A DNA stretch of 64,000 nt from an uncultured Duncaniella sp. (GTDB lineage Bacteria; Bacteroidota; Bacteroidia; Bacteroidales; Muribaculaceae). The translations under genes were made by a program, and so were the position numbers. The stretch lies in assembly GCA_910577335.1 (NCBI GenBank), contig CAJTMJ010000016.1, positions 15,842 through 79,841 of the forward strand, given 5' to 3'. Every line of letters starts with the position of its first letter. Position 1 is the first letter of the stretch. This document shows positions 1 to 64,000 of the stretch, piece after piece. Below the pieces are notes generated by a model. The model saw nothing but the letters and a program-made list of their open reading frames with translations, ran no database searches and was not told where the DNA came from.

Positions 1-168
1 CGTACACTCCGCAAGGGTGAAGAGATCAGTTACTTCCAGTTTGGCGGTTCAGATATCGTGATGGTCTTCCAGGAAAAGAGCAACATTACATTTACAGCTC
101 AGCCGGGTGTTCACTATAAAGTCGGTACACAGCTCGCGGTAGCTCACCCGGTGATAAAACTGAAATAA
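1..168 (+). CDS. 3' fragment (last 55 codons) of a phosphatidylserine-decarboxylase-family (pyruvoyl-type) protein, truncated by the window edge. It is a paralog of the next gene.
   Basis: Frame 1 is open from the window edge to TAA at 166-168. It translates to RTLRKGEEISYFQFGGSDIVMVFQEKSNITFTAQPGVHYKVGTQLAVAHPVIKLK. By hand alignment this matches 42 of 52 residues at the C-terminus of the 218-1420 product, including the FQFGGS motif. Confidence 0.7.
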   Translation, partial: RTLRKGEEISYFQFGGSDIVMVFQEKSNITFTAQPGVHYKVGTQLAVAHPVIKLK

Positions 169-217
169 ATCTTACACATAGACAATAATAATCCTAACAA
201 CAAATAACACGTTAATT

Positions 218-1420
218 ATGGATACAACGAAATTACAGCCTATCATGCAGAAATTCGTCGAGCTTATCAACGCCGACGGTGGTAAAATGCGTACTGCACT
301 TGAAAAGGCACTTGAGATAGTTCACCAGAAAAATGTTGTGGAGTACATGAACATCCGCACACTTGACGACTATATCGAATGGAACGATAAAAACCTTACA
401 ACCCCTTGGCTTGAAAACCGTTACGGTACAGCAACACTTGAGAAGTTCAAGACAATGTACTATCTTCTCGATGTAGCTCCTGTGGGTCAGTATCAGAATC
501 CTGAGGTACCTCGTCCAACCGACCCCGCCCTTACTCCGCTGTCAGAATGGATGCGTGAGTATCAGATAGCTCTTGGTCAGTGGATGGACAACCCTGCTCA
601 GCTCACACCTGAGGTTGAGAAGTCGTTCATGGAAGCTGCTACTTACAACATGGATGAATATGTACGTCCGCGTGGCGGTTGGAAGACTGTCAACCAGCTC
701 TTCGCCCGTCGTACAAAACCGGGTTACCGTCCTATCGCCGCTATTGACGACTCGCGTGTCATAGTATCTCCGGCTGAAAGCACATTTGCAGGTCAGTGGG
801 AAGTAAACTCCAACACAGCCGTTAATATCAAGGGTCTTTACTGGCAGATTCAGGAATTGCTTGAAGGCAGCCAGTACAAGGATTGCTTCAAGGGTGGTCA
901 GTGGACTCACTCATTCCTTAACACTTACGACTATCACCGTCAGCACGCTCCTGTGGCAGGTACTGTGGTAGAATCAAGAGTTATTCAGGGTGCCGTATAC
1001 GTACAGATGGTGCTTAAACCTGTAGAGGGTCAGAAAGATCTTCAGACAATCGTAGGCAACACTGTGGCTGTTAATCCTGACACCGCCAACAAGGACTTCA
1101 AGATCGATGCTCCTGACTCGGCAGGTTATGAATTTATGCAGACCCGTGGTGTGATCATCATTGATAGCCCGATCGGTCTTGTGGCTGTTTGTCCTATCGG
1201 TATGGGACAGGTTTCTTCTGTAATTCCTACCGCTGAGGTTGGTAGAACACTTTACAAGGGTGAGGAAATCAGCTACTTCCAGTTTGGCGGTTCTGACTGC
1301 TGTATGGCATTCCAGGAAAAGAGCAATGTAAGCTTCACTGCTCAGCCCGGCGTACACTACAAGGTCGGCACTCGTATCGCTCAGGCGTTTCCTGTGATTG
1401 ACCCATATAAGAAATTCTAA
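218..1420 (+). CDS. Long-form phosphatidylserine decarboxylase family protein (putative pyruvoyl-dependent decarboxylase, substrate unknown)
   Basis: 400-aa ORF. It contains the PSD-family DYHRxHxPxxG motif (LNTYDYHRQHAPVAGTV) and a C-terminal FQFGGSD motif equivalent to the G-S self-cleavage/pyruvoyl site. I see no obvious TM segment. There is a roughly 150-aa N-terminal extension that short bacterial Psd proteins lack. Confidence 0.8.
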   Translation: MDTTKLQPIMQKFVELINADGGKMRTALEKALEIVHQKNVVEYMNIRTLDDYIEWNDKNLTTPWLENRYGTATLEKFKTMYYLLDVAPVGQYQNPEVPRPTDPALTPLSEWMREYQIALGQWMDNPAQLTPEVEKSFMEAATYNMDEYVRPRGGWKTVNQLFARRTKPGYRPIAAIDDSRVIVSPAESTFAGQWEVNSNTAVNIKGLYWQIQELLEGSQYKDCFKGGQWTHSFLNTYDYHRQHAPVAGTVVESRVIQGAVYVQMVLKPVEGQKDLQTIVGNTVAVNPDTANKDFKIDAPDSAGYEFMQTRGVIIIDSPIGLVAVCPIGMGQVSSVIPTAEVGRTLYKGEEISYFQFGGSDCCMAFQEKSNVSFTAQPGVHYKVGTRIAQAFPVIDPYKKF

Positions 1421-1509
1421 CAGATCTCCGTCAAGTATCGCCGTTTGTGCGGCGAATGGAATGAACTCTCATCAGGTATTATGACAGGTTCATTATGACG
1501 ACGAATTAT

Positions 1510-1558
1510 GATGCTGCAAAGATGGGTCATAGTCCCCGTCCTTGCGGCATCTTTTTAT
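1510..1558 (+). terminator. Intrinsic-terminator-like hairpin (possible attenuator) between the decarboxylase and the antiporter
   Basis: gatgctgcaaag (1510-1521) pairs with ccttgcggcatc (1540-1551): 12 positions with one G-U and one mismatch. A TTTTTATT tract follows. I see no TAnnTTTG box between it and the 1590 start. Confidence 0.45.
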
Positions 1559-1589
1559 TAATCGTATCCTATAAAAAACTATTTAATAT

Positions 1590-3200
1590 ATGGCAACATC
1601 TGATAAACCGGCTACGCCTTCTGTAACGTCTACGGGCAAAGTGCCGTCGGCAGGCGGCAAATCGGGGGGTGCGAAGAAGGCTACAGTCACGATGATTGGT
1701 ATGGCAATCATGATTGTCACCACCATTCTGAGTCTTCGAGGGCTTTCATCACAAGCCGAATACGGCTACACATCCATATTCTGGTATGTCCTTTCAGCAA
1801 TATTGTTCCTAATCCCGTTTTCGCTTGTCTGTGCCGAGCTTGCGTCTACCTACACTAAGAGCGGAGGTCTGTTCCGCTGGGTGTCTGAGGCGTTCGGAGC
1901 ACGTTGGGGATGGGCTGCAATGTATCTTGAATGGATGACAGTGGTGATCTGGTTCCCGTCAGTATTGATGTTCGGAGCCGTGTCACTCGCATACGTTTTC
2001 TGGCCCGAGACCTTTGACACACATCTTGCGTCAAACACAATCTACACTTTGATAATAGTTCTCGCTGTATATTGGCTCAGCACATTCAACTGTTTCCGTG
2101 GTATGCGAAACGCCAATAAACTTTCAACCCTCGGCGGTCTGTTCGGTACCATTATCCCGGGTGCTATTCTTATCATTCTTGGTATAGTCTATATTTGTAC
2201 AGGTGGTGAGAATTTCATACCTACCGACCGTTCATTCTGGCCCGACTTCACAAAATACAGCACAATAGTGCTTGCCGCCTCTATCTTCCTGTTCTACGGA
2301 GGTATGGAGATGCAGGCAGTGCATGTGAACTCTATGCAGAACCCGCAGCGTGATTTCCCGCGTGCCGCATTGGTGGCTGTGGTGATTATTCTTGCAGTGT
2401 TTATCCTCGGTACTCTTGCCATCGGGTTTGTGATGCCTGAGAAGGAGATCAATCTTCTCCAAAGCTTGCTCGTGGCTTACAATAGCCTTTGGGCACATCT
2501 CGGATGTCCTTGGCTCGGTAATGTTCTCGCTCTGTTTGTGACCTTCGGTGTCATCGGTCAGGTGAGTGTGATTATAGCAGGTCCTTCCACAGGTATTCTT
2601 GCCGTTGGTAAAGCCGGTTATCTGCCGCATTCACTTCAGAAAGTAAATAAGAATGGTGTTCAGACCAATATTCTTTGGGTACAGGGTTTGATCGTGACTA
2701 TCCTTGCACTTGTCCTCATTGTGCTCCCTTCTGTTCAGAGTGCCTATCAGGTGATGAGTCAGATGGCGACTGTGACCTATCTTGTGCTTGTGATCATGAT
2801 TTACTGCGCTTTCTTCCGCTTGCGTCACACTGAGAGTAAAGTGAGAAGAGGTTACAGAGTGCCCGGCGGTAATTTTGGCAAATGGCTTGTGACACTTGTG
2901 GGTGTCGGTGGCGCAGTTGCCGCACTTGTTTTAAGCTTCCTTCCCCCGGGTCAGATCAACACCGGTAGCCCTGTGGTATATATCGCCATATTGCTTATAG
3001 GCTCCATCATTATCGTGGCTATTCCGTTTATCATCTACGCTAAACGTAAACCGTCATGGCATGATGCCAATTCCGACTTCTATCCCTTCAATTGGATGAT
3101 AGAAGGTCGTAAGCCTGACGAAGTTTCAAAGTGGCCCGAAAATTATGTGCCTACTCAGGATGAAATTGAAAAAGCATTCAAGGAAGAGGATCAAAGTTAA
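1590..3200 (+). CDS. APC-superfamily amino acid permease, glutamate:GABA antiporter (GadC)-like
   Basis: 536-aa ORF with about 12 hydrophobic segments. The N-terminal region (IFWYVLSAILFLIPFSLVCAELAS...GGLFRWVSEAFG) is typical of the GadC/amino-acid-polyamine-organocation family. A C-terminal cytoplasmic tail resembles the GadC plug. Confidence 0.85.
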   Translation: MATSDKPATPSVTSTGKVPSAGGKSGGAKKATVTMIGMAIMIVTTILSLRGLSSQAEYGYTSIFWYVLSAILFLIPFSLVCAELASTYTKSGGLFRWVSEAFGARWGWAAMYLEWMTVVIWFPSVLMFGAVSLAYVFWPETFDTHLASNTIYTLIIVLAVYWLSTFNCFRGMRNANKLSTLGGLFGTIIPGAILIILGIVYICTGGENFIPTDRSFWPDFTKYSTIVLAASIFLFYGGMEMQAVHVNSMQNPQRDFPRAALVAVVIILAVFILGTLAIGFVMPEKEINLLQSLLVAYNSLWAHLGCPWLGNVLALFVTFGVIGQVSVIIAGPSTGILAVGKAGYLPHSLQKVNKNGVQTNILWVQGLIVTILALVLIVLPSVQSAYQVMSQMATVTYLVLVIMIYCAFFRLRHTESKVRRGYRVPGGNFGKWLVTLVGVGGAVAALVLSFLPPGQINTGSPVVYIAILLIGSIIIVAIPFIIYAKRKPSWHDANSDFYPFNWMIEGRKPDEVSKWPENYVPTQDEIEKAFKEEDQS

Positions 3201-3219
3201 AATTTAATCAAAACGGAAT

Positions 3220-4548
3220 ATGAAAATTAATACCGGAAAAGGGCAAATCTCCCTTATGACTTTGATCGCTATATGGTCAATTTCTCTGACTGTCAATCTC
3301 CCGGGACTCGCTATAACGCCGATGCTCGGAAACCTTGACAAAATATTCCCTCATACGTCAGAACTTGAGATACAGCTTCTCACGGTATTGCCTAACCTTT
3401 TCATTATTCCATTCGTACTCCTTTCCGGCAAACTTTCATTGTCGAAAAGTAAAATCAGCATTGTAGTGGTTGCCCTCGCCATTTATTTGGCGGGGGGAAT
3501 CCTCTATCTTTTTGCCGATAGTATGGTACAGCTGATAATCATAAGTTGTATCCTCGGAATGGGATGTGGATTGCTGATACCGCTCGCCGCCGGATTGCTT
3601 GCCGACACGTTTGTGGGGAAGTATCGTATGCGTCAGCTTGGTATCAAGTCGGGCATATCGAATATTGCATTGGTGGTCGCCACATTTATTGTTGGTTGGC
3701 TTAACCGTGGCAATTGGCATCTGCCGTTTCTCGTCTATCTTATCCCGGCGATTCCACTCGTTCTGTCGGTATTCTTAAGGGGTATCCCTAAGGCTGACCT
3801 GAATCCGCCTGTAGTCACTCCGACACCTCGCGTGAAGGCTTCGGTAAATGTAGCTGCAATGGCTACAGTTGCAGGCACTCCCGCTCAGGCGATACATGCA
3901 GCACCGCCGGTTGCCGGTTCGGATAATTATGGCAAGATAGGGAAAGTTAAAGACGATTTTATTATCTCAAGACTATGGTCCCTGATAGCTGTCTATTTTT
4001 TTGTGTGCTACGCCACAGTGATAGTAAGTTATTACTCTCCGTTCCTGATGCAGAGTGAAGGGATGAGTGATTCCGAAGTGGGTACAATAACAGCTATTTT
4101 CTTCCTTGCTGTCTTCCTTCCGGGATTTATCCTCCCGTTTATCGTAAAGCTCTTTAAGCAAGGCACATTGATAGTATCCTCCTTGGTAATGAGCGTGGGT
4201 ATTATTCTGATGGTTCTTGGGAAACATTTCGGCATAATGTGCGTGGCATCTGTACTGGTAGGTTTCGGATATGGCGTGTTCCAGCCCCTTATCTATGATA
4301 AGGCGACTCAGATAGTGACCGTCCCGGCTAAAGCCACACTGGCTCTTGCATTTGTCCTTGCGGCAAATTACATCTCCATAAGTGCCACCCCTTTCATAGT
4401 CGATTTCTTCAGGTCGATATTTGACCCTCACCATCTTGTCAATAGTTTCCCATTCATACTCAACTCGATCCTGCTTGTCATTTTCACTGTTGTAGTATTG
4501 ATATTTCGTAAATCATTTGTGTTCCGTATAGACACATCATATTACTAA
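3220..4548 (+). CDS. MFS-type transporter
   Basis: 442-aa polytopic ORF with a 6+6 hydrophobic-segment layout. A Pro/Ala/Val-rich central loop separates the halves. It starts 20 nt after the antiporter stop. Confidence 0.7.
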   Translation: MKINTGKGQISLMTLIAIWSISLTVNLPGLAITPMLGNLDKIFPHTSELEIQLLTVLPNLFIIPFVLLSGKLSLSKSKISIVVVALAIYLAGGILYLFADSMVQLIIISCILGMGCGLLIPLAAGLLADTFVGKYRMRQLGIKSGISNIALVVATFIVGWLNRGNWHLPFLVYLIPAIPLVLSVFLRGIPKADLNPPVVTPTPRVKASVNVAAMATVAGTPAQAIHAAPPVAGSDNYGKIGKVKDDFIISRLWSLIAVYFFVCYATVIVSYYSPFLMQSEGMSDSEVGTITAIFFLAVFLPGFILPFIVKLFKQGTLIVSSLVMSVGIILMVLGKHFGIMCVASVLVGFGYGVFQPLIYDKATQIVTVPAKATLALAFVLAANYISISATPFIVDFFRSIFDPHHLVNSFPFILNSILLVIFTVVVLIFRKSFVFRIDTSYY

Positions 4549-4567
4549 TCGCATAAAAAATCCATAT

Positions 4568-5872
4568 ATGATTTCGTTTTTACGTGTAGGTGCGCTTGTC
4601 CTGACATTGTGCGCATCTCAGATCATAATGGCTCAGGGACATCCTGCCCGAAAGGATAATACCGGCGTGACAGTGTTGAATCACATTGCGGGAGAAAACC
4701 CCGACACAGCCGAGATCCATAAAAAGTTTGTGGAGAATGCCCCTGCTGTCTATAATATACCCGGCGCTCCGAGGTTTGCCATTATCGGTAAGGAGCGTAA
4801 GTTTTATCTTGGTATAGGCGGGACGCTTAAAGCAACAGTGTCGTATGATTGGGGCGACCCTATTGATAATGCTTTTGACTTTACAACTTCTGCCATCCCT
4901 ATGAATCCCCGCAAGGGCGATGACGGGCTTGTGCAGTTTAGCGCTGCAACCAGCGGTATGTTTATCAACTTTGTGGCATTGCCCGGAAATGAAAATCAGG
5001 TCGGGGCATATATTAATTTCAACCTCACCGGTGGAAACGATTATGGCTTTGACTTGCAGTATGCCTACTTGAAGTACAGAGGTATCACAGCCGGTTATAA
5101 TTATAGTCTGTTCTCTGATATGGCGGCTGCCCCTCCAAGCATCGATAACGAAGGTCCGTGTGGTTTCACAGCCATACCCAATGGTGTGCTGGATTACACT
5201 TTGGATATAAATTCTCATTGGAAAGTGGCTGCCGGACTCGAATTGCCTATGGTTTCGGCTACTACAAGCGATAAGAATTATATCGTTAACCAACGTGTCC
5301 CTGATATCCCTGCATACGTTCAGTATTCATGGGGTGGAGGTAGCAGCTGGTTGAGATTCTCGGCTATACTCCGTAACATGCTTTATAGAGATGTCCCGGC
5401 TGACCGTAACAGAGATATGATAGGGTGGGGTATTAAAATGAGCGGAAGCGCTACATTATGCCCTGTGGTCACTACCTACTGGCAAGCAGCCTACGGCAAA
5501 GGTATCACAAGCTATTTCCAAGACCTGTACGAAGGCGGACTTGACATGGTTCCTGATGCAGAGGATAATGGTAAATTGACAACGGTCAAGGCTTGGGGCG
5601 GATATGCAGGTATCCAATACAATATTTCACCGACCGTTTTTATCACTACCACCTATAGCCATTTGCGTAACTATGCTCCGAATTACACCCAAGGCACCAC
5701 ACCATGGGGTGAGCAATACAAATATGCGCAATATGCGCTTGCCAATGTGATGTGGACTATCAAGCCCGGCATACAGTGCGGTCTTGAATACATATATGGC
5801 AGGAGAGTGGATATGTCAGGTGTATCTCACCACGACAATCGTCTGCAGACCATGCTTTGTTTAAGCTTCTAA
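4568..5872 (+). CDS. Putative outer-membrane beta-barrel porin
   Basis: 434-aa ORF with an N-terminal signal peptide (LVLTLCASQIIMAQG). It has many alternating aromatic/Gly-rich strands and a C-terminal ...LCLSF ending in Phe, typical of OMP barrels. It starts 20 nt after the MFS gene. Confidence 0.55.
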   Translation: MISFLRVGALVLTLCASQIIMAQGHPARKDNTGVTVLNHIAGENPDTAEIHKKFVENAPAVYNIPGAPRFAIIGKERKFYLGIGGTLKATVSYDWGDPIDNAFDFTTSAIPMNPRKGDDGLVQFSAATSGMFINFVALPGNENQVGAYINFNLTGGNDYGFDLQYAYLKYRGITAGYNYSLFSDMAAAPPSIDNEGPCGFTAIPNGVLDYTLDINSHWKVAAGLELPMVSATTSDKNYIVNQRVPDIPAYVQYSWGGGSSWLRFSAILRNMLYRDVPADRNRDMIGWGIKMSGSATLCPVVTTYWQAAYGKGITSYFQDLYEGGLDMVPDAEDNGKLTTVKAWGGYAGIQYNISPTVFITTTYSHLRNYAPNYTQGTTPWGEQYKYAQYALANVMWTIKPGIQCGLEYIYGRRVDMSGVSHHDNRLQTMLCLSF

Positions 5873-5887
5873 AGATTTTAGTATAAG

Positions 5888-5929
5888 AAAGGTCGGGAGT
5901 GCAAATTTTGCGCCCCAGACCTTTTTATT
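5888..5929. terminator. Imperfect hairpin between convergent genes (porin + / adh -)
   Basis: aaaggtcgggagtgc ... gcgccccagaccttt followed by TTTTATTT. The stem contains 2 mismatches and 1 wobble. Confidence 0.4.
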
Positions 5930-5969
5930 TAACTGACTTGACTTCTTATAAGAAGTTCATACGTATTTC

Positions 5970-7148
5970 TTACAGAGCAAGACGATAGATTTCAGCTGTC
6001 TCCGCTGATGTTAGCGGATAGTAACCTCCTATGCGTGCGCCTTTGTTCTCATGCAGTTTTGCCACGAGTAAGTCTATGTCCGGATCAGGCACACCCAACT
6101 GCTCAAATGTCACAGGCAGACCTATGGAGCTGAAGAAATTCCGTAAGCGACCTATTCCTTGGAGTGCGGCTTCCCGGTCGTTGACCGTATCGATACCGAA
6201 TACACGTCTGCCGAACTGAGCTATCTTTGCCGGGCAATGTTCTGCCATATAAGTCATCCATGCCGGTGTGATTACGGCAAGTCCTGCGCCATGGGTTACA
6301 CCGTAGACTGCGCTCACTTCATGCTCCATGAAGTGCGATACCCAATCCTCTGCACGTCCGGTGCCACAAAGCCCGTTGTGGGCAAGTGTTCCGCTCCAGA
6401 GTATGTTGGCTCTCGCATCGTAATCGGTAGGATTGGCAATCACCTTGGGCGCTTCCTCAATAATAGCTTTCAGAAGACCTTCGGCAAGGCGGTCGGTGAC
6501 TTCGACATTTTCTGTCTGAGAGAAATAACGCTCAAAAATGTGCGCCATCATATCTGCTATACCGCTGGCTGTCTGATAGGGTGGGAGGGTGAAAGTAATC
6601 TCGGGATTCAAACAAGCGAATTTCGGGCGCAGTGCTGATTCGGTGCGTAGCGACAGTTTGTGCAACCCTTCCACTTTGGTGATCACAGAGTTTCCACTCC
6701 CTTCGCTTCCAGCCGCAGGAATGGTGAGGACAACACCTAAAGGCAATGCCTCCTTCACAGTCTTTTTACCGCAGTAAAAATCCCAAAAATCACCATTATA
6801 AGGCACTCCACACGCTATAGCCTTGGCAGTGTCAATAGCCGAACCGCCGCCCACAGCTACCAATCCGTCAATTTTCTCTGCCCGTGCCATTCCGATACCC
6901 TCATAAACCTTTGTGTCTATAGGGTTAGGCTGCACTCCACCGAATTCAACTGTCTTTATGCCGGCTGATTTCAGAGAATCTTTCACACGTTCTATGAGTC
7001 CGCTTCTCACTGCTGACCCCATGCCGTAGACTATCATGACCCGATGTGCGCCCATTGCTTTGGTGAGTTCACCCACCTGCTCTTCGGCACCTCGTCCGAA
7101 TACATAGTGTGTCGGACTGTAAAAACTGAAATTATTCATAAATCGCAT
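5970..7148 (-). CDS. Iron-containing (group III) alcohol dehydrogenase, butanol dehydrogenase/YqhD-like
   Basis: 392-aa ORF with GGGSxxD (VAVGGGSAIDTAKAI) and His-rich metal-site motifs typical of Fe-ADH. An alternative ATG lies at 7139. Confidence 0.9.
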   Translation of the reverse strand: MRFMNNFSFYSPTHYVFGRGAEEQVGELTKAMGAHRVMIVYGMGSAVRSGLIERVKDSLKSAGIKTVEFGGVQPNPIDTKVYEGIGMARAEKIDGLVAVGGGSAIDTAKAIACGVPYNGDFWDFYCGKKTVKEALPLGVVLTIPAAGSEGSGNSVITKVEGLHKLSLRTESALRPKFACLNPEITFTLPPYQTASGIADMMAHIFERYFSQTENVEVTDRLAEGLLKAIIEEAPKVIANPTDYDARANILWSGTLAHNGLCGTGRAEDWVSHFMEHEVSAVYGVTHGAGLAVITPAWMTYMAEHCPAKIAQFGRRVFGIDTVNDREAALQGIGRLRNFFSSIGLPVTFEQLGVPDPDIDLLVAKLHENKGARIGGYYPLTSAETAEIYRLAL

Positions 7149-7156
7149 TAAAAATA

Positions 7157-7210
7157 AAGGTTTAGATAACCCTTTGGGCGGTTAACACCCGAAGCAATTA
7201 TCTAAACCTT
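7157..7210 (-). terminator. Long hairpin with U-tract downstream of mutB and immediately upstream of the adh start
   Basis: Perfect 13-bp outer stem: aaggtttagataa (7157-7169) pairs with ttatctaaacctt (7198-7210). Additional inner pairing is present. On the minus strand it is followed by TATTTTTA and then the adh ATG. Confidence 0.55.
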
Positions 7211-7245
7211 GAATTTGTCAATCTCTAAATTCTAACTATCCGAGA

Positions 7246-9381
7246 TTATTCCTCTCCGTTAAGAAGTTCGAGCATCTTGATAGCTGATACAGGGATGCGT
7301 GTGCCGGGACCGAAGATAGCGGCAACGCCAGCCTTGTAAAGGAAGTCATAGTCCTGAGCGGGGATCACACCGCCGGCTGTAACCATGATGTCATCTCTGC
7401 CGAGTTTCTTAAGTTCCTCGATAACCTGAGGTATGAGGGTCTTGTGACCGGCAGCGAGTGAAGATACACCGAGGATATGAACGTCGTTTTCAACTGCCTG
7501 ACGGGCTGCTTCAGCCGGAGTCTGGAAGAGCGGACCCATATCCACGTCAAAACCGCAGTCGGCATAACCGGTAGCAACCACTTTGGCACCACGGTCGTGA
7601 CCGTCCTGTCCCATCTTGGCAATCATGATACGGGGTTGACGACCTTCGCGTTTAGCGAATTCTTCACACATCTGCTGAGCCTTTACAAAGTCAGGATCTT
7701 GCTTGGTTTCTGATGAGTACACGCCTGAAATAGTTCTGATTACTGCTTTATATCTGCCAACGACTTCTTCGCAGGCATCTGAAATTTCACCGAGTGTCGC
7801 ACGGAGACCTGCAGCCTTGACAGCGAGGTCGAGAAGATTGCCCTTCTTGGTGCGTACACATTCGGTAATGTCGGCAAGTGCTTTCTTGACTGCTTCCTCG
7901 TCACGATGAGCCTTCAGGTCAACAAGACGGGCTACTTGGTCCTTACGTACCTCGGTGTTGTCGATTTCGAGGATGTCGATAGGATCTTCGTGGTCAAGAC
8001 GATACTTGTTGATACCTACGATAGTCTGACGGCCTGAGTCGATACGAGCCTGAGTACGTGCTGAAGCCTCTTCGATACGCATCTTCGGAAGACCTGATTC
8101 GATAGCCTTAGCCATACCGCCGAGTTTCTCGATTTCCTGAATGTGTTCCCATGCGCGGTGTGCTATCTCGTTGGTGAGAGCTTCCACGTAGTAAGAACCG
8201 CCCCACGGGTCAACCTGCTTGGTGACCATGGTTTCTTCCTGAATGTATATCTGAGTGTTACGTGCGATACGTGCTGAGAAGTCGGTCGGAAGTGCGATAG
8301 CCTCGTCGAGTGCGTTGGTGTGGAGCGACTGAGTGTGACCCAATGCTGCACCCATAGCCTCGATACAAGTACGTCCTACGTTGTTGAACGGATCCTGCTC
8401 GGTAAGTGACCATCCTGAGGTCTGTGAGTGTGTACGGAGCGCAAGTGATTTCGGGTTCTTCGGGTTGAACTGTTTTACAATCTTCGCCCAAAGCAGACGA
8501 GCCGCACGCATCTTGGCTACTTCCATGAAGTAGTTCATACCGATAGCCCAGAAGAATGAGAGACGGGGTGCGAATGCGTCAATGTCGATACCTGCGTTGA
8601 TACCTGCGCGGAGATATTCAAGACCGTCGGCAAGAGTGTATGCAAGTTCTATATCACAGGTTGCACCTGCTTCCTGCATGTGGTAACCTGAGATTGATAT
8701 AGAGTTGAACTTAGGCATGTTCTGCGAAGTGTACTCGAAGATATCAGCGATGATTCGCATAGAGAATTCCGGCGGGTAAATGTATGTGTTACGCACCATG
8801 AATTCCTTGAGGATGTCGTTCTGGATAGTACCAGCCATCTCTTCAAGCTTGGCGCCCTGTTCAAGACCTGCATTGATGTAGAATGCGAGTACCGGAAGAA
8901 CGGCACCGTTCATAGTCATTGACACAGACATCTTGTTTAAAGGTATACCTTCGAAAAGCACCTTCATGTCTTCAAGCGAGCAGATAGATACACCAGCCTT
9001 ACCTACGTCACCAACCACACGTTCATGGTCAGCGTCATATCCACGGTGTGTGGCAAGGTCAAATGCTACTGAAAGACCTTTCTGACCTGAAGCAAGATTA
9101 CGGCGATAGAAAGCGTTTGATTCAGCTGCCGTAGAGAAACCTGCGTACTGGCGGATGGTCCAAGGACGCAAAGGATACATGGCGCTGTACGGACCGCGGA
9201 GGAATGGGGGAATACCTGAAACATAGTTCAAGTGTTCAAGTCCTTCAAGGTCCTGCTTTGTATAAATGGGCTTGACAGGGATAAGTTCAGGGGTAAGCCA
9301 TTCTTCCCCTGTGGTTTCGGGGACATGGAGGTCACCGAATGCGTCTTTTACAATGTCAATATCTTTGAAATTGGGTTTCAT
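7246..9381 (-). CDS. mutB: Methylmalonyl-CoA mutase large (catalytic, B12-binding) subunit
   Basis: 711-aa ORF. The C-terminal cobalamin-binding DxHxxG motif is present ([12 protein letters not shown]). The N-terminal TIM-barrel sequence is typical of MCM alpha. Confidence 0.95.
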
Positions 9382-9405
9382 AATTATATAGGGGTTGAAC
9401 GGTTC

Positions 9406-11268
9406 TTATTTTTTGAGAAGCTTGTCATTGAACGCACGGAGTGTGTCGAGCACGTTGCAGCGTACATGTACGAAATCATTTATGCCGATAGCCTTGAGGT
9501 CATCCATGCAAGCGGGAGCACCTGCAACGACAAATTCAGCACGTCCGTTGAGATATTTGAATGCTGCGGGAGCAAGTTCTGCGTATTCATCATCGCTTGA
9601 GCAGAGAACCACGATATCAGCACCCTTTTCAAGAGCTGCGTCAACGCCTTCCTCAACTGTGTTGAAACCGAGGTTGTCGATGATTTCATAACCTGCACAT
9701 CCGAAGAAGTTGGATGAGAACTGAGCGCGGGCAAGACGCATGGCAAGATTACCGATAGTGAGCATGAACACTTTCGGACGGTTGGAAGCTGCCTCGGTAG
9801 CAAGACGGAGGGCTTCGAAGTCGCTTGCGGCACGTTTGGTGGGAAGACCTGCAGTCTCACAAGCTTCATCATGATGACCACATCCGCAAGAGAGTGAACC
9901 GTTAAGGTTTACGATCTTGTCAGCTGCCATCTCATTGATGTTGGGGTACTGGTTGGTTCCGAGAAGGATTTCCTTACGACGGGCAACGTCAGTGTGGCGC
10001 TTTTCAGAGCTTTCACGTATTGCTTTCTGAACTTCGTCATCGTTGCAGCAAGCGAGGAATCCACCCTTGTCTTCAACTTCAAGGAAAAGTTTCCAAGCTT
10101 CCTTGGCTATGGCAACAGTAAGTGTCTCCACGTAGTAGCTACCACCAGCGGGGTCGATAACCTTGTCAAGGTGGCTTTCCTCTTTAAGAAGGAATTGCTG
10201 GTTGCGGGCGATACGTTCAGAGAATTCATCCGGACGTTTGTAAGGCATGTCAAACGGAGTGACAGTGATAGAGTCAACACCTGCAAGAGCGGCTGACATA
10301 GCCTCAGTCTGGCTACGAAGCAAGTTTACATGTGCATCGTAGAGTGTCTGGTTGTAGCGTGAAGTAACGGCATGAGCCATCATCTTACATGCGTTCTCAT
10401 CAGCGGGTTTGTATTGAGCCACGATTTGTGCCCAAAGCATACGTGCCGAACGGAATTTGGCAAGCTCCATGAAGAAGTTTGACGAAACACCCATGTTGAA
10501 TTTTATGCGGCTCGCTACCTCGTCGGCGCTGCGGCCTGCATCGGTAAGAAGTGTCATCCACTGTGAACCCCATGCGAGAGCATAGCCGAGTTCTTGGAAG
10601 ATGTATGCTCCGGCATTGCTGAGCATGTCACTGTCTACTGAAAGTACACGAAGCGCAGGAACATCCTTAACGGCATCAAGGATTTCGCAAGCCATGGCTG
10701 TTAGAGTGGCTGCGTCAAATGCCACACCTTTGCGAAGCGGTTTGCGGAAGGGGTTGAAGTCGATTGAGCCTTTGAATGTTTCAACACAGTCATGCTCCTT
10801 TACATATTCCACGAGAGCCTTGGCAAGCGGAAGCGCTTTTTTAACGCAGCAAGTGAAATTGACCTCCACAGCGGGTAGGTGGATATCTTTGAGAAGAGTT
10901 TCAAGAGTTTCCTTGGTGGGTTCTTCCACATGGAAACCGAGCGAAGTCACACCCTTGTTGAGCACATCGAGAGCCTTCTTGTTGGCTTCTTCGGGAGTGT
11001 CTGCAAGGATTTCTTGACGGGTGAGCCAGTCATTGTCGGTACGTGTACCGCGTACGTATGGGAATTCGCCTGGAAGTGAATTGGTGGTCTTGAAGTCCTC
11101 GATATCTTCCAGTCTGTACATAGGCTGGAGATTGAATCCTTCATTGGTGCGCCATACAAGTTTTTTATCAAACGGGGCACCCTTCAAGTCAGCTTCCACT
11201 TTGGCTTTCCACTCTGCAGTGGAAACCGGGGGAAACTGTTCAAACAATTTTTCTTTCTTTTCTGCCAT
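9406..11268 (-). CDS. mutA: Methylmalonyl-CoA mutase small subunit
   Basis: 620-aa ORF homologous to MCM but without the DxHxxG His. It ends 24 nt upstream of mutB on the same strand. Confidence 0.9.
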   Translation of the reverse strand: MAEKKEKLFEQFPPVSTAEWKAKVEADLKGAPFDKKLVWRTNEGFNLQPMYRLEDIEDFKTTNSLPGEFPYVRGTRTDNDWLTRQEILADTPEEANKKALDVLNKGVTSLGFHVEEPTKETLETLLKDIHLPAVEVNFTCCVKKALPLAKALVEYVKEHDCVETFKGSIDFNPFRKPLRKGVAFDAATLTAMACEILDAVKDVPALRVLSVDSDMLSNAGAYIFQELGYALAWGSQWMTLLTDAGRSADEVASRIKFNMGVSSNFFMELAKFRSARMLWAQIVAQYKPADENACKMMAHAVTSRYNQTLYDAHVNLLRSQTEAMSAALAGVDSITVTPFDMPYKRPDEFSERIARNQQFLLKEESHLDKVIDPAGGSYYVETLTVAIAKEAWKLFLEVEDKGGFLACCNDDEVQKAIRESSEKRHTDVARRKEILLGTNQYPNINEMAADKIVNLNGSLSCGCGHHDEACETAGLPTKRAASDFEALRLATEAASNRPKVFMLTIGNLAMRLARAQFSSNFFGCAGYEIIDNLGFNTVEEGVDAALEKGADIVVLCSSDDEYAELAPAAFKYLNGRAEFVVAGAPACMDDLKAIGINDFVHVRCNVLDTLRAFNDKLLKK

Positions 11269-11327
11269 GATTATGGTATTAAATATAGATGTTGCAAAAG
11301 GGTTAACTAAAGTTGATTATGCACGTG

Positions 11328-11335
11328 CAAAGGTA
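11328..11335 (-). promoter_or_regulatory. Candidate Bacteroidetes -7 box (TACCTTTG) for mutA
   Basis: Matches TAnnTTTG on the minus strand, about 60 nt upstream of the mutA start. Confidence 0.35.
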
Positions 11336-11626
11336 ACATGAAAGTTCCAAAAGTCAAAAAAAACGCCAAAGAAAATCACTCATTAGGTCTTGCATATCAC
11401 ATCACGCAACATTTTGTGCAATTTTAGGCTATAAAGATTGGAGAATATCTTTGATTAATAGACGGTTTAATGGTAAGGCTTAAACACTGGGTACATATTA
11501 ATAATGGAAGCGATAATAGTATATGATGCCTGTCGGTAACAATTATGCACCTTATAGTTAATAAATGCTTACCCCGCAAGTCCTATAATTTACCAAATCT
11601 ATATCCCGCATGAGATAATATCTTTC

Positions 11627-11634
11627 TATTTTTG
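11627..11634 (+). promoter_or_regulatory. Candidate -7 box (TATTTTTG) for the esterase gene
   Basis: TAnnTTTG match 60 nt upstream of ATG 11694. Confidence 0.35.
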
Positions 11635-11693
11635 CGGTAGGAAACCAATATATCATGAAACGTTTAACCGAATTCAATTTTAACTTTAAATAA

Positions 11694-12536
11694 ATGAAAA
11701 AGATATTTGTATTTTGTCTGCTATTTTCTAATATGATAGCTGCGGCACAGAGCAAAGTGGAGATGTTGCTTTGGGATGAGAATCCGGCTGACACTTCAGC
11801 TGTGAAGATAGAAGCCATAAGAGCCAATGATTTTACTTGCGACCCTGCCATAACAGCCTACGTGCCTAAGAAACCTAACGGAAAAGCAATAATAATGTGT
11901 CCCGGTGGAGCATACGCTTGGGAAGCTATGGATCATGAAGGACATGGCATGGCTGAATGGTTTAACAGTCAGGGTATAACATACGTGGTGCTTAAATATC
12001 GCCTCCCTCAGGGGAAATATGAAATTCCTTTGACTGATGCCGAACAGGCTGTACGACTTGTGCGTAGTCATGCTGCGGAATGGGGTGTCGATCCCTCTAA
12101 GGTAGGCATTATGGGCGCATCGGCTGGCGGTCACCTCGCTTCGACCCTTGCCACACATTATAGCAGCAAGGAAACTCGTCCCGATTTCCAAGTGCTGTTT
12201 TATCCTGTCATAACTATGGACCCAACATATACTCATGGCGGTTCAAGAGCCAATCTTTTAGGCGAAAAACCATCAAAAGAGTTGCAGGATAACTATTCAA
12301 ATGAATTACAGGTAACACCCGATACTCCTAAAGCTTTCATCATGCTTTCATCTGACGACGGTGCAGTGCCCGTGGCAAATGGTGTTAATTACTACATGGC
12401 GCTTCTTAAAAACAATGTCCGTGCATCGCTTCACGCTTATCCCGAAGGTGGTCACGGATGGGGTTACGGTGATGGATTCATCTACAAACACCAGTGGAAA
12501 GAAGAACTTGAAAAATGGCTTAGAGAAGAGATTTGA
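11694..12536 (+). CDS. Secreted alpha/beta hydrolase (acetyl/feruloyl esterase-like)
   Basis: 280-aa ORF with a signal peptide, a GxSxG nucleophile elbow (IMGASAGGHLA), and the PGGAY...VLKYRLP pattern typical of carbohydrate-esterase-type alpha/beta hydrolases. Confidence 0.8.
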   Translation: MKKIFVFCLLFSNMIAAAQSKVEMLLWDENPADTSAVKIEAIRANDFTCDPAITAYVPKKPNGKAIIMCPGGAYAWEAMDHEGHGMAEWFNSQGITYVVLKYRLPQGKYEIPLTDAEQAVRLVRSHAAEWGVDPSKVGIMGASAGGHLASTLATHYSSKETRPDFQVLFYPVITMDPTYTHGGSRANLLGEKPSKELQDNYSNELQVTPDTPKAFIMLSSDDGAVPVANGVNYYMALLKNNVRASLHAYPEGGHGWGYGDGFIYKHQWKEELEKWLREEI

Positions 12537-12592
12537 ATTAGATAATATATAGAGTTTTTTAAGGTAGAAAAATAGTTCGGTTATTGTAAAGA

Positions 12593-12635
12593 AAGGTGTG
12601 CTTCGAAGTGGTTTCGAGACACACCTTCATTTTTA
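12593..12635 (+). terminator. Intrinsic terminator after the esterase gene
   Basis: aaggtgtgcttcgaa ... ttcgagacacacctt (8+5 bp stem with a small internal bulge) followed by CATTTTTATT. Confidence 0.5.
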
Positions 12636-12652
12636 TTGTAATTTACAACCGC

Positions 12653-12733
12653 TATATAGAGCTACCTATATAAAGCTACTTACATATAAAGTTACCTATA
12701 TGTAAAGCTGTCTGAATTGTAATAGAGCTACGG
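12653..12733. repeat. Degenerate ~15-bp tandem repeat (tatata-a/g-agctac-like units, 4-5 copies)
   Basis: Read directly: tatatagagctacc / tatataaagctactta / catataaagttacc / tatatgtaaagctg ... aatagagctac. The region contains an 8-bp palindromic pair, tacatata/tatatgta. Confidence 0.4.
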
Positions 12734-12774
12734 GAAGGTATTCTGTGTATTCCTAAATTAATTTTTAGTGTTTC

Positions 12775-15700
12775 TTAAATAGATTCATTGTATTTTTTCC
12801 CATACTTTGCCTGATATTCCGACGGGAGAATTCCGAATTCGTTTTTGAAATACTTACGGAAAAGATTCAAGTTGTTGAAGCCTGTCTGATACGTGATTTC
12901 AGCTATGCTGAGCTGACTCTCAGTGATGAGTTGTGCGGCACGTTTCAATCGGATTATACGTATGAATTCTATAGGTGTCTTTCCGGTAATTGATACCATT
13001 TTCTTATAGAGATGCACACGGCTCATGCCAAGCTCACTGCTAAGTTCTTCAACCGATAGCTCGCTGCTGCTTAGGTTTTCCTCCACATAGCGGATGGCTT
13101 TTTGCATCAGTTTTTGGTCAAGAGGTGTGATATTGATCTTGCTTGGAGATATTTCCATCGGCTCTTTGTGGGAATCACGGCGGTGCTGGAGAAGATTTTT
13201 GATTCTCCGGGTGAAAATGTCGAGATTGAACGGTTTGGTGATATAGTCATCCGCTCCGCTTTCAAGACCTTTCAATTCATGTTCTTTTGCAGCTCTTGCA
13301 GTGAGAAGTATTACTAGTATATGTGATGTGCGGATATCATTCTTCACCAGACTGCACAGTTCGTTACCGTCCATCTCCGGCATCATAACGTCTGATACTA
13401 TTATGTCCGGCTGAAGTTCCGGTATGATATCCCATGCTTTTTTACCGTTGTCGGCTTCATGAACCACATAGTCATTTTTGAGACAATCTCTCATGAATTT
13501 TCGGAAATCGTCATTGTCGTCCACAATCAACACTACGGGACGCTTGTTGTCCTCAGCCACTTCCGTTGTCAGGACTGTTTTGTCATCGGATATTTCCACA
13601 TTCGGTTCCTCTCGTGGAATATCTTTCTTTTCAACTTCCGCAGCATCATCCACCTTTTTAATAGGTATGTTGATGATGAACACGGCACCCTTGCCGATAT
13701 TGTCACACACATAGATGGTGCCTTCGTGCAGGGTCACAAACTCTTTTACAAGATTTAATCCCACACCGCTTCCCGATGACTGGCGGCCACCCTTTTGCGG
13801 CACTTGGTAGAAACGGTCGAATATCAGCTTTTTATGTTCGTCACTGATGCCGCAGCCATTGTCTGCAACCTTGAGTTCAAGCATCTCAGGCTGTTTGTCC
13901 GTGGCGGGAATGACATCGATCGACACATCCACACGTCCACCGTCTGGGGTGAATTTAAATGCGTTCGAGAGCAAGTTCATCACTATCTTGTTGAGCTTGT
14001 CCTCGTCAAACATCATATACAGGCTCTTGACCGAAGAATAGAATGTAAGATTTATGTTGCGATGTTCGGAATATTCAACAAAGTTGTTGCATATAGTGCG
14101 CACGGTATCCACAATATCACCCTTGGTGGAATTAAGGCGGTGTCCTGCCATGTCGCTTTTGCGGAAATCAAGGAGTTGGTTGACCATCCCGAGAAGACGC
14201 ACGGCATTGTTGCGTGCCATTTCCAATTTCTCTTTCAGGTCTTTATTGTCGATGTTGTTTATCACATATTCAATCGGTGTGAGAATAAGTGTGAGCGGAG
14301 TGCGCAAGTCATGGCTTATATTGGTGAAAAAGCGCATTTTCATATCGTCAATCTCATGTTTCTGACGCGCTTCCTGCTGTATTCGGAGCAATTCATATTT
14401 CTGCTTCTCATTATGGCGCAGATATGCCCTCAGAAGCAGAATCACACATATAAATAGAATAAAATATATGATATATGCCACCCACGAACGGTAAAATGGG
14501 GGTGCTATTATTATTTTCAACTCTGCGGCTTCGTCGCTTGCGTATCCGTCATTGTTCACAGCTTTTACTTTCAGAATGTATTCTCCCGGAGCAAGGTTGG
14601 TATATGTGAGTTTGTTGGAGTTTGACACTGACCAGTCGGTGTCAAAACCTTCGAGCATATACATATAGGTGGTCTTTTCAGGCAATACATAGTTCATCGC
14701 TGAAAATGTCACGGAGAACACATTTTGGTCATGGTTCAGGTGTATCGCCTCGGTGAAATCGGGTGCCATATCCAATATGCGCTGACCGTCATATATGCTG
14801 TCAATCTTGACATCCCGGTTAAAGAGCTGCATGGAAGTGAAATGTACCTGCGGTGTCGAGGTGTCGTATTTCAGATTTGAAGGGTCTATCAGGCTTATGC
14901 CATTCACTCCGCCGGTCACTATTGTGCCAGATGAGTGGCGTAATATGGCCCTCGGATTGAAATCAAAATCATCAAGAATACTAAAGTCGTTATATTTTCT
15001 GTGTGAAAATGTATATTCCTGTGTGGTGGGATCGCTGTTGACAACTATGTGGTAAAGACCTTGCGAAGAGGTGACCCACATATTTTTGTCATTGTCTTCG
15101 GTGATGCCGTGTATTATCGACTGGTTCAACTGGCTTACAGGCGATATTATCATATCGTTCCTCCTGTCATATATGTTGATACCCTCGCGTGTGGAAACCC
15201 ATAGAAGCCCTCGGCTGTCCTCATATACCTGCACTAACGATGAATTGTTGAAAAAGCTCTCACCCTTGCGGTCGCCAAGTGTTTTTTCAAATTTTCTGGC
15301 AATAGGGTCATATATGAGGAGTCCGTAGGTTGTGCCCATGTATATGTTATTATCCATTGATATGCAGATTGATGCAATCTGCTCGCCGGCGTAATTTTCA
15401 TGGCATTGTGTGATGCGACCTGTTTTTGTGTCCATTCCGTACAGACCGTCGCCCCATGTGCCAATCCACAGGTATCCCGATTTGTCACATGCAAGTGACC
15501 AAATAGTAGTGTTGGCTGCAGAGCTGGGGTTGTTGCTGTCTAAAGTATGGTGTTGGAATGTTTTGCCGTCATACGACATCAGCCCGTGTTTATAAGTGCC
15601 TATCCATATTTTCCCATTATTGTCGGCTGTCATGCTTACTATAACGTCATACACTTTTGACGACGGATTTGTGCCGGGTAAATTGACTAATTCCCTTTGT

Positions 15701-16863
15701 TTTGTCTCTCGGGTTACCTTGATGATTCCGTTAGGCACACCTAAATACAGGTTCCCTTTCGGGTCTTCTGTGATGGAGGATACGTCGGGAACGAAATTAT
15801 AGTTGTTTCTGAATCCCTGAAAATAATCTGTGCGGAATCTGAACAGGCTCTTGTTGAAATATGAGATGCCACGTTTGAATGTACCTACCCATACGCCACC
15901 GTCAGTGTCGGCATAAAGGCATGTAACTCCGTTTTGACTTAGACTTCTTTCGTCAGACAGATCATTCTGGATATGTTCCACACTCATGTCTGACTTATCG
16001 ATTATATTGATACCTCCATTGTCAATCGTCATCCAAATACGTCCGTTGCGGTCAGTCACGATATTGCGTACACATTTCCCTGTCAGTTTGTTGGAACTTT
16101 CGGAGGTCAGATGAGTCCATTTCCCGTTGCTCGTGTTGTAGAGCCATGTAGATTGGTCGTTGTATATCCAATAATCGCCGTCATGGTCACAATGTATTTT
16201 ATAATTGTCACCTGTGTAGACCGGCAGATTTACTATATAATCGTTTTGTTGATCTATTTTATTTGAGCTGCGGTTTATATGGTCAAAATATCCGTTTGAA
16301 AACACCCTTACTATGCCGTTTGGTGTTTCGTACATACATTTAAGTGTGATGCCGGTATGGTTATTTTGTGGTATGAGTGTAATTGTTTTGTCATTTGCGC
16401 TATAATGAAGCATTTCCCTTTTGGATGTCTCCATCCAGAGATCCTTATTGGAATCGATATATACAAGGGTCGGAGCTTCGTTTATGCCATATTTTTCTGA
16501 AAGTATTTTTTCAGCATCAATAAACACCTCCTTTTTCGGGTCATAACATGAGTATTTTGCCGAACTGAAATATACCCATAGATAGCCGTTACAGTCTTCC
16601 TGAACATTGAGAGCGGTAACGAAAGGGAGCGAGTATGGATCATTGCTGTCTCTAAAAAAATTCTTGAAAGAATATCCGTCATATCGTGAAAGCCCATGCC
16701 CGGTGGAAACCCAAATGAATCCACGGGAGTCACGAGTTATGTGATTGATTTCATTATCGCTCAATCCGTCCTTTATGGAGAGGTGCATGAACCGTATGTC
16801 ATCGGTTGCTGTGGCACCTAATGATATTAGAAGTAAAAGGGTTGAAATTATAAGCTTCATCAT
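12775..16863 (-). CDS. Hybrid two-component system regulator (periplasmic beta-propeller/Y_Y_Y sensor, HisKA/HATPase, receiver, AraC-type HTH)
   Basis: 1362-aa ORF with a signal peptide and repeated propeller-like motifs. The H-box is FFTNISHDLRTPL. There is an ATPase domain, a receiver (VLIVDDN...DVMMPEMDG) and a C-terminal AraC HTH. Confidence 0.95.
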   Translation of the reverse strand: MMKLIISTLLLLISLGATATDDIRFMHLSIKDGLSDNEINHITRDSRGFIWVSTGHGLSRYDGYSFKNFFRDSNDPYSLPFVTALNVQEDCNGYLWVYFSSAKYSCYDPKKEVFIDAEKILSEKYGINEAPTLVYIDSNKDLWMETSKREMLHYSANDKTITLIPQNNHTGITLKCMYETPNGIVRVFSNGYFDHINRSSNKIDQQNDYIVNLPVYTGDNYKIHCDHDGDYWIYNDQSTWLYNTSNGKWTHLTSESSNKLTGKCVRNIVTDRNGRIWMTIDNGGINIIDKSDMSVEHIQNDLSDERSLSQNGVTCLYADTDGGVWVGTFKRGISYFNKSLFRFRTDYFQGFRNNYNFVPDVSSITEDPKGNLYLGVPNGIIKVTRETKQRELVNLPGTNPSSKVYDVIVSMTADNNGKIWIGTYKHGLMSYDGKTFQHHTLDSNNPSSAANTTIWSLACDKSGYLWIGTWGDGLYGMDTKTGRITQCHENYAGEQIASICISMDNNIYMGTTYGLLIYDPIARKFEKTLGDRKGESFFNNSSLVQVYEDSRGLLWVSTREGINIYDRRNDMIISPVSQLNQSIIHGITEDNDKNMWVTSSQGLYHIVVNSDPTTQEYTFSHRKYNDFSILDDFDFNPRAILRHSSGTIVTGGVNGISLIDPSNLKYDTSTPQVHFTSMQLFNRDVKIDSIYDGQRILDMAPDFTEAIHLNHDQNVFSVTFSAMNYVLPEKTTYMYMLEGFDTDWSVSNSNKLTYTNLAPGEYILKVKAVNNDGYASDEAAELKIIIAPPFYRSWVAYIIYFILFICVILLLRAYLRHNEKQKYELLRIQQEARQKHEIDDMKMRFFTNISHDLRTPLTLILTPIEYVINNIDNKDLKEKLEMARNNAVRLLGMVNQLLDFRKSDMAGHRLNSTKGDIVDTVRTICNNFVEYSEHRNINLTFYSSVKSLYMMFDEDKLNKIVMNLLSNAFKFTPDGGRVDVSIDVIPATDKQPEMLELKVADNGCGISDEHKKLIFDRFYQVPQKGGRQSSGSGVGLNLVKEFVTLHEGTIYVCDNIGKGAVFIINIPIKKVDDAAEVEKKDIPREEPNVEISDDKTVLTTEVAEDNKRPVVLIVDDNDDFRKFMRDCLKNDYVVHEADNGKKAWDIIPELQPDIIVSDVMMPEMDGNELCSLVKNDIRTSHILVILLTARAAKEHELKGLESGADDYITKPFNLDIFTRRIKNLLQHRRDSHKEPMEISPSKINITPLDQKLMQKAIRYVEENLSSSELSVEELSSELGMSRVHLYKKMVSITGKTPIEFIRIIRLKRAAQLITESQLSIAEITYQTGFNNLNLFRKYFKNEFGILPSEYQAKYGKKYNESI

Positions 16864-16880
16864 TGATTGGTTTTGTATCG

Positions 16881-16888
16881 CAAAATTA
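16881..16888 (-). promoter_or_regulatory. Candidate -7 box (TAATTTTG) for the HTCS gene
   Basis: TAnnTTTG match on the minus strand, 18 nt upstream of the HTCS ATG. Confidence 0.3.
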
Positions 16889-17095
16889 ATTAAAATAATC
16901 TCTGAAACCTTATGCTGATAACATTTATTAGATTATTGAATGTTATCTTGCTGAAAGTATAAACTATTGATGGATAATAATGTATAAAAAATAATTAACA
17001 AAAATATAGCTATTTGATAACATTGTTAAAGGCCGTTTTAACCAATCTCCCTCATTTGTATATTATGGTAGGTTCATGGTTTTGGCAACAAAAAC

Positions 17096-17103
17096 TAACT
17101 TTG
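17096..17103 (+). promoter_or_regulatory. Candidate -7 box (TAACTTTG) for the GH43 gene and downstream PUL genes
   Basis: TAnnTTTG match 28 nt upstream of ATG 17131. Confidence 0.4.
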
Positions 17104-17130
17104 CGTATAATAAATGGAACTATTGTGTTT

Positions 17131-18717
17131 ATGAGAAAAAAAATTGTATTGTTGGCAGCTTTTTTTGCTATGATTGTTTCTTCTGCTGAGGCGAAGGATA
17201 CTTTTCGTAACCCCATACTCACGGGTATGAATCCCGATCCGAGTATCTGTAGGGTGGGTGATGATTTCTATCTGGTCACATCTACTTTTGAATATTATCC
17301 CGGACTCCCGATATATCACAGCAAGGATTTGGTGAACTGGAAACTTATCGGACATGCGCTTTCTACACCAACGAGCAATCCTCTTAAAGGTGCCGGGACT
17401 TCCGGCGGACAGTATGCTCCCACATTGCGCTACCACGATGGGAAATTTTTTATCATAGGCACCAATTATGGTGGTGAAGGCTCACATGGCATTTCGATTG
17501 TGAGTGCCGAAAATCCTGCCGGACCTTGGTCAGAACCTGTATGGGTTGACCAATGGTGGGTTGACCCATCGCTCGATTTTTATGATGGTAAGACATATTA
17601 CCTGACCCCCGATAACAACGGCAGCTTTTTGCTTGGGACAATAGATGTAACCACAGGTAAAGAGGAGGGTCCGCGAGTTATGATAGCTTCGGGGCTTGGC
17701 GGCTCGTCTCCCGAGGGACCACACTTCTACAAAATCGGTGATTATTATTACATAATGTCAGCCGAAGGAGGCACAGGTTACGAGCATCGTGAGGTGATTC
17801 AGCGTAGCAAACATCCTTACGGTCCCTACGAGCCAAGCCCGTTAAATCCTGTGCTTTCAAATATGAATGTGCCTGACCATCCTTTCCAAGCTATAGGTCA
17901 TGCCGATCTCGTGCAACTTCAGGATGGCAGCTGGTGGGCTGTGTGTCTTGGCATACGTCCGCAAAATGGTAAATACCAACATATCGGTCGTGAAACATTC
18001 CTCGCTCCTATAACTTGGAGTGCCGACGGATGGCCCAAAGTGAGCACAGACGGTGTGGTGAAGGAGGAATATGAACGCCCGAATCTTCCATGGCATCCTT
18101 GGGAAAAGGAGCCGGCACGTGATGATTTTAATGGCGAAAAATTATCTCTTCACTGGAATTTCCTGCGTAATCCATACGATAAGGACTGGTCTTTGACCGC
18201 CAATCCGGGACATCTTAGATTGAACGGCTCGGCTCTCTCGTTTAAGCAGAACGATTCACCGGCTTTTGTGGGTCGCCGACAAACATCCCTCAACGCTGAA
18301 ATCTCTACTAAAATGTCATTTAAGCCTGTTGCCGAAAATGAGGAAGCCGGTCTTGTTATACGAGGCAATGACAAAAACCATTACGATTTTCTCGTCACAA
18401 AACATGATGGCGAAAAAGTGGTGATGATGCGCAAATATCTCAATGACGAAGTGGCTGAGGTGAATTATGAGCCGATACCTGACGGTGATGTGATATTAGG
18501 TATAAGCGCCACCCCTGATGAATATAGTTTCTGGGTAAAGGACAATGAGGACAGCCCTTCAAAACTTGTAAGTAAAGCGTCAACAAAAAATCTCTCTAAT
18601 GAAGTCATATCCGGCTTTACAGGTGTTTACGTCGCTATGTATGCTTCCGGTAATGGTAAGGATAACACAAACCCTGCGGATTTTGACTGGTTTGAATTTG
18701 TGGAAAAAGATAAATAA
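17131..18717 (+). CDS. Glycoside hydrolase family 43 (beta-xylosidase/alpha-L-arabinofuranosidase type) with a C-terminal beta-sandwich domain
   Basis: The N-terminus after the signal peptide, FRNPILTGMNPDPSICRVGDDFYLVTSTFEYYPGLPIYHSKDLVNWK, is classic GH43. I chose ATG 17131 (MRKKIVLLAAFF... signal peptide) rather than the TTG at 17014 listed in the ORF track. Confidence 0.9.
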   Translation: MRKKIVLLAAFFAMIVSSAEAKDTFRNPILTGMNPDPSICRVGDDFYLVTSTFEYYPGLPIYHSKDLVNWKLIGHALSTPTSNPLKGAGTSGGQYAPTLRYHDGKFFIIGTNYGGEGSHGISIVSAENPAGPWSEPVWVDQWWVDPSLDFYDGKTYYLTPDNNGSFLLGTIDVTTGKEEGPRVMIASGLGGSSPEGPHFYKIGDYYYIMSAEGGTGYEHREVIQRSKHPYGPYEPSPLNPVLSNMNVPDHPFQAIGHADLVQLQDGSWWAVCLGIRPQNGKYQHIGRETFLAPITWSADGWPKVSTDGVVKEEYERPNLPWHPWEKEPARDDFNGEKLSLHWNFLRNPYDKDWSLTANPGHLRLNGSALSFKQNDSPAFVGRRQTSLNAEISTKMSFKPVAENEEAGLVIRGNDKNHYDFLVTKHDGEKVVMMRKYLNDEVAEVNYEPIPDGDVILGISATPDEYSFWVKDNEDSPSKLVSKASTKNLSNEVISGFTGVYVAMYASGNGKDNTNPADFDWFEFVEKDK

Positions 18718-18759
18718 TAGTATATAAATCAGTTCTATACATTAAAATTTGGAATAACC

Positions 18760-20832
18760 ATGAAAAAATATTTTATAGGATTGCTTGCTATGGCTGCTTC
18801 CATGCAGCTCAGTGCTGAATATCTCTTTGATACACCTCTTTATGGTGCGGCATATTATCATGAATATATGCCATACGAACGTCTTGACAAGGACATTGCC
18901 ATGATGAAGGAGGCTGGACTTAATGTCGTGCGTGTCGGAGAGTCATCGTGGGGTCTGTTTGAGCCTCAGGAAGGGAAATTCAATTTTGAGTGGATGGATA
19001 CCATCTTGGATAAGTTTCATGCCGCAGGTATCAAGGTAATACTCGGCACACCCACTTATTCCATCCCCGCATGGCTTGCGCATAAGCATCCCGAGGTATT
19101 GTCAGACAAAATGAATGGCGAGAAGTCGCATTATGGAATCCGTCAGAATATGGATTTTACTAATCCGACATATATGTTCTACAGCGAGCGTATAATTCGC
19201 AAAATGATGGAGCGTTATGCCAAACATCCTGCCGTAATAGGCTATCAGGTCGATAACGAACTTGAATCAAGAGGTGTCAACAACCGTGATTACTTTATCG
19301 GCTTCCGTAATTATATAAAGGATAAGTTTGGCGGCGACCTTAATCTCCTGACAAAAGAGTGGGGGATGAACTATTGGGGAATGAATATAAATAGCTGGGA
19401 GGAATTTTACGAACGTGATGGCGTCACCAATCCTTCATATAAGAATGAGTGGGAACGCTATAACCGTAAAAGGATTGCTGAATTTTTGAATTGGCAGTGC
19501 GATATTGTGAACGAATACAAGCGCCCCGACCAGTTCGTGACACATTGCTTCATGCCGGCGTTTCATAATGTGGATCAGGTGGAGTCATTCAAGCAGATGA
19601 CCTATCCCGCAATCAATGTATATCACGGTGTGCAGGACGGACAGGACGGACAAATGATAGCTTACGCCGGTGACTATATGAGAACTGTGGCTGGCAATAA
19701 CTATCTCATCACAGAGACCAACGCTCAGGGTACCGGCTGGGATTCAAAGAGCCAATATCCCCCTTATGACAACCAATTGCGTCAGAATGTGTATTCCCAT
19801 TACGCTGCCGGAGCCAACATGGTGGAGTATTGGCATTGGGCTACTCTTCATTACGGACAGGAAACATATTGGCGCGGGGTGATAGGTCATGACCTTGAAC
19901 CCAACAGGGTCTATAAGGAATTTCAGCGTACTGCCGGTGAGCTTTCAAAAATCGGCAAGGATATTGTTAATCTGAAGAAGGATAATAAGGTAGCCATACT
20001 CTATAGCCATGATTCGCATCATGCTCTCGAATTTATGCCTTATTCTAATGGAGGCGGTTATCCTACCACTGCCAACTATCCCGTGCATCTCGCTCACAGA
20101 GCTCTTTATACTCAGAACATAGAGACAGATATTGTACCCTGTGATAAAATGAGAGATTTCAGCAAGTATTCTATGCTTGTCATACCTCCGCTCTATGTGG
20201 CTGACGACAGTTTGCTTATGGCTATTGATAAGTTTGTTCATGACGGCGGCACAGTTGTGATGATGCATAAGAGCGCTTATTGCAATGAACATTCCGCAGT
20301 TCGTCCTGTGTGTGCTCCCGGTCCGTTGCGTAAGGCTTGCGGATTCTATTATCAGGAATACTCCACCATTCACGATATGAAGCTTCGTGACAATGCGTTC
20401 GGATTAGGTGACAATAACAGTATCGGCACATGGTATGAATTCCTTGTCCCGGAGACCGCTAAACCTCTTGCTTATGCCGACCATCCTTTCTTTGGTCAAT
20501 GGCCCGCTATTACTGAAAATAATTATGGTAAAGGTAAACTCTACTATATAGGCACATATCCCTCTCAGGCATTGATCGATAAGATTGTAAGGCTCGCAGC
20601 CGTCGAAAAGGGTCTGATAGCTGACGATGAGTATCGTTTCCCGGTGATTATGCGCTCAGGTGTCAATGGTAAGGGCAAGGAGATTAACTATCTCTTCAAT
20701 TATAGCAGCTCTCCGGTCACTGTGGAGCATCGCCGTGCGGCATCAGTTGATCTGCTTACCGGTAAGACCGTTAACCAAGGTGACAGCATAACAGTGGGTC
20801 CGTGGGATGTCGCTATATTGCGTAAAAAGTAG
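18760..20832 (+). CDS. Glycoside hydrolase family 42 beta-galactosidase
   Basis: 690-aa ORF with a signal peptide. It has GH42-like VRVGESSWGLFEPQEGKFNFEWMD and VDNELE motifs. Confidence 0.88.
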   Translation: MKKYFIGLLAMAASMQLSAEYLFDTPLYGAAYYHEYMPYERLDKDIAMMKEAGLNVVRVGESSWGLFEPQEGKFNFEWMDTILDKFHAAGIKVILGTPTYSIPAWLAHKHPEVLSDKMNGEKSHYGIRQNMDFTNPTYMFYSERIIRKMMERYAKHPAVIGYQVDNELESRGVNNRDYFIGFRNYIKDKFGGDLNLLTKEWGMNYWGMNINSWEEFYERDGVTNPSYKNEWERYNRKRIAEFLNWQCDIVNEYKRPDQFVTHCFMPAFHNVDQVESFKQMTYPAINVYHGVQDGQDGQMIAYAGDYMRTVAGNNYLITETNAQGTGWDSKSQYPPYDNQLRQNVYSHYAAGANMVEYWHWATLHYGQETYWRGVIGHDLEPNRVYKEFQRTAGELSKIGKDIVNLKKDNKVAILYSHDSHHALEFMPYSNGGGYPTTANYPVHLAHRALYTQNIETDIVPCDKMRDFSKYSMLVIPPLYVADDSLLMAIDKFVHDGGTVVMMHKSAYCNEHSAVRPVCAPGPLRKACGFYYQEYSTIHDMKLRDNAFGLGDNNSIGTWYEFLVPETAKPLAYADHPFFGQWPAITENNYGKGKLYYIGTYPSQALIDKIVRLAAVEKGLIADDEYRFPVIMRSGVNGKGKEINYLFNYSSSPVTVEHRRAASVDLLTGKTVNQGDSITVGPWDVAILRKK

Positions 20833-20857
20833 CAACTGATAATACCTGTATAGCAAA

Positions 20858-23608
20858 ATGAAGCATCGTATTTCAGCGATAATAATAACTCTGTTCGCAG
20901 GTGTGTTGGCGGTGTTTGCCGGCAACATACCTCCGCAGACCGTGAGGCATTATCTGTCGGGAATTGACAAAGACAGTGATGTCAAATGGGATTTTATGTG
21001 CAGTTCCGGTCGTAACAGCGGAAAATGGGCGCAGATAAAAGTTCCTTCGTGTTGGGAAACTCAAGGCTTCGGCACATATTATTATGGCTGGGAAGAGCCT
21101 AAGGAGTCGGATGAGACCGGATATTACCGCCATAAATTCTTTGCCGATAAGGCTTGGAAAGGTAATGACGTTAGCCTTGTTTTTGAAGGTAGCATGACCG
21201 ATACCGAGGTTAAACTTAATGGTAAGAAGGTCGGTGATACACATGAGGGCGGTTTCTATAGGTTTTCTTATGATCTGTCTGACCGTCTGAACTACGGCAA
21301 GGAAAATCTGCTTGAAGTGAAAGTCCGCAAATGTCCGGCTGACAGTTCGATATATCGTGCCGAACGTCAGACTGACTTTTGGCTTTTCGGAGGTATATAT
21401 CGCCCGGTATATCTTGAGATAAAGCCGTTGCAGCATATAGAATCGCTCGCTGTTGATGCCCGTGCCGACGGCTCACTTGCGGTGTGTCCTGTGGTTTCTC
21501 GGAAAAATCCCGGAAACGTAAGGGTACGTGTTGAAACGCTTGACGGCAAACAGGTATTGGCTACCGTCACAGGAAATGCCGGGGACACGCTGCGCACAAA
21601 GGTAACCGGTGTTAAGCCTTGGACCCAAGAGCATCCGGTGCTTTATCGTGTCGTGGCTGAACTTGTTGGCAAGAATGGTGCGGTAAAGCATCAGGTGGAT
21701 GAAAAAATCGGTTTCCGCACAGTGGAATTTCGTCCCGCCGACGGTTTCTATCTGAACGGATGTCGTATAATATTTAAAGGTGTCAACCGCCACTGTTTCC
21801 ATCCTGAGAGCGGACGAACACTCTCCCGTGACATCTCTCTTGCCGATGCGGAGCTTATAAAGGATATGAATATGAACGCCGTTCGCATGTCTCACTATCC
21901 CCCTGACAAGGATTTCCTTGAGATATGTGACTCTATAGGTCTGCTCGTGATTGACGAACTGTGCAGCTGGCAGAAAAAGTATGATACAGGTGTGGCTCGC
22001 CGTCTTGCAAAATCAGTTGTAGAGCGTGACCGCAATCATCCTTCGATAGTTCTTTGGGCTAACGGTAACGAGGGTGGATGGAACACTGATGTTGATGACG
22101 ACTATAAGCTGTATGATCTCCAGCAACGGTTTGTAATGCATCCTTGGGAACGTTTTCGTGGCACTGACACCAAGCATTATCCAGATTATAATTATGTGGT
22201 GAACTCTGCAATCTATGACAATGATGTTTTCTACCCGACAGAGTTTATGCATGGTGTGTTTGACGGTGGTGCAGCTGCATCGTTGCGTGATTTCTGGGAT
22301 GTGATGATGAAGCATCGTGCTCCGGCAGGAGGATTTATATGGGCGTTGCTCGACGAAGGTCTTGTGCGCTCGGATATGAACGACAGCATCGATTGCCGTT
22401 ATGATCTTGCCCCCGACGGCATAGTCGGTCCGCATCGTGAGAAGGAGGGAAGCTTCTATGCAGTTAAGGATATATGGTCTCCGGTACGTATTGTAAACCG
22501 AGTTCTTACCGAGTCTCCCGAACTTGAGCTGCGTATAGAGAACGATTATATGTTCACCAATTTGTCAGAGTGTGGTTTCAGTTATACGCTGTGTGACATT
22601 TCCAATAATAATAAAGGTGGATTTGAGCAGACAGTAGTGACTGAGGGCAATCTCCCATCGCCTGAAATACTTCCCGGCGAGCGTCGAGAGGTTCGTTTCA
22701 CTCTCCCTGACGGATGGTATAACCATGACCTGATTGCGATTTCTGTCACTGACCCTCACGGTCGGCACATATACACTTATAACAGTCCGCTTGGTAATGA
22801 CCGTTTGCAGAAACGTCTGAAAAATGTCGGAACTCCCGGAGCGGTTGAAATGAGGGAGAATGATACCTTCATCACAATCGTTCAGGACGGTAAGTCATAC
22901 AAATTCAGTAAGGTCACAGGACGATTGGAGGGGATAGACACACCCAAAGGTCATATCTCGCTTCAAGGTTTCCCGGCAATAGCTACCTCCGGCAATAAGT
23001 TTAAGGAACTTGTCTGCTACCGTGATGGCGACACATACGTGGTCGAGCCTCGTTTTGATGACAGGCAATGGATAAAATGGATATTCTCACCGTCCGACGC
23101 TCCGAGGATAGATTACAATTTCTCTGTTGACGGCGAGGTCGATTATATAGGTGTCGGATTTGACTATCCGGAAGAAAAGATCCTTGCTATGGAATGGATT
23201 GGCAACGGTCCTTATCGTGTGTGGAAAAACCGTCTTGACGGTGTTACTTTCGGACGACACTTTAAGGAATACAACAACACTGTCACCGGTGAATCTTGGG
23301 ATTACCCCGAATTCAAGGGCTATCATTCAGATTGCAGGGCTGTCACGGTGAAGACCTCCGAAGGTGATTTTACCCTCGTGCCTTCTCGCTCAGGACTTTT
23401 CTTCCAGATGCTGACTCCGCAAAGCCCGAAGTTTGCCGGAAAGGGACATACAGTGCCTCCATTCCCGAAATCAAGCCTTGGATTCATGTCTGCAATTCCT
23501 GCCATCGGCACGAAATTCCAATCTCCTGCACAACTCGGTCCCTCCGGACAGAAGAATATGCAGCTTAACTATGTGCCATTCAGTGGCAGCATCTATCTTA
23601 TTTTATAA
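20858..23608 (+). CDS. Glycoside hydrolase family 2 (beta-galactosidase-like)
   Basis: 916-aa ORF with a signal peptide. GH2 hallmarks are NAVRMSHYPPD and WANGNEG (acid/base region). Confidence 0.85.
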   Translation: MKHRISAIIITLFAGVLAVFAGNIPPQTVRHYLSGIDKDSDVKWDFMCSSGRNSGKWAQIKVPSCWETQGFGTYYYGWEEPKESDETGYYRHKFFADKAWKGNDVSLVFEGSMTDTEVKLNGKKVGDTHEGGFYRFSYDLSDRLNYGKENLLEVKVRKCPADSSIYRAERQTDFWLFGGIYRPVYLEIKPLQHIESLAVDARADGSLAVCPVVSRKNPGNVRVRVETLDGKQVLATVTGNAGDTLRTKVTGVKPWTQEHPVLYRVVAELVGKNGAVKHQVDEKIGFRTVEFRPADGFYLNGCRIIFKGVNRHCFHPESGRTLSRDISLADAELIKDMNMNAVRMSHYPPDKDFLEICDSIGLLVIDELCSWQKKYDTGVARRLAKSVVERDRNHPSIVLWANGNEGGWNTDVDDDYKLYDLQQRFVMHPWERFRGTDTKHYPDYNYVVNSAIYDNDVFYPTEFMHGVFDGGAAASLRDFWDVMMKHRAPAGGFIWALLDEGLVRSDMNDSIDCRYDLAPDGIVGPHREKEGSFYAVKDIWSPVRIVNRVLTESPELELRIENDYMFTNLSECGFSYTLCDISNNNKGGFEQTVVTEGNLPSPEILPGERREVRFTLPDGWYNHDLIAISVTDPHGRHIYTYNSPLGNDRLQKRLKNVGTPGAVEMRENDTFITIVQDGKSYKFSKVTGRLEGIDTPKGHISLQGFPAIATSGNKFKELVCYRDGDTYVVEPRFDDRQWIKWIFSPSDAPRIDYNFSVDGEVDYIGVGFDYPEEKILAMEWIGNGPYRVWKNRLDGVTFGRHFKEYNNTVTGESWDYPEFKGYHSDCRAVTVKTSEGDFTLVPSRSGLFFQMLTPQSPKFAGKGHTVPPFPKSSLGFMSAIPAIGTKFQSPAQLGPSGQKNMQLNYVPFSGSIYLIL

Positions 23609-23643
23609 AAATCTTAAATCGGATAATCTAAAACCTTAAAACA

Positions 23644-25251
23644 ATGATACAAAACAAACTACGCAGTCTTACTGTGACTATGGCGGCTTTGGCTTGCAGT
23701 GCCACATCTTTCGCACAGCGTGAACCTGCCGAACAGGGAAAATTTTCTCCTACATGGGAGTCTTTGTCGCAATACGAAACACCTGAATGGTTCCGTGATG
23801 CGAAATTTGGTATATGGGCGCACTGGGGTCCCCAATGTCAGCCTGAGACTGGCGACTGGTATGCGCGCGGCATGTATGAGGAAGGCGGTCGAGCTTACAA
23901 GGCACATTTGGAGAAATACGGACATCCGTCGGAATTCGGATTCAAGGATGTGATAAATGAATGGAAAGCCGACAAATGGGATCCTGAAAAGCTTGTTGCA
24001 CTCTATAAAAGGGTAGGTGCGCAATACTTTTTCGCAATGGGTAACCATCATGACAATATGGACCTTTGGGACAGCAAATATCAGAAATGGAATTCTGTAA
24101 ATATGGGTCCCAAAAGAGACATTCTTGCCGAATGGGAAAAGGCTGCCCGCAAGTTCGGTCTTCCTTTCGGTGTAAGTATCCATTCCTCACATGCGTGGAC
24201 TTGGTATGAGACTGCGCAAGGTGCTGATAAGGCTGGTTCTCACGCAGGTATATCATACGATGCCCGAGTGGTGACCAAAGAGGATGGCAAAGGTAAATGG
24301 TGGGAAGGCTATGATCCTCAGGAACTGTATGTTCAGAAACATTCCATCAGTCATGGCTGGACTTGGGACTGGGCTGAGGGTACCTCAGTTCCTTCACAGG
24401 AATATTACGATAATTTCTTCAACCGCACTGTCGATATGATCAATCGTTATAACCCTGACTTGGTATATTTCGATGACAGTGTGCTCCCATTCTGGCCCAT
24501 TGACAATACAGGTCTCGATGTAGTGGCGCATTATTACAACAGAAACATGCGCTTGCACGATGGCAAACTGTCAGCCGTTGTATTCGGTAAGAAACTTCAG
24601 GATAAGCATAAAGAGGCTATCGTATGGGATGTTGAGAAAGGTGTACCCTCTGAGGGACAAGCTAAACCTTGGCAGACATGTACTTGTCTCGGCAACTGGC
24701 ATTACGACCGTTCATGCTATGTTGACAATTGGTATAAGTCAGCCAAAACCGTTGTGCAGATGCTTGTTGACATCGTGAGCAAGAACGGAAACATGCTTCT
24801 CAGTGTCCCCGTCAAAGGTAACGGTACTATTGACGATAAGGAAGAAAAAATCCTTGAGGATATAGCTGCTTGGATGGATGTGAACAAGGAAGGTATTTTC
24901 GGCACACGTCCTTGGGCGGTATATGGCGAAGGTCCCTCTACCGAGACTGTTATACCTCTTGACGGTCCCGGTTTCAACGAGTCAAAAAATGCTCCTTATA
25001 CATCAGCCGACATCCGCTTCGTGGAAAAGAACGGTGCTATTTACGCTCATGTGCTCGAATGGCCCGCTGACGGTAAGGTCGTGATAAAGTCACTTGCAGC
25101 CGGCAATCCGCTTTACAAAGGTAAGATCAAAAAAGTTGAGCTCCTCGGAGCCGGTAAGGTTAGCCATCGCCGTACTTCTGACGGACTTGTGGTCAATCTC
25201 CCTGCCAACAAAAAACCTAATGACATATCACTCGTTCTTAAAATCAGATAA
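23644..25251 (+). CDS. Glycoside hydrolase family 29 alpha-L-fucosidase
   Basis: 535-aa ORF with a signal peptide. The WFRDAKFGIWAHWGPQ motif and overall layout are typical of GH29. Confidence 0.9.
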   Translation: MIQNKLRSLTVTMAALACSATSFAQREPAEQGKFSPTWESLSQYETPEWFRDAKFGIWAHWGPQCQPETGDWYARGMYEEGGRAYKAHLEKYGHPSEFGFKDVINEWKADKWDPEKLVALYKRVGAQYFFAMGNHHDNMDLWDSKYQKWNSVNMGPKRDILAEWEKAARKFGLPFGVSIHSSHAWTWYETAQGADKAGSHAGISYDARVVTKEDGKGKWWEGYDPQELYVQKHSISHGWTWDWAEGTSVPSQEYYDNFFNRTVDMINRYNPDLVYFDDSVLPFWPIDNTGLDVVAHYYNRNMRLHDGKLSAVVFGKKLQDKHKEAIVWDVEKGVPSEGQAKPWQTCTCLGNWHYDRSCYVDNWYKSAKTVVQMLVDIVSKNGNMLLSVPVKGNGTIDDKEEKILEDIAAWMDVNKEGIFGTRPWAVYGEGPSTETVIPLDGPGFNESKNAPYTSADIRFVEKNGAIYAHVLEWPADGKVVIKSLAAGNPLYKGKIKKVELLGAGKVSHRRTSDGLVVNLPANKKPNDISLVLKIR

Positions 25252-25264
25252 TTAAGACGTTACA

Positions 25265-26701
25265 ATGAAAAGCTATATACTCACCGGCGTGGCTATGATG
25301 ATGGCCCTATCGGCAAGTGCCGAGATTGAATTGCCGGATATTTTCAGTGACAATATGGTGCTCCAGCAGCAATCCGATGCCAAACTTTGGGGTTGGAGCA
25401 CTCCGATGTCCACTATTACAGTGAAGCCCGACTGGAGCGATAAATCCTATACCGCCAAGGCTGATGCTTCAGGTCGTTGGGAATTGGCTGTTGCAACCCC
25501 GGAGGCAAGTTACGCTCCGCACACCATCTCATTCAAAGGTGACAACTCGGATATAGAGCTTAAAAACATCCTTATCGGTGAAGTGTGGTTCTGCTCGGGA
25601 CAGTCAAATATGGAAATGCCCTTAAAAGGCTTCTGGTGTCAGCCCGTGGAGAATGGTGGTCGTGCTATAGCATATTCCGGTAAATATCCCGGCATCCGTG
25701 TGGCTACTATCAATCGTTGCGGTGAATATGAACCCCAGTCAAAGGTACCCGGCAAATGGCAGGAAAGCAAGCCTGAGAATGCCGGAGAGTTCTCGGCTGT
25801 GGCTTATTTCTTTGCCCGCTCACTTAACGATATCCTGAATGTGCCCGTGGGTGTCATCAACTGTTCTCTCGGCGGCAGTCAGGCTGAGGGCTGGATGCCT
25901 AAATGGCAGCTCGACAAGTACCCCGATTGCAATGTCGAGAAGGAGAAAGCCACACCTGATTCCGTGCTCCACCTTTGGGAACGAATCAATGTGATGTATA
26001 ACGCCATGCTCCATCCCCTTGCAGGCTACACTGTGAAAGGTTTCCTTTGGAATCAGGGTGAGGCTAATGTCGGCCGTCATGCCACATATCCCTCACGTCT
26101 TGCCGATATGGTAAAGATATGGCGTGATGAGTGGAAGCAGGGTGAGTTACCTTTCTATTTTGTGGAGATTCCGGCATGGAGCTATGGTAATCCCGATGGT
26201 TCAATAGCTGCGTTTTTGCGCGAGGCTCAGCACAAGGCTGCCGAAATTATCCCTAACAGCGGTTGCATCAGCACCACCGACCTTATCTATCCTTATGAGA
26301 TCAATGACATTCATGGCTCTAAAAAGGAGGAGATAGGGGAGAGACTTGCGTTCCTCGCTGCAAATCGCACTTATGACATAAAAGGTATTGACACAGAGTA
26401 CCCCAAATTTAAATCCGTGGATTTCCATGGAAACAAGGCTATAATCCATCTTGACAACATAGAAAACGGTCTTACTCCGAATGCGGAGCTTGACGGATTT
26501 GAAGTTGCCGGTGAGGATAAGGTGTTTTATCCTGCACAGGCAAAAGAGCTTTGGTATAACAGGGCTATCGAGGTGTCATCTGACAAGGTACCTGAGATAA
26601 AGTCTGTACGCTATTGTTTCAAGAACTTCTCGATAGGTAACATTCATAACCTTAAAGGTCTTCCATTGGTTCCATTCCGCACAGATGACTGGGCTGAATA
26701 A
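25265..26701 (+). CDS. Sialate O-acetylesterase-like (SASA/DUF303) carbohydrate esterase
   Basis: 478-aa ORF with a signal peptide. It has the GEVWFCSGQSNME catalytic-Ser motif typical of SASA-family SGNH esterases. Confidence 0.85.
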   Translation: MKSYILTGVAMMMALSASAEIELPDIFSDNMVLQQQSDAKLWGWSTPMSTITVKPDWSDKSYTAKADASGRWELAVATPEASYAPHTISFKGDNSDIELKNILIGEVWFCSGQSNMEMPLKGFWCQPVENGGRAIAYSGKYPGIRVATINRCGEYEPQSKVPGKWQESKPENAGEFSAVAYFFARSLNDILNVPVGVINCSLGGSQAEGWMPKWQLDKYPDCNVEKEKATPDSVLHLWERINVMYNAMLHPLAGYTVKGFLWNQGEANVGRHATYPSRLADMVKIWRDEWKQGELPFYFVEIPAWSYGNPDGSIAAFLREAQHKAAEIIPNSGCISTTDLIYPYEINDIHGSKKEEIGERLAFLAANRTYDIKGIDTEYPKFKSVDFHGNKAIIHLDNIENGLTPNAELDGFEVAGEDKVFYPAQAKELWYNRAIEVSSDKVPEIKSVRYCFKNFSIGNIHNLKGLPLVPFRTDDWAE

Positions 26702-26842
26702 TATGTTTAAAAACACATAATCAAACATATATTCACCTCTGTTAACAAAATTACATCTGTTATACAACAAAAATTAGCCTTATGGTCGTTAGCCATCTTC
26801 GGATAGTTAACAAAAATTAAATCCCGACGGCTGGACTATTGG

Positions 26843-26850
26843 TAATTTTG
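26843..26850 (+). promoter_or_regulatory. Candidate internal -7 box (TAATTTTG) upstream of susC-like gene
   Basis: TAnnTTTG match 56 nt upstream of ATG 26906, inside a 204-bp intergenic gap. Confidence 0.4.
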
Positions 26851-26905
26851 CTGGCGTGAAAAATGTATAGTAACACAATAAATTTAACCTCAAATCTTAT
26901 GAGCA

Positions 26906-29900
26906 ATGAGTAAACTATTTTCGCGAAAACAATTATTTCTTCGCTTCAGCGAGGCAGTGATGATAATATCTCTGTTGCTGCTCCCCGCACTCTCACTCAG
27001 TGCTGCCACCGGACCCAAAATCACCGTTTCGGGTACAGTGACATCCGAATCTGACGGTGAGCCGCTGATTGGTGTCAGTGTGTTGGTAAAGGGCACTAAC
27101 GAAGGTGTCGCCACTGACATTGACGGACATTTCTCTTTAAAGGCGTCAAAAGGCGATGTCCTGATTTTCTCTTACATCGGTTATATGACAACCGAAGTTA
27201 AGATTGAAAACAGTGTCGTTAACGTCGCTCTTAAGGACGACATGTTGAAACTTGATGACGTAGTGGTTATCGGTTATGGTACCATGAAGCGTAGCGACAT
27301 TACCGGTTCTGTGGTATCAGTCGGCGCTGATGACATCAAGAAGACCGTGGTAACCTCGGTCGATCAGGCTCTTCAGGGTCGTGCTGCCGGTGTGCAGGTG
27401 ACTCAGAACTCCGGTTCACCCGGTGGTGGTATCTCGGTCGCTATCCGTGGTACCAACTCTCTTAACGGTAACGAACCTCTTTATGTGATCGACGGTGTGG
27501 CTGTCGATGGTAAGTCATCCGACGGTAAAACCTCAGCCCTCTCTACCGTAAACCCGTCAGACATCGTGTCAATGGAAGTCCTCAAAGATGCGTCAGCAAC
27601 TGCGATCTATGGTTCACGTGCTTCTAACGGTGTCGTTCTCATCACTACAAGGCGCGGTCAAGCCGGTATGACTCGTGTGACCTACGAAGGTTACTACGCT
27701 CTCCAGCAGATTCCCGAACGCCTTAAGACCATGAATCTCCGTCAATATGCGCAGCTCTACAATGAACGTGTCGAGGTGCTCGGTTGGGGCGAACGTCCTG
27801 AATTTGCCGATCCCTCTATCCTTGGTGACGGTACCGACTGGCAGAAAGAGATTTTCAATGATGCCGGCATGTGGAATCATCAGGTGACCATCAGCGGTGG
27901 TAGCGAAGCTACACAGTTCCTTATCAGCGGTAGCTACACTGACCAAGACGGTATCGCTGTAGGTTCAGGCTTTGAACGTTTCACAGCTCGTATAAATGTC
28001 GATACCAAGGTTGCCGATTGGCTTCAGGTCGGTGCGCAGTCCTCACTGTCACGCACCAAGCGCAACAATACAATCGATGACAACAATGTCATCCTCACTG
28101 CGCTCCGCCAGCTTCCCGAAGTGCCTGCCAAGAACCCTGACGGATCTTGGGGCTATCAGGAAAACAACCAGCTCGGTATCTACTACACCAACCCTCTTGC
28201 CGATGCGCTCACCCGTGAGAACTATAACAAGGGTCTTCAGGCTTTGATTAACGCATACGCAACCATTACCTTCATGCCCGGTCTTACCGCCCGTATCGAA
28301 TACGGTGGCTCATTTGACCGTGGTAACTCCTATTATTTCCAGCCTGAGATGAAGCTTGGTCAGTTCAAGCAGACAAGCAAGAGCGAACGCTCTGCTTCAA
28401 ACAGCCGTTACACCAGTTTCAAGCAGTATGTCACCTTTATGAGGGATTTTGGCAGACATAGCGTTAATGTTATGGCTGGTCACGAATCTCAGGAATCAAA
28501 ATGGGAGAATCTTTCTGCCGCTCGTACCGGATACCTCTTTAATAACATCCATGCCATAAACGTTGGTGACCTTAAGACTGCCACAAACGGTAGCGGTAGC
28601 GGTACATTCGCAATCGAATCATACTATGGACGTTTGAACTACAATTTTGACAATCGTTACCTTATCACAGCCACTCTCCGTGCCGATGGTTCTTCAGCAT
28701 TCGGTAAAGACAATCGTTGGGGTTGGTTCCCATCTGCAGCTATCGCATGGCGATTGAAAAACGAGGCTTTCCTCAAGGATGTTATTTGGCTTTCAGATGC
28801 TAAGTTCCGTCTCGGTTGGGGTATCGTAGGTAACCAGAATGCCGGCAACTACGCTTACGGTGCCACTATGGCAACCGTGGCTACTCCATGGGGTACAGGT
28901 TTTTATCCCGGCAAATTTGCCAACAGCAAGTTGAAATGGGAGGAAACCCATTCATATAACGTTGGTCTTGACCTGACTTTATTCAATAATCGTATCGAGT
29001 TCATTTTCGATGCATATCTTAAGAACACCGATAACCTTCTGATGCAGGCGGCTCTTCCGGCTTATATCAGCGGTGCCATTCAGTCTCCTTGGGTAAATAC
29101 CGGTGAGATGCGCAACAAAGGTTTTGAATTCACCCTTAACACTGTGAATATCTCAAATCGTGATTTCTCATGGACCTCAGGTTTGACCTTCTCTCTGAAC
29201 AGAAATAAGGTGCTTGATCTTTACACCGAAAGCACAGGTATTCAGGGTAAGATTGGCAACGATGTGTTCACATATACTACAGTCGGTAACCCCGTGGCAC
29301 AGTTCTATGGCTACAAGGTGATCGGTATGTTCGAGAAAGAGAGCGACTTCTACATGAAGGATGCCAACGGTGACTTTATCCTTGATTCTACCGGTAATCC
29401 CCGCTTCGTGGCGATACCTGAAAATAAGGAGATTGCTGAAGGCACCGGTGTATGGTATGGCGACTACATTTATGAGGATATCAACGGTGACGGTGTTATC
29501 GATGAAAAAGACCGTACATATATAGGTAATCCTGAGCCGAAATTCACATTCGGTTTCAATAACACTATTACATGGAAAGGTCTCGACTTTAACCTCTTCC
29601 TAACCGGTTCGGTTGGAAATGACGGATACAATTATCTCCTGCAAGAGCAGAGCGACCCTGCCAACCGCTGGTCAACACTCGCTTCTGTATGCGATTATGC
29701 AAAACTTGCTCTGATCGATCCCGAAGGCGGTCGTACTCTTCAAAACATGTACGTGTCAAATCCCGGTGCGACAACCTATCGTATCGACCAGTCCGCTTCC
29801 AATCAGAACTCACGTACAAGCAATGTATACGTGGAAGACGCCTCTTATCTGCGCATCAAGAACCTCTCTGTCGGCTACACTCTCCCGGCTTCGTTCACAC

Positions 29901-30085
29901 GTAAATTCAGCGTAGAGTCTCTTCGCGTTTACTGCAACATTCAGAATTTGCACACATTCACCAAATATAAGGGTTATGACCCTGAAATCGGTGCTTATAA
30001 CCAGAACGTGCTTCTTAGAGGCGTTGACTATGCCCGCTATCCTTCACAGCGTATGTTCACTTTCGGTCTGAATGTTAGTCTTTAA
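26906..30085 (+). CDS. SusC/RagA-family TonB-dependent outer-membrane transporter
   Basis: 1059-aa ORF. It has an N-terminal carboxypeptidase-regulatory-like domain (ITVSGTVTSE..GEPLIGVSVLVKGT), a plug (VVVIGYGTMKRSDITGSV) and a C-terminal barrel. A SusD gene follows directly. Confidence 0.95.
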   Translation: MSKLFSRKQLFLRFSEAVMIISLLLLPALSLSAATGPKITVSGTVTSESDGEPLIGVSVLVKGTNEGVATDIDGHFSLKASKGDVLIFSYIGYMTTEVKIENSVVNVALKDDMLKLDDVVVIGYGTMKRSDITGSVVSVGADDIKKTVVTSVDQALQGRAAGVQVTQNSGSPGGGISVAIRGTNSLNGNEPLYVIDGVAVDGKSSDGKTSALSTVNPSDIVSMEVLKDASATAIYGSRASNGVVLITTRRGQAGMTRVTYEGYYALQQIPERLKTMNLRQYAQLYNERVEVLGWGERPEFADPSILGDGTDWQKEIFNDAGMWNHQVTISGGSEATQFLISGSYTDQDGIAVGSGFERFTARINVDTKVADWLQVGAQSSLSRTKRNNTIDDNNVILTALRQLPEVPAKNPDGSWGYQENNQLGIYYTNPLADALTRENYNKGLQALINAYATITFMPGLTARIEYGGSFDRGNSYYFQPEMKLGQFKQTSKSERSASNSRYTSFKQYVTFMRDFGRHSVNVMAGHESQESKWENLSAARTGYLFNNIHAINVGDLKTATNGSGSGTFAIESYYGRLNYNFDNRYLITATLRADGSSAFGKDNRWGWFPSAAIAWRLKNEAFLKDVIWLSDAKFRLGWGIVGNQNAGNYAYGATMATVATPWGTGFYPGKFANSKLKWEETHSYNVGLDLTLFNNRIEFIFDAYLKNTDNLLMQAALPAYISGAIQSPWVNTGEMRNKGFEFTLNTVNISNRDFSWTSGLTFSLNRNKVLDLYTESTGIQGKIGNDVFTYTTVGNPVAQFYGYKVIGMFEKESDFYMKDANGDFILDSTGNPRFVAIPENKEIAEGTGVWYGDYIYEDINGDGVIDEKDRTYIGNPEPKFTFGFNNTITWKGLDFNLFLTGSVGNDGYNYLLQEQSDPANRWSTLASVCDYAKLALIDPEGGRTLQNMYVSNPGATTYRIDQSASNQNSRTSNVYVEDASYLRIKNLSVGYTLPASFTRKFSVESLRVYCNIQNLHTFTKYKGYDPEIGAYNQNVLLRGVDYARYPSQRMFTFGLNVSL

Positions 30086-30102
30086 CCAATTGAATTTAAA
30101 AC

Positions 30103-31764
30103 ATGAAAATTAATAAATATATAATCGGATTGGCAGTGTTGCTCGGAGCCACATCGTGCGGTGACGATTTCCTTAACAGGGTTCCTGACAACGAATTCGT
30201 GGACGAGAACTTCTACGCTTCTGATGCTGCCGTTGCTGCCGGCACCGCACCTCTCTACAATAGAGCTTGGTTTGACTATCATTCACGTTCGATAGTCCTG
30301 CTCGGCAGTTTGCGTTCAAATGACGTTTATTCTCCCTATAACAATCCTCAGTTCACTCTCTTCACTGTGGACGCCCTTAACAGCAACCTCGCAAACGCAT
30401 GGCAGGGTCTGTTCTCCGTGGTGACCATCGCTAACTCCACCATTGAGAACATAAACACCAAATGTCTCCCTGAAGTCACTGAACGTGCCAAGGAAATAGC
30501 TATCGCTGAAGCCCGCTTGATGAGAGCATGTGCTTATTACTATGCGCTTCATATCTGGGGACCGGTTATCCTTTTCGAAGATAATCAGGATATCGTTGAC
30601 AATCCCGTGCGTCCGAGAAACTATGAGGAGGATGTCTTCAAGTTTATCATTCGTGACCTCGAATTTGCAGCTGAAAAACTCCCTGTGACACCTGCCACTA
30701 CCGGCCGTGCCACCTGCTGGAGTGCCAAGGCTATGTTGGCTAAGACTTATCTCAGCCGTGCCGGATGGGATAAGACTGAGAGAAATCAGGCTGACCTTGA
30801 CAAATGTAAGGAAGCTTGTCTTGATGTGATCAATAACAGCGGCTCGGAGCTGATGGCTGATTATCACGACCTGTTCAAGTATCGTCACAATAACAACATC
30901 GAGTCACTGTTGCAGATGCAATGGTATGCTTCTTCTGAAAGTGTTTGGTATGCTTGTAACACTCTTCTCCCTGACTTGTGCGGCGATTCCAAGATGATTG
31001 GCGGTGTGGCTGCATGGAGTGCCTATAACCCAGGTGCAGATATGCTTATGCAATACCGTTACAAAGCTAATAACGGTAACTATAAGTGGGAAACCATACG
31101 CCGTGACGCTACTTTTACCACTCCCGGTGTCCACTACAACTATATTTGTATAGCTGACGGCGGGTACACATACGAAGGCAAGACATCAATTGTGAAGAAA
31201 GGCGTTGTCGGTGGTCCCGATGATGACAATGACGGATATGTGTCAAGTATGAACTCTCCGCTTAACACCTATATCGTCCGTCTCGCTGACATCTACCTTA
31301 CTTATACTGACGCATGTCTCGGTAATAAAAACTCTATCTCCGGTGACGAAATCAAATACTTCAACGCCGTGCGCCGTCGTGCCGGAATTGATGAAGCTAC
31401 TTCTGTCACTCTCGATGATTTGATCCGTGAGCATCGTGTGGAATTCTCAATGGAATATCAGAACTGGTATTACCTGATCGACATCTACAAATGGAAACCT
31501 GAAAAGATGTTGCAATATTTCAACAGCCAGTATAGAGGTTATACATGGGATGAAATTGCCGTAGGAAAGAATCAGGAACTCTCCTTCGTATCAAGTGGCG
31601 AGGACTGGAAAACTTATGAAGAAACCGAATTTGGTCCCCTCATCGTGCCGTCAGTCAAAGCTAATATCAATGCGGGCAACATATTCCTCCCTTATCCTGA
31701 AACTGACGTGATTCAGAATCCGCTTCTTAAGGCTGAGCCCGAACATTATAAATTTAACGATTAA
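30103..31764 (+). CDS. SusD/RagB-family nutrient-binding lipoprotein
   Basis: 553-aa ORF with a lipoprotein signal (LLGATSCGDDFL). The position directly after SusC and the TPR-like helical N-terminal pattern fit a SusD homolog. Confidence 0.95.
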   Translation: MKINKYIIGLAVLLGATSCGDDFLNRVPDNEFVDENFYASDAAVAAGTAPLYNRAWFDYHSRSIVLLGSLRSNDVYSPYNNPQFTLFTVDALNSNLANAWQGLFSVVTIANSTIENINTKCLPEVTERAKEIAIAEARLMRACAYYYALHIWGPVILFEDNQDIVDNPVRPRNYEEDVFKFIIRDLEFAAEKLPVTPATTGRATCWSAKAMLAKTYLSRAGWDKTERNQADLDKCKEACLDVINNSGSELMADYHDLFKYRHNNNIESLLQMQWYASSESVWYACNTLLPDLCGDSKMIGGVAAWSAYNPGADMLMQYRYKANNGNYKWETIRRDATFTTPGVHYNYICIADGGYTYEGKTSIVKKGVVGGPDDDNDGYVSSMNSPLNTYIVRLADIYLTYTDACLGNKNSISGDEIKYFNAVRRRAGIDEATSVTLDDLIREHRVEFSMEYQNWYYLIDIYKWKPEKMLQYFNSQYRGYTWDEIAVGKNQELSFVSSGEDWKTYEETEFGPLIVPSVKANINAGNIFLPYPETDVIQNPLLKAEPEHYKFND

Positions 31765-31775
31765 TTCACCGTATC

Positions 31776-33269
31776 ATGAACAGACTTTATATATTGCTGG
31801 CAGCGTTGCTTGCCAATATTGCGCTTCTTTCGTTAGCGTCATGTTCCGACGATGATAACGGCGGCGGTCAGCCGGTGATCGACTGTGTGCGCACAACTGA
31901 TCCGGAGCTTGCTGACTCCACCTTTACCGATGCCATGGTGGGACAGTTGATACTTATACAGGGTTCAAACCTGCATAATGCAGTGCATGTGTATATCAAC
32001 GATCAGGATGTTTACTTCAACAGTAACTATAACACTTCAACTCACCTTATCGTCACTATCCCTCAGGACCTCGTGGTGCGCGGTATGGATGAATCTCTTC
32101 CGCTTGAGATCAGAGTGGAGACTACTCATGGTACTGCCACTTACGCTTTCCATGTGATAGCCGGGTATCCCGAACTTGAACTTTATAAGGCTCAGCTCAC
32201 TGTCAACGATCAGGGTGTGGCTGAGATGGTTCCCGGTCAGGAGGTGACTCTTGTTGGTTCCACTTTGCATGAGGTTGAACATATCTTTGTTACCGACCTT
32301 GACACAGTGCCTTTGTTTGAGATAACCGAATTTTCGGTTAACACCGACCGTACCGAGATAAAATTGAGAATGCCTGCCAATGAAATTCCCGACAAGGGTA
32401 TCTATATGGTGCAGTGCTATGCCGGCGATGCTTACTGCGGCTTCTCAAGATCTCCCCAGAAACCGATTCTGACCGACATCTCTACTGATATGCCTATACC
32501 GGGTCAGCGTGTTGAGATATATGGTAAATATCTTACCGACCTTACCACATTGAATATCGGTGGTGAGATCAACATCGATGTGAACACAGTTGAGACAAAT
32601 GAAAACATGGATAAACTTGTGTTCACAATGCCTGACCAGTTGCCTTCAAACAGCTCTAACGGTTTGATTACAGTGGCTACGCTTGGCGGTCGTGCTTCTC
32701 TCCAGTTTTACAATTATAGCCGTGTTTATGAGGACTTCGATGGTCATGGTACTTCTATGGCATACGGTTGGGGTACTAACCACTTCTGTAGCTATCCTAA
32801 TTGGGGATGGGCTGCCGTTCCGGAAACATGTCCTATTAAGAAGTCTGCCGGATACTTCATCTACTTCGAAGGCTTCACTTGCTGGTGGGACCATAACCTT
32901 ACCATTAACTCTAAAGCCACACCCACAGGTATTGATGCTTCAACACCGTTGAGCGACATCGAACTCCGCTATGAAGTTTATATGCACGAACAGTTTACTG
33001 TCGCTGAGACTATGACTTCAACCATCACTGTGTTTGGTAAGGAGAAAGCAGGAATCGCTATCGCTGACCGTGTGACAGGCAAGCTGATGCCCGGTGAATG
33101 GATGTCAGTGGCTATACCTATGTCAGAGATAGCACCCGGTGTAGCAACTTACGGTGATCTGTGCGCTTCCGATCCCGGTGGTGACAACTTCAAGATTTTC
33201 CTTGGATATAACAATACCGGTGATAATGTGATTATCGCATACGACAACTTCCGCTTATATGTTAAATAA
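31776..33269 (+). CDS. IPT/TIG-domain surface lipoprotein (putative surface glycan-binding protein, SusE/F-position)
   Basis: 497-aa ORF with a lipobox (LLSLASCSDD). Repeated IPT/TIG-like segments are visible (GQLILIQGSNL..., GQEVTLVGSTL..., GQRVEIYGKYL...). It sits directly after SusD. Confidence 0.6.
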   Translation: MNRLYILLAALLANIALLSLASCSDDDNGGGQPVIDCVRTTDPELADSTFTDAMVGQLILIQGSNLHNAVHVYINDQDVYFNSNYNTSTHLIVTIPQDLVVRGMDESLPLEIRVETTHGTATYAFHVIAGYPELELYKAQLTVNDQGVAEMVPGQEVTLVGSTLHEVEHIFVTDLDTVPLFEITEFSVNTDRTEIKLRMPANEIPDKGIYMVQCYAGDAYCGFSRSPQKPILTDISTDMPIPGQRVEIYGKYLTDLTTLNIGGEINIDVNTVETNENMDKLVFTMPDQLPSNSSNGLITVATLGGRASLQFYNYSRVYEDFDGHGTSMAYGWGTNHFCSYPNWGWAAVPETCPIKKSAGYFIYFEGFTCWWDHNLTINSKATPTGIDASTPLSDIELRYEVYMHEQFTVAETMTSTITVFGKEKAGIAIADRVTGKLMPGEWMSVAIPMSEIAPGVATYGDLCASDPGGDNFKIFLGYNNTGDNVIIAYDNFRLYVK

Positions 33270-33281
33270 CAGTAAAGGAAT

Positions 33282-34745
33282 ATGAAACATCAATTTAAAT
33301 ACATATCAAAGCTCATGTTCTTGGTGAGCCTGTTGCTCCCCTCTGTCGGAATTGTGTCTTGTTCCGATGACCATGATAAATTCGTGCCGGAAGGACCCGT
33401 AGAACTTTCTGTGACTCGTGACGGCGCTAATGTGGATGCTTTGGATTTCGGCACTTACGGTGGTAGTGTGTTGGTCACTCTTAAGACCAATGCATACTGG
33501 GATATTACAGTGCCGGAAGGAGCTGATTGGCTTGTGCTTTCAAATCGTTCAGGCGATCCTACACAGGGTATGCCCGAAAAAACTGACGAGCCTCGTTATA
33601 TCAAGCTTACAGCTCAACCTCTCGGAAAAGATGATGCTACTCGCACTTGTCAAGTGACATTCCGTGCGGCAGATGTTGTGAAGACTATCACTGTTACTCA
33701 AAAACAACCTTCGGCTGCCGATGAGTCAGGCTGGGAATCAGCATACGTTGCCAACCGTAATATGGCTGTGGGTATCAACCTCTATAATACCCTTGATGCT
33801 GTAGGCGATTGGTTTGATCCGGATGATATCGTGGCTTGCGAGACTTGCTGGGGTCAGCCTCTTGCTACTCAGGAGTGGTTTGATGCTGTTGCCGCTGCCG
33901 GTTTCAAAGGTGTGCGTGTCCCTGTGACTTGGTGGTTGCACATGGATGAAAACTGGGTGGTGAAAGAACCTTGGATAAACCGTGTGGAAGAAGTAGTTAA
34001 CTATGCACTCAATGCCGGTCTATATTGTATACTCAATGTGCATCATGACACCGGTCAGGATGGCTGGCTCTGTGCTGATTTGGCAAATATCGATCCTATA
34101 TCAAAGAAATTTGAAAGTCTTTGGACTCAGATTGCCAATCGTTTTAACAAGTATGGCGAAAAACTGCTGTTCGAGGGTTATAACGAGATGCTTGATGGCG
34201 CAAACTCTTGGGTTGAGCCTGTAGCAGGCGGTTATGAGGCAGTAAATATCCTTGCTCAGAAGTTTGTCGATACTGTACGCGCCACAGGTGGAAACAATGC
34301 TCACCGTAACCTTATCGTAAATACTTACGGTGGAGGTGGAAGTCAGACACGTTTCGACAATTTCGTGATTCCGAATGATAAGATTGGTGGTCACCTTCTT
34401 GTGCAGGTTCATAATTATAGCCCGTCGGCATTCTCTAACCTTAACGGTGAGATTGATGATGACAAGCTTCCTGTTTGGACACCTGAATTCGAAAACATAC
34501 TTGCCAAGGAACTGGATGTTATGATTGAATTCTCCAATAAATACAGCATACCTGTCGTAATCGGCGAATGTGCCGCATACGAAAAGATTGCTGATGAGGA
34601 AAAAGCTAAATATGGCGAATTCATCACTACTTATTCCAAGGGTAAAGCAGATGTTAGTGTGTTCTATTGGGGCAACATGATTGACCGTACAACTTATAAA
34701 ACCATGTATCCTCTTCTTGTGAAAGGATTCCTGAAAGGCGCTTAA
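33282..34745 (+). CDS. BACON-domain glycoside hydrolase family 5 endo-glycanase (lipoprotein)
   Basis: 487-aa ORF with a lipobox (GIVSCSDD) and an N-terminal BACON-like module (TLKTNAYWDITVPEGADWLVLS). GH5 motifs are VRVPVTW, NVHHD, EGYNEM (acid/base) and VVIGECAAY (nucleophile). Confidence 0.85.
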   Translation: MKHQFKYISKLMFLVSLLLPSVGIVSCSDDHDKFVPEGPVELSVTRDGANVDALDFGTYGGSVLVTLKTNAYWDITVPEGADWLVLSNRSGDPTQGMPEKTDEPRYIKLTAQPLGKDDATRTCQVTFRAADVVKTITVTQKQPSAADESGWESAYVANRNMAVGINLYNTLDAVGDWFDPDDIVACETCWGQPLATQEWFDAVAAAGFKGVRVPVTWWLHMDENWVVKEPWINRVEEVVNYALNAGLYCILNVHHDTGQDGWLCADLANIDPISKKFESLWTQIANRFNKYGEKLLFEGYNEMLDGANSWVEPVAGGYEAVNILAQKFVDTVRATGGNNAHRNLIVNTYGGGGSQTRFDNFVIPNDKIGGHLLVQVHNYSPSAFSNLNGEIDDDKLPVWTPEFENILAKELDVMIEFSNKYSIPVVIGECAAYEKIADEEKAKYGEFITTYSKGKADVSVFYWGNMIDRTTYKTMYPLLVKGFLKGA

Positions 34746-34766
34746 TAAGTTAGATAATTAATTGTG

Positions 34767-34804
34767 AAAATCCTCTGCGGTAAATCAATGCCGCAGAGGA
34801 TTTT
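34767..34804. terminator. Bidirectional intrinsic terminator ending the PUL operon
   Basis: Perfect 14-bp stem: aaaatcctctgcgg (34767-34780) pairs with ccgcagaggatttt (34791-34804), with a 10-nt loop. T-runs flank it on both strands. Confidence 0.75.
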
Positions 34805-34853
34805 CATTTTATTATTTTACAAATGGCTGTTTTAATCAGCCGGGTTAATCTCC

Positions 34854-35354
34854 TTAGAAAAGTGGGAGGGTGGAGTCGGAATAGACAAATTTGGTGTCAA
34901 ATTCCTGTTGTGACATGGTGAGTATCAGAACGCCTTGCACTATCATTAATATCTCCCAAAGTCCGCATGTGATAAGTGTTAATACTATTGTTAGAATACC
35001 GGCTCCGATTTTTCCGAGATAAAAATATTGCACGCCAAGACCACCGAGCAGAATGGCTAATATGCCCGCTGCGGTTTTATCTTTGCCTGACTGAGATACG
35101 TAGTAATTGTTTCCGGGTTGACCGTAGAATTGCTGTTGGTATCCGTAGCCTCCGGCATTGGCATGGGGTGGAGGTGGAGTTTGGGTGTTGCAGAAAAGGT
35201 CGCTGAATTCCGGTACTTGTGCCGCAGGCATCCATTGGCTCATTCCGTCACGCCATACCATAGTGGCAGGTGTCAAACTCATATTTCGGACTTCTTCCAT
35301 CGTCAACGGTCCTACCTGAGAATCATTGACTAAAACGTACCAGTATTGTTGCAT
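34854..35354 (-). CDS. GYF_2 (DUF4339) plus TM2 domain membrane protein
   Basis: 166-aa ORF. It has an N-terminal YWYVLVNDSQVGPLTMEEV GYF-like motif, a Pro/Gly/Tyr/Gln-rich linker and a C-terminal TM2-type pair of helices (LGGLGVQYFYLGK). Confidence 0.7.
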   Translation of the reverse strand: MQQYWYVLVNDSQVGPLTMEEVRNMSLTPATMVWRDGMSQWMPAAQVPEFSDLFCNTQTPPPPHANAGGYGYQQQFYGQPGNNYYVSQSGKDKTAAGILAILLGGLGVQYFYLGKIGAGILTIVLTLITCGLWEILMIVQGVLILTMSQQEFDTKFVYSDSTLPLF

Positions 35355-35413
35355 AGTGTTGGTATTGGGTGAGAGATTTATGAAATGTTTATCTGATGGT
35401 TACATATCTGTTG

Positions 35414-36718
35414 TCATCTGGTCATAAGAAACGATTTGAAGTCGGCAAATTCCGTCGTCATGGGCACTGACTGCTTTTCACCTTTCATAAATGCCGCAAG
35501 ACGGTCAGGAATAGTGACCTCGGCACCAATTATCGGCTCCACAGTATCTTTGAATTTGGCAGGATGTGCCGTTTCAAGGAACACTCCGGTTTCGCCGGGC
35601 CGTAGCCCCTCTTTTAATGCCCTGTAGCCGCAAGCCCCGTGCGGGTCAAGTGTGTAGCCTGTGGTGTCATGACATTCTTTCATTGTCTCGGCAATCTGTT
35701 CGTCGGTGTATGTGGCTCCGCTGATAAGTGAAGTGATGCGACCGTGATCACAGCCATAAAGGTCAAGGATACGTGCGAAGTTGCTCGGGTCGCCGACATC
35801 CATCGCATTGGCTATAGTCTGACGGCTTGGTTTGGGAGAGTATACACCGGTCATCAGGTAATTATAGAATATATCGTTAGCATTGTTGGCTGCAATGAAT
35901 CGTTTTATAGGCAGTCCCATGCGGTGAGCGAAAAGTCCGGCTGTGATGTTTCCGAAATTTCCACTTGGAACGCTGATTACGAGCTGGTCGGCAAGCCCTT
36001 TTTCCTTCATGCGGGCGTAAGCGTTGAAATAATAGAATGCCTGAGGGAGGAAGCGAGCCACATTTATGGAATTGGCTGAGGTAAGCTTTATATGGTCGCA
36101 AAGCTCTGCATCCATGAAGGCTGATTTTACAAGGCTTTGGCAATCATCGAACACGCCGTCAACCTCAATGGCTGTTATATTCTTGCCAAGTGTGGTGAAC
36201 TGACATTCCTGAATCGGGCTGACTTTCCCTTTTGGGTAGAGCACATATACATGAATCCCTTCCACGCCAAGAAAACCGTTGGCGACAGCAGAGCCGGTGT
36301 CACCGCTTGTGGCAACAAGCACATTGACCTCTTTGCCGTCATTTTGACGCTTGATGAAATATTGTAGCAGACGTGCCATAAAGCGTGCGCCTACATCTTT
36401 GAACGCAAGCGTGGGACCATGGAAAAGTTCGAGGGAATAAATCGACGGTTCAACCTCCACTACCGGGCAGTCAAATGCCAGTGTGTCACATACGATACGG
36501 TCAATATCCTCTTTGGGTATATCCTCGCCGAAGAAAGCTTCCGCAACACGGCAAGCTATCTCTTGGAAGGTGAATTTATCAATGTTTTCAAAAAATTCAT
36601 CAGGCAGACGGTCGATATGCTCAGGCATGAAAAGTCCCCTGTCTGAGGCAAGTCCTTTCACTACGGCTTCTTCAAGCGAAGCGGCGGGAGCGTGATGATT
36701 TGTGCTGTAATATTTCAT
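35414..36718 (-). CDS. thrC: Threonine synthase
   Basis: 434-aa ORF with a PLP-lysine region (HGPTLAFKDVGARF) and the long ThrC architecture. It is the last gene of the thrA-apgM-thrC cluster. Confidence 0.95.
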   Translation of the reverse strand: MKYYSTNHHAPAASLEEAVVKGLASDRGLFMPEHIDRLPDEFFENIDKFTFQEIACRVAEAFFGEDIPKEDIDRIVCDTLAFDCPVVEVEPSIYSLELFHGPTLAFKDVGARFMARLLQYFIKRQNDGKEVNVLVATSGDTGSAVANGFLGVEGIHVYVLYPKGKVSPIQECQFTTLGKNITAIEVDGVFDDCQSLVKSAFMDAELCDHIKLTSANSINVARFLPQAFYYFNAYARMKEKGLADQLVISVPSGNFGNITAGLFAHRMGLPIKRFIAANNANDIFYNYLMTGVYSPKPSRQTIANAMDVGDPSNFARILDLYGCDHGRITSLISGATYTDEQIAETMKECHDTTGYTLDPHGACGYRALKEGLRPGETGVFLETAHPAKFKDTVEPIIGAEVTIPDRLAAFMKGEKQSVPMTTEFADFKSFLMTR

Positions 36719-36776
36719 TGTGAGAAAATTTCTTACGATATGGGAGAAAAATGTGAGATGATTATAGATATATGGA

Positions 36777-38012
36777 TTAGAATTTCATGAACTCTTCCAT
36801 GAACTGAGATAGACGTAGCAGTCCGTATGAACCTTTGGCACAGGATGTTTCTGAGTATCTGTCTACTGAATCGGGAGTGATGCCCTTATGCCAGATGGTG
36901 AACGGCACAGGCTCGCCTACATGTATACGTTTCTCCACAGGTGTTGCGTGATCGGGGAGGAGTGCCACGCATACCGGTTCATCCCATTTCTCTATTTCAT
37001 TTATTATGGGATTCACCACTCTGTGATCAAGATACTCGATAGCTTTAGTCTTGAGATCGAGGTCTCCGTCATGTCCGGCTTCATCGGTAGCTTCTATATG
37101 GAGAAACACGAAATCATCAGTGCGCAGAGCTTCAATGGCAGCCTGAGCCTTCCCTTCATAATTCGTATTGGCAAGCCCGGTAGCCCCCGGTACTATTTTT
37201 ATATGCAATCCCGCATAATGCCCGATACCTCTTATGAGGTCCACCGCTGAGATCACAGTACCGGTTTTGATCTGGGGATAGCTTTCCTGAAGGGTCATCA
37301 TGCGAGGTCGGTAACCACCGCTCCATGGCCAGATGGAGTTGGCGGTAGGCTGCCCCTTAGCTTCCCTTTCAAGATTGAACGGGTGCTTGGCAAGGAGTTC
37401 CTGCGAGCGAATGATGAGGTTGTTGATGAGGTCGGCGGTCTCTTGTGGGGATAGACGTCCCGGTTCCTCGGCTATTTGGGGAATAGGCTTTACCAATAGC
37501 GGTTTCCACTCTTCGCCCGGATGGTCGTGGGGCGGGGCGCACTCTATATGTTTGCTTTCACCTCTGATTACAAGCAGATGTCTGTATTGTATACCGGTGA
37601 TGAATTTAACACGGTCTGAGCCGAGTTTTTCATCAAGATATTTTATCAGCAAGTCACCCTCTTCGGTGGTCAGATGTCCTCCGTGGTGGTTTTTGATCAC
37701 ACCGTCGGCGAGGGTGATTATGTTGCAGCGTATAGCCATGTCGTCAGGGCGCATCTCGTAGCCAATGCTTGCGGCTTCAAGCGGTCCTCTCCCTTCGTAG
37801 ACCTCGTTCAGGTCATATCCGAGTATGGCTGTATTGGCAACCTCGCTTCCGGGCTTGAACCCGTCAGGAATAGTTGCTAATAATCCGGAACGACCCTCAC
37901 GTGCAAGTCTATCCATCGCAGGGGTGTCGGCTGCTTCAAGCGGTGTTTTGCCGTTGAATTTGGCAATGGGGTGATCTGACATCCCGTCACCGAGAATTAT
38001 GATATGTTTCAT
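36777..38012 (-). CDS. Cofactor-independent phosphoglycerate mutase (ApgM) family protein, probable non-canonical homoserine kinase
   Basis: 411-aa ORF with the alkaline-phosphatase-superfamily/ApgM pattern (IILGDGMSD..., HIEATDEAGHDGD). It lies between thrA and thrC, and no thrB is present. Confidence 0.85.
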   Translation of the reverse strand: MKHIIILGDGMSDHPIAKFNGKTPLEAADTPAMDRLAREGRSGLLATIPDGFKPGSEVANTAILGYDLNEVYEGRGPLEAASIGYEMRPDDMAIRCNIITLADGVIKNHHGGHLTTEEGDLLIKYLDEKLGSDRVKFITGIQYRHLLVIRGESKHIECAPPHDHPGEEWKPLLVKPIPQIAEEPGRLSPQETADLINNLIIRSQELLAKHPFNLEREAKGQPTANSIWPWSGGYRPRMMTLQESYPQIKTGTVISAVDLIRGIGHYAGLHIKIVPGATGLANTNYEGKAQAAIEALRTDDFVFLHIEATDEAGHDGDLDLKTKAIEYLDHRVVNPIINEIEKWDEPVCVALLPDHATPVEKRIHVGEPVPFTIWHKGITPDSVDRYSETSCAKGSYGLLRLSQFMEEFMKF

Positions 38013-38026
38013 AAACTCACCCTGCG

Positions 38027-40459
38027 TTAGTTATTGCTCGTGGACATGATGTTTGCAAAGACCCCTGCAGCGGTCACTTCCGCTCCTGCGCCATAACCCT
38101 GTATGAGCATTGGGTATTCTTTATAGCGTTCGGTGGTGAGCAGCACTATATTGTTTGAGCCTTCAAGTCCGTAGAATGGGTGTCGGCTGTCAACAGCCTG
38201 AAGCGAAACGCTCATCTTGCCCAATTCCATTTTAGCCACGAAGCGCCAACGCTTCCCCTCTTTCTCCAACACTTTCCGGCGAGCTTCGAAGTCGGCATCA
38301 AGTTCAGGAAGGCGATGCCAGAACTCTTCGATAGACCCTTTGAGCATATCCTCTGGCACAAACAGATGCTTTTCCACCTCGTCCTGTTCAGCCTTATAAC
38401 CACCTTCGCGTGTGAGGATTACGAGTTTTCTTACCACATCCTGACCGCTGAGGTCGATGCGCGGGTCTGGCTCGCTGTATCCCATTTCTTTGGCAAGACG
38501 CACGGTCTCCGAGAAGGGTGTGTCGGCTGAAATGGCATTGAAAATGAAATTCAGTGTGCCGCTTAGCACGGCTTCTATCTTTAGTATGCGGTCGCCCGAC
38601 GAACGGAGGTCGTTGATGGTGCCGATGATGGGGAGTCCGGCTCCCACGTTTGTCTCATACAGGAATTTGACACCTCTGCGCAATGCCGTATCCTTCAAGC
38701 GTTGATAGCTTTCGTAAGAGTTGGAGGCTGCGACCTTGTTAGCTGCCACAACAGAGATATTATGGTCAAGAAAATCCTGATAGAGTGCTGCAACTTCCTT
38801 GCTGGCGGTGCAATCCACAAACACACTGTTGAATATGTTCATGCCGATGACACCATCACGCAGATGCTTGACATTGCTGTCCTCACCTTGCGCAAGAAGC
38901 TCACGGTAGTTTGAAAGATCAATACCTGTGCGTGAGAATATGGCTTTACGGCTTGAGGCGATACCGACAACATTGAGTTTCAGGCGATGGGTGCGCATCA
39001 GTTCTTCCTGCTGGTTCTTTATCTGTTCAAGAAGCATACCACCCACAGTCCCTGTGCCGCAGATGAAGAGGTTAAGTTCTTTGTATTCGCTCAGGAAGAA
39101 GGAGTCATGGATGACATTCAGTGACTTACGCAGGTACAGACCGTTGACCACAAATGAAATGTTGGTCTCGCTTGCGCCTTGCGCACAAGCTATCACACTG
39201 ATACCGCTACGTCCGAGAGTGCCGAAAAGTTTACCGGCTATACCCGGTGTATGCTTCATGTTCTCACCCACGATTGCCACTGTGGCAAGTCCGCTTTCAG
39301 CGTGCATGGGATACATCGCACCGGTGTCAATCTCTTTCGCAAATTCCTGATCAAGCACTCTTACGGCTTCCTCGGCGTCCACATCACGCACACCGATTGA
39401 AGTTGAGTTTTCAGAAGAAGCCTGACTGACCATGAACACAGATATGCCGTTGTCGGCAAGTGCGGTGAAGATTCGGCGGTTAACACCGATCACACCTACC
39501 ATCGAAAGACCGGTGACAGTGATTAGCGTGGTCCCGCTGATGCTTGAGATACCCTTGATGGGTTTGCGGTCATCTTCGATTTTATCCTTTATGATAGTTC
39601 CGGGTGCGTCCGGATTGAATGTGTTCTTTACAAGGATGGGTATATTCTTTACGCAGACAGGGTAGATGGTAGGCGGGTATACCACTTTCGCACCGAAGTT
39701 GCATAGCTCCATCGCTTCCACATAGCTGAGTGAATTGATGGTATAGGCGGTGGGTATTACTCTCGGGTCGGCTGTCATGAAGCCGTCAACGTCAGTCCAT
39801 ATCTCAAGGGCTTCGGCATCGAGTGCCGCAGCAATGATTGAGGCGGTATAGTCGCTGCCACCTCGTCCGAGATTTGTCACCTCGCCCGATTCTTTATCGG
39901 AACTGATGAAACCGGGGACAACATTTATGGCTTCGGAGTATGCCTTGCCTGAAAATTCATCACGTACAAGATTGCGGGTCAAGTCGCTGTCGAGCACTGA
40001 TTTGCCATGCTTCCGCTCTGTCTTTATAAATGTGCGGGAATCATGCAGGAGACTTCCCGGGATTAGTCGTGCCACTATTCGGCTGCTAAGACGCTCGCCG
40101 TAGCTTACGATAGCCGCCTGAGTCTTCGGGCTGAGGTCACGGATAAGATACACACCCTGATAAATCGACGAAAGTTCCGAAAGCAGTGAATCCAATTCTT
40201 GTTTAAGACCTTCGGGATCATTGTCGATAACCTCGTCAACCATCTCGTGATGGCGTGTGACGATGGCTTCAAGCATTTCCTTGTATGCTTCATTGCCTGT
40301 GGCGGCAGTGTGTGCTGTAGTGATGAGTAGATCTGTGATGCCGCCTAATGCGCTTACTACTATTACAGTGGGACGTGACTGTCCTTCCACTATGCGCTTA
40401 AGATTCCGGATACCGGTTGCGGAACCTACGGATGTCCCGCCAAATTTTAATACTTTCAT
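38027..40459 (-). CDS. thrA: Bifunctional aspartokinase / homoserine dehydrogenase
   Basis: 810-aa ORF with the N-terminal aspartokinase motif MKVLKFGGTSVG, ACT domains, and a C-terminal homoserine dehydrogenase domain. Confidence 0.95.
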   Translation of the reverse strand: MKVLKFGGTSVGSATGIRNLKRIVEGQSRPTVIVVSALGGITDLLITTAHTAATGNEAYKEMLEAIVTRHHEMVDEVIDNDPEGLKQELDSLLSELSSIYQGVYLIRDLSPKTQAAIVSYGERLSSRIVARLIPGSLLHDSRTFIKTERKHGKSVLDSDLTRNLVRDEFSGKAYSEAINVVPGFISSDKESGEVTNLGRGGSDYTASIIAAALDAEALEIWTDVDGFMTADPRVIPTAYTINSLSYVEAMELCNFGAKVVYPPTIYPVCVKNIPILVKNTFNPDAPGTIIKDKIEDDRKPIKGISSISGTTLITVTGLSMVGVIGVNRRIFTALADNGISVFMVSQASSENSTSIGVRDVDAEEAVRVLDQEFAKEIDTGAMYPMHAESGLATVAIVGENMKHTPGIAGKLFGTLGRSGISVIACAQGASETNISFVVNGLYLRKSLNVIHDSFFLSEYKELNLFICGTGTVGGMLLEQIKNQQEELMRTHRLKLNVVGIASSRKAIFSRTGIDLSNYRELLAQGEDSNVKHLRDGVIGMNIFNSVFVDCTASKEVAALYQDFLDHNISVVAANKVAASNSYESYQRLKDTALRRGVKFLYETNVGAGLPIIGTINDLRSSGDRILKIEAVLSGTLNFIFNAISADTPFSETVRLAKEMGYSEPDPRIDLSGQDVVRKLVILTREGGYKAEQDEVEKHLFVPEDMLKGSIEEFWHRLPELDADFEARRKVLEKEGKRWRFVAKMELGKMSVSLQAVDSRHPFYGLEGSNNIVLLTTERYKEYPMLIQGYGAGAEVTAAGVFANIMSTSNN

Positions 40460-40508
40460 TTTGCTAATTAAGAATGAACTTTACAAACAGTTTTTTAAGT
40501 TTAAGCTG

Positions 40509-40526
40509 CAAATTTACGCAAATTTA
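40509..40526 (-). promoter_or_regulatory. Two tandem candidate -7 boxes (TAAATTTG x2, 10 bp apart) for the thr operon
   Basis: The minus strand reads ataaatttgcgtaaatttgcag, 50-67 nt upstream of the thrA ATG. Confidence 0.4.
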
Positions 40527-40638
40527 TAAATTCAGGCAATGAAAATGTAGAAAAATGTTTGTGCATTATCATTCGGATAGGGTTCGGATAGGGGAATATA
40601 ATATCCATGAAGTCTAATAGTGACGCTTTAAAGCATCA

Positions 40639-41139
40639 CTATTTTATCCTTTCAAGGAATTTTTCGCACAGCAGACGTGAGGTGGAACCCGGACGACTGC
40701 TTACAAGGTCGAGGATTTCTTCGGGTTTATGCCATGCGGCTGAGTCAACTTCAGATGATAGTTTTAGCTCTGTGGCGTTCACTCGTGCGAAAAATCCGAT
40801 CATCATCATCTCTTTTTTCGCAAACCAGTTGGTCATTATAAGTTCAAGTTCCTCCACATGCTGCCCTGTTTCCTCCATTATCTCACGGACTGCGCATGTC
40901 TCGGCATCTTCGCCCGGCGTCACATATCCTGACACGAGATTCATGAACTCAGTGGAGATATAGTTTTGCCTGAGTAGCAAGACTTCACCTTTTTCATTGT
41001 AAACAAGTGTGATAGTTGCAACCGGGAACATGTCGAACCATGGTTTTGCGCATCTGTCACACCAAGGCACAAGTCCCTCGTCGCCAAGTTCACGCTCTGA
41101 AAGTTTTGTCCCGCAGTCAGGACAATATTTAAAATGCAT
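40639..41139 (-). CDS. Nudix hydrolase with N-terminal zinc ribbon (NADH pyrophosphatase-like)
   Basis: 166-aa ORF with a CPDCG...CDRC zinc-ribbon pattern and a Nudix box GYVTPGEDAETCAVREIMEETG. Confidence 0.8.
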   Translation of the reverse strand: MHFKYCPDCGTKLSERELGDEGLVPWCDRCAKPWFDMFPVATITLVYNEKGEVLLLRQNYISTEFMNLVSGYVTPGEDAETCAVREIMEETGQHVEELELIMTNWFAKKEMMMIGFFARVNATELKLSSEVDSAAWHKPEEILDLVSSRPGSTSRLLCEKFLERIK

Positions 41140-41214
41140 AATTGATTGTTGAATTAGTTATACGATGTTATTAGGATTCGCGTGATCCAATATATCTGAC
41201 TTCTGTTAATGGAT

Positions 41215-42642
41215 TTATCCGGCAGGTAGGCTGAATGTGAATACCAGACCGCCTGTTTTGGCATTTTCAACAGTGATGTCACCACCCATGGCGGTAATTA
41301 TACGGTGGACGAGAGGGAGTCCGAGACCGGCACCACCGCTTTTGCGGGAGCGACCCGCATCCACACGGTAAAACAGGTCGAACAGCCTTGCAAGATGCTC
41401 TTCGTCAACACCTGAACCGTTGTCGGCAAACGAAAATATGTGTCGTCCGTTTTCCTCACGAAGCCAGTTGAGCGATATACGTGTACCTCCCGAATGTTGT
41501 GCGGCATTATAAATGAGGTTCAGGAGCGCATTCGTAAGGAGCGATTCATGACCCATTATCATGCAATCCTCAGGGACATCGTAGGTAAATATCATATTAT
41601 CAATGATATGTCCTTGCGCTATATCTTCGTCAAGCTGAACTATAACGTCGTGGAAATTGAGCAGGGTACATTCGATGGGTGCGCCATTTTCCTGCAACCG
41701 CATCACCATGCTCACGTCATTTACCAAGTTGACAAGGCGGTCGATGTTCTGCTGTGCTCGCATGAGGAATTTGCGTTTAAGCTCCTCAGGCATATCATTA
41801 TCGCTTATCACTGAGTCGATATAACCCTTGATGATTCCCACGGGAGTGTTAAGCTCATGACTGACATTTATACCTATCTGCCGTTCATGGTGCATCTTCT
41901 CCTTCTCGGCATGTATCTTATCACGGTAGACGGTGAGCAGATTGCGTGACACATCGCCAAATTCATCTTTTGAGAAATGCCATGAATCCACATTCTCAGG
42001 GAGATCATCAGACGCTATGGCTTGAGCAAAATCACGTAAAGTATACACGTTCTGGCAGATGGCTCTGACTCCGAAATATATCAGAACCGACAACAGTATT
42101 CCGAGCATTATCACCACAATCCATACCATCGGATTTATACTTAGAAATGCGAGCACCTCACCTTTGTAGGGCAATGCGGCAAAGGAGTGGATTTTGCCAT
42201 CAGGACTTGTCTTTGAACTCACCATGAACTTGTTGCTATCCAACGATATGTCATGGACGGTAGAGTCCTTATGGCTGAGTAGAAGCCGGTTAAGCTCTAC
42301 GATAGGTCTTCCGTTGCTGTCACGGAGCAAGATAGTGGCTTCGGGGTTGTCAGCCACCATATTGCCATTGTCGTCGTACACAGTCAGACGCAACGGGTCA
42401 AGAGTGGTCTCATCGGTGAACAGTTTTATGAAATCTACTGTCTTTTGCAAGTCCGCTCCGTTACCGTAAGCGCTTATTACGGTGTTGTTGACATTTAAAA
42501 GTCGGTTTTCAAGATTTTCCCTTTGCCTGTGTTTCTCGTGATTTACAAAATAAATGATTGTAATTCCGATTATTAGCCACAGCAATCCCACAAGTGGTAG
42601 GAAAAGTCTCCAGTGTAGTTGTAAAATGGATTTGTTTGCCAT
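41215..42642 (-). CDS. Membrane sensor histidine kinase (no cognate response regulator adjacent)
   Basis: 475-aa ORF with two TM segments around a periplasmic domain, an H-box (INVSHELNTPV) and an HATPase_c with G-boxes (DNGSGV, GGAGLGL). Confidence 0.85.
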   Translation of the reverse strand: MANKSILQLHWRLFLPLVGLLWLIIGITIIYFVNHEKHRQRENLENRLLNVNNTVISAYGNGADLQKTVDFIKLFTDETTLDPLRLTVYDDNGNMVADNPEATILLRDSNGRPIVELNRLLLSHKDSTVHDISLDSNKFMVSSKTSPDGKIHSFAALPYKGEVLAFLSINPMVWIVVIMLGILLSVLIYFGVRAICQNVYTLRDFAQAIASDDLPENVDSWHFSKDEFGDVSRNLLTVYRDKIHAEKEKMHHERQIGINVSHELNTPVGIIKGYIDSVISDNDMPEELKRKFLMRAQQNIDRLVNLVNDVSMVMRLQENGAPIECTLLNFHDVIVQLDEDIAQGHIIDNMIFTYDVPEDCMIMGHESLLTNALLNLIYNAAQHSGGTRISLNWLREENGRHIFSFADNGSGVDEEHLARLFDLFYRVDAGRSRKSGGAGLGLPLVHRIITAMGGDITVENAKTGGLVFTFSLPAG

Positions 42643-42650
42643 CAGAGTGT

Positions 42651-44300
42651 CTATTGACGGGGTACGGCTGTCGCTTCAAGAAATTCCTTAACGAATCTGT
42701 TGGAGACAGCTCTTTGTTCGGGATTGAATCCGTGACCAGCACCCGGAATCACTCCGATATGAGCATTTTTATAGAGTTTCATCGCCTTCTCAGAATAGCT
42801 CAACGGTACTATTGGATCCTTTGAGCCATGGATTATCTGCACGGGACCTTCATAACGGCATATAGTACTATAAACATCAAAATCTCTCAACTCCATAAAG
42901 AAATTTCTTCCCAATAGCACATTCCACATATTGGTGGTATCAGGGATTTCAGCTTCTGTTTTGTAACGGTTGTTCCAGTCATCGGGGATGCACAACGCCG
43001 GATAGACTAACACGAGATTGCTCACGGTGTCTTTAAGTTCGGAAGCTGCGATAGCCGATACGAAACCGCCTTGGCTTTCACCGATTAGCACGATACGATC
43101 TTTGTCAGTGTCAGGCTGTTGGAGATAGTGGCGGACGATAGATTTCAGATCGTTTTTCTCGTCGATAACAGACATTTTCATAGTATTGTTATCGCTGCTG
43201 CTATGAATACCTCCGCAAGGGAAATCAAAGGTATACACAGTGTAGCCGAGTCCGTTAAGGGTGTCGAAATAATCCCTGCCGAAATGGTGAGTGCCGTTGA
43301 ATCCATGGCTTATGATGGCCACACCCTTCTTTCCTTTGGTTTTAGGCGCAGATTCTATTCCAAAAATCTTGCGGTCTCCGTTTTTAATCCAAACCTCTTT
43401 TACATCATTAGGATAACCCTTGCTCTTTATGGTCCAACCGGGGAATGATGATAAGTCACCCTGAATAAATATCCGCTTGTTCTCCTCTTTATCTTTCAGG
43501 TTCCAGTCGAGCCATGCTTCCACCATGCGTCCGAAGTCACCACCTCCGGGTTGCCAATAAGTACCGCCATGACCAGCAGTTGACATGTCGGCATATACCA
43601 CCGGTACATGGTTAATTCGCTCATAGTCAAACTGAGCGTTGTTGTATGCCACATCCTCCGGACCTCCGGTGAGATAGAGCATCGGTGTATGCAGTTTAGT
43701 CAACGATTCTTTGGAAGCCCCAGCCATTTCGATGTCGCCCATGCCGGCATTGAGTATCAGACATGTTTTGATGTCGGGATTGGCTGCGTTGGCAAGTACC
43801 TGCGCTCCACCGCATGAATGTCCGGCAGCTGCTATTTTTGTGGTATCGACATTTCCGTAATATATGCTTTTCTTATCGGCAGCCTGAGTTTTTACCCAGT
43901 CGATAGCCTGTGCGAGCATGTCGGATGATGTATGATTGTCTTTCCTGTCTTTTTTCTCAAACTGGATATCGCCGACGGCTACGACCATATACCCTTTTGA
44001 CGCCAGTTCTATGAGCATCCTTTCATAGTCAATGGATGTGTCAACACACGCTCCGTTTCCCCATATCAGTATCGGTAGGGCTTTCTCCCTTGTGGCAGCC
44101 CAGTAAAGATCCTGCGGGCGATACACAACAAAACCGGGGAGAGTTTCTTCGGACACGGCAACCGATTTGAACGCTCCGCTACCTCCGTTATCGATATGCT
44201 TGACAGCTTTAGGATTATTTTCCGCCCCTTGTGCAAGAGTTGGAACCATCATTTGAAACGAGAGTAACAAAGAAAAAATAGGGAACAATTTATTCATCAT
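42651..44300 (-). CDS. Secreted tandem alpha/beta-hydrolase (two esterase-like domains)
   Basis: 549-aa ORF with a signal peptide. It carries two nucleophile elbows, AAGHSCGGAQ (dienelactone hydrolase/cutinase-like half) and IGESQGGFV (second half), and ends with PGAGHGF. Confidence 0.75.
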   Translation of the reverse strand: MMNKLFPIFSLLLSFQMMVPTLAQGAENNPKAVKHIDNGGSGAFKSVAVSEETLPGFVVYRPQDLYWAATREKALPILIWGNGACVDTSIDYERMLIELASKGYMVVAVGDIQFEKKDRKDNHTSSDMLAQAIDWVKTQAADKKSIYYGNVDTTKIAAAGHSCGGAQVLANAANPDIKTCLILNAGMGDIEMAGASKESLTKLHTPMLYLTGGPEDVAYNNAQFDYERINHVPVVYADMSTAGHGGTYWQPGGGDFGRMVEAWLDWNLKDKEENKRIFIQGDLSSFPGWTIKSKGYPNDVKEVWIKNGDRKIFGIESAPKTKGKKGVAIISHGFNGTHHFGRDYFDTLNGLGYTVYTFDFPCGGIHSSSDNNTMKMSVIDEKNDLKSIVRHYLQQPDTDKDRIVLIGESQGGFVSAIAASELKDTVSNLVLVYPALCIPDDWNNRYKTEAEIPDTTNMWNVLLGRNFFMELRDFDVYSTICRYEGPVQIIHGSKDPIVPLSYSEKAMKLYKNAHIGVIPGAGHGFNPEQRAVSNRFVKEFLEATAVPRQ

Positions 44301-44315
44301 GATGTATATTTTTCA

Positions 44316-44323
44316 CAAAAGTA
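44316..44323 (-). promoter_or_regulatory. Candidate -7 box (TACTTTTG) for the hydrolase-kinase operon
   Basis: TAnnTTTG match on the minus strand, 16 nt upstream of the start at 44300. Confidence 0.3.
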
Positions 44324-44359
44324 TATAAAAATCCTGATTTTAACATCTATAATTTTTAT

Positions 44360-44367
44360 TAACTTTG
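44360..44367 (+). promoter_or_regulatory. Candidate -7 box (TAACTTTG) directly abutting repeat copy 1
   Basis: TAnnTTTG match 4 nt before the repeat start at 44372. The predicted transcript would begin roughly at the element boundary. Confidence 0.4.
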
Positions 44368-44371
44368 CAAT

Positions 44372-44563
44372 GAACTGGTTTAAACTTTTTATAAAATGTT
44401 AAACTCAGACTTAAAATTACCATGTTTTCAATCTTTGAAGCTCTTTTCGGCTGAATTATCAGCATCTCTTCGGTCACTTAGCTCGCTAAGCTCCCTCATC
44501 GAGCTAATAATTCATCTCGAAAATAGCTTCAAATCTTAAAAAATAAAAAGTTTAAACCAGTTC
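44372..44563 (+). repeat. 192-bp inverted-repeat (MITE-like or structured-RNA) element, copy 1
   Basis: The terminal 21 nt are perfect inverted repeats (gaactggtttaaactttttat / ataaaaagtttaaaccagttc). Inner arms also pair (tttgaagctcttttcg / cgaaaatagcttcaaa) and there is an apex palindrome, cttagc-tc-gctaag. A second copy lies at 49502-49693. Confidence 0.7.
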
Positions 44564-44580
44564 GAAAAAAAATTGGCACT

Positions 44581-45060
44581 ATGAGATATTTAAAAATCAT
44601 AACGGTTATCATTTCTATTTTACTTACATGTTTTGATGTGCACTCGGCAGAGCCTAAAGTTAAGGTGAAGCATGTTTTTGATATTCATGCCAAATGCAGT
44701 GAAGCAAGGAACTTAGGTGTGATTCCCGGAGGGTTGCGTGTGATGATTCCGATAGTAGGCGGAAATGTGGAGGGTGATGTGGTAGCCGACATACTTCCCG
44801 GCGGTGCGGATTATCAGTTGGTGGACACAGTGAGTGGAAGAGTGGAATTTAATGCCATTTACACCTTGCGGACTAATGATTCCAAACTTATAAACGTCAG
44901 GAATATAGGTGTTAGCAAGGGGGATTATTTCACAACCTCACCCGTATTCGAGGCTCCGGTTGACTCACAATACGACTGGCTGAACAACAGGATATTTATC
45001 TGCAAGCCTATCGGATTCGGTAACGGAATAGTCCATCTCCGGGTATGGATGGTGGAGTGA
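44581..45060 (+). CDS. DUF3237-family small secreted beta-barrel protein
   Basis: 159-aa ORF with a signal peptide. The pattern IVGGNVEG.....ILPGGADYQ is typical of DUF3237/UPF0311. Recognised from memory only. Confidence 0.55.
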   Translation: MRYLKIITVIISILLTCFDVHSAEPKVKVKHVFDIHAKCSEARNLGVIPGGLRVMIPIVGGNVEGDVVADILPGGADYQLVDTVSGRVEFNAIYTLRTNDSKLINVRNIGVSKGDYFTTSPVFEAPVDSQYDWLNNRIFICKPIGFGNGIVHLRVWMVE

Positions 45061-45069
45061 CTCATGATA

Positions 45070-46767
45070 TCATCCTAAGATTGCCACAATCATGCCTGAA
45101 AGTATGAGCGATATACTCCCCACGGCGTAGGTCACGGTATAGCCCATGACAGGCAATGTGCTTTCAAGATTATCCTGTATGGCTCCGAGAGCAGCTACCG
45201 CATTCCTGCTTCCGGCTACGCACCCAAGTGTGACTGCCGCCGGAAATTTGAACACCTTGTAACCGAGATATATTGATATAATCAGTGGAATCGTAGTGCA
45301 AAGAATCCCTATAAGGAATAATTCAAAGCCTACCTCTTTAAGTCCGCTGATAAATGAGGGTCCGGCTCCAAGACCTACGACGGCTATAAACAGATTCAGA
45401 CCTGCGTTATCCATAAACCATATTACCGAGCGTGGAATATGTCCGAATGTGGGACGTTTAGATCTTAACCATCCCATTATAAGCCCGGCAAGTATTGCTC
45501 CACCGCTTGTGCTCAATGAGATAGGGATTCCTCCGAGATATATTACCAATGCGCCTATGAAACACCCTATCGCAATACCAAGTCCGATGAATACCATGTC
45601 GGTTTCACCTGTCGCTCGATCGGAATAACCGATTTCAGGAACAGCTACCGCTACATCCTGAGGCACTCCTACAAGATGGATTATGTCGCCCTTTTCAAGC
45701 CGCACCTTGTTTCTTACCGGGAGTGCCATTTCATTGCGCAGTATCTTGTGTATCATCACGCCTCGCATAAATGGTTCTTGTTTAAGTTCCCCAACAGAGA
45801 GTCCGGCAGCTCCCGATTTAGATACAGTGACAGGGAGATTCTCTGTGGCGAAATTCAAAAGCTCATGGTCAGTCACTTCGGGACCTATCCATCCGGCTTC
45901 GTCTATTATTGTCTCACGTATACCTCCAAGAACGATAATATCACCTTTTCTTACTTTCAAACCCGGTTCGGGGTCATATATCTCCCCCTTTATCCTGAGA
46001 CGTTCCACGAAATGACGCAGATTTAGACTTTTTATATGTTCTTCAATTTCTTCGACAGTTTTCGATCTTTTGAAATAATCGGCTTCAGCCCTGTATGTTC
46101 GGAATGATATAGGGCGATTGGCTACGATAAGACCGGGGTCGGGTACGAAATCACCGGAGTCCATATCTTCTTCAATTTTCACAGTCTCTTCTTTGACCTT
46201 TTTAAGACCGCCAAGAAGTATGGGACCGAGATTGGCTATAATCCACGCAGACCCGATAGTCCCGAAAATATAACAAACAGCATAGCAAGCCGGAATAATG
46301 TCGAGCATACGTTTTAGCTCTGTGTCGGTATATCCCATAGCGCGAATAGTATCACTTCCCACACCGATGACGGCAGATACAGTTTGAGATCCTGCGAAAA
46401 TACCTACGGTGACACCTTTGCCATATCCCATAAGCTTTGATATGCCGATACACGTTGCTATGCAAAGTGCACATTCGATGAGAGCAAAGCATATCTGCTT
46501 AACTCCGTCTCCTTTTAAAGAACGGAAAAATTGGGGTCCAACGCTGTATCCAATGGCAAAAAGGAACAGCATAAATGCTAATGATTTTACTGTGTCAGAT
46601 ATCGGAATTCCCATTTGTCCTATTATAACACCGACAATCAGTGTCGCTGTCACAGGTCCAAGAGACAGCGATTTATATCTGATTCCTCCAAGCCAAAAGC
46701 CAAGTCCAAGGGTAAGAAAAATAGGTATTACCTGATTGTTGCGAAATATTTCAATAAGCCAGTCCAT
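45070..46767 (-). CDS. AAE-family (aspartate:alanine exchanger / YidE-YbjL type) transporter with two central RCK_C domains
   Basis: 565-aa ORF. Two roughly 5-6-TM halves are separated by about 180 soluble residues carrying two TrkA-C-like repeats (GDIIVLGG..., GDIIHLVG...). Confidence 0.85.
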   Translation of the reverse strand: MDWLIEIFRNNQVIPIFLTLGLGFWLGGIRYKSLSLGPVTATLIVGVIIGQMGIPISDTVKSLAFMLFLFAIGYSVGPQFFRSLKGDGVKQICFALIECALCIATCIGISKLMGYGKGVTVGIFAGSQTVSAVIGVGSDTIRAMGYTDTELKRMLDIIPACYAVCYIFGTIGSAWIIANLGPILLGGLKKVKEETVKIEEDMDSGDFVPDPGLIVANRPISFRTYRAEADYFKRSKTVEEIEEHIKSLNLRHFVERLRIKGEIYDPEPGLKVRKGDIIVLGGIRETIIDEAGWIGPEVTDHELLNFATENLPVTVSKSGAAGLSVGELKQEPFMRGVMIHKILRNEMALPVRNKVRLEKGDIIHLVGVPQDVAVAVPEIGYSDRATGETDMVFIGLGIAIGCFIGALVIYLGGIPISLSTSGGAILAGLIMGWLRSKRPTFGHIPRSVIWFMDNAGLNLFIAVVGLGAGPSFISGLKEVGFELFLIGILCTTIPLIISIYLGYKVFKFPAAVTLGCVAGSRNAVAALGAIQDNLESTLPVMGYTVTYAVGSISLILSGMIVAILG

Positions 46768-46943
46768 ACAGGGAAATTCAGTGAAACGTTAAAATTGTTT
46801 TTTAGTTTAACAATAGTTCGTGATAATTGGTTTAAATAAGTTAAGGACTGAACCTTATATACTAAGGTAATGTTATGAAATCATATAATTTCTAAGAAAT
46901 TAATATGCACTAACGTAAAAAACAATCTAAAAATTTATAGAAT

Positions 46944-48614
46944 ATGAACATGTTTTGTTACCAATGTCAGGAGACGGCTCGTGGCAAAGGATGCGAGATT
47001 CAAGGGGTGTGCGGTAAAAAGCCGGAAACATCATCACGCATGGATCAGCTCTTATATATTGTGCGCGGTATGGCTATATTGAATCGCCTGCTGCGTGAAA
47101 AAGGCTCTGCCGATCGGGACGCTTCACATTTCATTATCGATGCGCTGTTTACCACTATTACAAATGCAAATTTTGATAATGATATGCTTGACGGATATCT
47201 TACCAAAGCTCTTGAATTGAAAAATGTGCTTGAAGGTGTTCTGAAGAAACATAATGTAGGGATTCCCTATATGCCGGAGGTATCCTATCATATATCGAAG
47301 GATAATTATGGTAAACTGGAAGTAGTGGATGCCGGAGGAACTCTCGACCAAGAGATTTTCAGTGTGTTACATGATAAGGATGAGAATATCAGAGGGCTAA
47401 AACAACTTGCCATTTACGGGTGTAAAGGCATGGCTGCGTATGCCCGACATGCCCTTAACCTTGGTTTCGAGGATGAGGATATTTATGCTATCATTGAGAA
47501 TACCCTTGCTGAGATAAGCCGTCCTGATGTTGATGCTAACGAGCTGTTCTCTATTGTGCTTAATGTAGGAGAAGGTGGTGTCAAGGCAATGGCGTTACTT
47601 GACAAAGCTAACACATCGACATTCGGCAATCCGGAAATCACCAATGTTAACATAGGCGTTGGCACTCGTCCGGGCATACTTGTGAGCGGTCATGACTTAA
47701 AGGATCTTGAAGAGTTGCTTGAACAGTCGGCTGGAAAGGGTGTGGATATCTATACCCATTCCGAGATGCTTCCGGCGCAGAGCTATCCGTTTTTCAAGAA
47801 ATATCCTCATTTCGCCGGTAATTATGGCAATGCGTGGTGGAAGCAGATTGATGAATTCGAGACATTTAATGGTATGTTCTTGTTTACATCCAATTGTATA
47901 GTGCCTCCGAGACCCAAGACAACATACATGGATAGAGTCTACACTACCGGTGTTGTAGGTATGCCGGGCACACACCATATTTCCGAAGGCATTGACGGCA
48001 AAAAAGATTTTTCTGAAATCATAGAACGTGCACAGAAATGTGAGCCTCCTACGGAAATCGAACATGGAGAGATAATAACCGGATTTGCTCATAATCAGGT
48101 GATTGCTCTTGCTCCGAAGATTATCGATCTTATAAAACGAGGCAAAATACGTAAATTTGTGGTAATGGCTGGTTGTGACGGCAGAATGCCCTCACGTAAG
48201 TATTATACAGAATTTGCAGAAAAGCTTCCCGAAGATTGCGTGATACTTACTGCAGGATGTGCTAAGTACCGTTATAACAAATTGCCACTCGGTGATATAG
48301 AGGGAGTCCCTCGTGTTCTTGATGCAGGACAGTGTAACGACTCCTATTCCCTTGTGGTAATTGCCATGGCTTTGAAGGAGGCGTTAGGGCTTAAAAATGT
48401 CAATGAATTGCCAATCGTATATAACATAGCTTGGTATGAACAGAAAGCTGTGATAGTGCTTCTTGCGTTGTTGAGCCTGGGAATTCAGAATATACACACA
48501 GGACCGACCCTGCCGGCATTCTTTACTCCTGACATACTCAAGGTGCTTCAGGAGAAATTCAATATCGGTACCATCACCACCGTAGATGAGGATTTGGCAA
48601 AACTTATCGGCTGA
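46944..48614 (+). CDS. hcp: Hydroxylamine reductase / hybrid-cluster protein
   Basis: 556-aa ORF with the N-terminal Cys motif MFCYQCQET...[10 protein letters not shown] and conserved hybrid-cluster ligands downstream. An alternative start is ATG 46950. Confidence 0.95.
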
Positions 48615-48677
48615 TAAAACGTATAGGTTTTGAGAACTATTCAAACTTAACGCATAAATCAGACATAAATAAACAAG

Positions 48678-48720
48678 TGACTCGTAAGGGGAATACAATT
48701 TCTCCGGACGAGTCATTTTT
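48678..48720 (+). terminator. Intrinsic terminator after hcp
   Basis: tgactcgt (48678-48685) pairs with acgagtca (48708-48715), with extra inner pairing. TTTTT follows at 48716-48720. Confidence 0.6.
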
Positions 48721-48763
48721 CATCAAATTGAATTTTTCGCACTCTTTGGGGCTTTCGGGGTAT

Positions 48764-48771
48764 TATCTTTG
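48764..48771 (+). promoter_or_regulatory. Candidate -7 box (TATCTTTG) for the 48852 gene
   Basis: TAnnTTTG match about 80 nt upstream of ATG 48852 and immediately upstream of the 14-bp tandem repeat. Confidence 0.4.
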
Positions 48772-48780
48772 CAATGTGAT

Positions 48781-48822
48781 TAAGAAATCACAAATAAGAA
48801 ATCACAAATAAGAAATCACAAA
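48781..48822 (+). repeat. Perfect 14-bp tandem repeat x3 (TAAGAAATCACAAA)
   Basis: Read directly: three identical back-to-back units at 48781-48794, 48795-48808 and 48809-48822. They lie between the candidate promoter and the start codon. Confidence 0.9.
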
Positions 48823-48851
48823 AAGAATAATAACCCACAAAAACTAATATT

Positions 48852-49385
48852 ATGAAACACATTTCAGCAAAAGCCTACAAGGGATTTAACCAGCGATTGA
48901 TTGACGCATTTAGAAGCATTGATCCGTACCATATTGATGGGATAGGTGTTGTGATGGGGATGATAGATCTTTATCTTGGCGAGAAGGATGTCATGTTTCA
49001 TGTCCGCTCAACTGTAGTGAAGTTGGCATATATGATGATATTGCCTGAGCTTGAGAAGGCTGTGGAGCGTTCGATGCGTGCCCGCAGGAATGCCGCTATC
49101 CGTCGTGAGAAGAAATTAGCTAAATTAGAAGCTGAGAAGAAGGAAAAACAGGCGGACAAAATGGAAAAACAGGCTGATAAGGAAGAGATACAGGCTGAAA
49201 CAGTTGAAAAACATGAGAATAAGGAGGAAAAACAGCCTGAAATTTCTGAAAAATCAGAGGTAACTACACCAGTGTCAATTCCTACAGACTCTAAATTGAA
49301 CTCTGTCGGAACAAATGGTACTGTGGTCATGACTGATAATGGTTTGAGGGTGCCTATTGGCATTACAGGCAGGATATTAACTTAA
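48852..49385 (+). CDS. Hypothetical protein with a K/E-rich repetitive central region
   Basis: 177-aa ORF with no recognisable family. The centre contains EKKEKQADKMEKQADKEEIQAETVEKHENKEEKQPEISEK with near-repeated EKQADK units. It is supported only by the ORF and the upstream promoter-like box. Confidence 0.45.
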   Translation: MKHISAKAYKGFNQRLIDAFRSIDPYHIDGIGVVMGMIDLYLGEKDVMFHVRSTVVKLAYMMILPELEKAVERSMRARRNAAIRREKKLAKLEAEKKEKQADKMEKQADKEEIQAETVEKHENKEEKQPEISEKSEVTTPVSIPTDSKLNSVGTNGTVVMTDNGLRVPIGITGRILT

Positions 49386-49469
49386 AGAATTAATTTGAAG
49401 AATTAACTTAAAGATTCTGTAAAAGGTCATAATCTACGTTTTTATTCGTTTGGCTTCAGAATTTTTATG

Positions 49470-49477
49470 TAAATTTG
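49470..49477 (+). promoter_or_regulatory. Candidate -7 box (TAAATTTG) upstream of repeat copy 2 and PBP1A
   Basis: TAnnTTTG match 25 nt before the repeat start at 49502. Confidence 0.4.
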
Positions 49478-49501
49478 CAATTCGAATTATAATCAGCAAA
49501 A

Positions 49502-49693
49502 GAACTGATTTAAACTTTTTATAAAATGTTAAACTCGGGCTGAAATTTACCATGTTTTCAATCTTTGAAGCTCTTTTCGGCTGAATTATCAGCCTCTCTT
49601 CGGTCACTTAGCTCGCTAAGCTCCCTCATCGAGCTGGTAATTCATCTCGAAAATAGCATCAAATCTTAAAAAATAAAAAGTTTAAGTCAGTTC
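49502..49693 (+). repeat. 192-bp inverted-repeat element, copy 2 (same orientation as copy 1)
   Basis: It has the same length as copy 1. By hand alignment there are 11 substitutions and no indels (about 94% identity). The termini are gaactgatttaaac... / ...gtttaagtcagttc. Confidence 0.7.
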
Positions 49694-49748
49694 AAACAAA
49701 AGAGATATAAGTTAGAACAATCAATCCAAGATAACATAACGATACTTC

Positions 49749-52151
49749 ATGGAACAAATTGATAATAAGCCTGATAAAGCACAAAAAACTAAAAAGCATC
49801 ATCGTGGCATCATAGCAACGATGTGGATTGTGTTTGCCGCAATGATTGTCGGTGTGTTTTTCTTCCTATTCCTTGTCTATAATGGTGTGATAGGCTACAT
49901 GCCGCCTGTCGAGGAATTGAAAAATCCTACCGATCGTTTCGCCTCGGTGCTATATTCGTCAGACGGTAAGGAGATAGGACGTTACTTCTCAGGAACCGGT
50001 AACCGAGTTTATGCCGATTTTGATGAAGTGTCGCAGCATGTGATAGATGCGCTGATATCAACCGAGGATGTGCGTTTTGAGGAACACTCTGGTATTGATA
50101 TGCGAGGTTTAGGACGTGTGTTGTTCAAGACTGTTCTTATGGGTAACAAAAATTCGGGCGGCGGCTCTACACTGACACAGCAGCTTGCCAAGCAGCTCTA
50201 TTCACCCACAAGTTCCGGGCTTATGACACGTGCCATGCAGAAGCCTATCGAGTGGATGATAGCTGTAAAACTCGAACGTTATTACTCAAAGGAGGAGATC
50301 ATAAAAATGTATCTTAACCAGTTCGATTTCCTCTATAACGCTGTGGGTATCAAGAGTGCGGCTCATATATATTTCGGGAAAGCTCCTAAGGATTTGACCA
50401 TCGAGGAAGCTGCCACTTTGGTGGGTATGGTTAAGAATCCTTCATATTATAACCCTGTAAGGCAGAATGAGCGCACCAGACAGCGCCGCAACGTTGTGCT
50501 GCAACAGATGGAGAAGAACGGGAAAATCACCAAAGAAGAGCTTGACAGCCTAAGCGCATTGCCCTTAAAATTAAAATTCCACAGGGTTGACACCAAGGAT
50601 GGCATTGCTCCTTATTTCCGTGAGGAACTTCGACGTATGCTCAGAGCTAAGAAACCGGAGCGTTCAAATTATCGCTCATGGGAGAAGCAGAAGTATGTCG
50701 ATGATTCTATAGCTTGGGAGACAAATCCGCTTTACGGATGGATTGAAAAGAATCCGAAGCCTGATGGTTCAAAATATGACATCTATACCGATGGTCTCAA
50801 GATCTACACCACCATTGACTCCAGAATGCAGAAATATGCCGAAGAAGCGGTGTCGGAGCATCTTGGAGGTGACTTGCAAAAGGCATTTTTCCGTGAAAAA
50901 CGCGGTATAAAAGGTGCCCCTTATACCACCGACCGTGCCGAGCTTTCGGAGATACGTCGCAATCACCTCATAAGAAATGCGATGAAGAACACCGACCGTT
51001 ACCGTGTGATGGTAAAGGCGGGAGCTTCACGTGAGGAGATAAACAAGGCATTCAACACTCCGAGAGAGATGAAGGTGTTCACTTACTCAGGCTCTGTTGA
51101 CACAGTGATGACTCCTCTTGACTCGGTTCTTTACCACAAGCATTTCCTTCGCACAGGATTTATGGCTATGGATCCGCTCAACGGGCATATAAAGGCATAC
51201 GTCGGAGGTCCGAATTTCTCATATTTCCAGTACGACATGGTATCAACCGGTAAGCGTCAGATAGGTTCTACCGTCAAGCCGTTCCTTTACACGTATGCTA
51301 TGGAGGAAGGCTTCACACCTTGCGATGAATTGTCAAATACTCAGCCTGTGCTGACTGATGAAGCAGGGCGAGTATGGGCACCGAGAAATGCCGGAAGTGC
51401 GAGAGTAGGGGAGATGGTGGATCTTAAATGGGCACTTACCAATTCTAACAACTGGATTTCTGCCCGACTTATCTCTCAGCTTTCACCGTCGTCGCTTGTG
51501 AGGACGATGCATAATTTCGGTATCACTTCCGATCTCCCTGCGGTGATGTCGCTTTGCCTCGGACCAGCTGATGTATCGGTCAAGGAGATGGTTACAGCCT
51601 ACTCAGCCTTTGCAAACAATGGTATGAGGGTTGACCCGATGTTTGTCACTGCGATAGCCGATAATAACGGTAACATAATTTCCGAATTTTCACCACGCCA
51701 TGTGGAGGTCATATCGGAGAAGGCATATTACCGTATATTATCCATGCTGCTGAATGTGGTGAACGAGGGTACGGCTCACAGGGTTCGTTCACGTTTCGGC
51801 TTGACTGCGGAGATGGGTGGCAAGACCGGTACCACCAACTATAATGCCGACGGATGGTTTATGGGATTCACCCCTCAGCTTGTGGCTGGCACATGGGTTG
51901 GCGGTGACGAACGTTACATCCACTTCAACACCATGGCTTACGGACAGGGTGCTTCGATGGCTCTCCCGATCTATGGCAGATTTATGAAGAAGGTATATGC
52001 GGATCCGACACTCAACTATTCGCAATCGGCACGATTTGACATCCCCGGAAATGTGAATCTCTGCGAGAAAGAATTTTATGGCTATTATGAGGAGCCTGTC
52101 GATGCTGACACCAATGCCGAGGAATCGTCGATAGAAGGTGTGTTTGATTAG
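49749..52151 (+). CDS. Class A penicillin-binding protein (PBP1A: glycosyltransferase plus transpeptidase)
   Basis: 800-aa ORF with an N-terminal TM anchor, GT51 motifs (EDVRFEEHSGID, GGSTLTQQ) and transpeptidase motifs (STVKP, SNN, KTGT). Confidence 0.95.
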   Translation: MEQIDNKPDKAQKTKKHHRGIIATMWIVFAAMIVGVFFFLFLVYNGVIGYMPPVEELKNPTDRFASVLYSSDGKEIGRYFSGTGNRVYADFDEVSQHVIDALISTEDVRFEEHSGIDMRGLGRVLFKTVLMGNKNSGGGSTLTQQLAKQLYSPTSSGLMTRAMQKPIEWMIAVKLERYYSKEEIIKMYLNQFDFLYNAVGIKSAAHIYFGKAPKDLTIEEAATLVGMVKNPSYYNPVRQNERTRQRRNVVLQQMEKNGKITKEELDSLSALPLKLKFHRVDTKDGIAPYFREELRRMLRAKKPERSNYRSWEKQKYVDDSIAWETNPLYGWIEKNPKPDGSKYDIYTDGLKIYTTIDSRMQKYAEEAVSEHLGGDLQKAFFREKRGIKGAPYTTDRAELSEIRRNHLIRNAMKNTDRYRVMVKAGASREEINKAFNTPREMKVFTYSGSVDTVMTPLDSVLYHKHFLRTGFMAMDPLNGHIKAYVGGPNFSYFQYDMVSTGKRQIGSTVKPFLYTYAMEEGFTPCDELSNTQPVLTDEAGRVWAPRNAGSARVGEMVDLKWALTNSNNWISARLISQLSPSSLVRTMHNFGITSDLPAVMSLCLGPADVSVKEMVTAYSAFANNGMRVDPMFVTAIADNNGNIISEFSPRHVEVISEKAYYRILSMLLNVVNEGTAHRVRSRFGLTAEMGGKTGTTNYNADGWFMGFTPQLVAGTWVGGDERYIHFNTMAYGQGASMALPIYGRFMKKVYADPTLNYSQSARFDIPGNVNLCEKEFYGYYEEPVDADTNAEESSIEGVFD

Positions 52152-52171
52152 AATATCACTCATTACAAATA

Positions 52172-52213
52172 TTAAGGGTAGCTCTTTTTTGAGGGCTACC
52201 CTTAACATTTTCA
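52172..52213 (+). terminator. Intrinsic terminator after PBP1A
   Basis: Perfect 11-bp stem: ttaagggtagc (52172-52182) pairs with gctacccttaa (52195-52205). A T-rich tail follows. Confidence 0.6.
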
Positions 52214-52277
52214 TGACTTTGGATGTTTTACCAAAAGGTAAACTTACGTTCAATTAAAATTGTACCGGTATATTTGT

Positions 52278-53081
52278 ATGAAGCATATCGTAATTATGGG
52301 AGCGACCTCGGGTATCGGGCTTAGAGTCGCAGAGATTTATGCCACAGCCGGCTGGCGAGTGGGAGTGGCTGGAAGAAAAGATGATGTGATGAAGGAACTC
52401 CAGAAGAGATTTCCGGAGAAAGTGGAGTGGGAGCATATCGATGTGACCCACAAGAGTGCCGTGACGAAGCTCGAACGCCTTATCCAGAATGTGGGCGGCA
52501 TGGATATATATCTTCATGTTGCAGGTATAGGCTTTGAGAACAGTTCGTTGGAAGTGGCTGAAGAGGTCTCGACTGTGGAGACCAATGTTGTGGGCTTTAC
52601 AAGAATGGTAGATACCGCTTTCAGATATTTCCGTGACAAATGCTCGGGAATCGGTCATATAGCCGCTATCACATCCATAGCCGGCACTAACGGGATAGGT
52701 GAGCTTGCAAGTTATTCATCTTCGAAAAAATTCCAGCAGACCTATCTGACCTCATTGGAACAACTTGCCAATAAGCAGGGGCTGAAAATATCATTTACAG
52801 ACATCCGTCCCGGCTGGATACGCACACCATTACTTAAACCTGACAGGGAATATCCTATGACCATGGAGTTAGAGGATATAATTCCGGCTATCATCAAGGC
52901 TTTGATACGTAAGAGCAGGATGGTGGTGATAGACAAGCGCTGGAATGTGGGATATAACCTTTGGCGTCTTATCCCTAACCGTCTGTGGGTGAAAATGCCA
53001 ATAAATGTGTCAACCAAGGCTGACCCGGTGGAAACTGCCGAGAACACTGTGGTTGAGGAAGCAGAAGCCACCCCGGTTTAA
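52278..53081 (+). CDS. Short-chain dehydrogenase/reductase (SDR) family oxidoreductase
   Basis: Begins MKHIVIMGATSGIGLRVA (TGxxxGxG Rossmann motif) and has YSSSK (YxxxK). I chose ATG 52278 over the TTG at 52260 in the ORF track. Confidence 0.85.
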   Translation: MKHIVIMGATSGIGLRVAEIYATAGWRVGVAGRKDDVMKELQKRFPEKVEWEHIDVTHKSAVTKLERLIQNVGGMDIYLHVAGIGFENSSLEVAEEVSTVETNVVGFTRMVDTAFRYFRDKCSGIGHIAAITSIAGTNGIGELASYSSSKKFQQTYLTSLEQLANKQGLKISFTDIRPGWIRTPLLKPDREYPMTMELEDIIPAIIKALIRKSRMVVIDKRWNVGYNLWRLIPNRLWVKMPINVSTKADPVETAENTVVEEAEATPV

Positions 53082-53831
53082 TCATTCCTGATCTTCTTCA
53101 GGTCGAAGTGTGAGCGTTCGCCGAGCTATGTAATCGGCGAACGCTTGCTTATAGCTGTCGGAAATAGGAATTGCTACCTTCCCGAACACTATGCGGTTGC
53201 GCTCTATGATTTTTATTTTTGGGAGGTTTACTATATAGGAGCGATGCACACGCATGAATCTGTTAGCCGGCAGGGTGCGTTCAAGCGCTTTCATGCTTAT
53301 AAGTGTCATGGTGGATTTGTCGGAACCCTCGGTGTAGATTTTCACATAATCCTTAAGTCCCTCGATGTAAAGAATATCCTTTACGGCTATCTGCACTAAC
53401 TTGTACTCGCTCTTTACTATTATATACTCTTGGTTTGCGGACGATAATTCACCTTCGTTACGGCGGCTGTTCAGCTCGTACCATTGCAAGGCACGGTTGC
53501 CGGCAGCGAGGAATTCGTCATAACTGATGGGTTTGAGCAGATAATCGAGTGCGTTTACACGGAATCCCTCAACGGCATAATTGTCGTAGGCGGTTGTAAA
53601 GATTATTCTTACTGACGGCGGGATTATCTTGGCGAACTCAATACCGTTGAGCTGCGGCATGTTTATGTCGAGAAACACCACGTCAACATCTCCGTCAAGG
53701 ATTGTGGATATGGCATCTTTGGGAGATGAGAACTCCCCGGCAAGTTCCATGAAAGGTGTCTTGGTGATATAAGAAGCTATGAGTCCTGATGCAAGGGGTT
53801 CATCATCGACAACGCAACAACGGAGTATCAT
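53082..53831 (-). CDS. LytTR-family response regulator
   Basis: 249-aa ORF with a receiver domain (CVVDDEPLA...DVVFLDINMP) and a C-terminal LytTR DNA-binding domain (FMRVHRSYIVN). Confidence 0.9.
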   Translation of the reverse strand: MILRCCVVDDEPLASGLIASYITKTPFMELAGEFSSPKDAISTILDGDVDVVFLDINMPQLNGIEFAKIIPPSVRIIFTTAYDNYAVEGFRVNALDYLLKPISYDEFLAAGNRALQWYELNSRRNEGELSSANQEYIIVKSEYKLVQIAVKDILYIEGLKDYVKIYTEGSDKSTMTLISMKALERTLPANRFMRVHRSYIVNLPKIKIIERNRIVFGKVAIPISDSYKQAFADYIARRTLTLRPEEDQE

Positions 53832-53846
53832 TTCGGTATAAGGGTA

Positions 53847-54983
53847 TTAGGCTCCCTGTTCAGTATCGGGAGTGTTGGTTAGACTTGATTTTAAGGTAGA
53901 GGGGTCATAAATGGGGATTGAGAGATCGACCACATAATGACTGTCAGTGATATTTATGGCGAGAATAGCCTTGTCGCCATACAGTAGTTGCAGACGGCGA
54001 CGGAGATTCTGCATACCGATGCCTCCCACGCTTGACATGGGGGGACGATTGTCAGGCGGTAAGATGGTGTTGGAGGTATGGCACTTGATCATCCCGTCGG
54101 CTGCAGTGATTGAAATATCTATCTTGTCGTCGGGATTGTTATGTATGCCATGCTTGAACACATTTTCGATGGGGGTTATAAATAGCAGTGGCGCTATGTT
54201 GCAGTTTTCGTAGCCTATCACATCGATTGCCACATTTATATCTAACGACGGGTTAAGTCGCAGACGCATCAGCTTGACGTAATTGTCGATGAAGTCTACC
54301 TCCTGCTTTATAGTGACGGATGTGGGGCTGTCGTAAAGCACATATCTCAGCAGTCGGCTCAGCTCATGCACCGCATCCTGAGCTTTGGTGGGTGAGATGG
54401 CTATCAGTGCATATATACTGTTGAGCGTGTTGAAAAGGAAGTGAGGATTCAGCTGACTTTTAAGATTTTTCAATTCTTCCTCACGCTGTGCGCTTATAAG
54501 ATCCTTTTTTTGCTGCCGGAGAAGCATCCATTTGTCGCTCAGTCGCAAAGCTGCCGCAAGCCCGATGGTAAGCACTATCATCACAAGGTCGCGGAGGAAC
54601 ACGGATGTCCAGCGCACTATGTACACATATTCAGAGTGATTGTGATGTTTCTTCCCGAATTTTTTCCAAGGTACACCTAACTGGTCGCCCCAGAAGCGCC
54701 ATATAAGATAGAGAATGAGAAGGGCTATGAGGAGCAGCAATAGGTTCTGTCCTAAAAAGCGAAGCACACTGTGCGAACGGTCTATGGAACGCTCGATGAT
54801 CACATAATAGTTCACGTAGAAGATTATGATATACACGAGAGCTTTGGCATAGACCCACAGATGTATAGGTTTGGAGGGGAATGAGAGGCTCCAAAGCAGC
54901 TCCGGTAGGACGAAGATGATTGTGATGCACAGAAGGTGCGTAAGAAATGTGGTGAGCTTCTGTTTATATCCTATATCGCGCAT
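53847..54983 (-). CDS. LytS/YehU-type sensor histidine kinase (His_kinase PF06580-like)
   Basis: 378-aa ORF with 4 or more N-terminal TM helices, the LKSQLNPHFLFNTLNSI H-region and a C-terminal ATPase domain. It lies 15 nt upstream of the LytTR regulator. Confidence 0.85.
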   Translation of the reverse strand: MRDIGYKQKLTTFLTHLLCITIIFVLPELLWSLSFPSKPIHLWVYAKALVYIIIFYVNYYVIIERSIDRSHSVLRFLGQNLLLLLIALLILYLIWRFWGDQLGVPWKKFGKKHHNHSEYVYIVRWTSVFLRDLVMIVLTIGLAAALRLSDKWMLLRQQKKDLISAQREEELKNLKSQLNPHFLFNTLNSIYALIAISPTKAQDAVHELSRLLRYVLYDSPTSVTIKQEVDFIDNYVKLMRLRLNPSLDINVAIDVIGYENCNIAPLLFITPIENVFKHGIHNNPDDKIDISITAADGMIKCHTSNTILPPDNRPPMSSVGGIGMQNLRRRLQLLYGDKAILAINITDSHYVVDLSIPIYDPSTLKSSLTNTPDTEQGA

Positions 54984-55104
54984 GTGATGATTATTTTATG
55001 CCTTGTTTCGCAAAGATAGTTTTTTTATGTGAAGCATACAAATGAATTAGACATTCGTGTGGGTTTCGCCGACAGAAGTGTCAGGATGCATGTACATATA
55101 AAAT

Positions 55105-55139
55105 TACCGGGCTGATGCGGAAATTGCATCAGCCCGGTA
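55105..55139 (-). terminator. Intrinsic terminator after tsf
   Basis: Perfect 14-bp stem: taccgggctgatgc (55105-55118) pairs with gcatcagcccggta (55126-55139). On the minus strand ATTTTATAT follows. Confidence 0.75.
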
Positions 55140-55170
55140 TTTATTGCGATGTTATGACTTTATCGGGAGA

Positions 55171-56163
55171 TTAGTCCTGATTGAGGTTCACACGCTTGAA
55201 GTCAACTACAACAAGACCCTTCTGAGTCTGGTCAAGGAACTGACCTACGGTAAGCTTGCTGTCCTGAACATATTCCTGTTCCATGAGGCAAGATTCCTTG
55301 AAGAACTTGTTGAGACGACCGTTGGCGATGTTCTGAATCATAGCTTCGGGGAGGTTTGCAGCCTTAGCCTCAGCTGTGGTCTTGATGATTTCACGACCCT
55401 TGGCAGCGTCTTCTTCAGTGATCCAACCCTTAGAGATGTTGCTCTCGATGTGGTCTTCAGAGTCGAAGTGGTTGGGGTTGAGACCTGCTTTTTTAAGAGC
55501 TGCTTCAACAGCCTTGCGAACCTGTTCCTGCTTGGTCTTTTCAACAGCTACGCTGATCTCCTGATCGATAGTAGCTTGGGGAACATCGTTGCGTGAAACA
55601 GCCACGGGGTTCATAGATGCGATCTGCATACAGATTTCGCGACCAACCTGAGGATCTACGCCTTCGAGGTTGAAACCTACGATAGCTGCGAGTTTGTTGT
55701 TGAAGTGGTTGTAAGCGGCGGTGGTAGGAGCCTCAACGGTAACGTAAGCACCGATTTCGGTCTTTTCACCGGTCTTACCGCTTTCCTCAGTGATGAGTTC
55801 GGCGATAGTCTGACCGTCAACAACGAAAGCTTTAAGCTCTTCAACAGTCTTGAACTTATTTTCCATGGCGATGTCCATGAGTTTTGTAGCGAGAGCGACA
55901 AAACCGGCATTCTTAGCCACGAAGTCAGTTTCACAGTTAAGTGCGAGGATAGCAGCGAACTTACCGTCGGTCTTAGCGATCACGTGACCTTCAGAAGCCT
56001 GACGGTCTTCACGCTTAGCGGCAACAGCCTGACCCTTCTTGCGGAGGATCTCAACAGCAGCCTCGATGTCACCGTTAGTCTCGGCGAGAGCTTTTTTGCA
56101 GTCCATCAAGCCGGCGCTTGTCAAGTTGCGGAGCTTGGTGATTTCTGCCATAGTAACTGCCAT
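55171..56163 (-). CDS. tsf: Translation elongation factor Ts
   Basis: 330-aa ORF with the N-terminal UBA-like motif ITKLRNLTSAGLMDCKKALAETNGDIEAAVEILRKKG. Confidence 0.97.
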   Translation of the reverse strand: MAVTMAEITKLRNLTSAGLMDCKKALAETNGDIEAAVEILRKKGQAVAAKREDRQASEGHVIAKTDGKFAAILALNCETDFVAKNAGFVALATKLMDIAMENKFKTVEELKAFVVDGQTIAELITEESGKTGEKTEIGAYVTVEAPTTAAYNHFNNKLAAIVGFNLEGVDPQVGREICMQIASMNPVAVSRNDVPQATIDQEISVAVEKTKQEQVRKAVEAALKKAGLNPNHFDSEDHIESNISKGWITEEDAAKGREIIKTTAEAKAANLPEAMIQNIANGRLNKFFKESCLMEQEYVQDSKLTVGQFLDQTQKGLVVVDFKRVNLNQD

Positions 56164-56205
56164 AATATAGAATTTTTGGAGTTTTAAAATGTGGATAAAA
56201 AGAGA

Positions 56206-57021
56206 TTATTCAGCTGCTTCAGCTGTTTCGGCGGGAGCTGCCTCGGTGTTGTCCTTGCGGTTAACACGACGACGTTCGCGACGGGGAGCAGCCTCAGAGT
56301 TCTCTGCAGAAGCTTTTTCGTCAGCCTTCTCTACCTTACGTTCCTCAAGACCTTCGTTGATAGAATCACATACGGTGTTAAGGATGATTTCGATTGACTT
56401 TGATGCGTCATCGTTTGCGGGGATAACGAAGTCAACGTTGTTGGGGTCAGAGTTGGTGTCAACGATACCGAAAACGGGAATGCCGAGACGGTTAGCTTCA
56501 GCTACAGCGATGTGTTCCTTAGCCACGTCGATAACGAAGAGGGCAGAAGGAAGACGGTTAAGGTCAGCGATAGAACCGAGGTTCTTTTCAAGTTTAGCGC
56601 GCTGACGAGTGATCTGAAGCTTTTCACGCTTTGAAAGGTTGTCGAATGTGCCGTCCTTGGTCATCTTGTCGATAGAAGCCATCTTCTTCACAGCCTTGCG
56701 GATAGTGGGGAAGTTGGTGAGCATACCACCGGGCCAGCGTTCGATAACGTAGGGCATGTTAACGCTTTCAGCCTTGTTGGCAAGGATTTCCTTAGCCTGC
56801 TTCTTAGTGGCAACGAAAAGGATTTTTTTGCCACCCTTAGCTATGTTGCGGAGAGCTGCAGCAGCTTCTTCAAGCTTAGCCTGAGTTTTATAGAGGTCAA
56901 TGATGTGGATACCGTTACGCTCCATGAAGATGTAAGGAGCCATTGCAGGATTCCATTTTCTTTTCATGTGGCCAAAATGGCAACCTGCTTCGAGGAGTTG
57001 GTCAAATGTAGGAGTTGACAT
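56206..57021 (-). CDS. rpsB: 30S ribosomal protein S2
   Basis: 271-aa ORF with LLEAGCHFGH...WNPAMAPYIF typical of S2. An acidic/basic C-terminal tail is present. The rpsB-tsf order is conserved. Confidence 0.97.
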   Translation of the reverse strand: MSTPTFDQLLEAGCHFGHMKRKWNPAMAPYIFMERNGIHIIDLYKTQAKLEEAAAALRNIAKGGKKILFVATKKQAKEILANKAESVNMPYVIERWPGGMLTNFPTIRKAVKKMASIDKMTKDGTFDNLSKREKLQITRQRAKLEKNLGSIADLNRLPSALFVIDVAKEHIAVAEANRLGIPVFGIVDTNSDPNNVDFVIPANDDASKSIEIILNTVCDSINEGLEERKVEKADEKASAENSEAAPRRERRRVNRKDNTEAAPAETAEAAE

Positions 57022-57138
57022 GAGTTTTGATAAGGTTGTTTACGTTCTTTGAAAATTTACAATCAGAGAGTAGGGAACGTGTCCATCTCAATGATTTAGA
57101 TACTAAACACTTGAGGAGAAAGATAAAATAAGAAAATA

Positions 57139-57525
57139 TTAACGCTTTGAGAACTGGAAGCGCTTGCGTGCTTTGGGACGACCGGGCTTTTTGCGTTCTA
57201 CAACGCGCGGGTCGCGAGTCATGAAGCCTTCCACACGGAGTGTGTGCTTGTCCTCGGGGTTGATTTTAACGAGAGCGCGGGCGATGGCGAGACGGAGAGC
57301 CTCAGCCTGTCCTTTGTAACCGCCACCGTCAAGGTTAACCTTGATGTCATACTTCTCAGCAGCATCGAGAGTAGTGAGCGGCTGCTTTACGATATACTGA
57401 AGGATGGAAGAGGGGAAATATACATCCAAGGGGCGCTTGTTGATGGTGATTTGCCCGTTACCTTCTTTTACAATGACGCGAGCCACAGCGGCTTTACGGC
57501 GACCTACTGCATTAACTGATTCCAT
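57139..57525 (-). CDS. rpsI: 30S ribosomal protein S9
   Basis: 128-aa ORF ending ...KPGRPKARKRFQFSKR, the canonical S9 C-terminus. Confidence 0.97.
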   Translation of the reverse strand: MESVNAVGRRKAAVARVIVKEGNGQITINKRPLDVYFPSSILQYIVKQPLTTLDAAEKYDIKVNLDGGGYKGQAEALRLAIARALVKINPEDKHTLRVEGFMTRDPRVVERKKPGRPKARKRFQFSKR

Positions 57526-57532
57526 TCTTCAA

Positions 57533-58012
57533 TTATTTAATTTTATTAATGTCGATAACTACGGGATTCTGTGCTTCGTGGGGATGGTTGGGACCATTGT
57601 ACACGTGCATGTTTTCGATGATGCGGCGTCCGAGGCTGTTTTTAGGAAGCATACCCTTCACAACCTTGATGAACAAGGGGTGGTAGCCAGGTTTTACATG
57701 CTTGTTGAATGATTTCTTCATCATGATCTCGGGAGTTGCAACACGCTGTCCGCCGGGATAGCCGGTGTATGACAGATATTCGCGTCCAGTCCACTTGTTA
57801 CCGGTCAGACGAACTTTGTCTGCGTTGATAACGATCACGTTGTCACCACATTCGATGTTGGGTGAATAGCTGGGCTTGTTTTTGCCACGGAGAATAAGAG
57901 CGATTTTAGCGCAAAGACGACCGAGCACCTGATCGGTAGCGTCAACGACAACCCAATTGTGTTCAACGTTTTGAGCGTTGGGGGTAAGGGTCTTGTAGCT
58001 TAAAGTATCCAC
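57533..58012 (-). CDS. rplM: 50S ribosomal protein L13 (GTG start)
   Basis: 159-aa ORF beginning MDTLSYKT...WVVVDATDQVLGRL, typical of L13. The start codon on the minus strand reads GTG. The rplM-rpsI order is conserved. Confidence 0.95.
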   Translation of the reverse strand: MDTLSYKTLTPNAQNVEHNWVVVDATDQVLGRLCAKIALILRGKNKPSYSPNIECGDNVIVINADKVRLTGNKWTGREYLSYTGYPGGQRVATPEIMMKKSFNKHVKPGYHPLFIKVVKGMLPKNSLGRRIIENMHVYNGPNHPHEAQNPVVIDINKIK

Positions 58013-58121
58013 GTTAAATGTTTAATTAATAGAAAGTTACTTAATGATTGCACCATGCGTCGGCTTGGCCAAAAGCGTAGGCATGAGGCGATCGGGTTTA
58101 TTAATTGGACATAATCGGACT

Positions 58122-58129
58122 GCAAAGGT
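58122..58129 (-). promoter_or_regulatory. Candidate -7 box (TACCTTTG) for rplM-rpsI
   Basis: TAnnTTTG match on the minus strand, about 110 nt upstream of the rplM start. This implies a roughly 100-nt leader. Confidence 0.35.
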
Positions 58130-58349
58130 AGTGATTTCTTGTTAATTAACAAAGAATGTTTATGATTTTTTAACAAATTGTGCTGCTCTTTCCGAATGAC
58201 TTACAATCGGAAGTGAGTCGGGTGTTGGGACTCCGATTTATTATAATATAAGGTGGTAAAGTTTCAATTTGGAATATATGCTGCTTACGGCGTTCTCAGG
58301 ACGCTTGTTTATGGGGCAAAGTATATTTTGGCGTTTGTTAAATAATCCT

Positions 58350-58357
58350 TACTTTTG
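58350..58357 (+). promoter_or_regulatory. Candidate -7 box (TACTTTTG) for the YitT-family gene
   Basis: TAnnTTTG match 21 nt upstream of ATG 58378. Confidence 0.4.
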
Positions 58358-58377
58358 CGATGAAAAATTAAGTAACT

Positions 58378-59337
58378 ATGCATTTGACAGGAAAACAAAT
58401 GTGGATGTCGAGCCGTGACTACGTTATGATAGTGCTCGCAGCCTTAATCTATGGTTTTGGTTTCTCGGCTTTTATTTTGCCGGAGAAGGTGGTGATCGGC
58501 GGTGTGACCGGTCTCGGTACGATTGTATATTTCCTCACCAACAACACTTACTCCATCGGTCTCACGCAGTATGCCATCAACCTTGTGTTGCTTGCCATTG
58601 CGTGGCGTGTTGTCGGCAGGGCATTTGTGCTTAAGACCATATTTGGTGCCACAGCCATATCGCTTGTGGTAACATTCATGCCTTCGCTGTTCGACGGACC
58701 TCTCGTTCCGGGTCAGCCTTTTATGAATGTGTGTATAGGCGGTATACTTTCAGGTATAGCCTTGGGTATAGTCTTTATTAATAATGGTAGTACCGGTGGC
58801 ACCGATATTGTGGCGGCTATCGTGGCTAAAAAGACTAATGTGACCGTGGGACGTACGATGCTGTATGTGGACTTTGCCATTATTTCATCTTCGTATTTGT
58901 TTTTCCATGAGATTTCACGTGTGGTTTACGGTTTTGTGGTATTGTTCATCACTACCTATATGGTTGACCTCATGATCAACACCAATCGTCAGGCTGTGCA
59001 GTTTACCATTGTGTCAAAGAAATGGGATAAGATTGCCACTGCGGTCAATAATCATGCACGGCGCGGAGTGACAGTGATTGACGGTATGGGCTGGTATACA
59101 AAACAGCCGATGAAGGTGCTTCTGGTTGTGTGCAGAAAGATAGAGTCAGTGACAATTTTTCGTATCGTGAAAAGCATTGACCCTCACGCATTCATCACGC
59201 AGGGTAATGTTAACGGTGTTTACGGGCAAGGATTCGATCAGATAAAACTTAAGAATGACAATAAGCTTAACAAACAGCTTCATGATGAGGTAGGAGACGA
59301 TGACGATGCGATCGAGTCTGCCGAAGGTCATGCGTAA
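58378..59337 (+). CDS. YitT-family membrane protein (DUF2179 C-terminal domain)
   Basis: 319-aa ORF with 5-6 TM helices (GGVTGLGTIVYF..., GGTDIVAAIV) and a C-terminal soluble DUF2179-like domain (VTVIDGMGWYT...). Confidence 0.85.
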   Translation: MHLTGKQMWMSSRDYVMIVLAALIYGFGFSAFILPEKVVIGGVTGLGTIVYFLTNNTYSIGLTQYAINLVLLAIAWRVVGRAFVLKTIFGATAISLVVTFMPSLFDGPLVPGQPFMNVCIGGILSGIALGIVFINNGSTGGTDIVAAIVAKKTNVTVGRTMLYVDFAIISSSYLFFHEISRVVYGFVVLFITTYMVDLMINTNRQAVQFTIVSKKWDKIATAVNNHARRGVTVIDGMGWYTKQPMKVLLVVCRKIESVTIFRIVKSIDPHAFITQGNVNGVYGQGFDQIKLKNDNKLNKQLHDEVGDDDDAIESAEGHA

Positions 59338-59416
59338 GATTTTTACGATTGTTTCGATTTTTTATCTTTTTTATCAAGCCAAATGTTAAAATTTTTGGAT
59401 ATTTCTAAAAAAGTAG

Positions 59417-59424
59417 TAACTTTG
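59417..59424 (+). promoter_or_regulatory. Orphan candidate -7 box (TAACTTTG) with no annotated gene downstream
   Basis: TAnnTTTG match in the 285-bp gap after the YitT gene. A 7-bp hairpin, an 18-codon ORF and a terminator follow it. Confidence 0.3.
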
Positions 59425-59556
59425 TGGCGAATAGAAATATTCGCATCCCTATAACCCCTGCTTTATCTTATTCTAATGATTTTGTTTATGGATATTTGGA
59501 TTGTCTATGATTCACTTATTTTTTTAAGATAAATGCGATGTTATAATCTTGTGAAA

Positions 59557-59594
59557 TAAAAAAGGAGCGACGCTTGAAGCATCGCTCCTTTTTT
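59557..59594. terminator. Bidirectional intrinsic terminator (spt-like gene on the minus strand, orphan transcript on the plus strand)
   Basis: aaaaaaggagcgacgc-ttgaa-gcatcgctcctttttt. The 10-bp stem has one mismatch. A-run and T-run flanks make it a terminator on both strands. Confidence 0.6.
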
Positions 59595-59622
59595 ATGGGG
59601 TTGGCTTTGTAGGAAAGCCTTA

Positions 59623-60810
59623 TCAGGGGATGAGCTGATATTTACGGAATACCTTGGCGATAGTTTCAAGCGCGCGGTCAACCTGTGCCATAGAGTGTGT
59701 CGCCATAAGGCTGAATCGAATCAGTGTGTCCTGAGGAGCAACAGCCGGAGAAACTACCGGGTTCACAAAGATACCCTCGTCAAGAAGGTCGCGGGTGATT
59801 GCAAATGTCTTGAAATCGTCGCGTATGAACAATGGGATGATAGGTGTGGATGTGTTGCCTATCTCAAGTCCGAGTGAGCGGAATCCTTCAAGAGCATGGT
59901 TGGTGAGCTTCCAAAGGGTTTCCTGGCGTTCAGGCTCTTTCTCCATAATGTCAAGGGCGGCAAGAGCTGCTGCCGTTGACGCCGGAGTTATACTTGCGGT
60001 AAATATATATGAGCGTGAGTGGTGGCGGAGGAAGTTGGTCACATCTTTATTTGTGGCTATGAAACCTCCGAGTGAAGCGAACGACTTGGAGAATGTACCC
60101 ATGATGAGATCCACGTCGTCAGCCACGCCATAATGATGGCATACGCCACGACCGCCGGGTCCGAAGACGCCTATACCGTGGGCTTCGTCAATCATTATGC
60201 TTGCGTCATATTTCTTTGCGAGAGCTACCATCTCCTTAACGTTGGCAACGTCGCCTTCCATAGAGAATACACTGTCGCTGACTATCAGTTTAACTTTGTC
60301 GGGGGCACACTTCTGGAGCTGCTTTTCAAGCGACTCCATGTCGTTGTGCTTATATTTGAGCTGCTGGCTGAACGAAAGACGTCTGCCTTCGATTATGGAT
60401 GCGTGGTCTTGTTCGTCCCAAAGGATGTAATCCTCGCGACCTGTCAATGATGAAACCACACCAAGGTTTACACCGAAACCGGTAGAGTAGATCATCACAT
60501 CTTCCTTGCCCATGTATTCAGCCAATCTGGCTTCAAGCTTTTTGTGTAGGTCGAGTGTGCCATTCAGAAACGGTGAGCCGGCGCATCCTGTGCCGTATTT
60601 CTTTGTCGCTTCAATGGCGGCTTCTTTAATGCGGGGGTCGTTGACGAGACCTGTGTAGCAGTTGGAGCCAAACATCAACACCTTTTTCCCGTTGATAATC
60701 ACTTCCGGATCCTGCTCGCTGGAAATGGCGCGAAAGTAGGGGTAAACTCCGGCTGCCTTGGCTTCCTGAGGGGCGGTGTAGGTGGCTAATTTCTTTTGTA
60801 GTAAGTTCAT
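59623..60810 (-). CDS. spt: Alpha-oxoamine synthase family PLP enzyme, most likely serine palmitoyltransferase (sphingolipid synthesis)
   Basis: 395-aa ORF with a PLP-Lys region (GTFSKSFASLGGF). The stretch RRLSFSQQLKYKHNDMESLEKQLQKC...SMEGD closely resembles, from memory, Bacteroides/Porphyromonas Spt rather than BioF or Kbl. Confidence 0.8.
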   Translation of the reverse strand: MNLLQKKLATYTAPQEAKAAGVYPYFRAISSEQDPEVIINGKKVLMFGSNCYTGLVNDPRIKEAAIEATKKYGTGCAGSPFLNGTLDLHKKLEARLAEYMGKEDVMIYSTGFGVNLGVVSSLTGREDYILWDEQDHASIIEGRRLSFSQQLKYKHNDMESLEKQLQKCAPDKVKLIVSDSVFSMEGDVANVKEMVALAKKYDASIMIDEAHGIGVFGPGGRGVCHHYGVADDVDLIMGTFSKSFASLGGFIATNKDVTNFLRHHSRSYIFTASITPASTAAALAALDIMEKEPERQETLWKLTNHALEGFRSLGLEIGNTSTPIIPLFIRDDFKTFAITRDLLDEGIFVNPVVSPAVAPQDTLIRFSLMATHSMAQVDRALETIAKVFRKYQLIP

Positions 60811-60859
60811 AATAATGTCAAACGAATCTGCATGAAATAATCTTTCCGATTGCAGGGTG

Positions 60860-60867
60860 CAAATTTA
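60860..60867 (-). promoter_or_regulatory. Candidate -7 box (TAAATTTG) for the spt-like gene
   Basis: TAnnTTTG match on the minus strand, 50 nt upstream of the start at 60810. Confidence 0.4.
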
Positions 60868-61004
60868 GATAATTTATTTCACATTTTTACACACTTTGTG
60901 CTATAATTTATTGTTAATTATACAAAACGGGGCTGTTTTGTGTAAAATTGTCGCTTTTTTGCGTCGAAATAGCGTCGTCTGCTTCAAATACGAGCTATTT
61001 TTGT

Positions 61005-61012
61005 TAATTTTG
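61005..61012 (+). promoter_or_regulatory. Candidate -7 box (TAATTTTG) for the acyltransferase gene
   Basis: TAnnTTTG match 28 nt upstream of ATG 61040. Confidence 0.4.
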
Positions 61013-61039
61013 CAAATCTAATTAATTTATAATTGATAT

Positions 61040-61903
61040 ATGGACGAAAAGTCAGTAATCAACGATGAAGCCAAGCCGGTAAAACGTACTGTGCTCGATT
61101 ATGATGATATAGTGAAAATGGTGCCATTCTTCAAAGGCAAACGTAAACTCGTTAATTTCCTGATGAAGCTTTTGGCGATTGATAAGGTCAACTGGATTCA
61201 TGATCATAATTTCGACACTCCCGGACCGCAGTTCTGTCACGGGCTTCTCAAGGATTTGAATATAAAATTACGTATCGATAACGAGGAGGTGCTTGATAAT
61301 CTACCTGAAGGGGCTTTCATAACCGTGAGCAATCACCCGTTTGGCGCATTAGACGGGATCACGCTTATTGATATAGTTGGCAGCCGTCGTCCCGGATTTA
61401 AGGTTATGGTTAATATGATATTGAATTATATCGTCGCCATGCGCCCGAATTTCATAGCTGTTGACCAAGCTGCAAGCGAGGATCCCAATAAGAAAGCTGT
61501 CTCCATGCAGGGTATAAAGGAGGCTATACGTTTGGTGAGAAGCGGTCAGCCTGTGGGATTCTTCCCGGCAGGGGCTGTTTCGAACTATAATCGTCACTTG
61601 AGATTTGAGGATAGAGAGTGGCGTCCATCGATAGTGCGTTTGATACAGCAACTAAAGGTGCCTGTGATCCCGATCTTTTTCCATGGATATAATAGCTGGT
61701 GGTTCAGATTCCTTGGCATTGTAAGCTGGCAGTTGCGCACATTGCGTCTCCCCGGAGAAGTGTTCCGCCGTAAGAACGACACGCTTCATATTTCAGTTGG
61801 CAATCCGATTTCAGTAGAGGAGATTAAGGAACACAGCGGTTCGGTCGAGGAGCTTGGGGCATATCTCAAAGCCAAGACATACGAATTGCAAAAGATTAAA
61901 TAG
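61040..61903 (+). CDS. Lysophospholipid (PlsC/OlsA-like) acyltransferase family protein
   Basis: 287-aa ORF with the HX4D acyltransferase motif (VSNHPFGALDG) and a downstream FPAG motif (GFFPAGAVS). Confidence 0.75.
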   Translation: MDEKSVINDEAKPVKRTVLDYDDIVKMVPFFKGKRKLVNFLMKLLAIDKVNWIHDHNFDTPGPQFCHGLLKDLNIKLRIDNEEVLDNLPEGAFITVSNHPFGALDGITLIDIVGSRRPGFKVMVNMILNYIVAMRPNFIAVDQAASEDPNKKAVSMQGIKEAIRLVRSGQPVGFFPAGAVSNYNRHLRFEDREWRPSIVRLIQQLKVPVIPIFFHGYNSWWFRFLGIVSWQLRTLRLPGEVFRRKNDTLHISVGNPISVEEIKEHSGSVEELGAYLKAKTYELQKIK

Positions 61904-61918
61904 CTTTTTATAATTGTG

Positions 61919-63175
61919 ATGGAGCTTAATCTACAGGATTATCCTCAGGAGGTGATACAAGCGAAGCAGCGGTTTGGAATTGTGGGTAATTCCCCGGGTC
62001 TGCTTGCGGCGGTGCAGCGTGCCGTGCAGGTTGCGCCGATAGACCTTTCTGTGCTGATAACAGGGGAGAGCGGAACGGGCAAGGAGTTTTTCCCGAAAAT
62101 CATACATGGGTTCTCTTCGCGAAAACATTCGAAATATATAGCTGTGAACTGCGGTGCGATACCCGAAGGGACTATAGATTCCGAATTGTTCGGACATGAG
62201 AAGGGGGCGTTTACCGGAGCTGTTTCGTCTCGTAAGGGATACTTTGAGGAGGCGGATGGCGGCACTATATTTCTTGATGAAGTGGCAGAGCTGCCGTTAA
62301 CCACACAGGCAAGATTGTTGCGTGTGCTCGAAAGCGGTGAGTTTATCAAGGTGGGTTCTTCCACTGTGCAGCGTTCAAACGTGCGTATAGTGGCGGCTAC
62401 AAATGTTGACATGGCTAAGGCTGTTGCCGAAGGTCGGTTTAGAGAGGATTTGTATTACCGCCTTTCTACTGTGTCGATACATATACCACCCTTGCGTGAC
62501 AGGGGGAATGACATAGTGCTTCTCGCTCGTAAGTTTGCCGCTGATTTTGCCGAGCGTTATTCGATGCCCTCGGTTTCGTTCGACGATTCAGCCCGCTCGT
62601 TACTGCTGCATTACCGCTGGCCCGGAAATGTCCGACAGCTTAAAAATGTGATAGAGCAGGTGGCTCTGTTTGATGCCGGAAACAGTGTAGGTTCCGATGC
62701 CCTTGAATCATACATACCGCAGGCATCCATGAGCTATGCGCCGACAGTGACAACGGGTGATCAGATGCATAATTATACGTCTGAACGAGACGCGCTTTTC
62801 AGCATGATATTCCGTTTGCAAAAGCAGATAGAAGTGCTTAACGCAAGGCTCGATGAAATGTCGGGCGGGAATATGGTTAACGAGGTGTCGGTTTACCGTT
62901 CGGTGGAAAATGTGGTGCCTTCGTCGGAGACCACACGCTCGATTGTGAAATTCCAGCCGTTTGCATCGTCGCTCCGACGTGCCGAGGATGGAGCTGAGTG
63001 TGCCGACGTTTCCAATGCTTCGGTAGCTGCTCCGGCTACGCTTGAAGATACGGAAAAGGAGACAATACGTCGTGCGCTTGAGCGTAACGGTGGGCGCAGA
63101 AAAGCAGCCGCTCGAGAGCTTAACATCTCCGAGCGGACACTGTATAGGAAAATTAAAGAGTACGGTATAGAGTAA
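61919..63175 (+). CDS. Sigma-54-dependent transcriptional activator (AAA+ plus Fis-type HTH, no N-terminal sensory domain)
   Basis: Walker A (GESGTGKE), the GAFTGA sigma-54 contact loop, Walker B (LFLDEV) and a C-terminal HTH (ISERTLYRKIKEYGI). The AAA+ core begins about 20 residues from the N-terminus. A GTG at 61916 is an alternative start. Confidence 0.85.
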   Translation: MELNLQDYPQEVIQAKQRFGIVGNSPGLLAAVQRAVQVAPIDLSVLITGESGTGKEFFPKIIHGFSSRKHSKYIAVNCGAIPEGTIDSELFGHEKGAFTGAVSSRKGYFEEADGGTIFLDEVAELPLTTQARLLRVLESGEFIKVGSSTVQRSNVRIVAATNVDMAKAVAEGRFREDLYYRLSTVSIHIPPLRDRGNDIVLLARKFAADFAERYSMPSVSFDDSARSLLLHYRWPGNVRQLKNVIEQVALFDAGNSVGSDALESYIPQASMSYAPTVTTGDQMHNYTSERDALFSMIFRLQKQIEVLNARLDEMSGGNMVNEVSVYRSVENVVPSSETTRSIVKFQPFASSLRRAEDGAECADVSNASVAAPATLEDTEKETIRRALERNGGRRKAAARELNISERTLYRKIKEYGIE

Positions 63176-63202
63176 GTGTGTGAGGAGAGGGAGCGATATT
63201 GA

Positions 63203-64000
63203 TTATTGTTCAAGTATTCTTATAACACGTACGCCGTTGACGGTTCTGTTTTTTCTAAGATATTCACTGAGGGGGAGGCGGTCAATCACCACCTTCCCTT
63301 CTTTCATTGATGCATGCATCAGATGTGGGATCCCATCTTCAAATACGATTATGCCGAGGTGGCTCACGTCAAGACCCTCTGTTTTTGTTGTAAGGGCTAC
63401 GATGTCACCTTCCTTTAGCATTTTTGCCGCATTTTTGCCAAGCAGGGCATTGCTCTTTATGTAGGGATAGCGATGGGAGCGATATCCTACCTCCATGCTC
63501 TTTATGCGTTCATATTCCAACGAGTCGCTAAGCGCGGGGTAATTGTCCCTGTGGCGAGACATGTAATCAAGGGTCTTTATCTGATATGACGGATTTGACA
63601 GGCGGTCTGTGACATCACGGATGAATCCCTTGTGCGCATTTGTCACAATCCAGTCGCTTATATAGTGGATTCGTGAAGCATATCCGTCAACTTTGCCTTG
63701 ACGATAACGCATTTTTTCAAGATTGTGCACGAAGTCCTGCCATGAGTTCCTGCGTTCACCTATTGTGACCGCCATAGCTGATACCACATCTATATATGTG
63801 GTGCAATCCAGTTCGTCAACATTTACTGTCAGCATCTCGGGTACGCCTTCGAGTGTCCCGGCTGCGTAGGGGGTGCCGATGAACTGTTTGCCGATGAATG
63901 CTACAACTTGGTTGGGGTCTTTTGCGTTTAGCTCTGATGCCGATATTAGTATTGATGTGATCTTTGTAGTGTCAGTTGATTCATTGTGCCACCTGATCTC
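63203..64000 (-). CDS. DUF1460 (N-acetylmuramoyl-L-alanine amidase-like) domain protein, 5' end outside the window
   Basis: I translated the frame upstream of the listed Met (63835). It stays open to the window edge: ...SASELNAKDPNQVVAFIGKQFIGTPYAAGTLEGVPEMLTVNVDELDCTTYID.... The FIGTPYxxGTLE and DCTTY motifs fit DUF1460. Confidence 0.7.
   Translation of the reverse strand, partial: EIRWHNESTDTTKITSILISASELNAKDPNQVVAFIGKQFIGTPYAAGTLEGVPEMLTVNVDELDCTTYIDVVSAMAVTIGERRNSWQDFVHNLEKMRYRQGKVDGYASRIHYISDWIVTNAHKGFIRDVTDRLSNPSYQIKTLDYMSRHRDNYPALSDSLEYERIKSMEVGYRSHRYPYIKSNALLGKNAAKMLKEGDIVALTTKTEGLDVSHLGIIVFEDGIPHLMHASMKEGKVVIDRLPLSEYLRKNRTVNGVRVIRILEQ

Follow-up and report, generated by a model that had tools for sequence, protein, structure and literature searches.

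Gene content of the locus

The window is a 64,000-nucleotide stretch of DNA, and its first 5872 nucleotides carry five forward-strand reading frames at the positions given in an initial annotation. These comprise the 3′ end of a gene for a PSD-like decarboxylase (paralog A, 55 codons and stop; 1..168), a second PSD-like gene encoding a predicted soluble pyruvoyl proenzyme of 400 aa (paralog B; 218..1420), and genes for a GadC-like APC-family amino-acid/amine antiporter (536 aa; 1590..3200), an MFS_1 transporter (442 aa; 3220..4548) and an outer-membrane β-barrel porin of the Porin_2/DcaP-like type (434 aa; 4568..5872). The intergenic gaps along this cassette are 49, 169, 19 and 19 nt, the last three exactly as first reported. 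Reading frames and profile matches bear out the original gene calls of a PSD-family pair, an APC permease, an MFS carrier and a barrel, and the gut Bacteroidales host proposed there belongs to the family Muribaculaceae.

The gap between decarboxylase and antiporter holds a terminator-like hairpin followed by a U-run (1510..1560, forward strand); 140 nt of this region fold with −51.3 kcal/mol (z = −4.9). Of 67 related decarboxylase–antiporter gaps, 54 contain a similar hairpin and T-run, compared with 3 of 67 shuffled ones. Since this structure stands between the genes for the enzymes and those for the transporters, the two groups may be separate transcription units. Beyond the porin gene, a strong hairpin between an A-run and a T-run (5886..5930; −23.3 kcal/mol, z = −5.4), likely a bidirectional terminator, is likely to close the cassette against a convergent alcohol dehydrogenase gene.

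The PSD-like decarboxylases

Both paralogs match PF02666 (E 8e-9 for the visible part of A, which carries FQFGGSD, and E 6e-42 for B). The signatures DYHRxHxP and FQFGGS noted in the initial annotation are found in paralog B as DYHRQHAP (aa 238-245) and FQFGGS (aa 354-359). The catalytic His motif DYHRQH (aa 238-243; 929..946, forward strand) aligns to DYHRVH of E. coli PSD and AYHRWH of PsiD, and the FQFGGSD codons (aa 354-360; 1277..1297, forward strand) span the predicted self-cleavage site Gly358|Ser359. Across 102 aligned family members, D/E187, H240, H243 and G358-S359 are invariant or nearly so; in paralog B they align with G402-S403 of PsiD and with the catalytic residues D90/H144/H147/S254 of E. 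coli PSD. G402-S403 lies in the GGSS motif at which PsiD is cleaved (PMC11929908). The Asp/Glu-His-Ser triad and the Gly-Ser site also align to Ao-ADC1. Cleavage at Gly358|Ser359 is predicted from these motifs to give a 358-aa β chain and a 42-residue α chain, with Ser359 becoming the pyruvoyl group.

In paralog B, a helical N-terminal region (aa ~1-150) is followed by the PSD catalytic domain (aa 158-388). We detected no TM-like segment and no signal peptide in this protein, as had been claimed for the former, and its sole hydrophobic stretch (aa 311-337) is predicted to form core β-strands. The identity of about 80% originally assigned to the paralogs applies to the 52 C-terminal residues visible for both (42 identical, 80.8%) but falls to 59% over the full length. 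For the latter comparison, paralog A (384 aa) was taken from L001, a metagenome contig that matches the window with 100% identity in paralog B, all three transporters and the alcohol dehydrogenase. A class-B insertion of 13 aa in paralog B (aa 282-294) falls within the stretch aligned to the pocket-forming loop 3 of PsiD. The two paralogs probably have different pockets, and hence a different substrate or regulation.

At least two PSD-fold enzymes act on free amino acids, namely PsiD on tryptophan and Ao-ADC1 on arginine (PMC11929908, PMC12904898); the initial annotation named PsiD and put such recruitment at one instance or more, to which Ao-ADC1 adds a second. PsiD, the L-tryptophan decarboxylase of Psilocybe (PDB 8x4q, 8zia), is likewise a pyruvoyl enzyme (PMC11929908). 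Ao-ADC1, the pyruvoyl arginine decarboxylase of Aspergillus oryzae (PDB 9jer, 9jf5), combines an N-terminal helix region with a PSD domain and a GGS site, is soluble with an acid pH optimum, works at pH 4 and lacks PSD activity (PMC12904898).

In sequence profile and predicted fold, the cassette decarboxylases are nearer to these two enzymes than to lipid PSD. Paralog B scores only 20-89 bits on the NCBIfam Psd equivalogs, whose cut-offs are 112-371, and a family profile search ranked PsiD (E 4e-22) and Ao-ADC1 (6e-20) above E. coli PSD (3e-16). An AF2 model of paralog B (pLDDT 82, pTM 0.81) retrieved PsiD (E 4e-13) and Ao-ADC1 (E 2e-10, TM 0.55) with Foldseek over ~400 columns each, including the N-terminal helical region, whereas the match to E. 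coli PSD (PDB 7cnw, 6l06; E 6e-8) spans 274 columns and the catalytic domain only. These comparisons uphold the earlier view that the proteins are unlikely to be the housekeeping lipid Psd.

The resemblance has limits, as identity to PsiD and Ao-ADC1 is ~17-18% in structural alignments. PsiD, the best match by both profile and Foldseek, shares the two-part architecture, the GG|S cleavage motif and YHRxH, but its hydrophobic indole-pocket residues are not conserved here, the Pfam PSDC N-terminal domain was not detected in the cassette enzyme, and PsiD is a fungal protein of a secondary-metabolite cluster that lacks an antiporter. Ao-ADC1 (~18% identity) has YHCWN in place of YHRQH, and is also fungal, with no linked transporter and a known substrate. 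E. coli Psd shares the PF02666 domain, the Asp-His-Ser triad with DYHRxH and, by prediction, serinolysis to a pyruvoyl group, but differs in having LGST instead of FGGSD, a lipid substrate at the membrane and no linked amino-acid carrier.

Transporters and porin

The APC permease is GadC-like in nature. Its score on TIGR03813 (GadC; cut-off 650) is 612 bits, compared with 269 for TyrP, 42 for TIGR04298 (the histidine/histamine antiporter model) and 36 for AdiC, and its best PDB match is E. coli GadC (E 9e-66). A hydropathy scan indicates roughly 12 hydrophobic segments, followed by a cytoplasmic C-terminal tail of ~50 aa placed as the pH-gating plug of E. coli GadC. Members of the GadC family are exchangers. 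On TIGR03813, ten permeases linked to PSD-like genes at other loci reach 570-633 bits; because these proteins fall consistently under the equivalog cut-off, they may exchange a pair other than Glu/Gln:GABA.

The MFS_1 protein has an Ala/Pro-rich central loop and resembles the DHA1/NorA type only weakly; the DHA1 family takes in amine and polyamine exporters. The porin was originally described as a signal-peptide β-barrel ending in Phe, and indeed has a single N-terminal hydrophobic segment (MISFLRVGALVLTLCASQIIMAQG), a Porin_2 match (42 bits, cut-off 22) and the terminus ...LCLSF. Its only PDB sequence match is the outer-membrane β-barrel DcaP of Acinetobacter baumannii (6eus, E 7e-7), although it comes from a Bacteroidota host and scores 18 bits on the Pfam DcaP model, under the 27-bit cut-off. 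DcaP prefers anions or dicarboxylates.

Conservation of the cassette

Conservation of the neighbourhood, on which the first interpretation depended, is clear for the decarboxylase–APC pair. Among 75 related Muribaculaceae loci with enough downstream sequence, the APC gene directly follows the last of one to three decarboxylase genes in 67 and is divergent in 2 more. This link spans protein identities of 51-95% and differing flanks. MFS and porin genes are present in 43 and 33 of the 80 loci clustered, respectively, and no other gene cluster is common to more than 7 of them. An 87%-identical relative has the five-gene cassette between different flanks. The same gene order in dozens of related genomes indicates that the arrangement is not due to chance. 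A PLP-dependent group II decarboxylase gene lies directly beside the PSD-like gene in seven loci from three lineages.

The wider PSD-like family, marked by the FQFGGSD motif and a length of ~380 aa, extends across many bacterial phyla and fungi; a literature search for its bacterial members gave no paper. Inspection of four bacteria outside the Muribaculaceae showed a solitary homolog in each (48-52% identity to the search reference sequence) with no transporter nearby, suggesting that the ancestral role of the family need not be antiport-coupled.

Proposed function

Based on the conserved synteny, the catalytic motifs, the fold resemblance to PsiD and Ao-ADC1, the GadC-like permease and the PLP-dependent decarboxylase genes of the seven loci, we propose, with a probability of roughly 65%, that the cassette serves as a module for amino-acid decarboxylation and exchange. 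This agrees with the initial interpretation, and all of the checks suggested there that we ran favoured it. The tandem genes would encode cytoplasmic PSD-fold proenzymes that cut themselves between Gly358 and Ser359, converting Ser359 to a covalent pyruvoyl cofactor. This cofactor would form a Schiff base with the α-amino group of a free amino acid, whose α-carboxylate would leave as CO2, each decarboxylation using up one cytoplasmic proton. The GadC-like permease could then swap external amino acid for internal amine at the inner membrane, and the resulting net charge movement and alkalinisation would provide acid tolerance and/or proton-motive force. The DcaP/Porin_2-like barrel may let these small solutes cross the outer membrane at high flux, and the MFS protein may be an accessory carrier of the inner membrane, such as an amine/H+ exporter or one that provides a second route of uptake. 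Expression of the enzymes is probably kept well above that of the transporters by the hairpin that divides their genes.

Such a module would resemble the GadB/GadC glutamate (glutamine)/GABA acid-resistance system, where a decarboxylase gene also adjoins a GadC-type APC exchanger. However, GadB is PLP-dependent and the cassette enzyme a predicted PSD-fold pyruvoyl protein, the cassette has an MFS carrier and a porin in addition, its permease falls just under the GadC equivalog cut-off, and neither a glutaminase nor a K+ channel gene is conserved among the 80 clustered loci. The HdcA/HdcP system of lactic acid bacteria follows the same logic, with a pyruvoyl histidine decarboxylase and a histidine/histamine antiporter generating proton-motive force. 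HdcA differs in its unrelated fold and its need for the maturase HdcB, and the low TIGR04298 score sets the cassette permease apart from the HdcP type. The HdcA/HdcP system is listed in PMC8465708.

The pairing of a GadC-like exchanger with a DcaP-like pore favours an acidic amino acid, which is most likely the substrate. Conversion of glutamate to GABA is a tentative candidate for the reaction, and that of aspartate to β-alanine is quite unlikely.

It is fairly unlikely that the same mechanism serves an aromatic or basic substrate (tryptophan to tryptamine, arginine to agmatine, or Lys, Orn or Tyr), with secretion of a classical biogenic amine or polyamine precursor. The nearest solved structures do use Trp and Arg, but at the low identity given above, and the PsiD pocket is not kept (V292 is replaced by Thr and T374 by Gly/Ala in the alignment). 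Most of the family-invariant residues around the predicted active site have acidic or polar side chains (E195, H231, D300, D360), so an acidic substrate side chain is not obviously favoured, and the invariant acidic E195, D300 and D360 would suit a basic or aromatic substrate. The weak DHA1 likeness of the MFS protein, and that of the PLP decarboxylase in the seven loci to TyrDC and DABA decarboxylases, point the same way. Against this, the permease is far closer to GadC than to TyrP, TIGR04298 or AdiC, and the porin resembles DcaP, with its preference for anions or dicarboxylates.

A biosynthetic role is improbable. The enzymes would then supply the cell itself with an amine as a building block, such as β-alanine for pantothenate, ethanolamine or a polyamine precursor, and the APC and MFS proteins would only import the precursor, with neither product export nor a proton-motive benefit. 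The solitary, widespread occurrence of the wider family in free-living bacteria and fungi suggests a housekeeping-type reaction, and panB adjoins the cassette in five related loci. This adjacency is weak evidence because it reflects one shared neighbourhood, which also holds genes for CobW and for a protein of 172 aa. Canonical PanD is present at least in the Muribaculaceae locus L013. High flux is suggested instead by the dedicated porin, the two carriers and the presence of as many as three copies of the enzyme, and the GadC family consists of exchangers.

Finally, it is very improbable that the enzymes decarboxylate phosphatidylserine or another serine-lipid beside unrelated transporters: the proteins do contain a PF02666 domain with the catalytic triad, and all named database homologs are labelled 'phosphatidylserine decarboxylase', but this is opposed by the scores far under every Psd cut-off, the full-length fold match to PsiD and Ao-ADC1 rather than PSD, the lack of a membrane-anchoring segment, the tandem copies and several loci per genome, the linked amino-acid antiporter, the absence of pssA or any other lipid gene conserved nearby in the 80 clustered loci, and the lack of PSD activity in Ao-ADC1, of like architecture (PMC12904898).

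The decarboxylation/exchange module proposed here looks like an undescribed bacterial route from an amino acid to a secreted amine in gut Muribaculaceae.

Gene organisation of the cassette

The cassette spans positions 1-5872 of the window and is encoded entirely on the forward strand. It opens with the 3′ end of a PSD-family gene (paralog A; 1-168, +), comprising the last 55 codons plus stop and ending ...KGEEISYFQFGGSDIVMVFQ...VIKLK, which is followed after 49 nt by a complete second copy encoding a 400-aa protein (paralog B; 218-1420, +), both being assigned to the Pfam family PS_Dcarbxylase. Downstream of paralog B, and separated by gaps of 169, 19 and 19 nt, are genes for a 536-aa APC permease (1590-3200, +; Pfam AA_permease_2), a 442-aa MFS transporter (3220-4548, +; MFS_1) and a 434-aa porin (4568-5872, +; Porin_2). 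The reading frames of all cassette genes and these three gaps are as given by the initial annotation, whose estimate of about 80% identity between the paralogs holds over the visible overlap (42 of 52 residues) but not over the full length, where identity is 59%. The complete copy of paralog A (384 aa) was read from the metagenome contig L001, in which paralog B, the three transporters and a neighbouring alcohol dehydrogenase are all 100% identical to those of the window.

Paralog B has neither a TM-like segment, as had been noted previously, nor a signal peptide, and its sole hydrophobic stretch forms a pair of core β-strands in an AlphaFold2 model. The last cassette protein has the signal-like N-terminus and terminal Phe ascribed to it. 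Beyond the two paralogs, a tblastn search of the 64-kb window found no further psd.

Convergent with the cassette is a gene for a YqhD-like Fe-alcohol dehydrogenase (5970-7148, −), accompanied by methylmalonyl-CoA mutase subunit genes (7246-9381 and 9406-11268, −). The dehydrogenase gene is missing from the loci of relatives, and we place these genes outside the cassette because an 87%-identical relative has the identical five-gene order between entirely different flanking genes. Elsewhere, the window holds a polysaccharide utilisation locus (12775-34745) with a hybrid two-component regulator (12775-16863, −) and genes for GH43, GH42, GH2, a GH29 fucosidase, a SASA esterase, SusC/SusD, an SGBP-B xyloglucan-binding-domain protein and a GH5 with BACON, the content of which suggests a xyloglucan-type locus. 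A threonine operon (35414-40459, −) includes aspartokinase/homoserine dehydrogenase (38027-40459) and threonine synthase (35414-36718), with a cofactor-independent phosphoglycerate-mutase-like protein (36777-38012) where homoserine kinase would be expected.

Folding revealed two strong hairpins that were missed by a consensus terminator scan. One, with flanking A and T runs (5886-5930; -23.3 kcal/mol, z = -5.4), is predicted to close the cassette against the convergent Fe-alcohol dehydrogenase gene. The other lies in the strongly folding gap (-51.3 kcal/mol, z = -4.9) between paralog B and the permease gene (1421-1589), at the end of which a terminator-like hairpin (1510-1551) precedes a U-run (1552-1560). 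A similar hairpin and T-run occurs in 54 of 67 homologous gaps, compared to 3 of 67 shuffled controls. An Rfam gathering scan of the whole window found no credible riboswitch or other known RNA in the gaps, an E-value scan of L001 4600-7700 gave nothing credible, and no Rfam family matched the gap hairpin. The gap hairpin and its recurrence suggest either attenuation, with the enzymes kept more abundant than the transporters, or transcription of enzyme and transporter genes as separate units; the hairpin itself might act as an attenuator or as a 3′ end that stabilises the mRNA.

A PSD-fold enzyme resembling fungal amino-acid decarboxylases

The catalytic domain of the PSD family (PF02666) was found in paralog B with an E-value of 6e-42, and alignment to Psd and PsiD, the tryptophan decarboxylase of Psilocybe, placed D/E187, H240/H243 and G358-S359 in register with E. 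coli PSD (residue numbering follows paralog B). Position 187 is D or E and aligns with D90 of the E. coli enzyme, DYHRQH at 238-243 has the counterparts DYHRVH in E. coli PSD and AYHRWH in PsiD, and Gly358-Ser359, inside FQFGGSD, is the predicted cleavage site. These catalytic positions are invariant or nearly so among 102 related sequences; FQFGGSD is invariant in 102 Muribaculaceae sequences, with slight variation in the residues before GGS in distant homologs. Paralog B therefore has the PF02666 domain, the Asp-His-Ser triad and the Gly-Ser cleavage site in common with canonical Psd. However, against the six NCBIfam Psd/Asd equivalog models its scores are 20-89 bits, where cut-offs of 112-371 bits apply (best score 88.6 against 371), and this wide shortfall on all six agrees with the initial annotation that a housekeeping lipid Psd is unlikely.

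A profile of 61 homologs matched PsiD (E 4e-22) and Ao-ADC1, an arginine decarboxylase of Aspergillus oryzae (6e-20), followed by E. coli PSD (3e-16). The AlphaFold2 model of paralog B (pLDDT 82, pTM 0.81) consists of an N-terminal helical region of ~140 residues (helices at aa 8-138) and a beta-rich catalytic domain. Foldseek aligned this model over ~400 columns with PsiD (8x4q, 8zia; E 4e-13) and Ao-ADC1 (9jer; E 2e-10, TM 0.55), and over 274 columns only with E. coli PSD (E 6e-8). PsiD self-cleaves between GG and SS, and its pyruvoyl group forms a Schiff base with tryptophan (PMC11929908). Ao-ADC1 comprises an N-terminal helix region and a PSD domain, is cleaved between GG and ST, performs best at pH 4 and is without PSD activity (PMC12904898).

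The model thus predicts that paralog B resembles both fungal enzymes along its full length, including a helical region ahead of the PSD domain, and its FQFGGSD contains the Gly-Gly-Ser of PsiD (GGSS) and Ao-ADC1 (GGST). However, identity to the two is only ~17-18%, and a search for the Pfam PSDC N-terminal domain (PF12588) gave no match in the window protein at E ≤ 10 and just a weak one (0.16) in a distant relative. Because of the fold, profile and motif matches, we consider that the architecture and cleavage motif fit PsiD and Ao-ADC1, the sole PSD-fold enzymes for which free amino acids are known substrates.

Conservation of the decarboxylase-permease linkage

Scanning one genome per species returned 254 stretches encoding relatives, of which the best 80 (51-95% identity) were analysed. 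Almost all of these 80 are from Muribaculaceae MAGs of mouse, human, chicken, rabbit and other guts, among them the 95%-identical relative MGBC123065 (L008), and they include the isolate Lepagella muris NM04_E33 (L082). The linkage seen in the window is widely conserved: of the 75 loci that have enough downstream sequence, 67 carry a GadC-like permease gene in the same orientation as, and immediately after, the final decarboxylase gene; in two further loci the permease gene is divergent. Loci contain one to three tandem decarboxylase genes, and by ORF clustering 43 of the 80 include the MFS gene and 33 the porin gene. When all ORFs of the 80 loci were clustered, no regulator, glutaminase or aminotransferase was found among the conserved neighbours, and beyond the four cassette families no gene family was common to more than 7 loci. 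This arrangement, a decarboxylase gene conserved beside an APC-family exchanger gene, is also that of the Gad, Hdc, Tyr and Adi modules.

The PSD-like gene of seven related loci, which represent three lineages, is directly adjoined by the gene for a divergent PLP-dependent group II decarboxylase of ~583 aa (PF00282, 78 bits) (L083:7122-8870, L047:7213-8964, L032:665-2410, L065:4384-6129 (−) and three more loci). This protein is far below every NCBIfam equivalog cut-off and is weakly similar to TyrDC, DABA decarboxylase and PanP. The neighbouring PLP decarboxylase therefore provides independent support for a role of the array in amino-acid decarboxylation.

Five related loci (L024:7864-8682, L026:8020-8835, L027:2090-2908 (−), L028:6140-6958 and L066:11990-12808 (−)) have panB, which encodes ketopantoate hydroxymethyltransferase, next to the cassette. 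We down-weighted this adjacency as a pointer to beta-alanine, since the five loci have one wider neighbourhood in common, with a CobW gene and a 172-aa gene, and since PanD is present in another related locus (L013:87-407). Inheritance of the gene order, and not a shared function, probably explains the adjacency.

Transporters of the cassette

The permease scores 612 bits on the glutamine/GABA antiporter GadC model TIGR03813, short of its cut-off of 650, and 461 bits on the Glu/GABA model NF053662, followed by TyrP (269 bits), the histidine/histamine antiporter TIGR04298 (42 bits) and AdiC (36 bits). Among solved structures, E. coli GadC is the closest (E 9e-66). On TIGR03813, scores of 570-633 bits were obtained for ten PSD-linked permeases from other loci; by NCBI's criterion the PSD-linked permeases consistently lie a little outside the curated GadC family, as a sister group rather than as members. 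The 120 permease homologs among the matches listed, all at least 66% identical and carrying no names, provided no tie to the PLP-GadB-linked GadC of Bacteroides.

The porin matches Porin_2 with 42 bits (cut-off 22) and DcaP with 18 bits (cut-off 27), and its only PDB match is the DcaP-like 6eus (E 7e-7). DcaP is a dicarboxylate-preferring porin. The MFS protein has only faint similarity of the DHA1/NorA type. A further transporter, a 565-aa Asp-Al_Ex (aspartate:alanine exchanger / YidE) protein with TrkA_C, is encoded ~40 kb from the cassette (45070-46767, −) and represents another family tied to decarboxylation-driven exchange.

Active-site classes and candidate substrates

Among 102 PSD-like proteins from loci L001-L085, positions surrounding the predicted active site (187-193, 230-237, 295-299, 309 and 330) define at least five discrete signature classes. 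These classes track locus architecture, 'DNDQWIQNTTKL' occurring mostly with PSD and APC genes only and 'DFDSWMSGPA' with the PSD-APC-MFS-porin arrangement, and several genomes have two loci. The window holds class A (D187...N-T-T) and class B (E187...N-T-Y), the latter with a 13-residue insertion in the segment aligned with the pocket-forming loop 3 of PsiD. Judging from the differing class A and B signatures and this insertion, paralogs A and B probably differ in substrate or regulation.

An acidic amino acid may be the substrate, with Glu converted to GABA or Asp to beta-alanine, which would suit both the GadC-like carrier and the DcaP-like porin. However, most of the residues that are invariant across the family close to the predicted active site have acidic or polar side chains themselves (E195, H231, D300, D360), and the nearest characterised enzymes use Trp and Arg. 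In an alignment-based mapping onto the PsiD pocket residues (PMC11929908), F233, L234, M329 and V332 are conserved, and two positions are changed (V292 to Thr, T374 to Gly/Ala).

Proposed mechanism

Based on the motifs, fold and synteny, we infer, along with a substrate class and a physiological role, a route in which the cytoplasmic proenzymes would self-cleave between Gly358 and Ser359 to generate a pyruvoyl cofactor. An amino acid brought into the cell would react through its alpha-amino group with this cofactor to give a Schiff base, whereupon CO2 would be released and a proton taken up. The amine could then exit through the GadC-like carrier in exchange for fresh substrate, with outer-membrane passage via the porin. 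The initial annotation was correct in its observation of the gene array, and its interpretation as a decarboxylation/antiport module is supported as far as computation goes. The proposed combination of a PSD-fold pyruvoyl amino-acid decarboxylase, represented to date by two fungal enzymes, with a precursor/product antiport module of the Gad, Hdc, Tyr or Adi kind has not been described before, and it would be present here in a gut-abundant bacterial family.

A wider family and its implications

The first 150 residues of the window protein matched only 84 clusters among 1.8 billion representative proteins, nearly all of them 340-500-aa PF02666 proteins, and the matched proteins are 33-43% identical to it over the full length. 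Nearly all full-length family members have the GGSD cleavage motif, mostly as FQFGGSD. Homologs occur in the fungi Rhizophagus, Pilatotrama, Conoideocrella and Beauveria (36-43% identical to the window protein) and in a wide range of bacteria, including Longimicrobium, Sorangium, Methylovulum, Derxia, Andreprevotia, Acidobacteria and Saprospiraceae. Four genomes from outside the Muribaculaceae were inspected (Derxia, Methylovulum, Sorangium and Andreprevotia; loci L086-L089), and in these the ~380-aa homologs have FQFGGSD and are solitary, with unrelated neighbours. All named members are annotated as 'phosphatidylserine decarboxylase' or 'hypothetical'. Full-text literature searches yielded no published characterisation of a bacterial member, only the work on fungal PsiD and Ao-ADC1, and a metabolite-based literature search returned nothing on Muribaculaceae. 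Among pyruvoyl enzymes, surveys of amine production by gut bacteria target the three families HdcA, PanD and PdaD, alongside PLP-dependent enzymes; PSD-fold enzymes go unmentioned in a 2025 census of amino-acid decarboxylases of the gut (PMC12484125).

We put forward, with a probability of roughly one in three, that the FQFGGSD proteins form a large family of pyruvoyl amino-acid decarboxylases that has gone unrecognised and whose members are all labelled phosphatidylserine decarboxylase. Within the Muribaculaceae, this family would have radiated into at least five active-site classes, each with its own GadC-like exchanger and often with an MFS carrier, porin or PLP decarboxylase. The dominant Bacteroidales family of the mouse gut (and human gut) would then be able to make host-active amines, for instance GABA or beta-alanine, by a high-flux and cofactor-independent route that current amine-gene censuses miss entirely. 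If true, PSD-fold amino-acid decarboxylases would no longer be confined to two curious fungal enzymes, PsiD and Ao-ADC1, but would include bacterial ones. If free amino acids are the substrates, public databases mislabel an entire enzyme family as lipid Psd, and the Muribaculaceae, which are a major gut family and are poorly characterised, would gain a dedicated amine-secreting, acid-tolerance system that is invisible to present pipelines.

Follow-up and report, generated by a model that had tools for sequence, protein, structure and literature searches.

A 192-bp repeat family in Muribaculaceae: a probable MITE of IS5-family lineage with a conserved hairpin module

MITEs belonging to IS5-family lineages are already known. 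Those described include BrickBuilt, MITE239, MITE293, MITE464 and MITE700 of Porphyromonas gingivalis and the ATR element of Neisseria, all of which are related to the IS5 family (PMC4596501). Like the 192-nt family presented here, they are short, AT-rich, non-coding and intergenic, are found in roughly 10–20 copies per genome, and possess terminal inverted repeats (TIRs) which start with GAG or GAA and by which they can be linked to insertion sequences of the IS5 family from the same organism group (PMC4596501). None of these P. gingivalis or ATR elements shows sequence similarity to the 192-nt family. BrickBuilt differs further in its internal minisatellite and irregular duplications (PMC4596501), whereas the 192-nt family is characterised by a regular 3-bp duplication and by a long hairpin, the conserved apex of which is shared with both ends of an autonomous relative. 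Full-text literature searches revealed no description of a Muribaculaceae MITE or of this family, the only Bacteroidales MITEs returned being those of P. gingivalis. It is the 192-nt family that is new.

Two other groups of repeats invite comparison. The Correia elements of Neisseria and the ERIC/IRU sequences of enterobacteria are intergenic repeats of 100–190 bp, nearly palindromic and with a conserved central region, which are often co-transcribed with their neighbours and fold into long RNA hairpins. Correia elements have TIRs of about 26 bp, duplicate TA and, upon co-transcription, are processed by RNase III; to our knowledge they have no autonomous parent. The 192-nt family bears no sequence relationship to Correia or ERIC elements and duplicates 3 bp rather than TA. 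By analogy, a 192-nt element may behave like them when it is transcribed. In eukaryotes, the Tourist-like MITEs and PIF-Harbinger elements produce a 3-bp T(A/T)A duplication; their transposase is a distant relative of the IS5 family, and AT-rich sites near genes are preferred. The 192-nt family differs from these in duplicating A(A/T)T or AAA, not TWA.

The repeat was found in two copies in the window, by which we mean the whole 64-kb stretch of DNA analysed. Because of its TIRs and sharp ends, its 3-bp target-site duplications (TSDs), its dispersed and decayed copies, the existence of empty sites and the presence of an autonomous IS5-family relative, the unit is very probably a non-autonomous MITE of an IS5-family lineage and not a dedicated regulatory RNA. 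A sequence-only reading had offered a MITE-like mobile element and a repeated regulatory or small-RNA module as alternatives, and the same lines of evidence bear out the first.

The two copies in the window

The positions of the two units and of the surrounding features are given in Table 1. As the sequence-only reading had proposed, the copies have identical orientation and differ, upon alignment, by 11 substitutions (positions 7, 36, 38, 41, 45, 93, 135, 136, 157, 185 and 186) without indels. Neither contains an open reading frame of 60 or more amino acids, and no further copies or fragments of the unit were detected within the 64-kb window. The start codons which had been noted downstream of each copy are those of the DUF3237 and PBP1A genes. 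The spacing of 4 nt between the TAACTTTG box and copy 1 was likewise verified; that between the TAAATTTG box and copy 2, given earlier as 25 nt, is 24 nt, a difference in counting. The absence of a nearby transposase was also borne out, neither the window nor the ~185 kb around the other 192-nt copies containing a transposase homologue. The window is from a bacterium of the Muribaculaceae; its PBP1A protein shows 89% identity to a protein from an "uncultured Duncaniella sp.", its other close matches being named Muribaculaceae.

Table 1. Coordinates in the window of the two 192-bp units and of the features associated with them
Feature	Position	Strand	Remarks
Probable MITE, copy 1, 192 bp	44372..44563	+	Between TAACTTTG box and DUF3237 start codon; site empty in L122, L123 and L124
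Left TIR of copy 1, GAACTGGTTTAAACTTTTTAT	44372..44392	+	Perfect 21-nt inverted repeat with 44543-44563
Right TIR of copy 1	44543..44563	+	Inverted repeat of 44372-44392
Inner hairpin module of copy 1	44434..44532	+	From predicted folds, cross-subfamily covariation and the ends of the insertion sequence
Conserved apex core GTCACTTAGCTCGCTAAGCTCC of copy 1	44473..44494	+	Mini-hairpin CTTAG-CTCG-CTAAG
TAACTTTG, Bacteroidota-type -7 promoter box	44360..44367	+	Upstream of copy 1
DUF3237 gene	44581..45060	+	Downstream of copy 1; PF11578
Probable MITE, copy 2, 192 bp	49502..49693	+	In presumed 5' leader of PBP1A gene
Left AAA of 3-bp TSD, copy 2	49499..49501	+	
Right AAA of 3-bp TSD, copy 2	49694..49696	+	
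Conserved apex core of copy 2	49603..49624	+	
TAAATTTG, -7 promoter box	49470..49477	+	24 nt upstream of copy 2
Class A penicillin-binding protein gene (PBP1A)	49749..52151	+	Downstream of copy 2; PF00912, PF00905

The 192 nt are laid out as a TIR, a spacer of ~40 nt, one hairpin module of ~100 nt and the second TIR. Copy 1 and the family consensus (GAACTGATTTAAACTTTTTAT) both have a perfect 21-nt TIR; in copy 2, 20 of the 21 positions pair and there is one T-G. Both strands are predicted to fold with great stability, at -58.2 kcal/mol for the + strand (z = -9.9) and -76.6 kcal/mol for the - strand (z = -11.0), and none of 200 shuffled sequences folded as stably as either. The TIRs and the long imperfect hairpin with a left-arm bulge of about 30 nt, as recognised from the letters alone, were confirmed, the fold leaving ~40 nt without a partner on the left side and ~9 nt on the right. 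Rfam scans at the gathering thresholds gave no match in the window and none overlapping the elements in 15 related loci, and an E-value scan of the 192-nt element returned chance-level matches only (E above 1); among these, a match to RAGATH-34 (E = 2.7) was dismissed as chance.

Insertion sites and dispersal of the family

In three loci (L122, L123 and L124) the flanking genes are ~95–97% identical to those of the window and both insertion sites are empty. For copy 2 the filled site exceeds the empty one (L122) by exactly 195 nt, that is, the 192-nt unit plus a duplicated AAA: at the empty site ATCAGCAAAA is followed directly by CAAAAGAG, and at the filled site the order is ATCAGCAAAA, the 192 nt and AAACAAAAGAG. 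The filled site of copy 1 is 196 nt longer than its empty counterpart, with AACTTTGCAAT, the 192 nt and GAAAAAAAATTGG in place of AACTTTGC followed by GAAAAAAATTGG; there is no clean TSD (AAT on the left, GAA on the right), and the extra left AAT, which is missing from the empty site, is unexplained. Both window copies are recent insertions, which this close relative lacks. More distant relatives, in which PBP1A is 85–93% identical, have no element upstream of this gene. The polymorphism of both sites, filled versus empty, argues against vertical inheritance at fixed orthologous positions.

Additional copies were sought in two ways. A search of species-representative genomes with the exact apex 20-mer CACTTAGCTCGCTAAGCTCC (44475–44494) gave 86 matching stretches in ~28 Bacteroidota genome bins, nearly all of Muribaculaceae type, some of them filed under other labels; at least 10 copies of elements with the apex core are present in a marine Saprospiraceae bin. 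In these sister loci the match to the window element is limited to the central 30–40 nt, the arms and ends being subfamily-specific. Many of the matches lie at contig ends, as is expected because repeats break assemblies. The match in L083 (Mariniphaga), which lies inside a 490-amino-acid open reading frame, was taken as chance. The conserved sequence upstream of the core in subfamily A was considered as the C-terminus of a gene, and this was rejected; it is part of a ~340-nt non-coding MITE with 35-nt TIRs, an internally deleted copy of which is present in L003. Plasmids, phages and viral contigs gave no match to the 192-nt element, its TIR or its core.

The second search, of metagenomes with the subfamily-specific 20-mer CGCTAAGCTCCCTCATCGAG, yielded 18 loci, 17 of which came from a single assembly with ~55x coverage. 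Together with the two window copies, the 15 new full-length copies, mostly from one metagenome-assembled genome, bring the number to 17, so the family is not limited to the pair from which it was recognised. The new copies are 89–98% identical to copy 1, and all have the sharp ends GAACTGATTTAAAC...GTTTAAATCAGTTC (GAACTG...CAGTTC). Truncated copies, solo TIRs and two 40-nt TIR-TIR mini-elements occur at the same loci and are typical decay products of transposons. All 19 copies examined are intergenic and at different sites, and the genes adjoining them are unrelated to each other.

An exact 3-bp direct TSD (AAT, ATT, AAA, AGT or TAT) flanks 10 of these 19 elements and is absent from the other nine. 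The control, in which left flanks were paired with right flanks from other copies, gave a rate of 0.117 (binomial p = 1.6e-5); at 2, 4 or 5 bp there was no enrichment among the 19 elements. The empty sites and target-site duplications for which the sequence-only reading had proposed a search were thus found.

Where the genes on either side are in tandem, five copies have the same orientation as the genes and six the opposite one; four contexts are divergent and two convergent. Orientation relative to the neighbouring genes is random. The earlier suggestion of targeting to promoter-proximal sites holds in that all copies are intergenic and many are near a TAnnTTTG box; a position between an exact box and an ATG was found in only five of the 17 full copies (gaps of 4, 24, 4, 16 and 21 nt), six others lying upstream of a box, four having no exact box and two being located between convergent gene 3' ends. 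The element itself contains no exact TAnnTTTG box on either strand. This placement agrees with a preference for A(A/T)T triplets in AT-rich DNA between genes, where promoters and leaders make up most of the sequence in this phylum.

The empty sites also reveal the native arrangement upstream of the two window genes. In the DUF3237 empty site 21 nt separate the TAACTTTG box from the ATG, and copy 1 entered one base past the box; in the PBP1A empty site ~79 nt follow the box, and copy 2 entered 24 nt past it. As predicted from these positions, the insertion of copy 1 is between the -7 box and the native DUF3237 transcription start, and that of copy 2 is inside the native PBP1A leader. Transcripts of DUF3237 would accordingly begin within the left TIR or beside it and would include the entire hairpin, and the mRNAs of both genes probably carry it as a long structured 5' leader, a reading which the empty-site architecture renders plausible. 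Filled alleles are common in public assemblies (flanking proteins indexed in 375–468 blocks, with the element in every contig examined), which indicates that the insertions are tolerated. In another species, a MITE insertion was observed between a SAM-II riboswitch and metK.

An IS5-family relative and the shared hairpin module

All retrieved loci were screened for an autonomous type of element, seen as inverted repeats 0.5–4 kb apart. L001 (2789–4051) was found to contain a 1263-bp element that has perfect 35-bp TIRs and is flanked by a TAA duplication; its twin in L012 measures 1262 bp. Its transposase possesses DUF4096 and DDE_Tnp_1 (Pfam) domains and scores 114.2 bits against the NCBIfam IS5-family model NF033580 (cut-off 110); the reading frame of the L001/L012 transposase is in two parts, and in the L001 type it contains an in-frame TAA. 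Internally deleted derivatives of 726–989 bp are present in other genomes, and TAA/TAA or TTA/TTA duplications flank all five copies of the L001-type element.

Duplications of 2–4 bp are typical of the IS427, IS1031 and ISL2 subgroups of the IS5 family, although literature searches returned no published table of duplication lengths for the IS5 subgroups. The L001/L012 element resembles members of these subgroups in its score above the NF033580 cut-off, its two-part transposase frame, its TIRs beginning GG/GA and its 3-bp T(A/T)A duplication. Elements of these subgroups are 800–1000 bp in length, and the L001 relative is longer, largely because of its structured ends of ~165 nt, each with a hairpin module. 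We know of no description of such modules in IS5 elements.

In the L001-type element the module, ~90 nt in size, lies just inside each TIR and carries the core at its apex, as GTCACTTAGCTCGCTAAGCTCC at the right end and as a near reverse complement, GGAGCATAGCGAGCTATGTGAC, at the left end; the two ends are inverted repeats over ~165 nt. The inner module of copy 1 is homologous to this subterminal hairpin at both ends. The spacer of the 192-nt unit contains AAAATTACCATG, which by eye resembles AAGTTACCTATG, located 5' of the right-end module. The connection between the 192-nt family and IS5 is drawn from the shared hairpin module and core, the AAGTTACC-like motif 5' of it (by eye) and the 3-bp duplication. 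It is not drawn from the TIRs, which differ between the L001-type element (GGCCCCGACTCAT...) and the 192-nt family (GAACTGATTTAAAC). In the retrieved loci, neither the screen for inverted pairs 0.5–4 kb apart nor tblastn with the transposase revealed a transposase-encoding element with GAACTGATTTAAAC ends. A TnpB/IscB guide RNA or a retron-like RNA was also considered and was rejected, the conserved upstream sequence being an IS5-family DDE transposase gene, accompanied by TIRs and a TSD.

A TIR, a spacer, one module and a second TIR is the shape expected of a deletion derivative in which the left end has been joined to the right. The 192-bp unit would, in this scheme, have arisen from an IS5-family insertion sequence by such a deletion, with the hairpin inherited from the parent element. 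An IS5-family DDE transposase (DUF4096 plus DDE_Tnp_1, NF033580 type) encoded elsewhere in the genome would move it in trans via the TIRs. As the sites themselves show, the element enters AT-rich triplets between genes, A(A/T)T or AAA in most cases, with a 3-bp duplication. The hairpin probably acts in cis in the biology of the transposon, for example as a binding site for the transposase or a host factor, or by blocking or terminating transcripts that run across the ends; it has not been selected as a means of regulating the host genes nearby.

Variation within the 192-nt family was compared with the predicted pairing. The pairing-preserving differences between the window copies which had been named in the sequence-only reading are all present (G7/C186 versus A7/T186, A185G giving T-G, and AA to GG at 135–136). 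Once the 15 additional copies are included, the family consensus at TIR pair 7/186 is A7/T186, and the G7-C186 pair of copy 1 is therefore derived; it represents a single event, seen also in a strain variant. The AA, GG and GA found at positions 135–136 are lineage variants, each in several copies. Across the family two pairs have changed on both sides, G7-C186 (window copy 1) and 69/156, along with several one-sided wobbles and ~15 broken cells, and the RNAalifold covariation term is -0.01. The within-family evidence for compensation is thin. With two compensated against ~15 broken pairs, a covariation term of this size and random orientation, the earlier argument that wobble-tolerant covariation favours selection at the RNA level found no support. 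The number of minor-allele cells per column was 0.16 in the TIRs, 0.33 in the paired inner stem, 0.82 in the spacer and 0.91 in the loops.

The picture across subfamilies was obtained by aligning 15 modules, among them those from the two ends of the insertion sequence. Compensatory changes are present in 14 of the 21 predicted pairs, and 89.2% of the cells are paired as against 71.5% in shuffles (0 of 500 reached 89.2%) and 31–57% when the partner was slid by 1–3 columns. At the pair next to the core, seven sequences have A-U and six have G-C, and the apex mini-hairpin CTTAG/CTAAG is replaced by CATAG/CTATG in the left end of the insertion sequence. No strand asymmetry was evident in this alignment, the counts of G-U and A-C being similar; these counts, together with the random orientation, mean that RNA and DNA, or one strand and the other, are not distinguishable. 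Within this transposon lineage the predicted fold has been conserved, and the strong covariation of the arms across subfamilies, with an invariant 22-nt apex, points to some structural constraint on the hairpin. Even where selection is absent, template switching within palindromes can transfer a change between the arms. The non-palindromic apex would not be preserved in this way. The module of ~90–100 nt with its 22-nt apex GTCACTTAGCTCGCTAAGCTCC has been retained in all MITE derivatives, from gut Muribaculaceae to the marine Saprospiraceae genome. Tentatively, and with more doubt than conviction, the module may be considered an essential, structure-specific cis element of the lineage, which the transposase or a conserved host factor would recognise as a folded single strand, either DNA or RNA. 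If true, IS5-family (DDE) elements would have a requirement of which we know no earlier description, and this would explain why the arms covary alongside drifting terminal repeats.

Alternative readings and significance

Were the 192-nt unit a selected cis-regulatory RNA leader or a small-RNA module controlling the downstream gene, one would expect the location seen for both window copies, and for five of 17 overall, between a TAnnTTTG box and an ATG; the very stable fold, the few substitutions that preserve pairing, the lower variability of paired columns (0.33 versus 0.82–0.91 minor-allele cells per column) and the strong cross-subfamily covariation also speak for such a module. It is difficult, however, to reconcile with copies in random orientation (five same, six opposite), of which two are at convergent-gene sites and six upstream of a box, next to genes that are unrelated to one another. 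The element carries no TAnnTTTG box of its own on either strand, a close relative has its sites without an insertion, it is accompanied by TSDs and decayed fragments, within-family covariation is essentially zero and Rfam provides no match, while the identical type of module is found at both ends of an element encoding a transposase. We consider a dedicated RNA module very improbable. Co-option of individual insertions is a different matter, being compatible with a MITE: as has been reported for Correia and ERIC elements, the transcribed hairpin could alter mRNA stability, processing (e.g. by RNase III) or translation. The position of copy 1 directly after a -7 box and of copy 2 inside a native leader of ~79 nt would permit this, and filled alleles are common (375–468 blocks, all contigs examined filled). 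Their commonness shows tolerance only, however, and members of the family also lie upstream of promoters and between convergent genes; co-option appears unlikely, if less so than a purpose-built regulator.

A long hairpin with a sequence-invariant apex and covarying arms, the latter being expected if a single-stranded hairpin is recognised, also brings to mind REP/REPIN-like or IS200/IS605-type hairpins moved as single-stranded DNA by an HUH enzyme (RAYT or TnpA). Against this stand the perfect TIRs of 21–35 bp and the 3-bp TSD, which are hallmarks of DDE transposition, and the fact that the sole associated protein is an IS5-family DDE transposase; no HUH gene was seen beside any copy, and the 192-nt family, with its TIRs and TSD, does not show the RAYT association and lack of TIR and TSD by which REP/REPIN sequences are defined. 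Movement by an HUH enzyme is extremely improbable.

For the MITE to which the evidence points, the sole aspect beyond the routine is the conserved subterminal hairpin of the parent IS5-type element, and it is this covarying module, present at both ends of the parent, that is of interest to transposon biology. Where a structured repeat separates a promoter from a start codon, target duplications and empty sites can, as here, quickly resolve its nature. The Muribaculaceae are a dominant family in the gut of mice, and the mobile DNA of this bacterial family is hardly described. Recognition of the 192-nt MITE family explains many contig breaks in metagenome-assembled genomes, supplies in its filled and empty sites a marker for strain typing, and flags hairpin insertions of ~190 nt in gene leaders such as that of PBP1A.

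Junctions and gene content in the window

The triplet AAT forms the left flank in seven of the 19 elements of the 192-nt family that were compared, including cases in which the right flank is different. The left flank of window copy 1 lies at 44369-44371, and the insertion point in the empty site of the close relative (L122) is without AAT. The triplet may be carried along with the element, or the junction may have changed afterwards.

The segment between the two MITEs is unlike in the window (45061-48851) and in the empty-site relative (L122:6480-6577). The genes for an Asp-Al_Ex transporter and a Prismane/hcp protein are absent from the latter, an indel of approximately 3.7 kb, the ends of which do not match up with those of the MITEs. 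The window also contains a second direct repeat (4-137 and 1247-1380; 2 x 134 nt, 76% identity, 1243 nt apart), which has no relation to the MITE.

Features of the window and of loci from other genomes and metagenomes (L-numbers)
Feature	Location	Strand	Remarks
Asp-Al_Ex transporter gene	window 45070-46767	-	between DUF3237 and 177-aa ORF
Prismane/hcp gene	window 46944-48614	+	between DUF3237 and 177-aa ORF
40-nt mini-element	L115:2124-2163		two TIRs only, back to back
40-nt mini-element	L121:8747-8786		two TIRs only, back to back
~340-nt sister MITE, internally deleted copy	L003:5845-6105		between trpF and trpA
SAM-II riboswitch (RF01726, 58 bits)	L006:5093-5152		bin UMGS400
Sister-subfamily MITE, ~194 nt	L006:5294-5487		between SAM-II riboswitch and gene start at 5507
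TPP riboswitch (RF00059, 67 bits)	L116:4990-5088	-	
192-nt MITE copy	L116:5171-5362		83 nt from TPP riboswitch, farther upstream of it

Relatives and derivatives of the element

The reading frame of the IS5-family transposase is broken by an in-frame TAA, located between ...KDMPLD and MGITLECV..., at L001:3238-3240 and likewise in L012 and L041. Its position is identical in the transposase copies of at least two different genome bins; in L031 the frame is uninterrupted at this point (PLEEPGISLECV). This codon could be an inherited defect or a site of programmed readthrough.

The larger sister MITE, subfamily A (L005, L008, L019 and other loci), measures approximately 340 nt, possesses 35-nt terminal inverted repeats (TIRs; GAGCCTGTTTCAT...) and contains a second internal hairpin (GTGCTTAAAAGGGCGTGTGGCGAGCCACATAACCGTTAAGCAC). 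Bin HGM05289 carries at least 14 copies. Much smaller are two 40-nt TIR-TIR mini-elements, one of which is flanked by a TAT/TAT duplication, and both of which have genes starting just downstream. Such units could have arisen by extreme deletion, or else through excision and repair.

Several public records hold Muribaculaceae-type sequences under Staphylococcus, Paenibacillus, Lachnoclostridium or Clostridium labels (L013, L041, L049, L051 (CAZUEY01); P0003, P0049, P0062); here metagenome bins have probably been assigned to the wrong taxon.

MITEs beside riboswitches

Members of both the 192-nt family and a sister subfamily were found near riboswitches. The copy in L116 accompanies a TPP riboswitch. 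In L006 a SAM-II riboswitch is followed by a sister MITE and then by a gene the product of which starts MNHFFTSESVSEGHPDKV and looks like MetK; this MITE is an insertion within a riboswitch-controlled leader.
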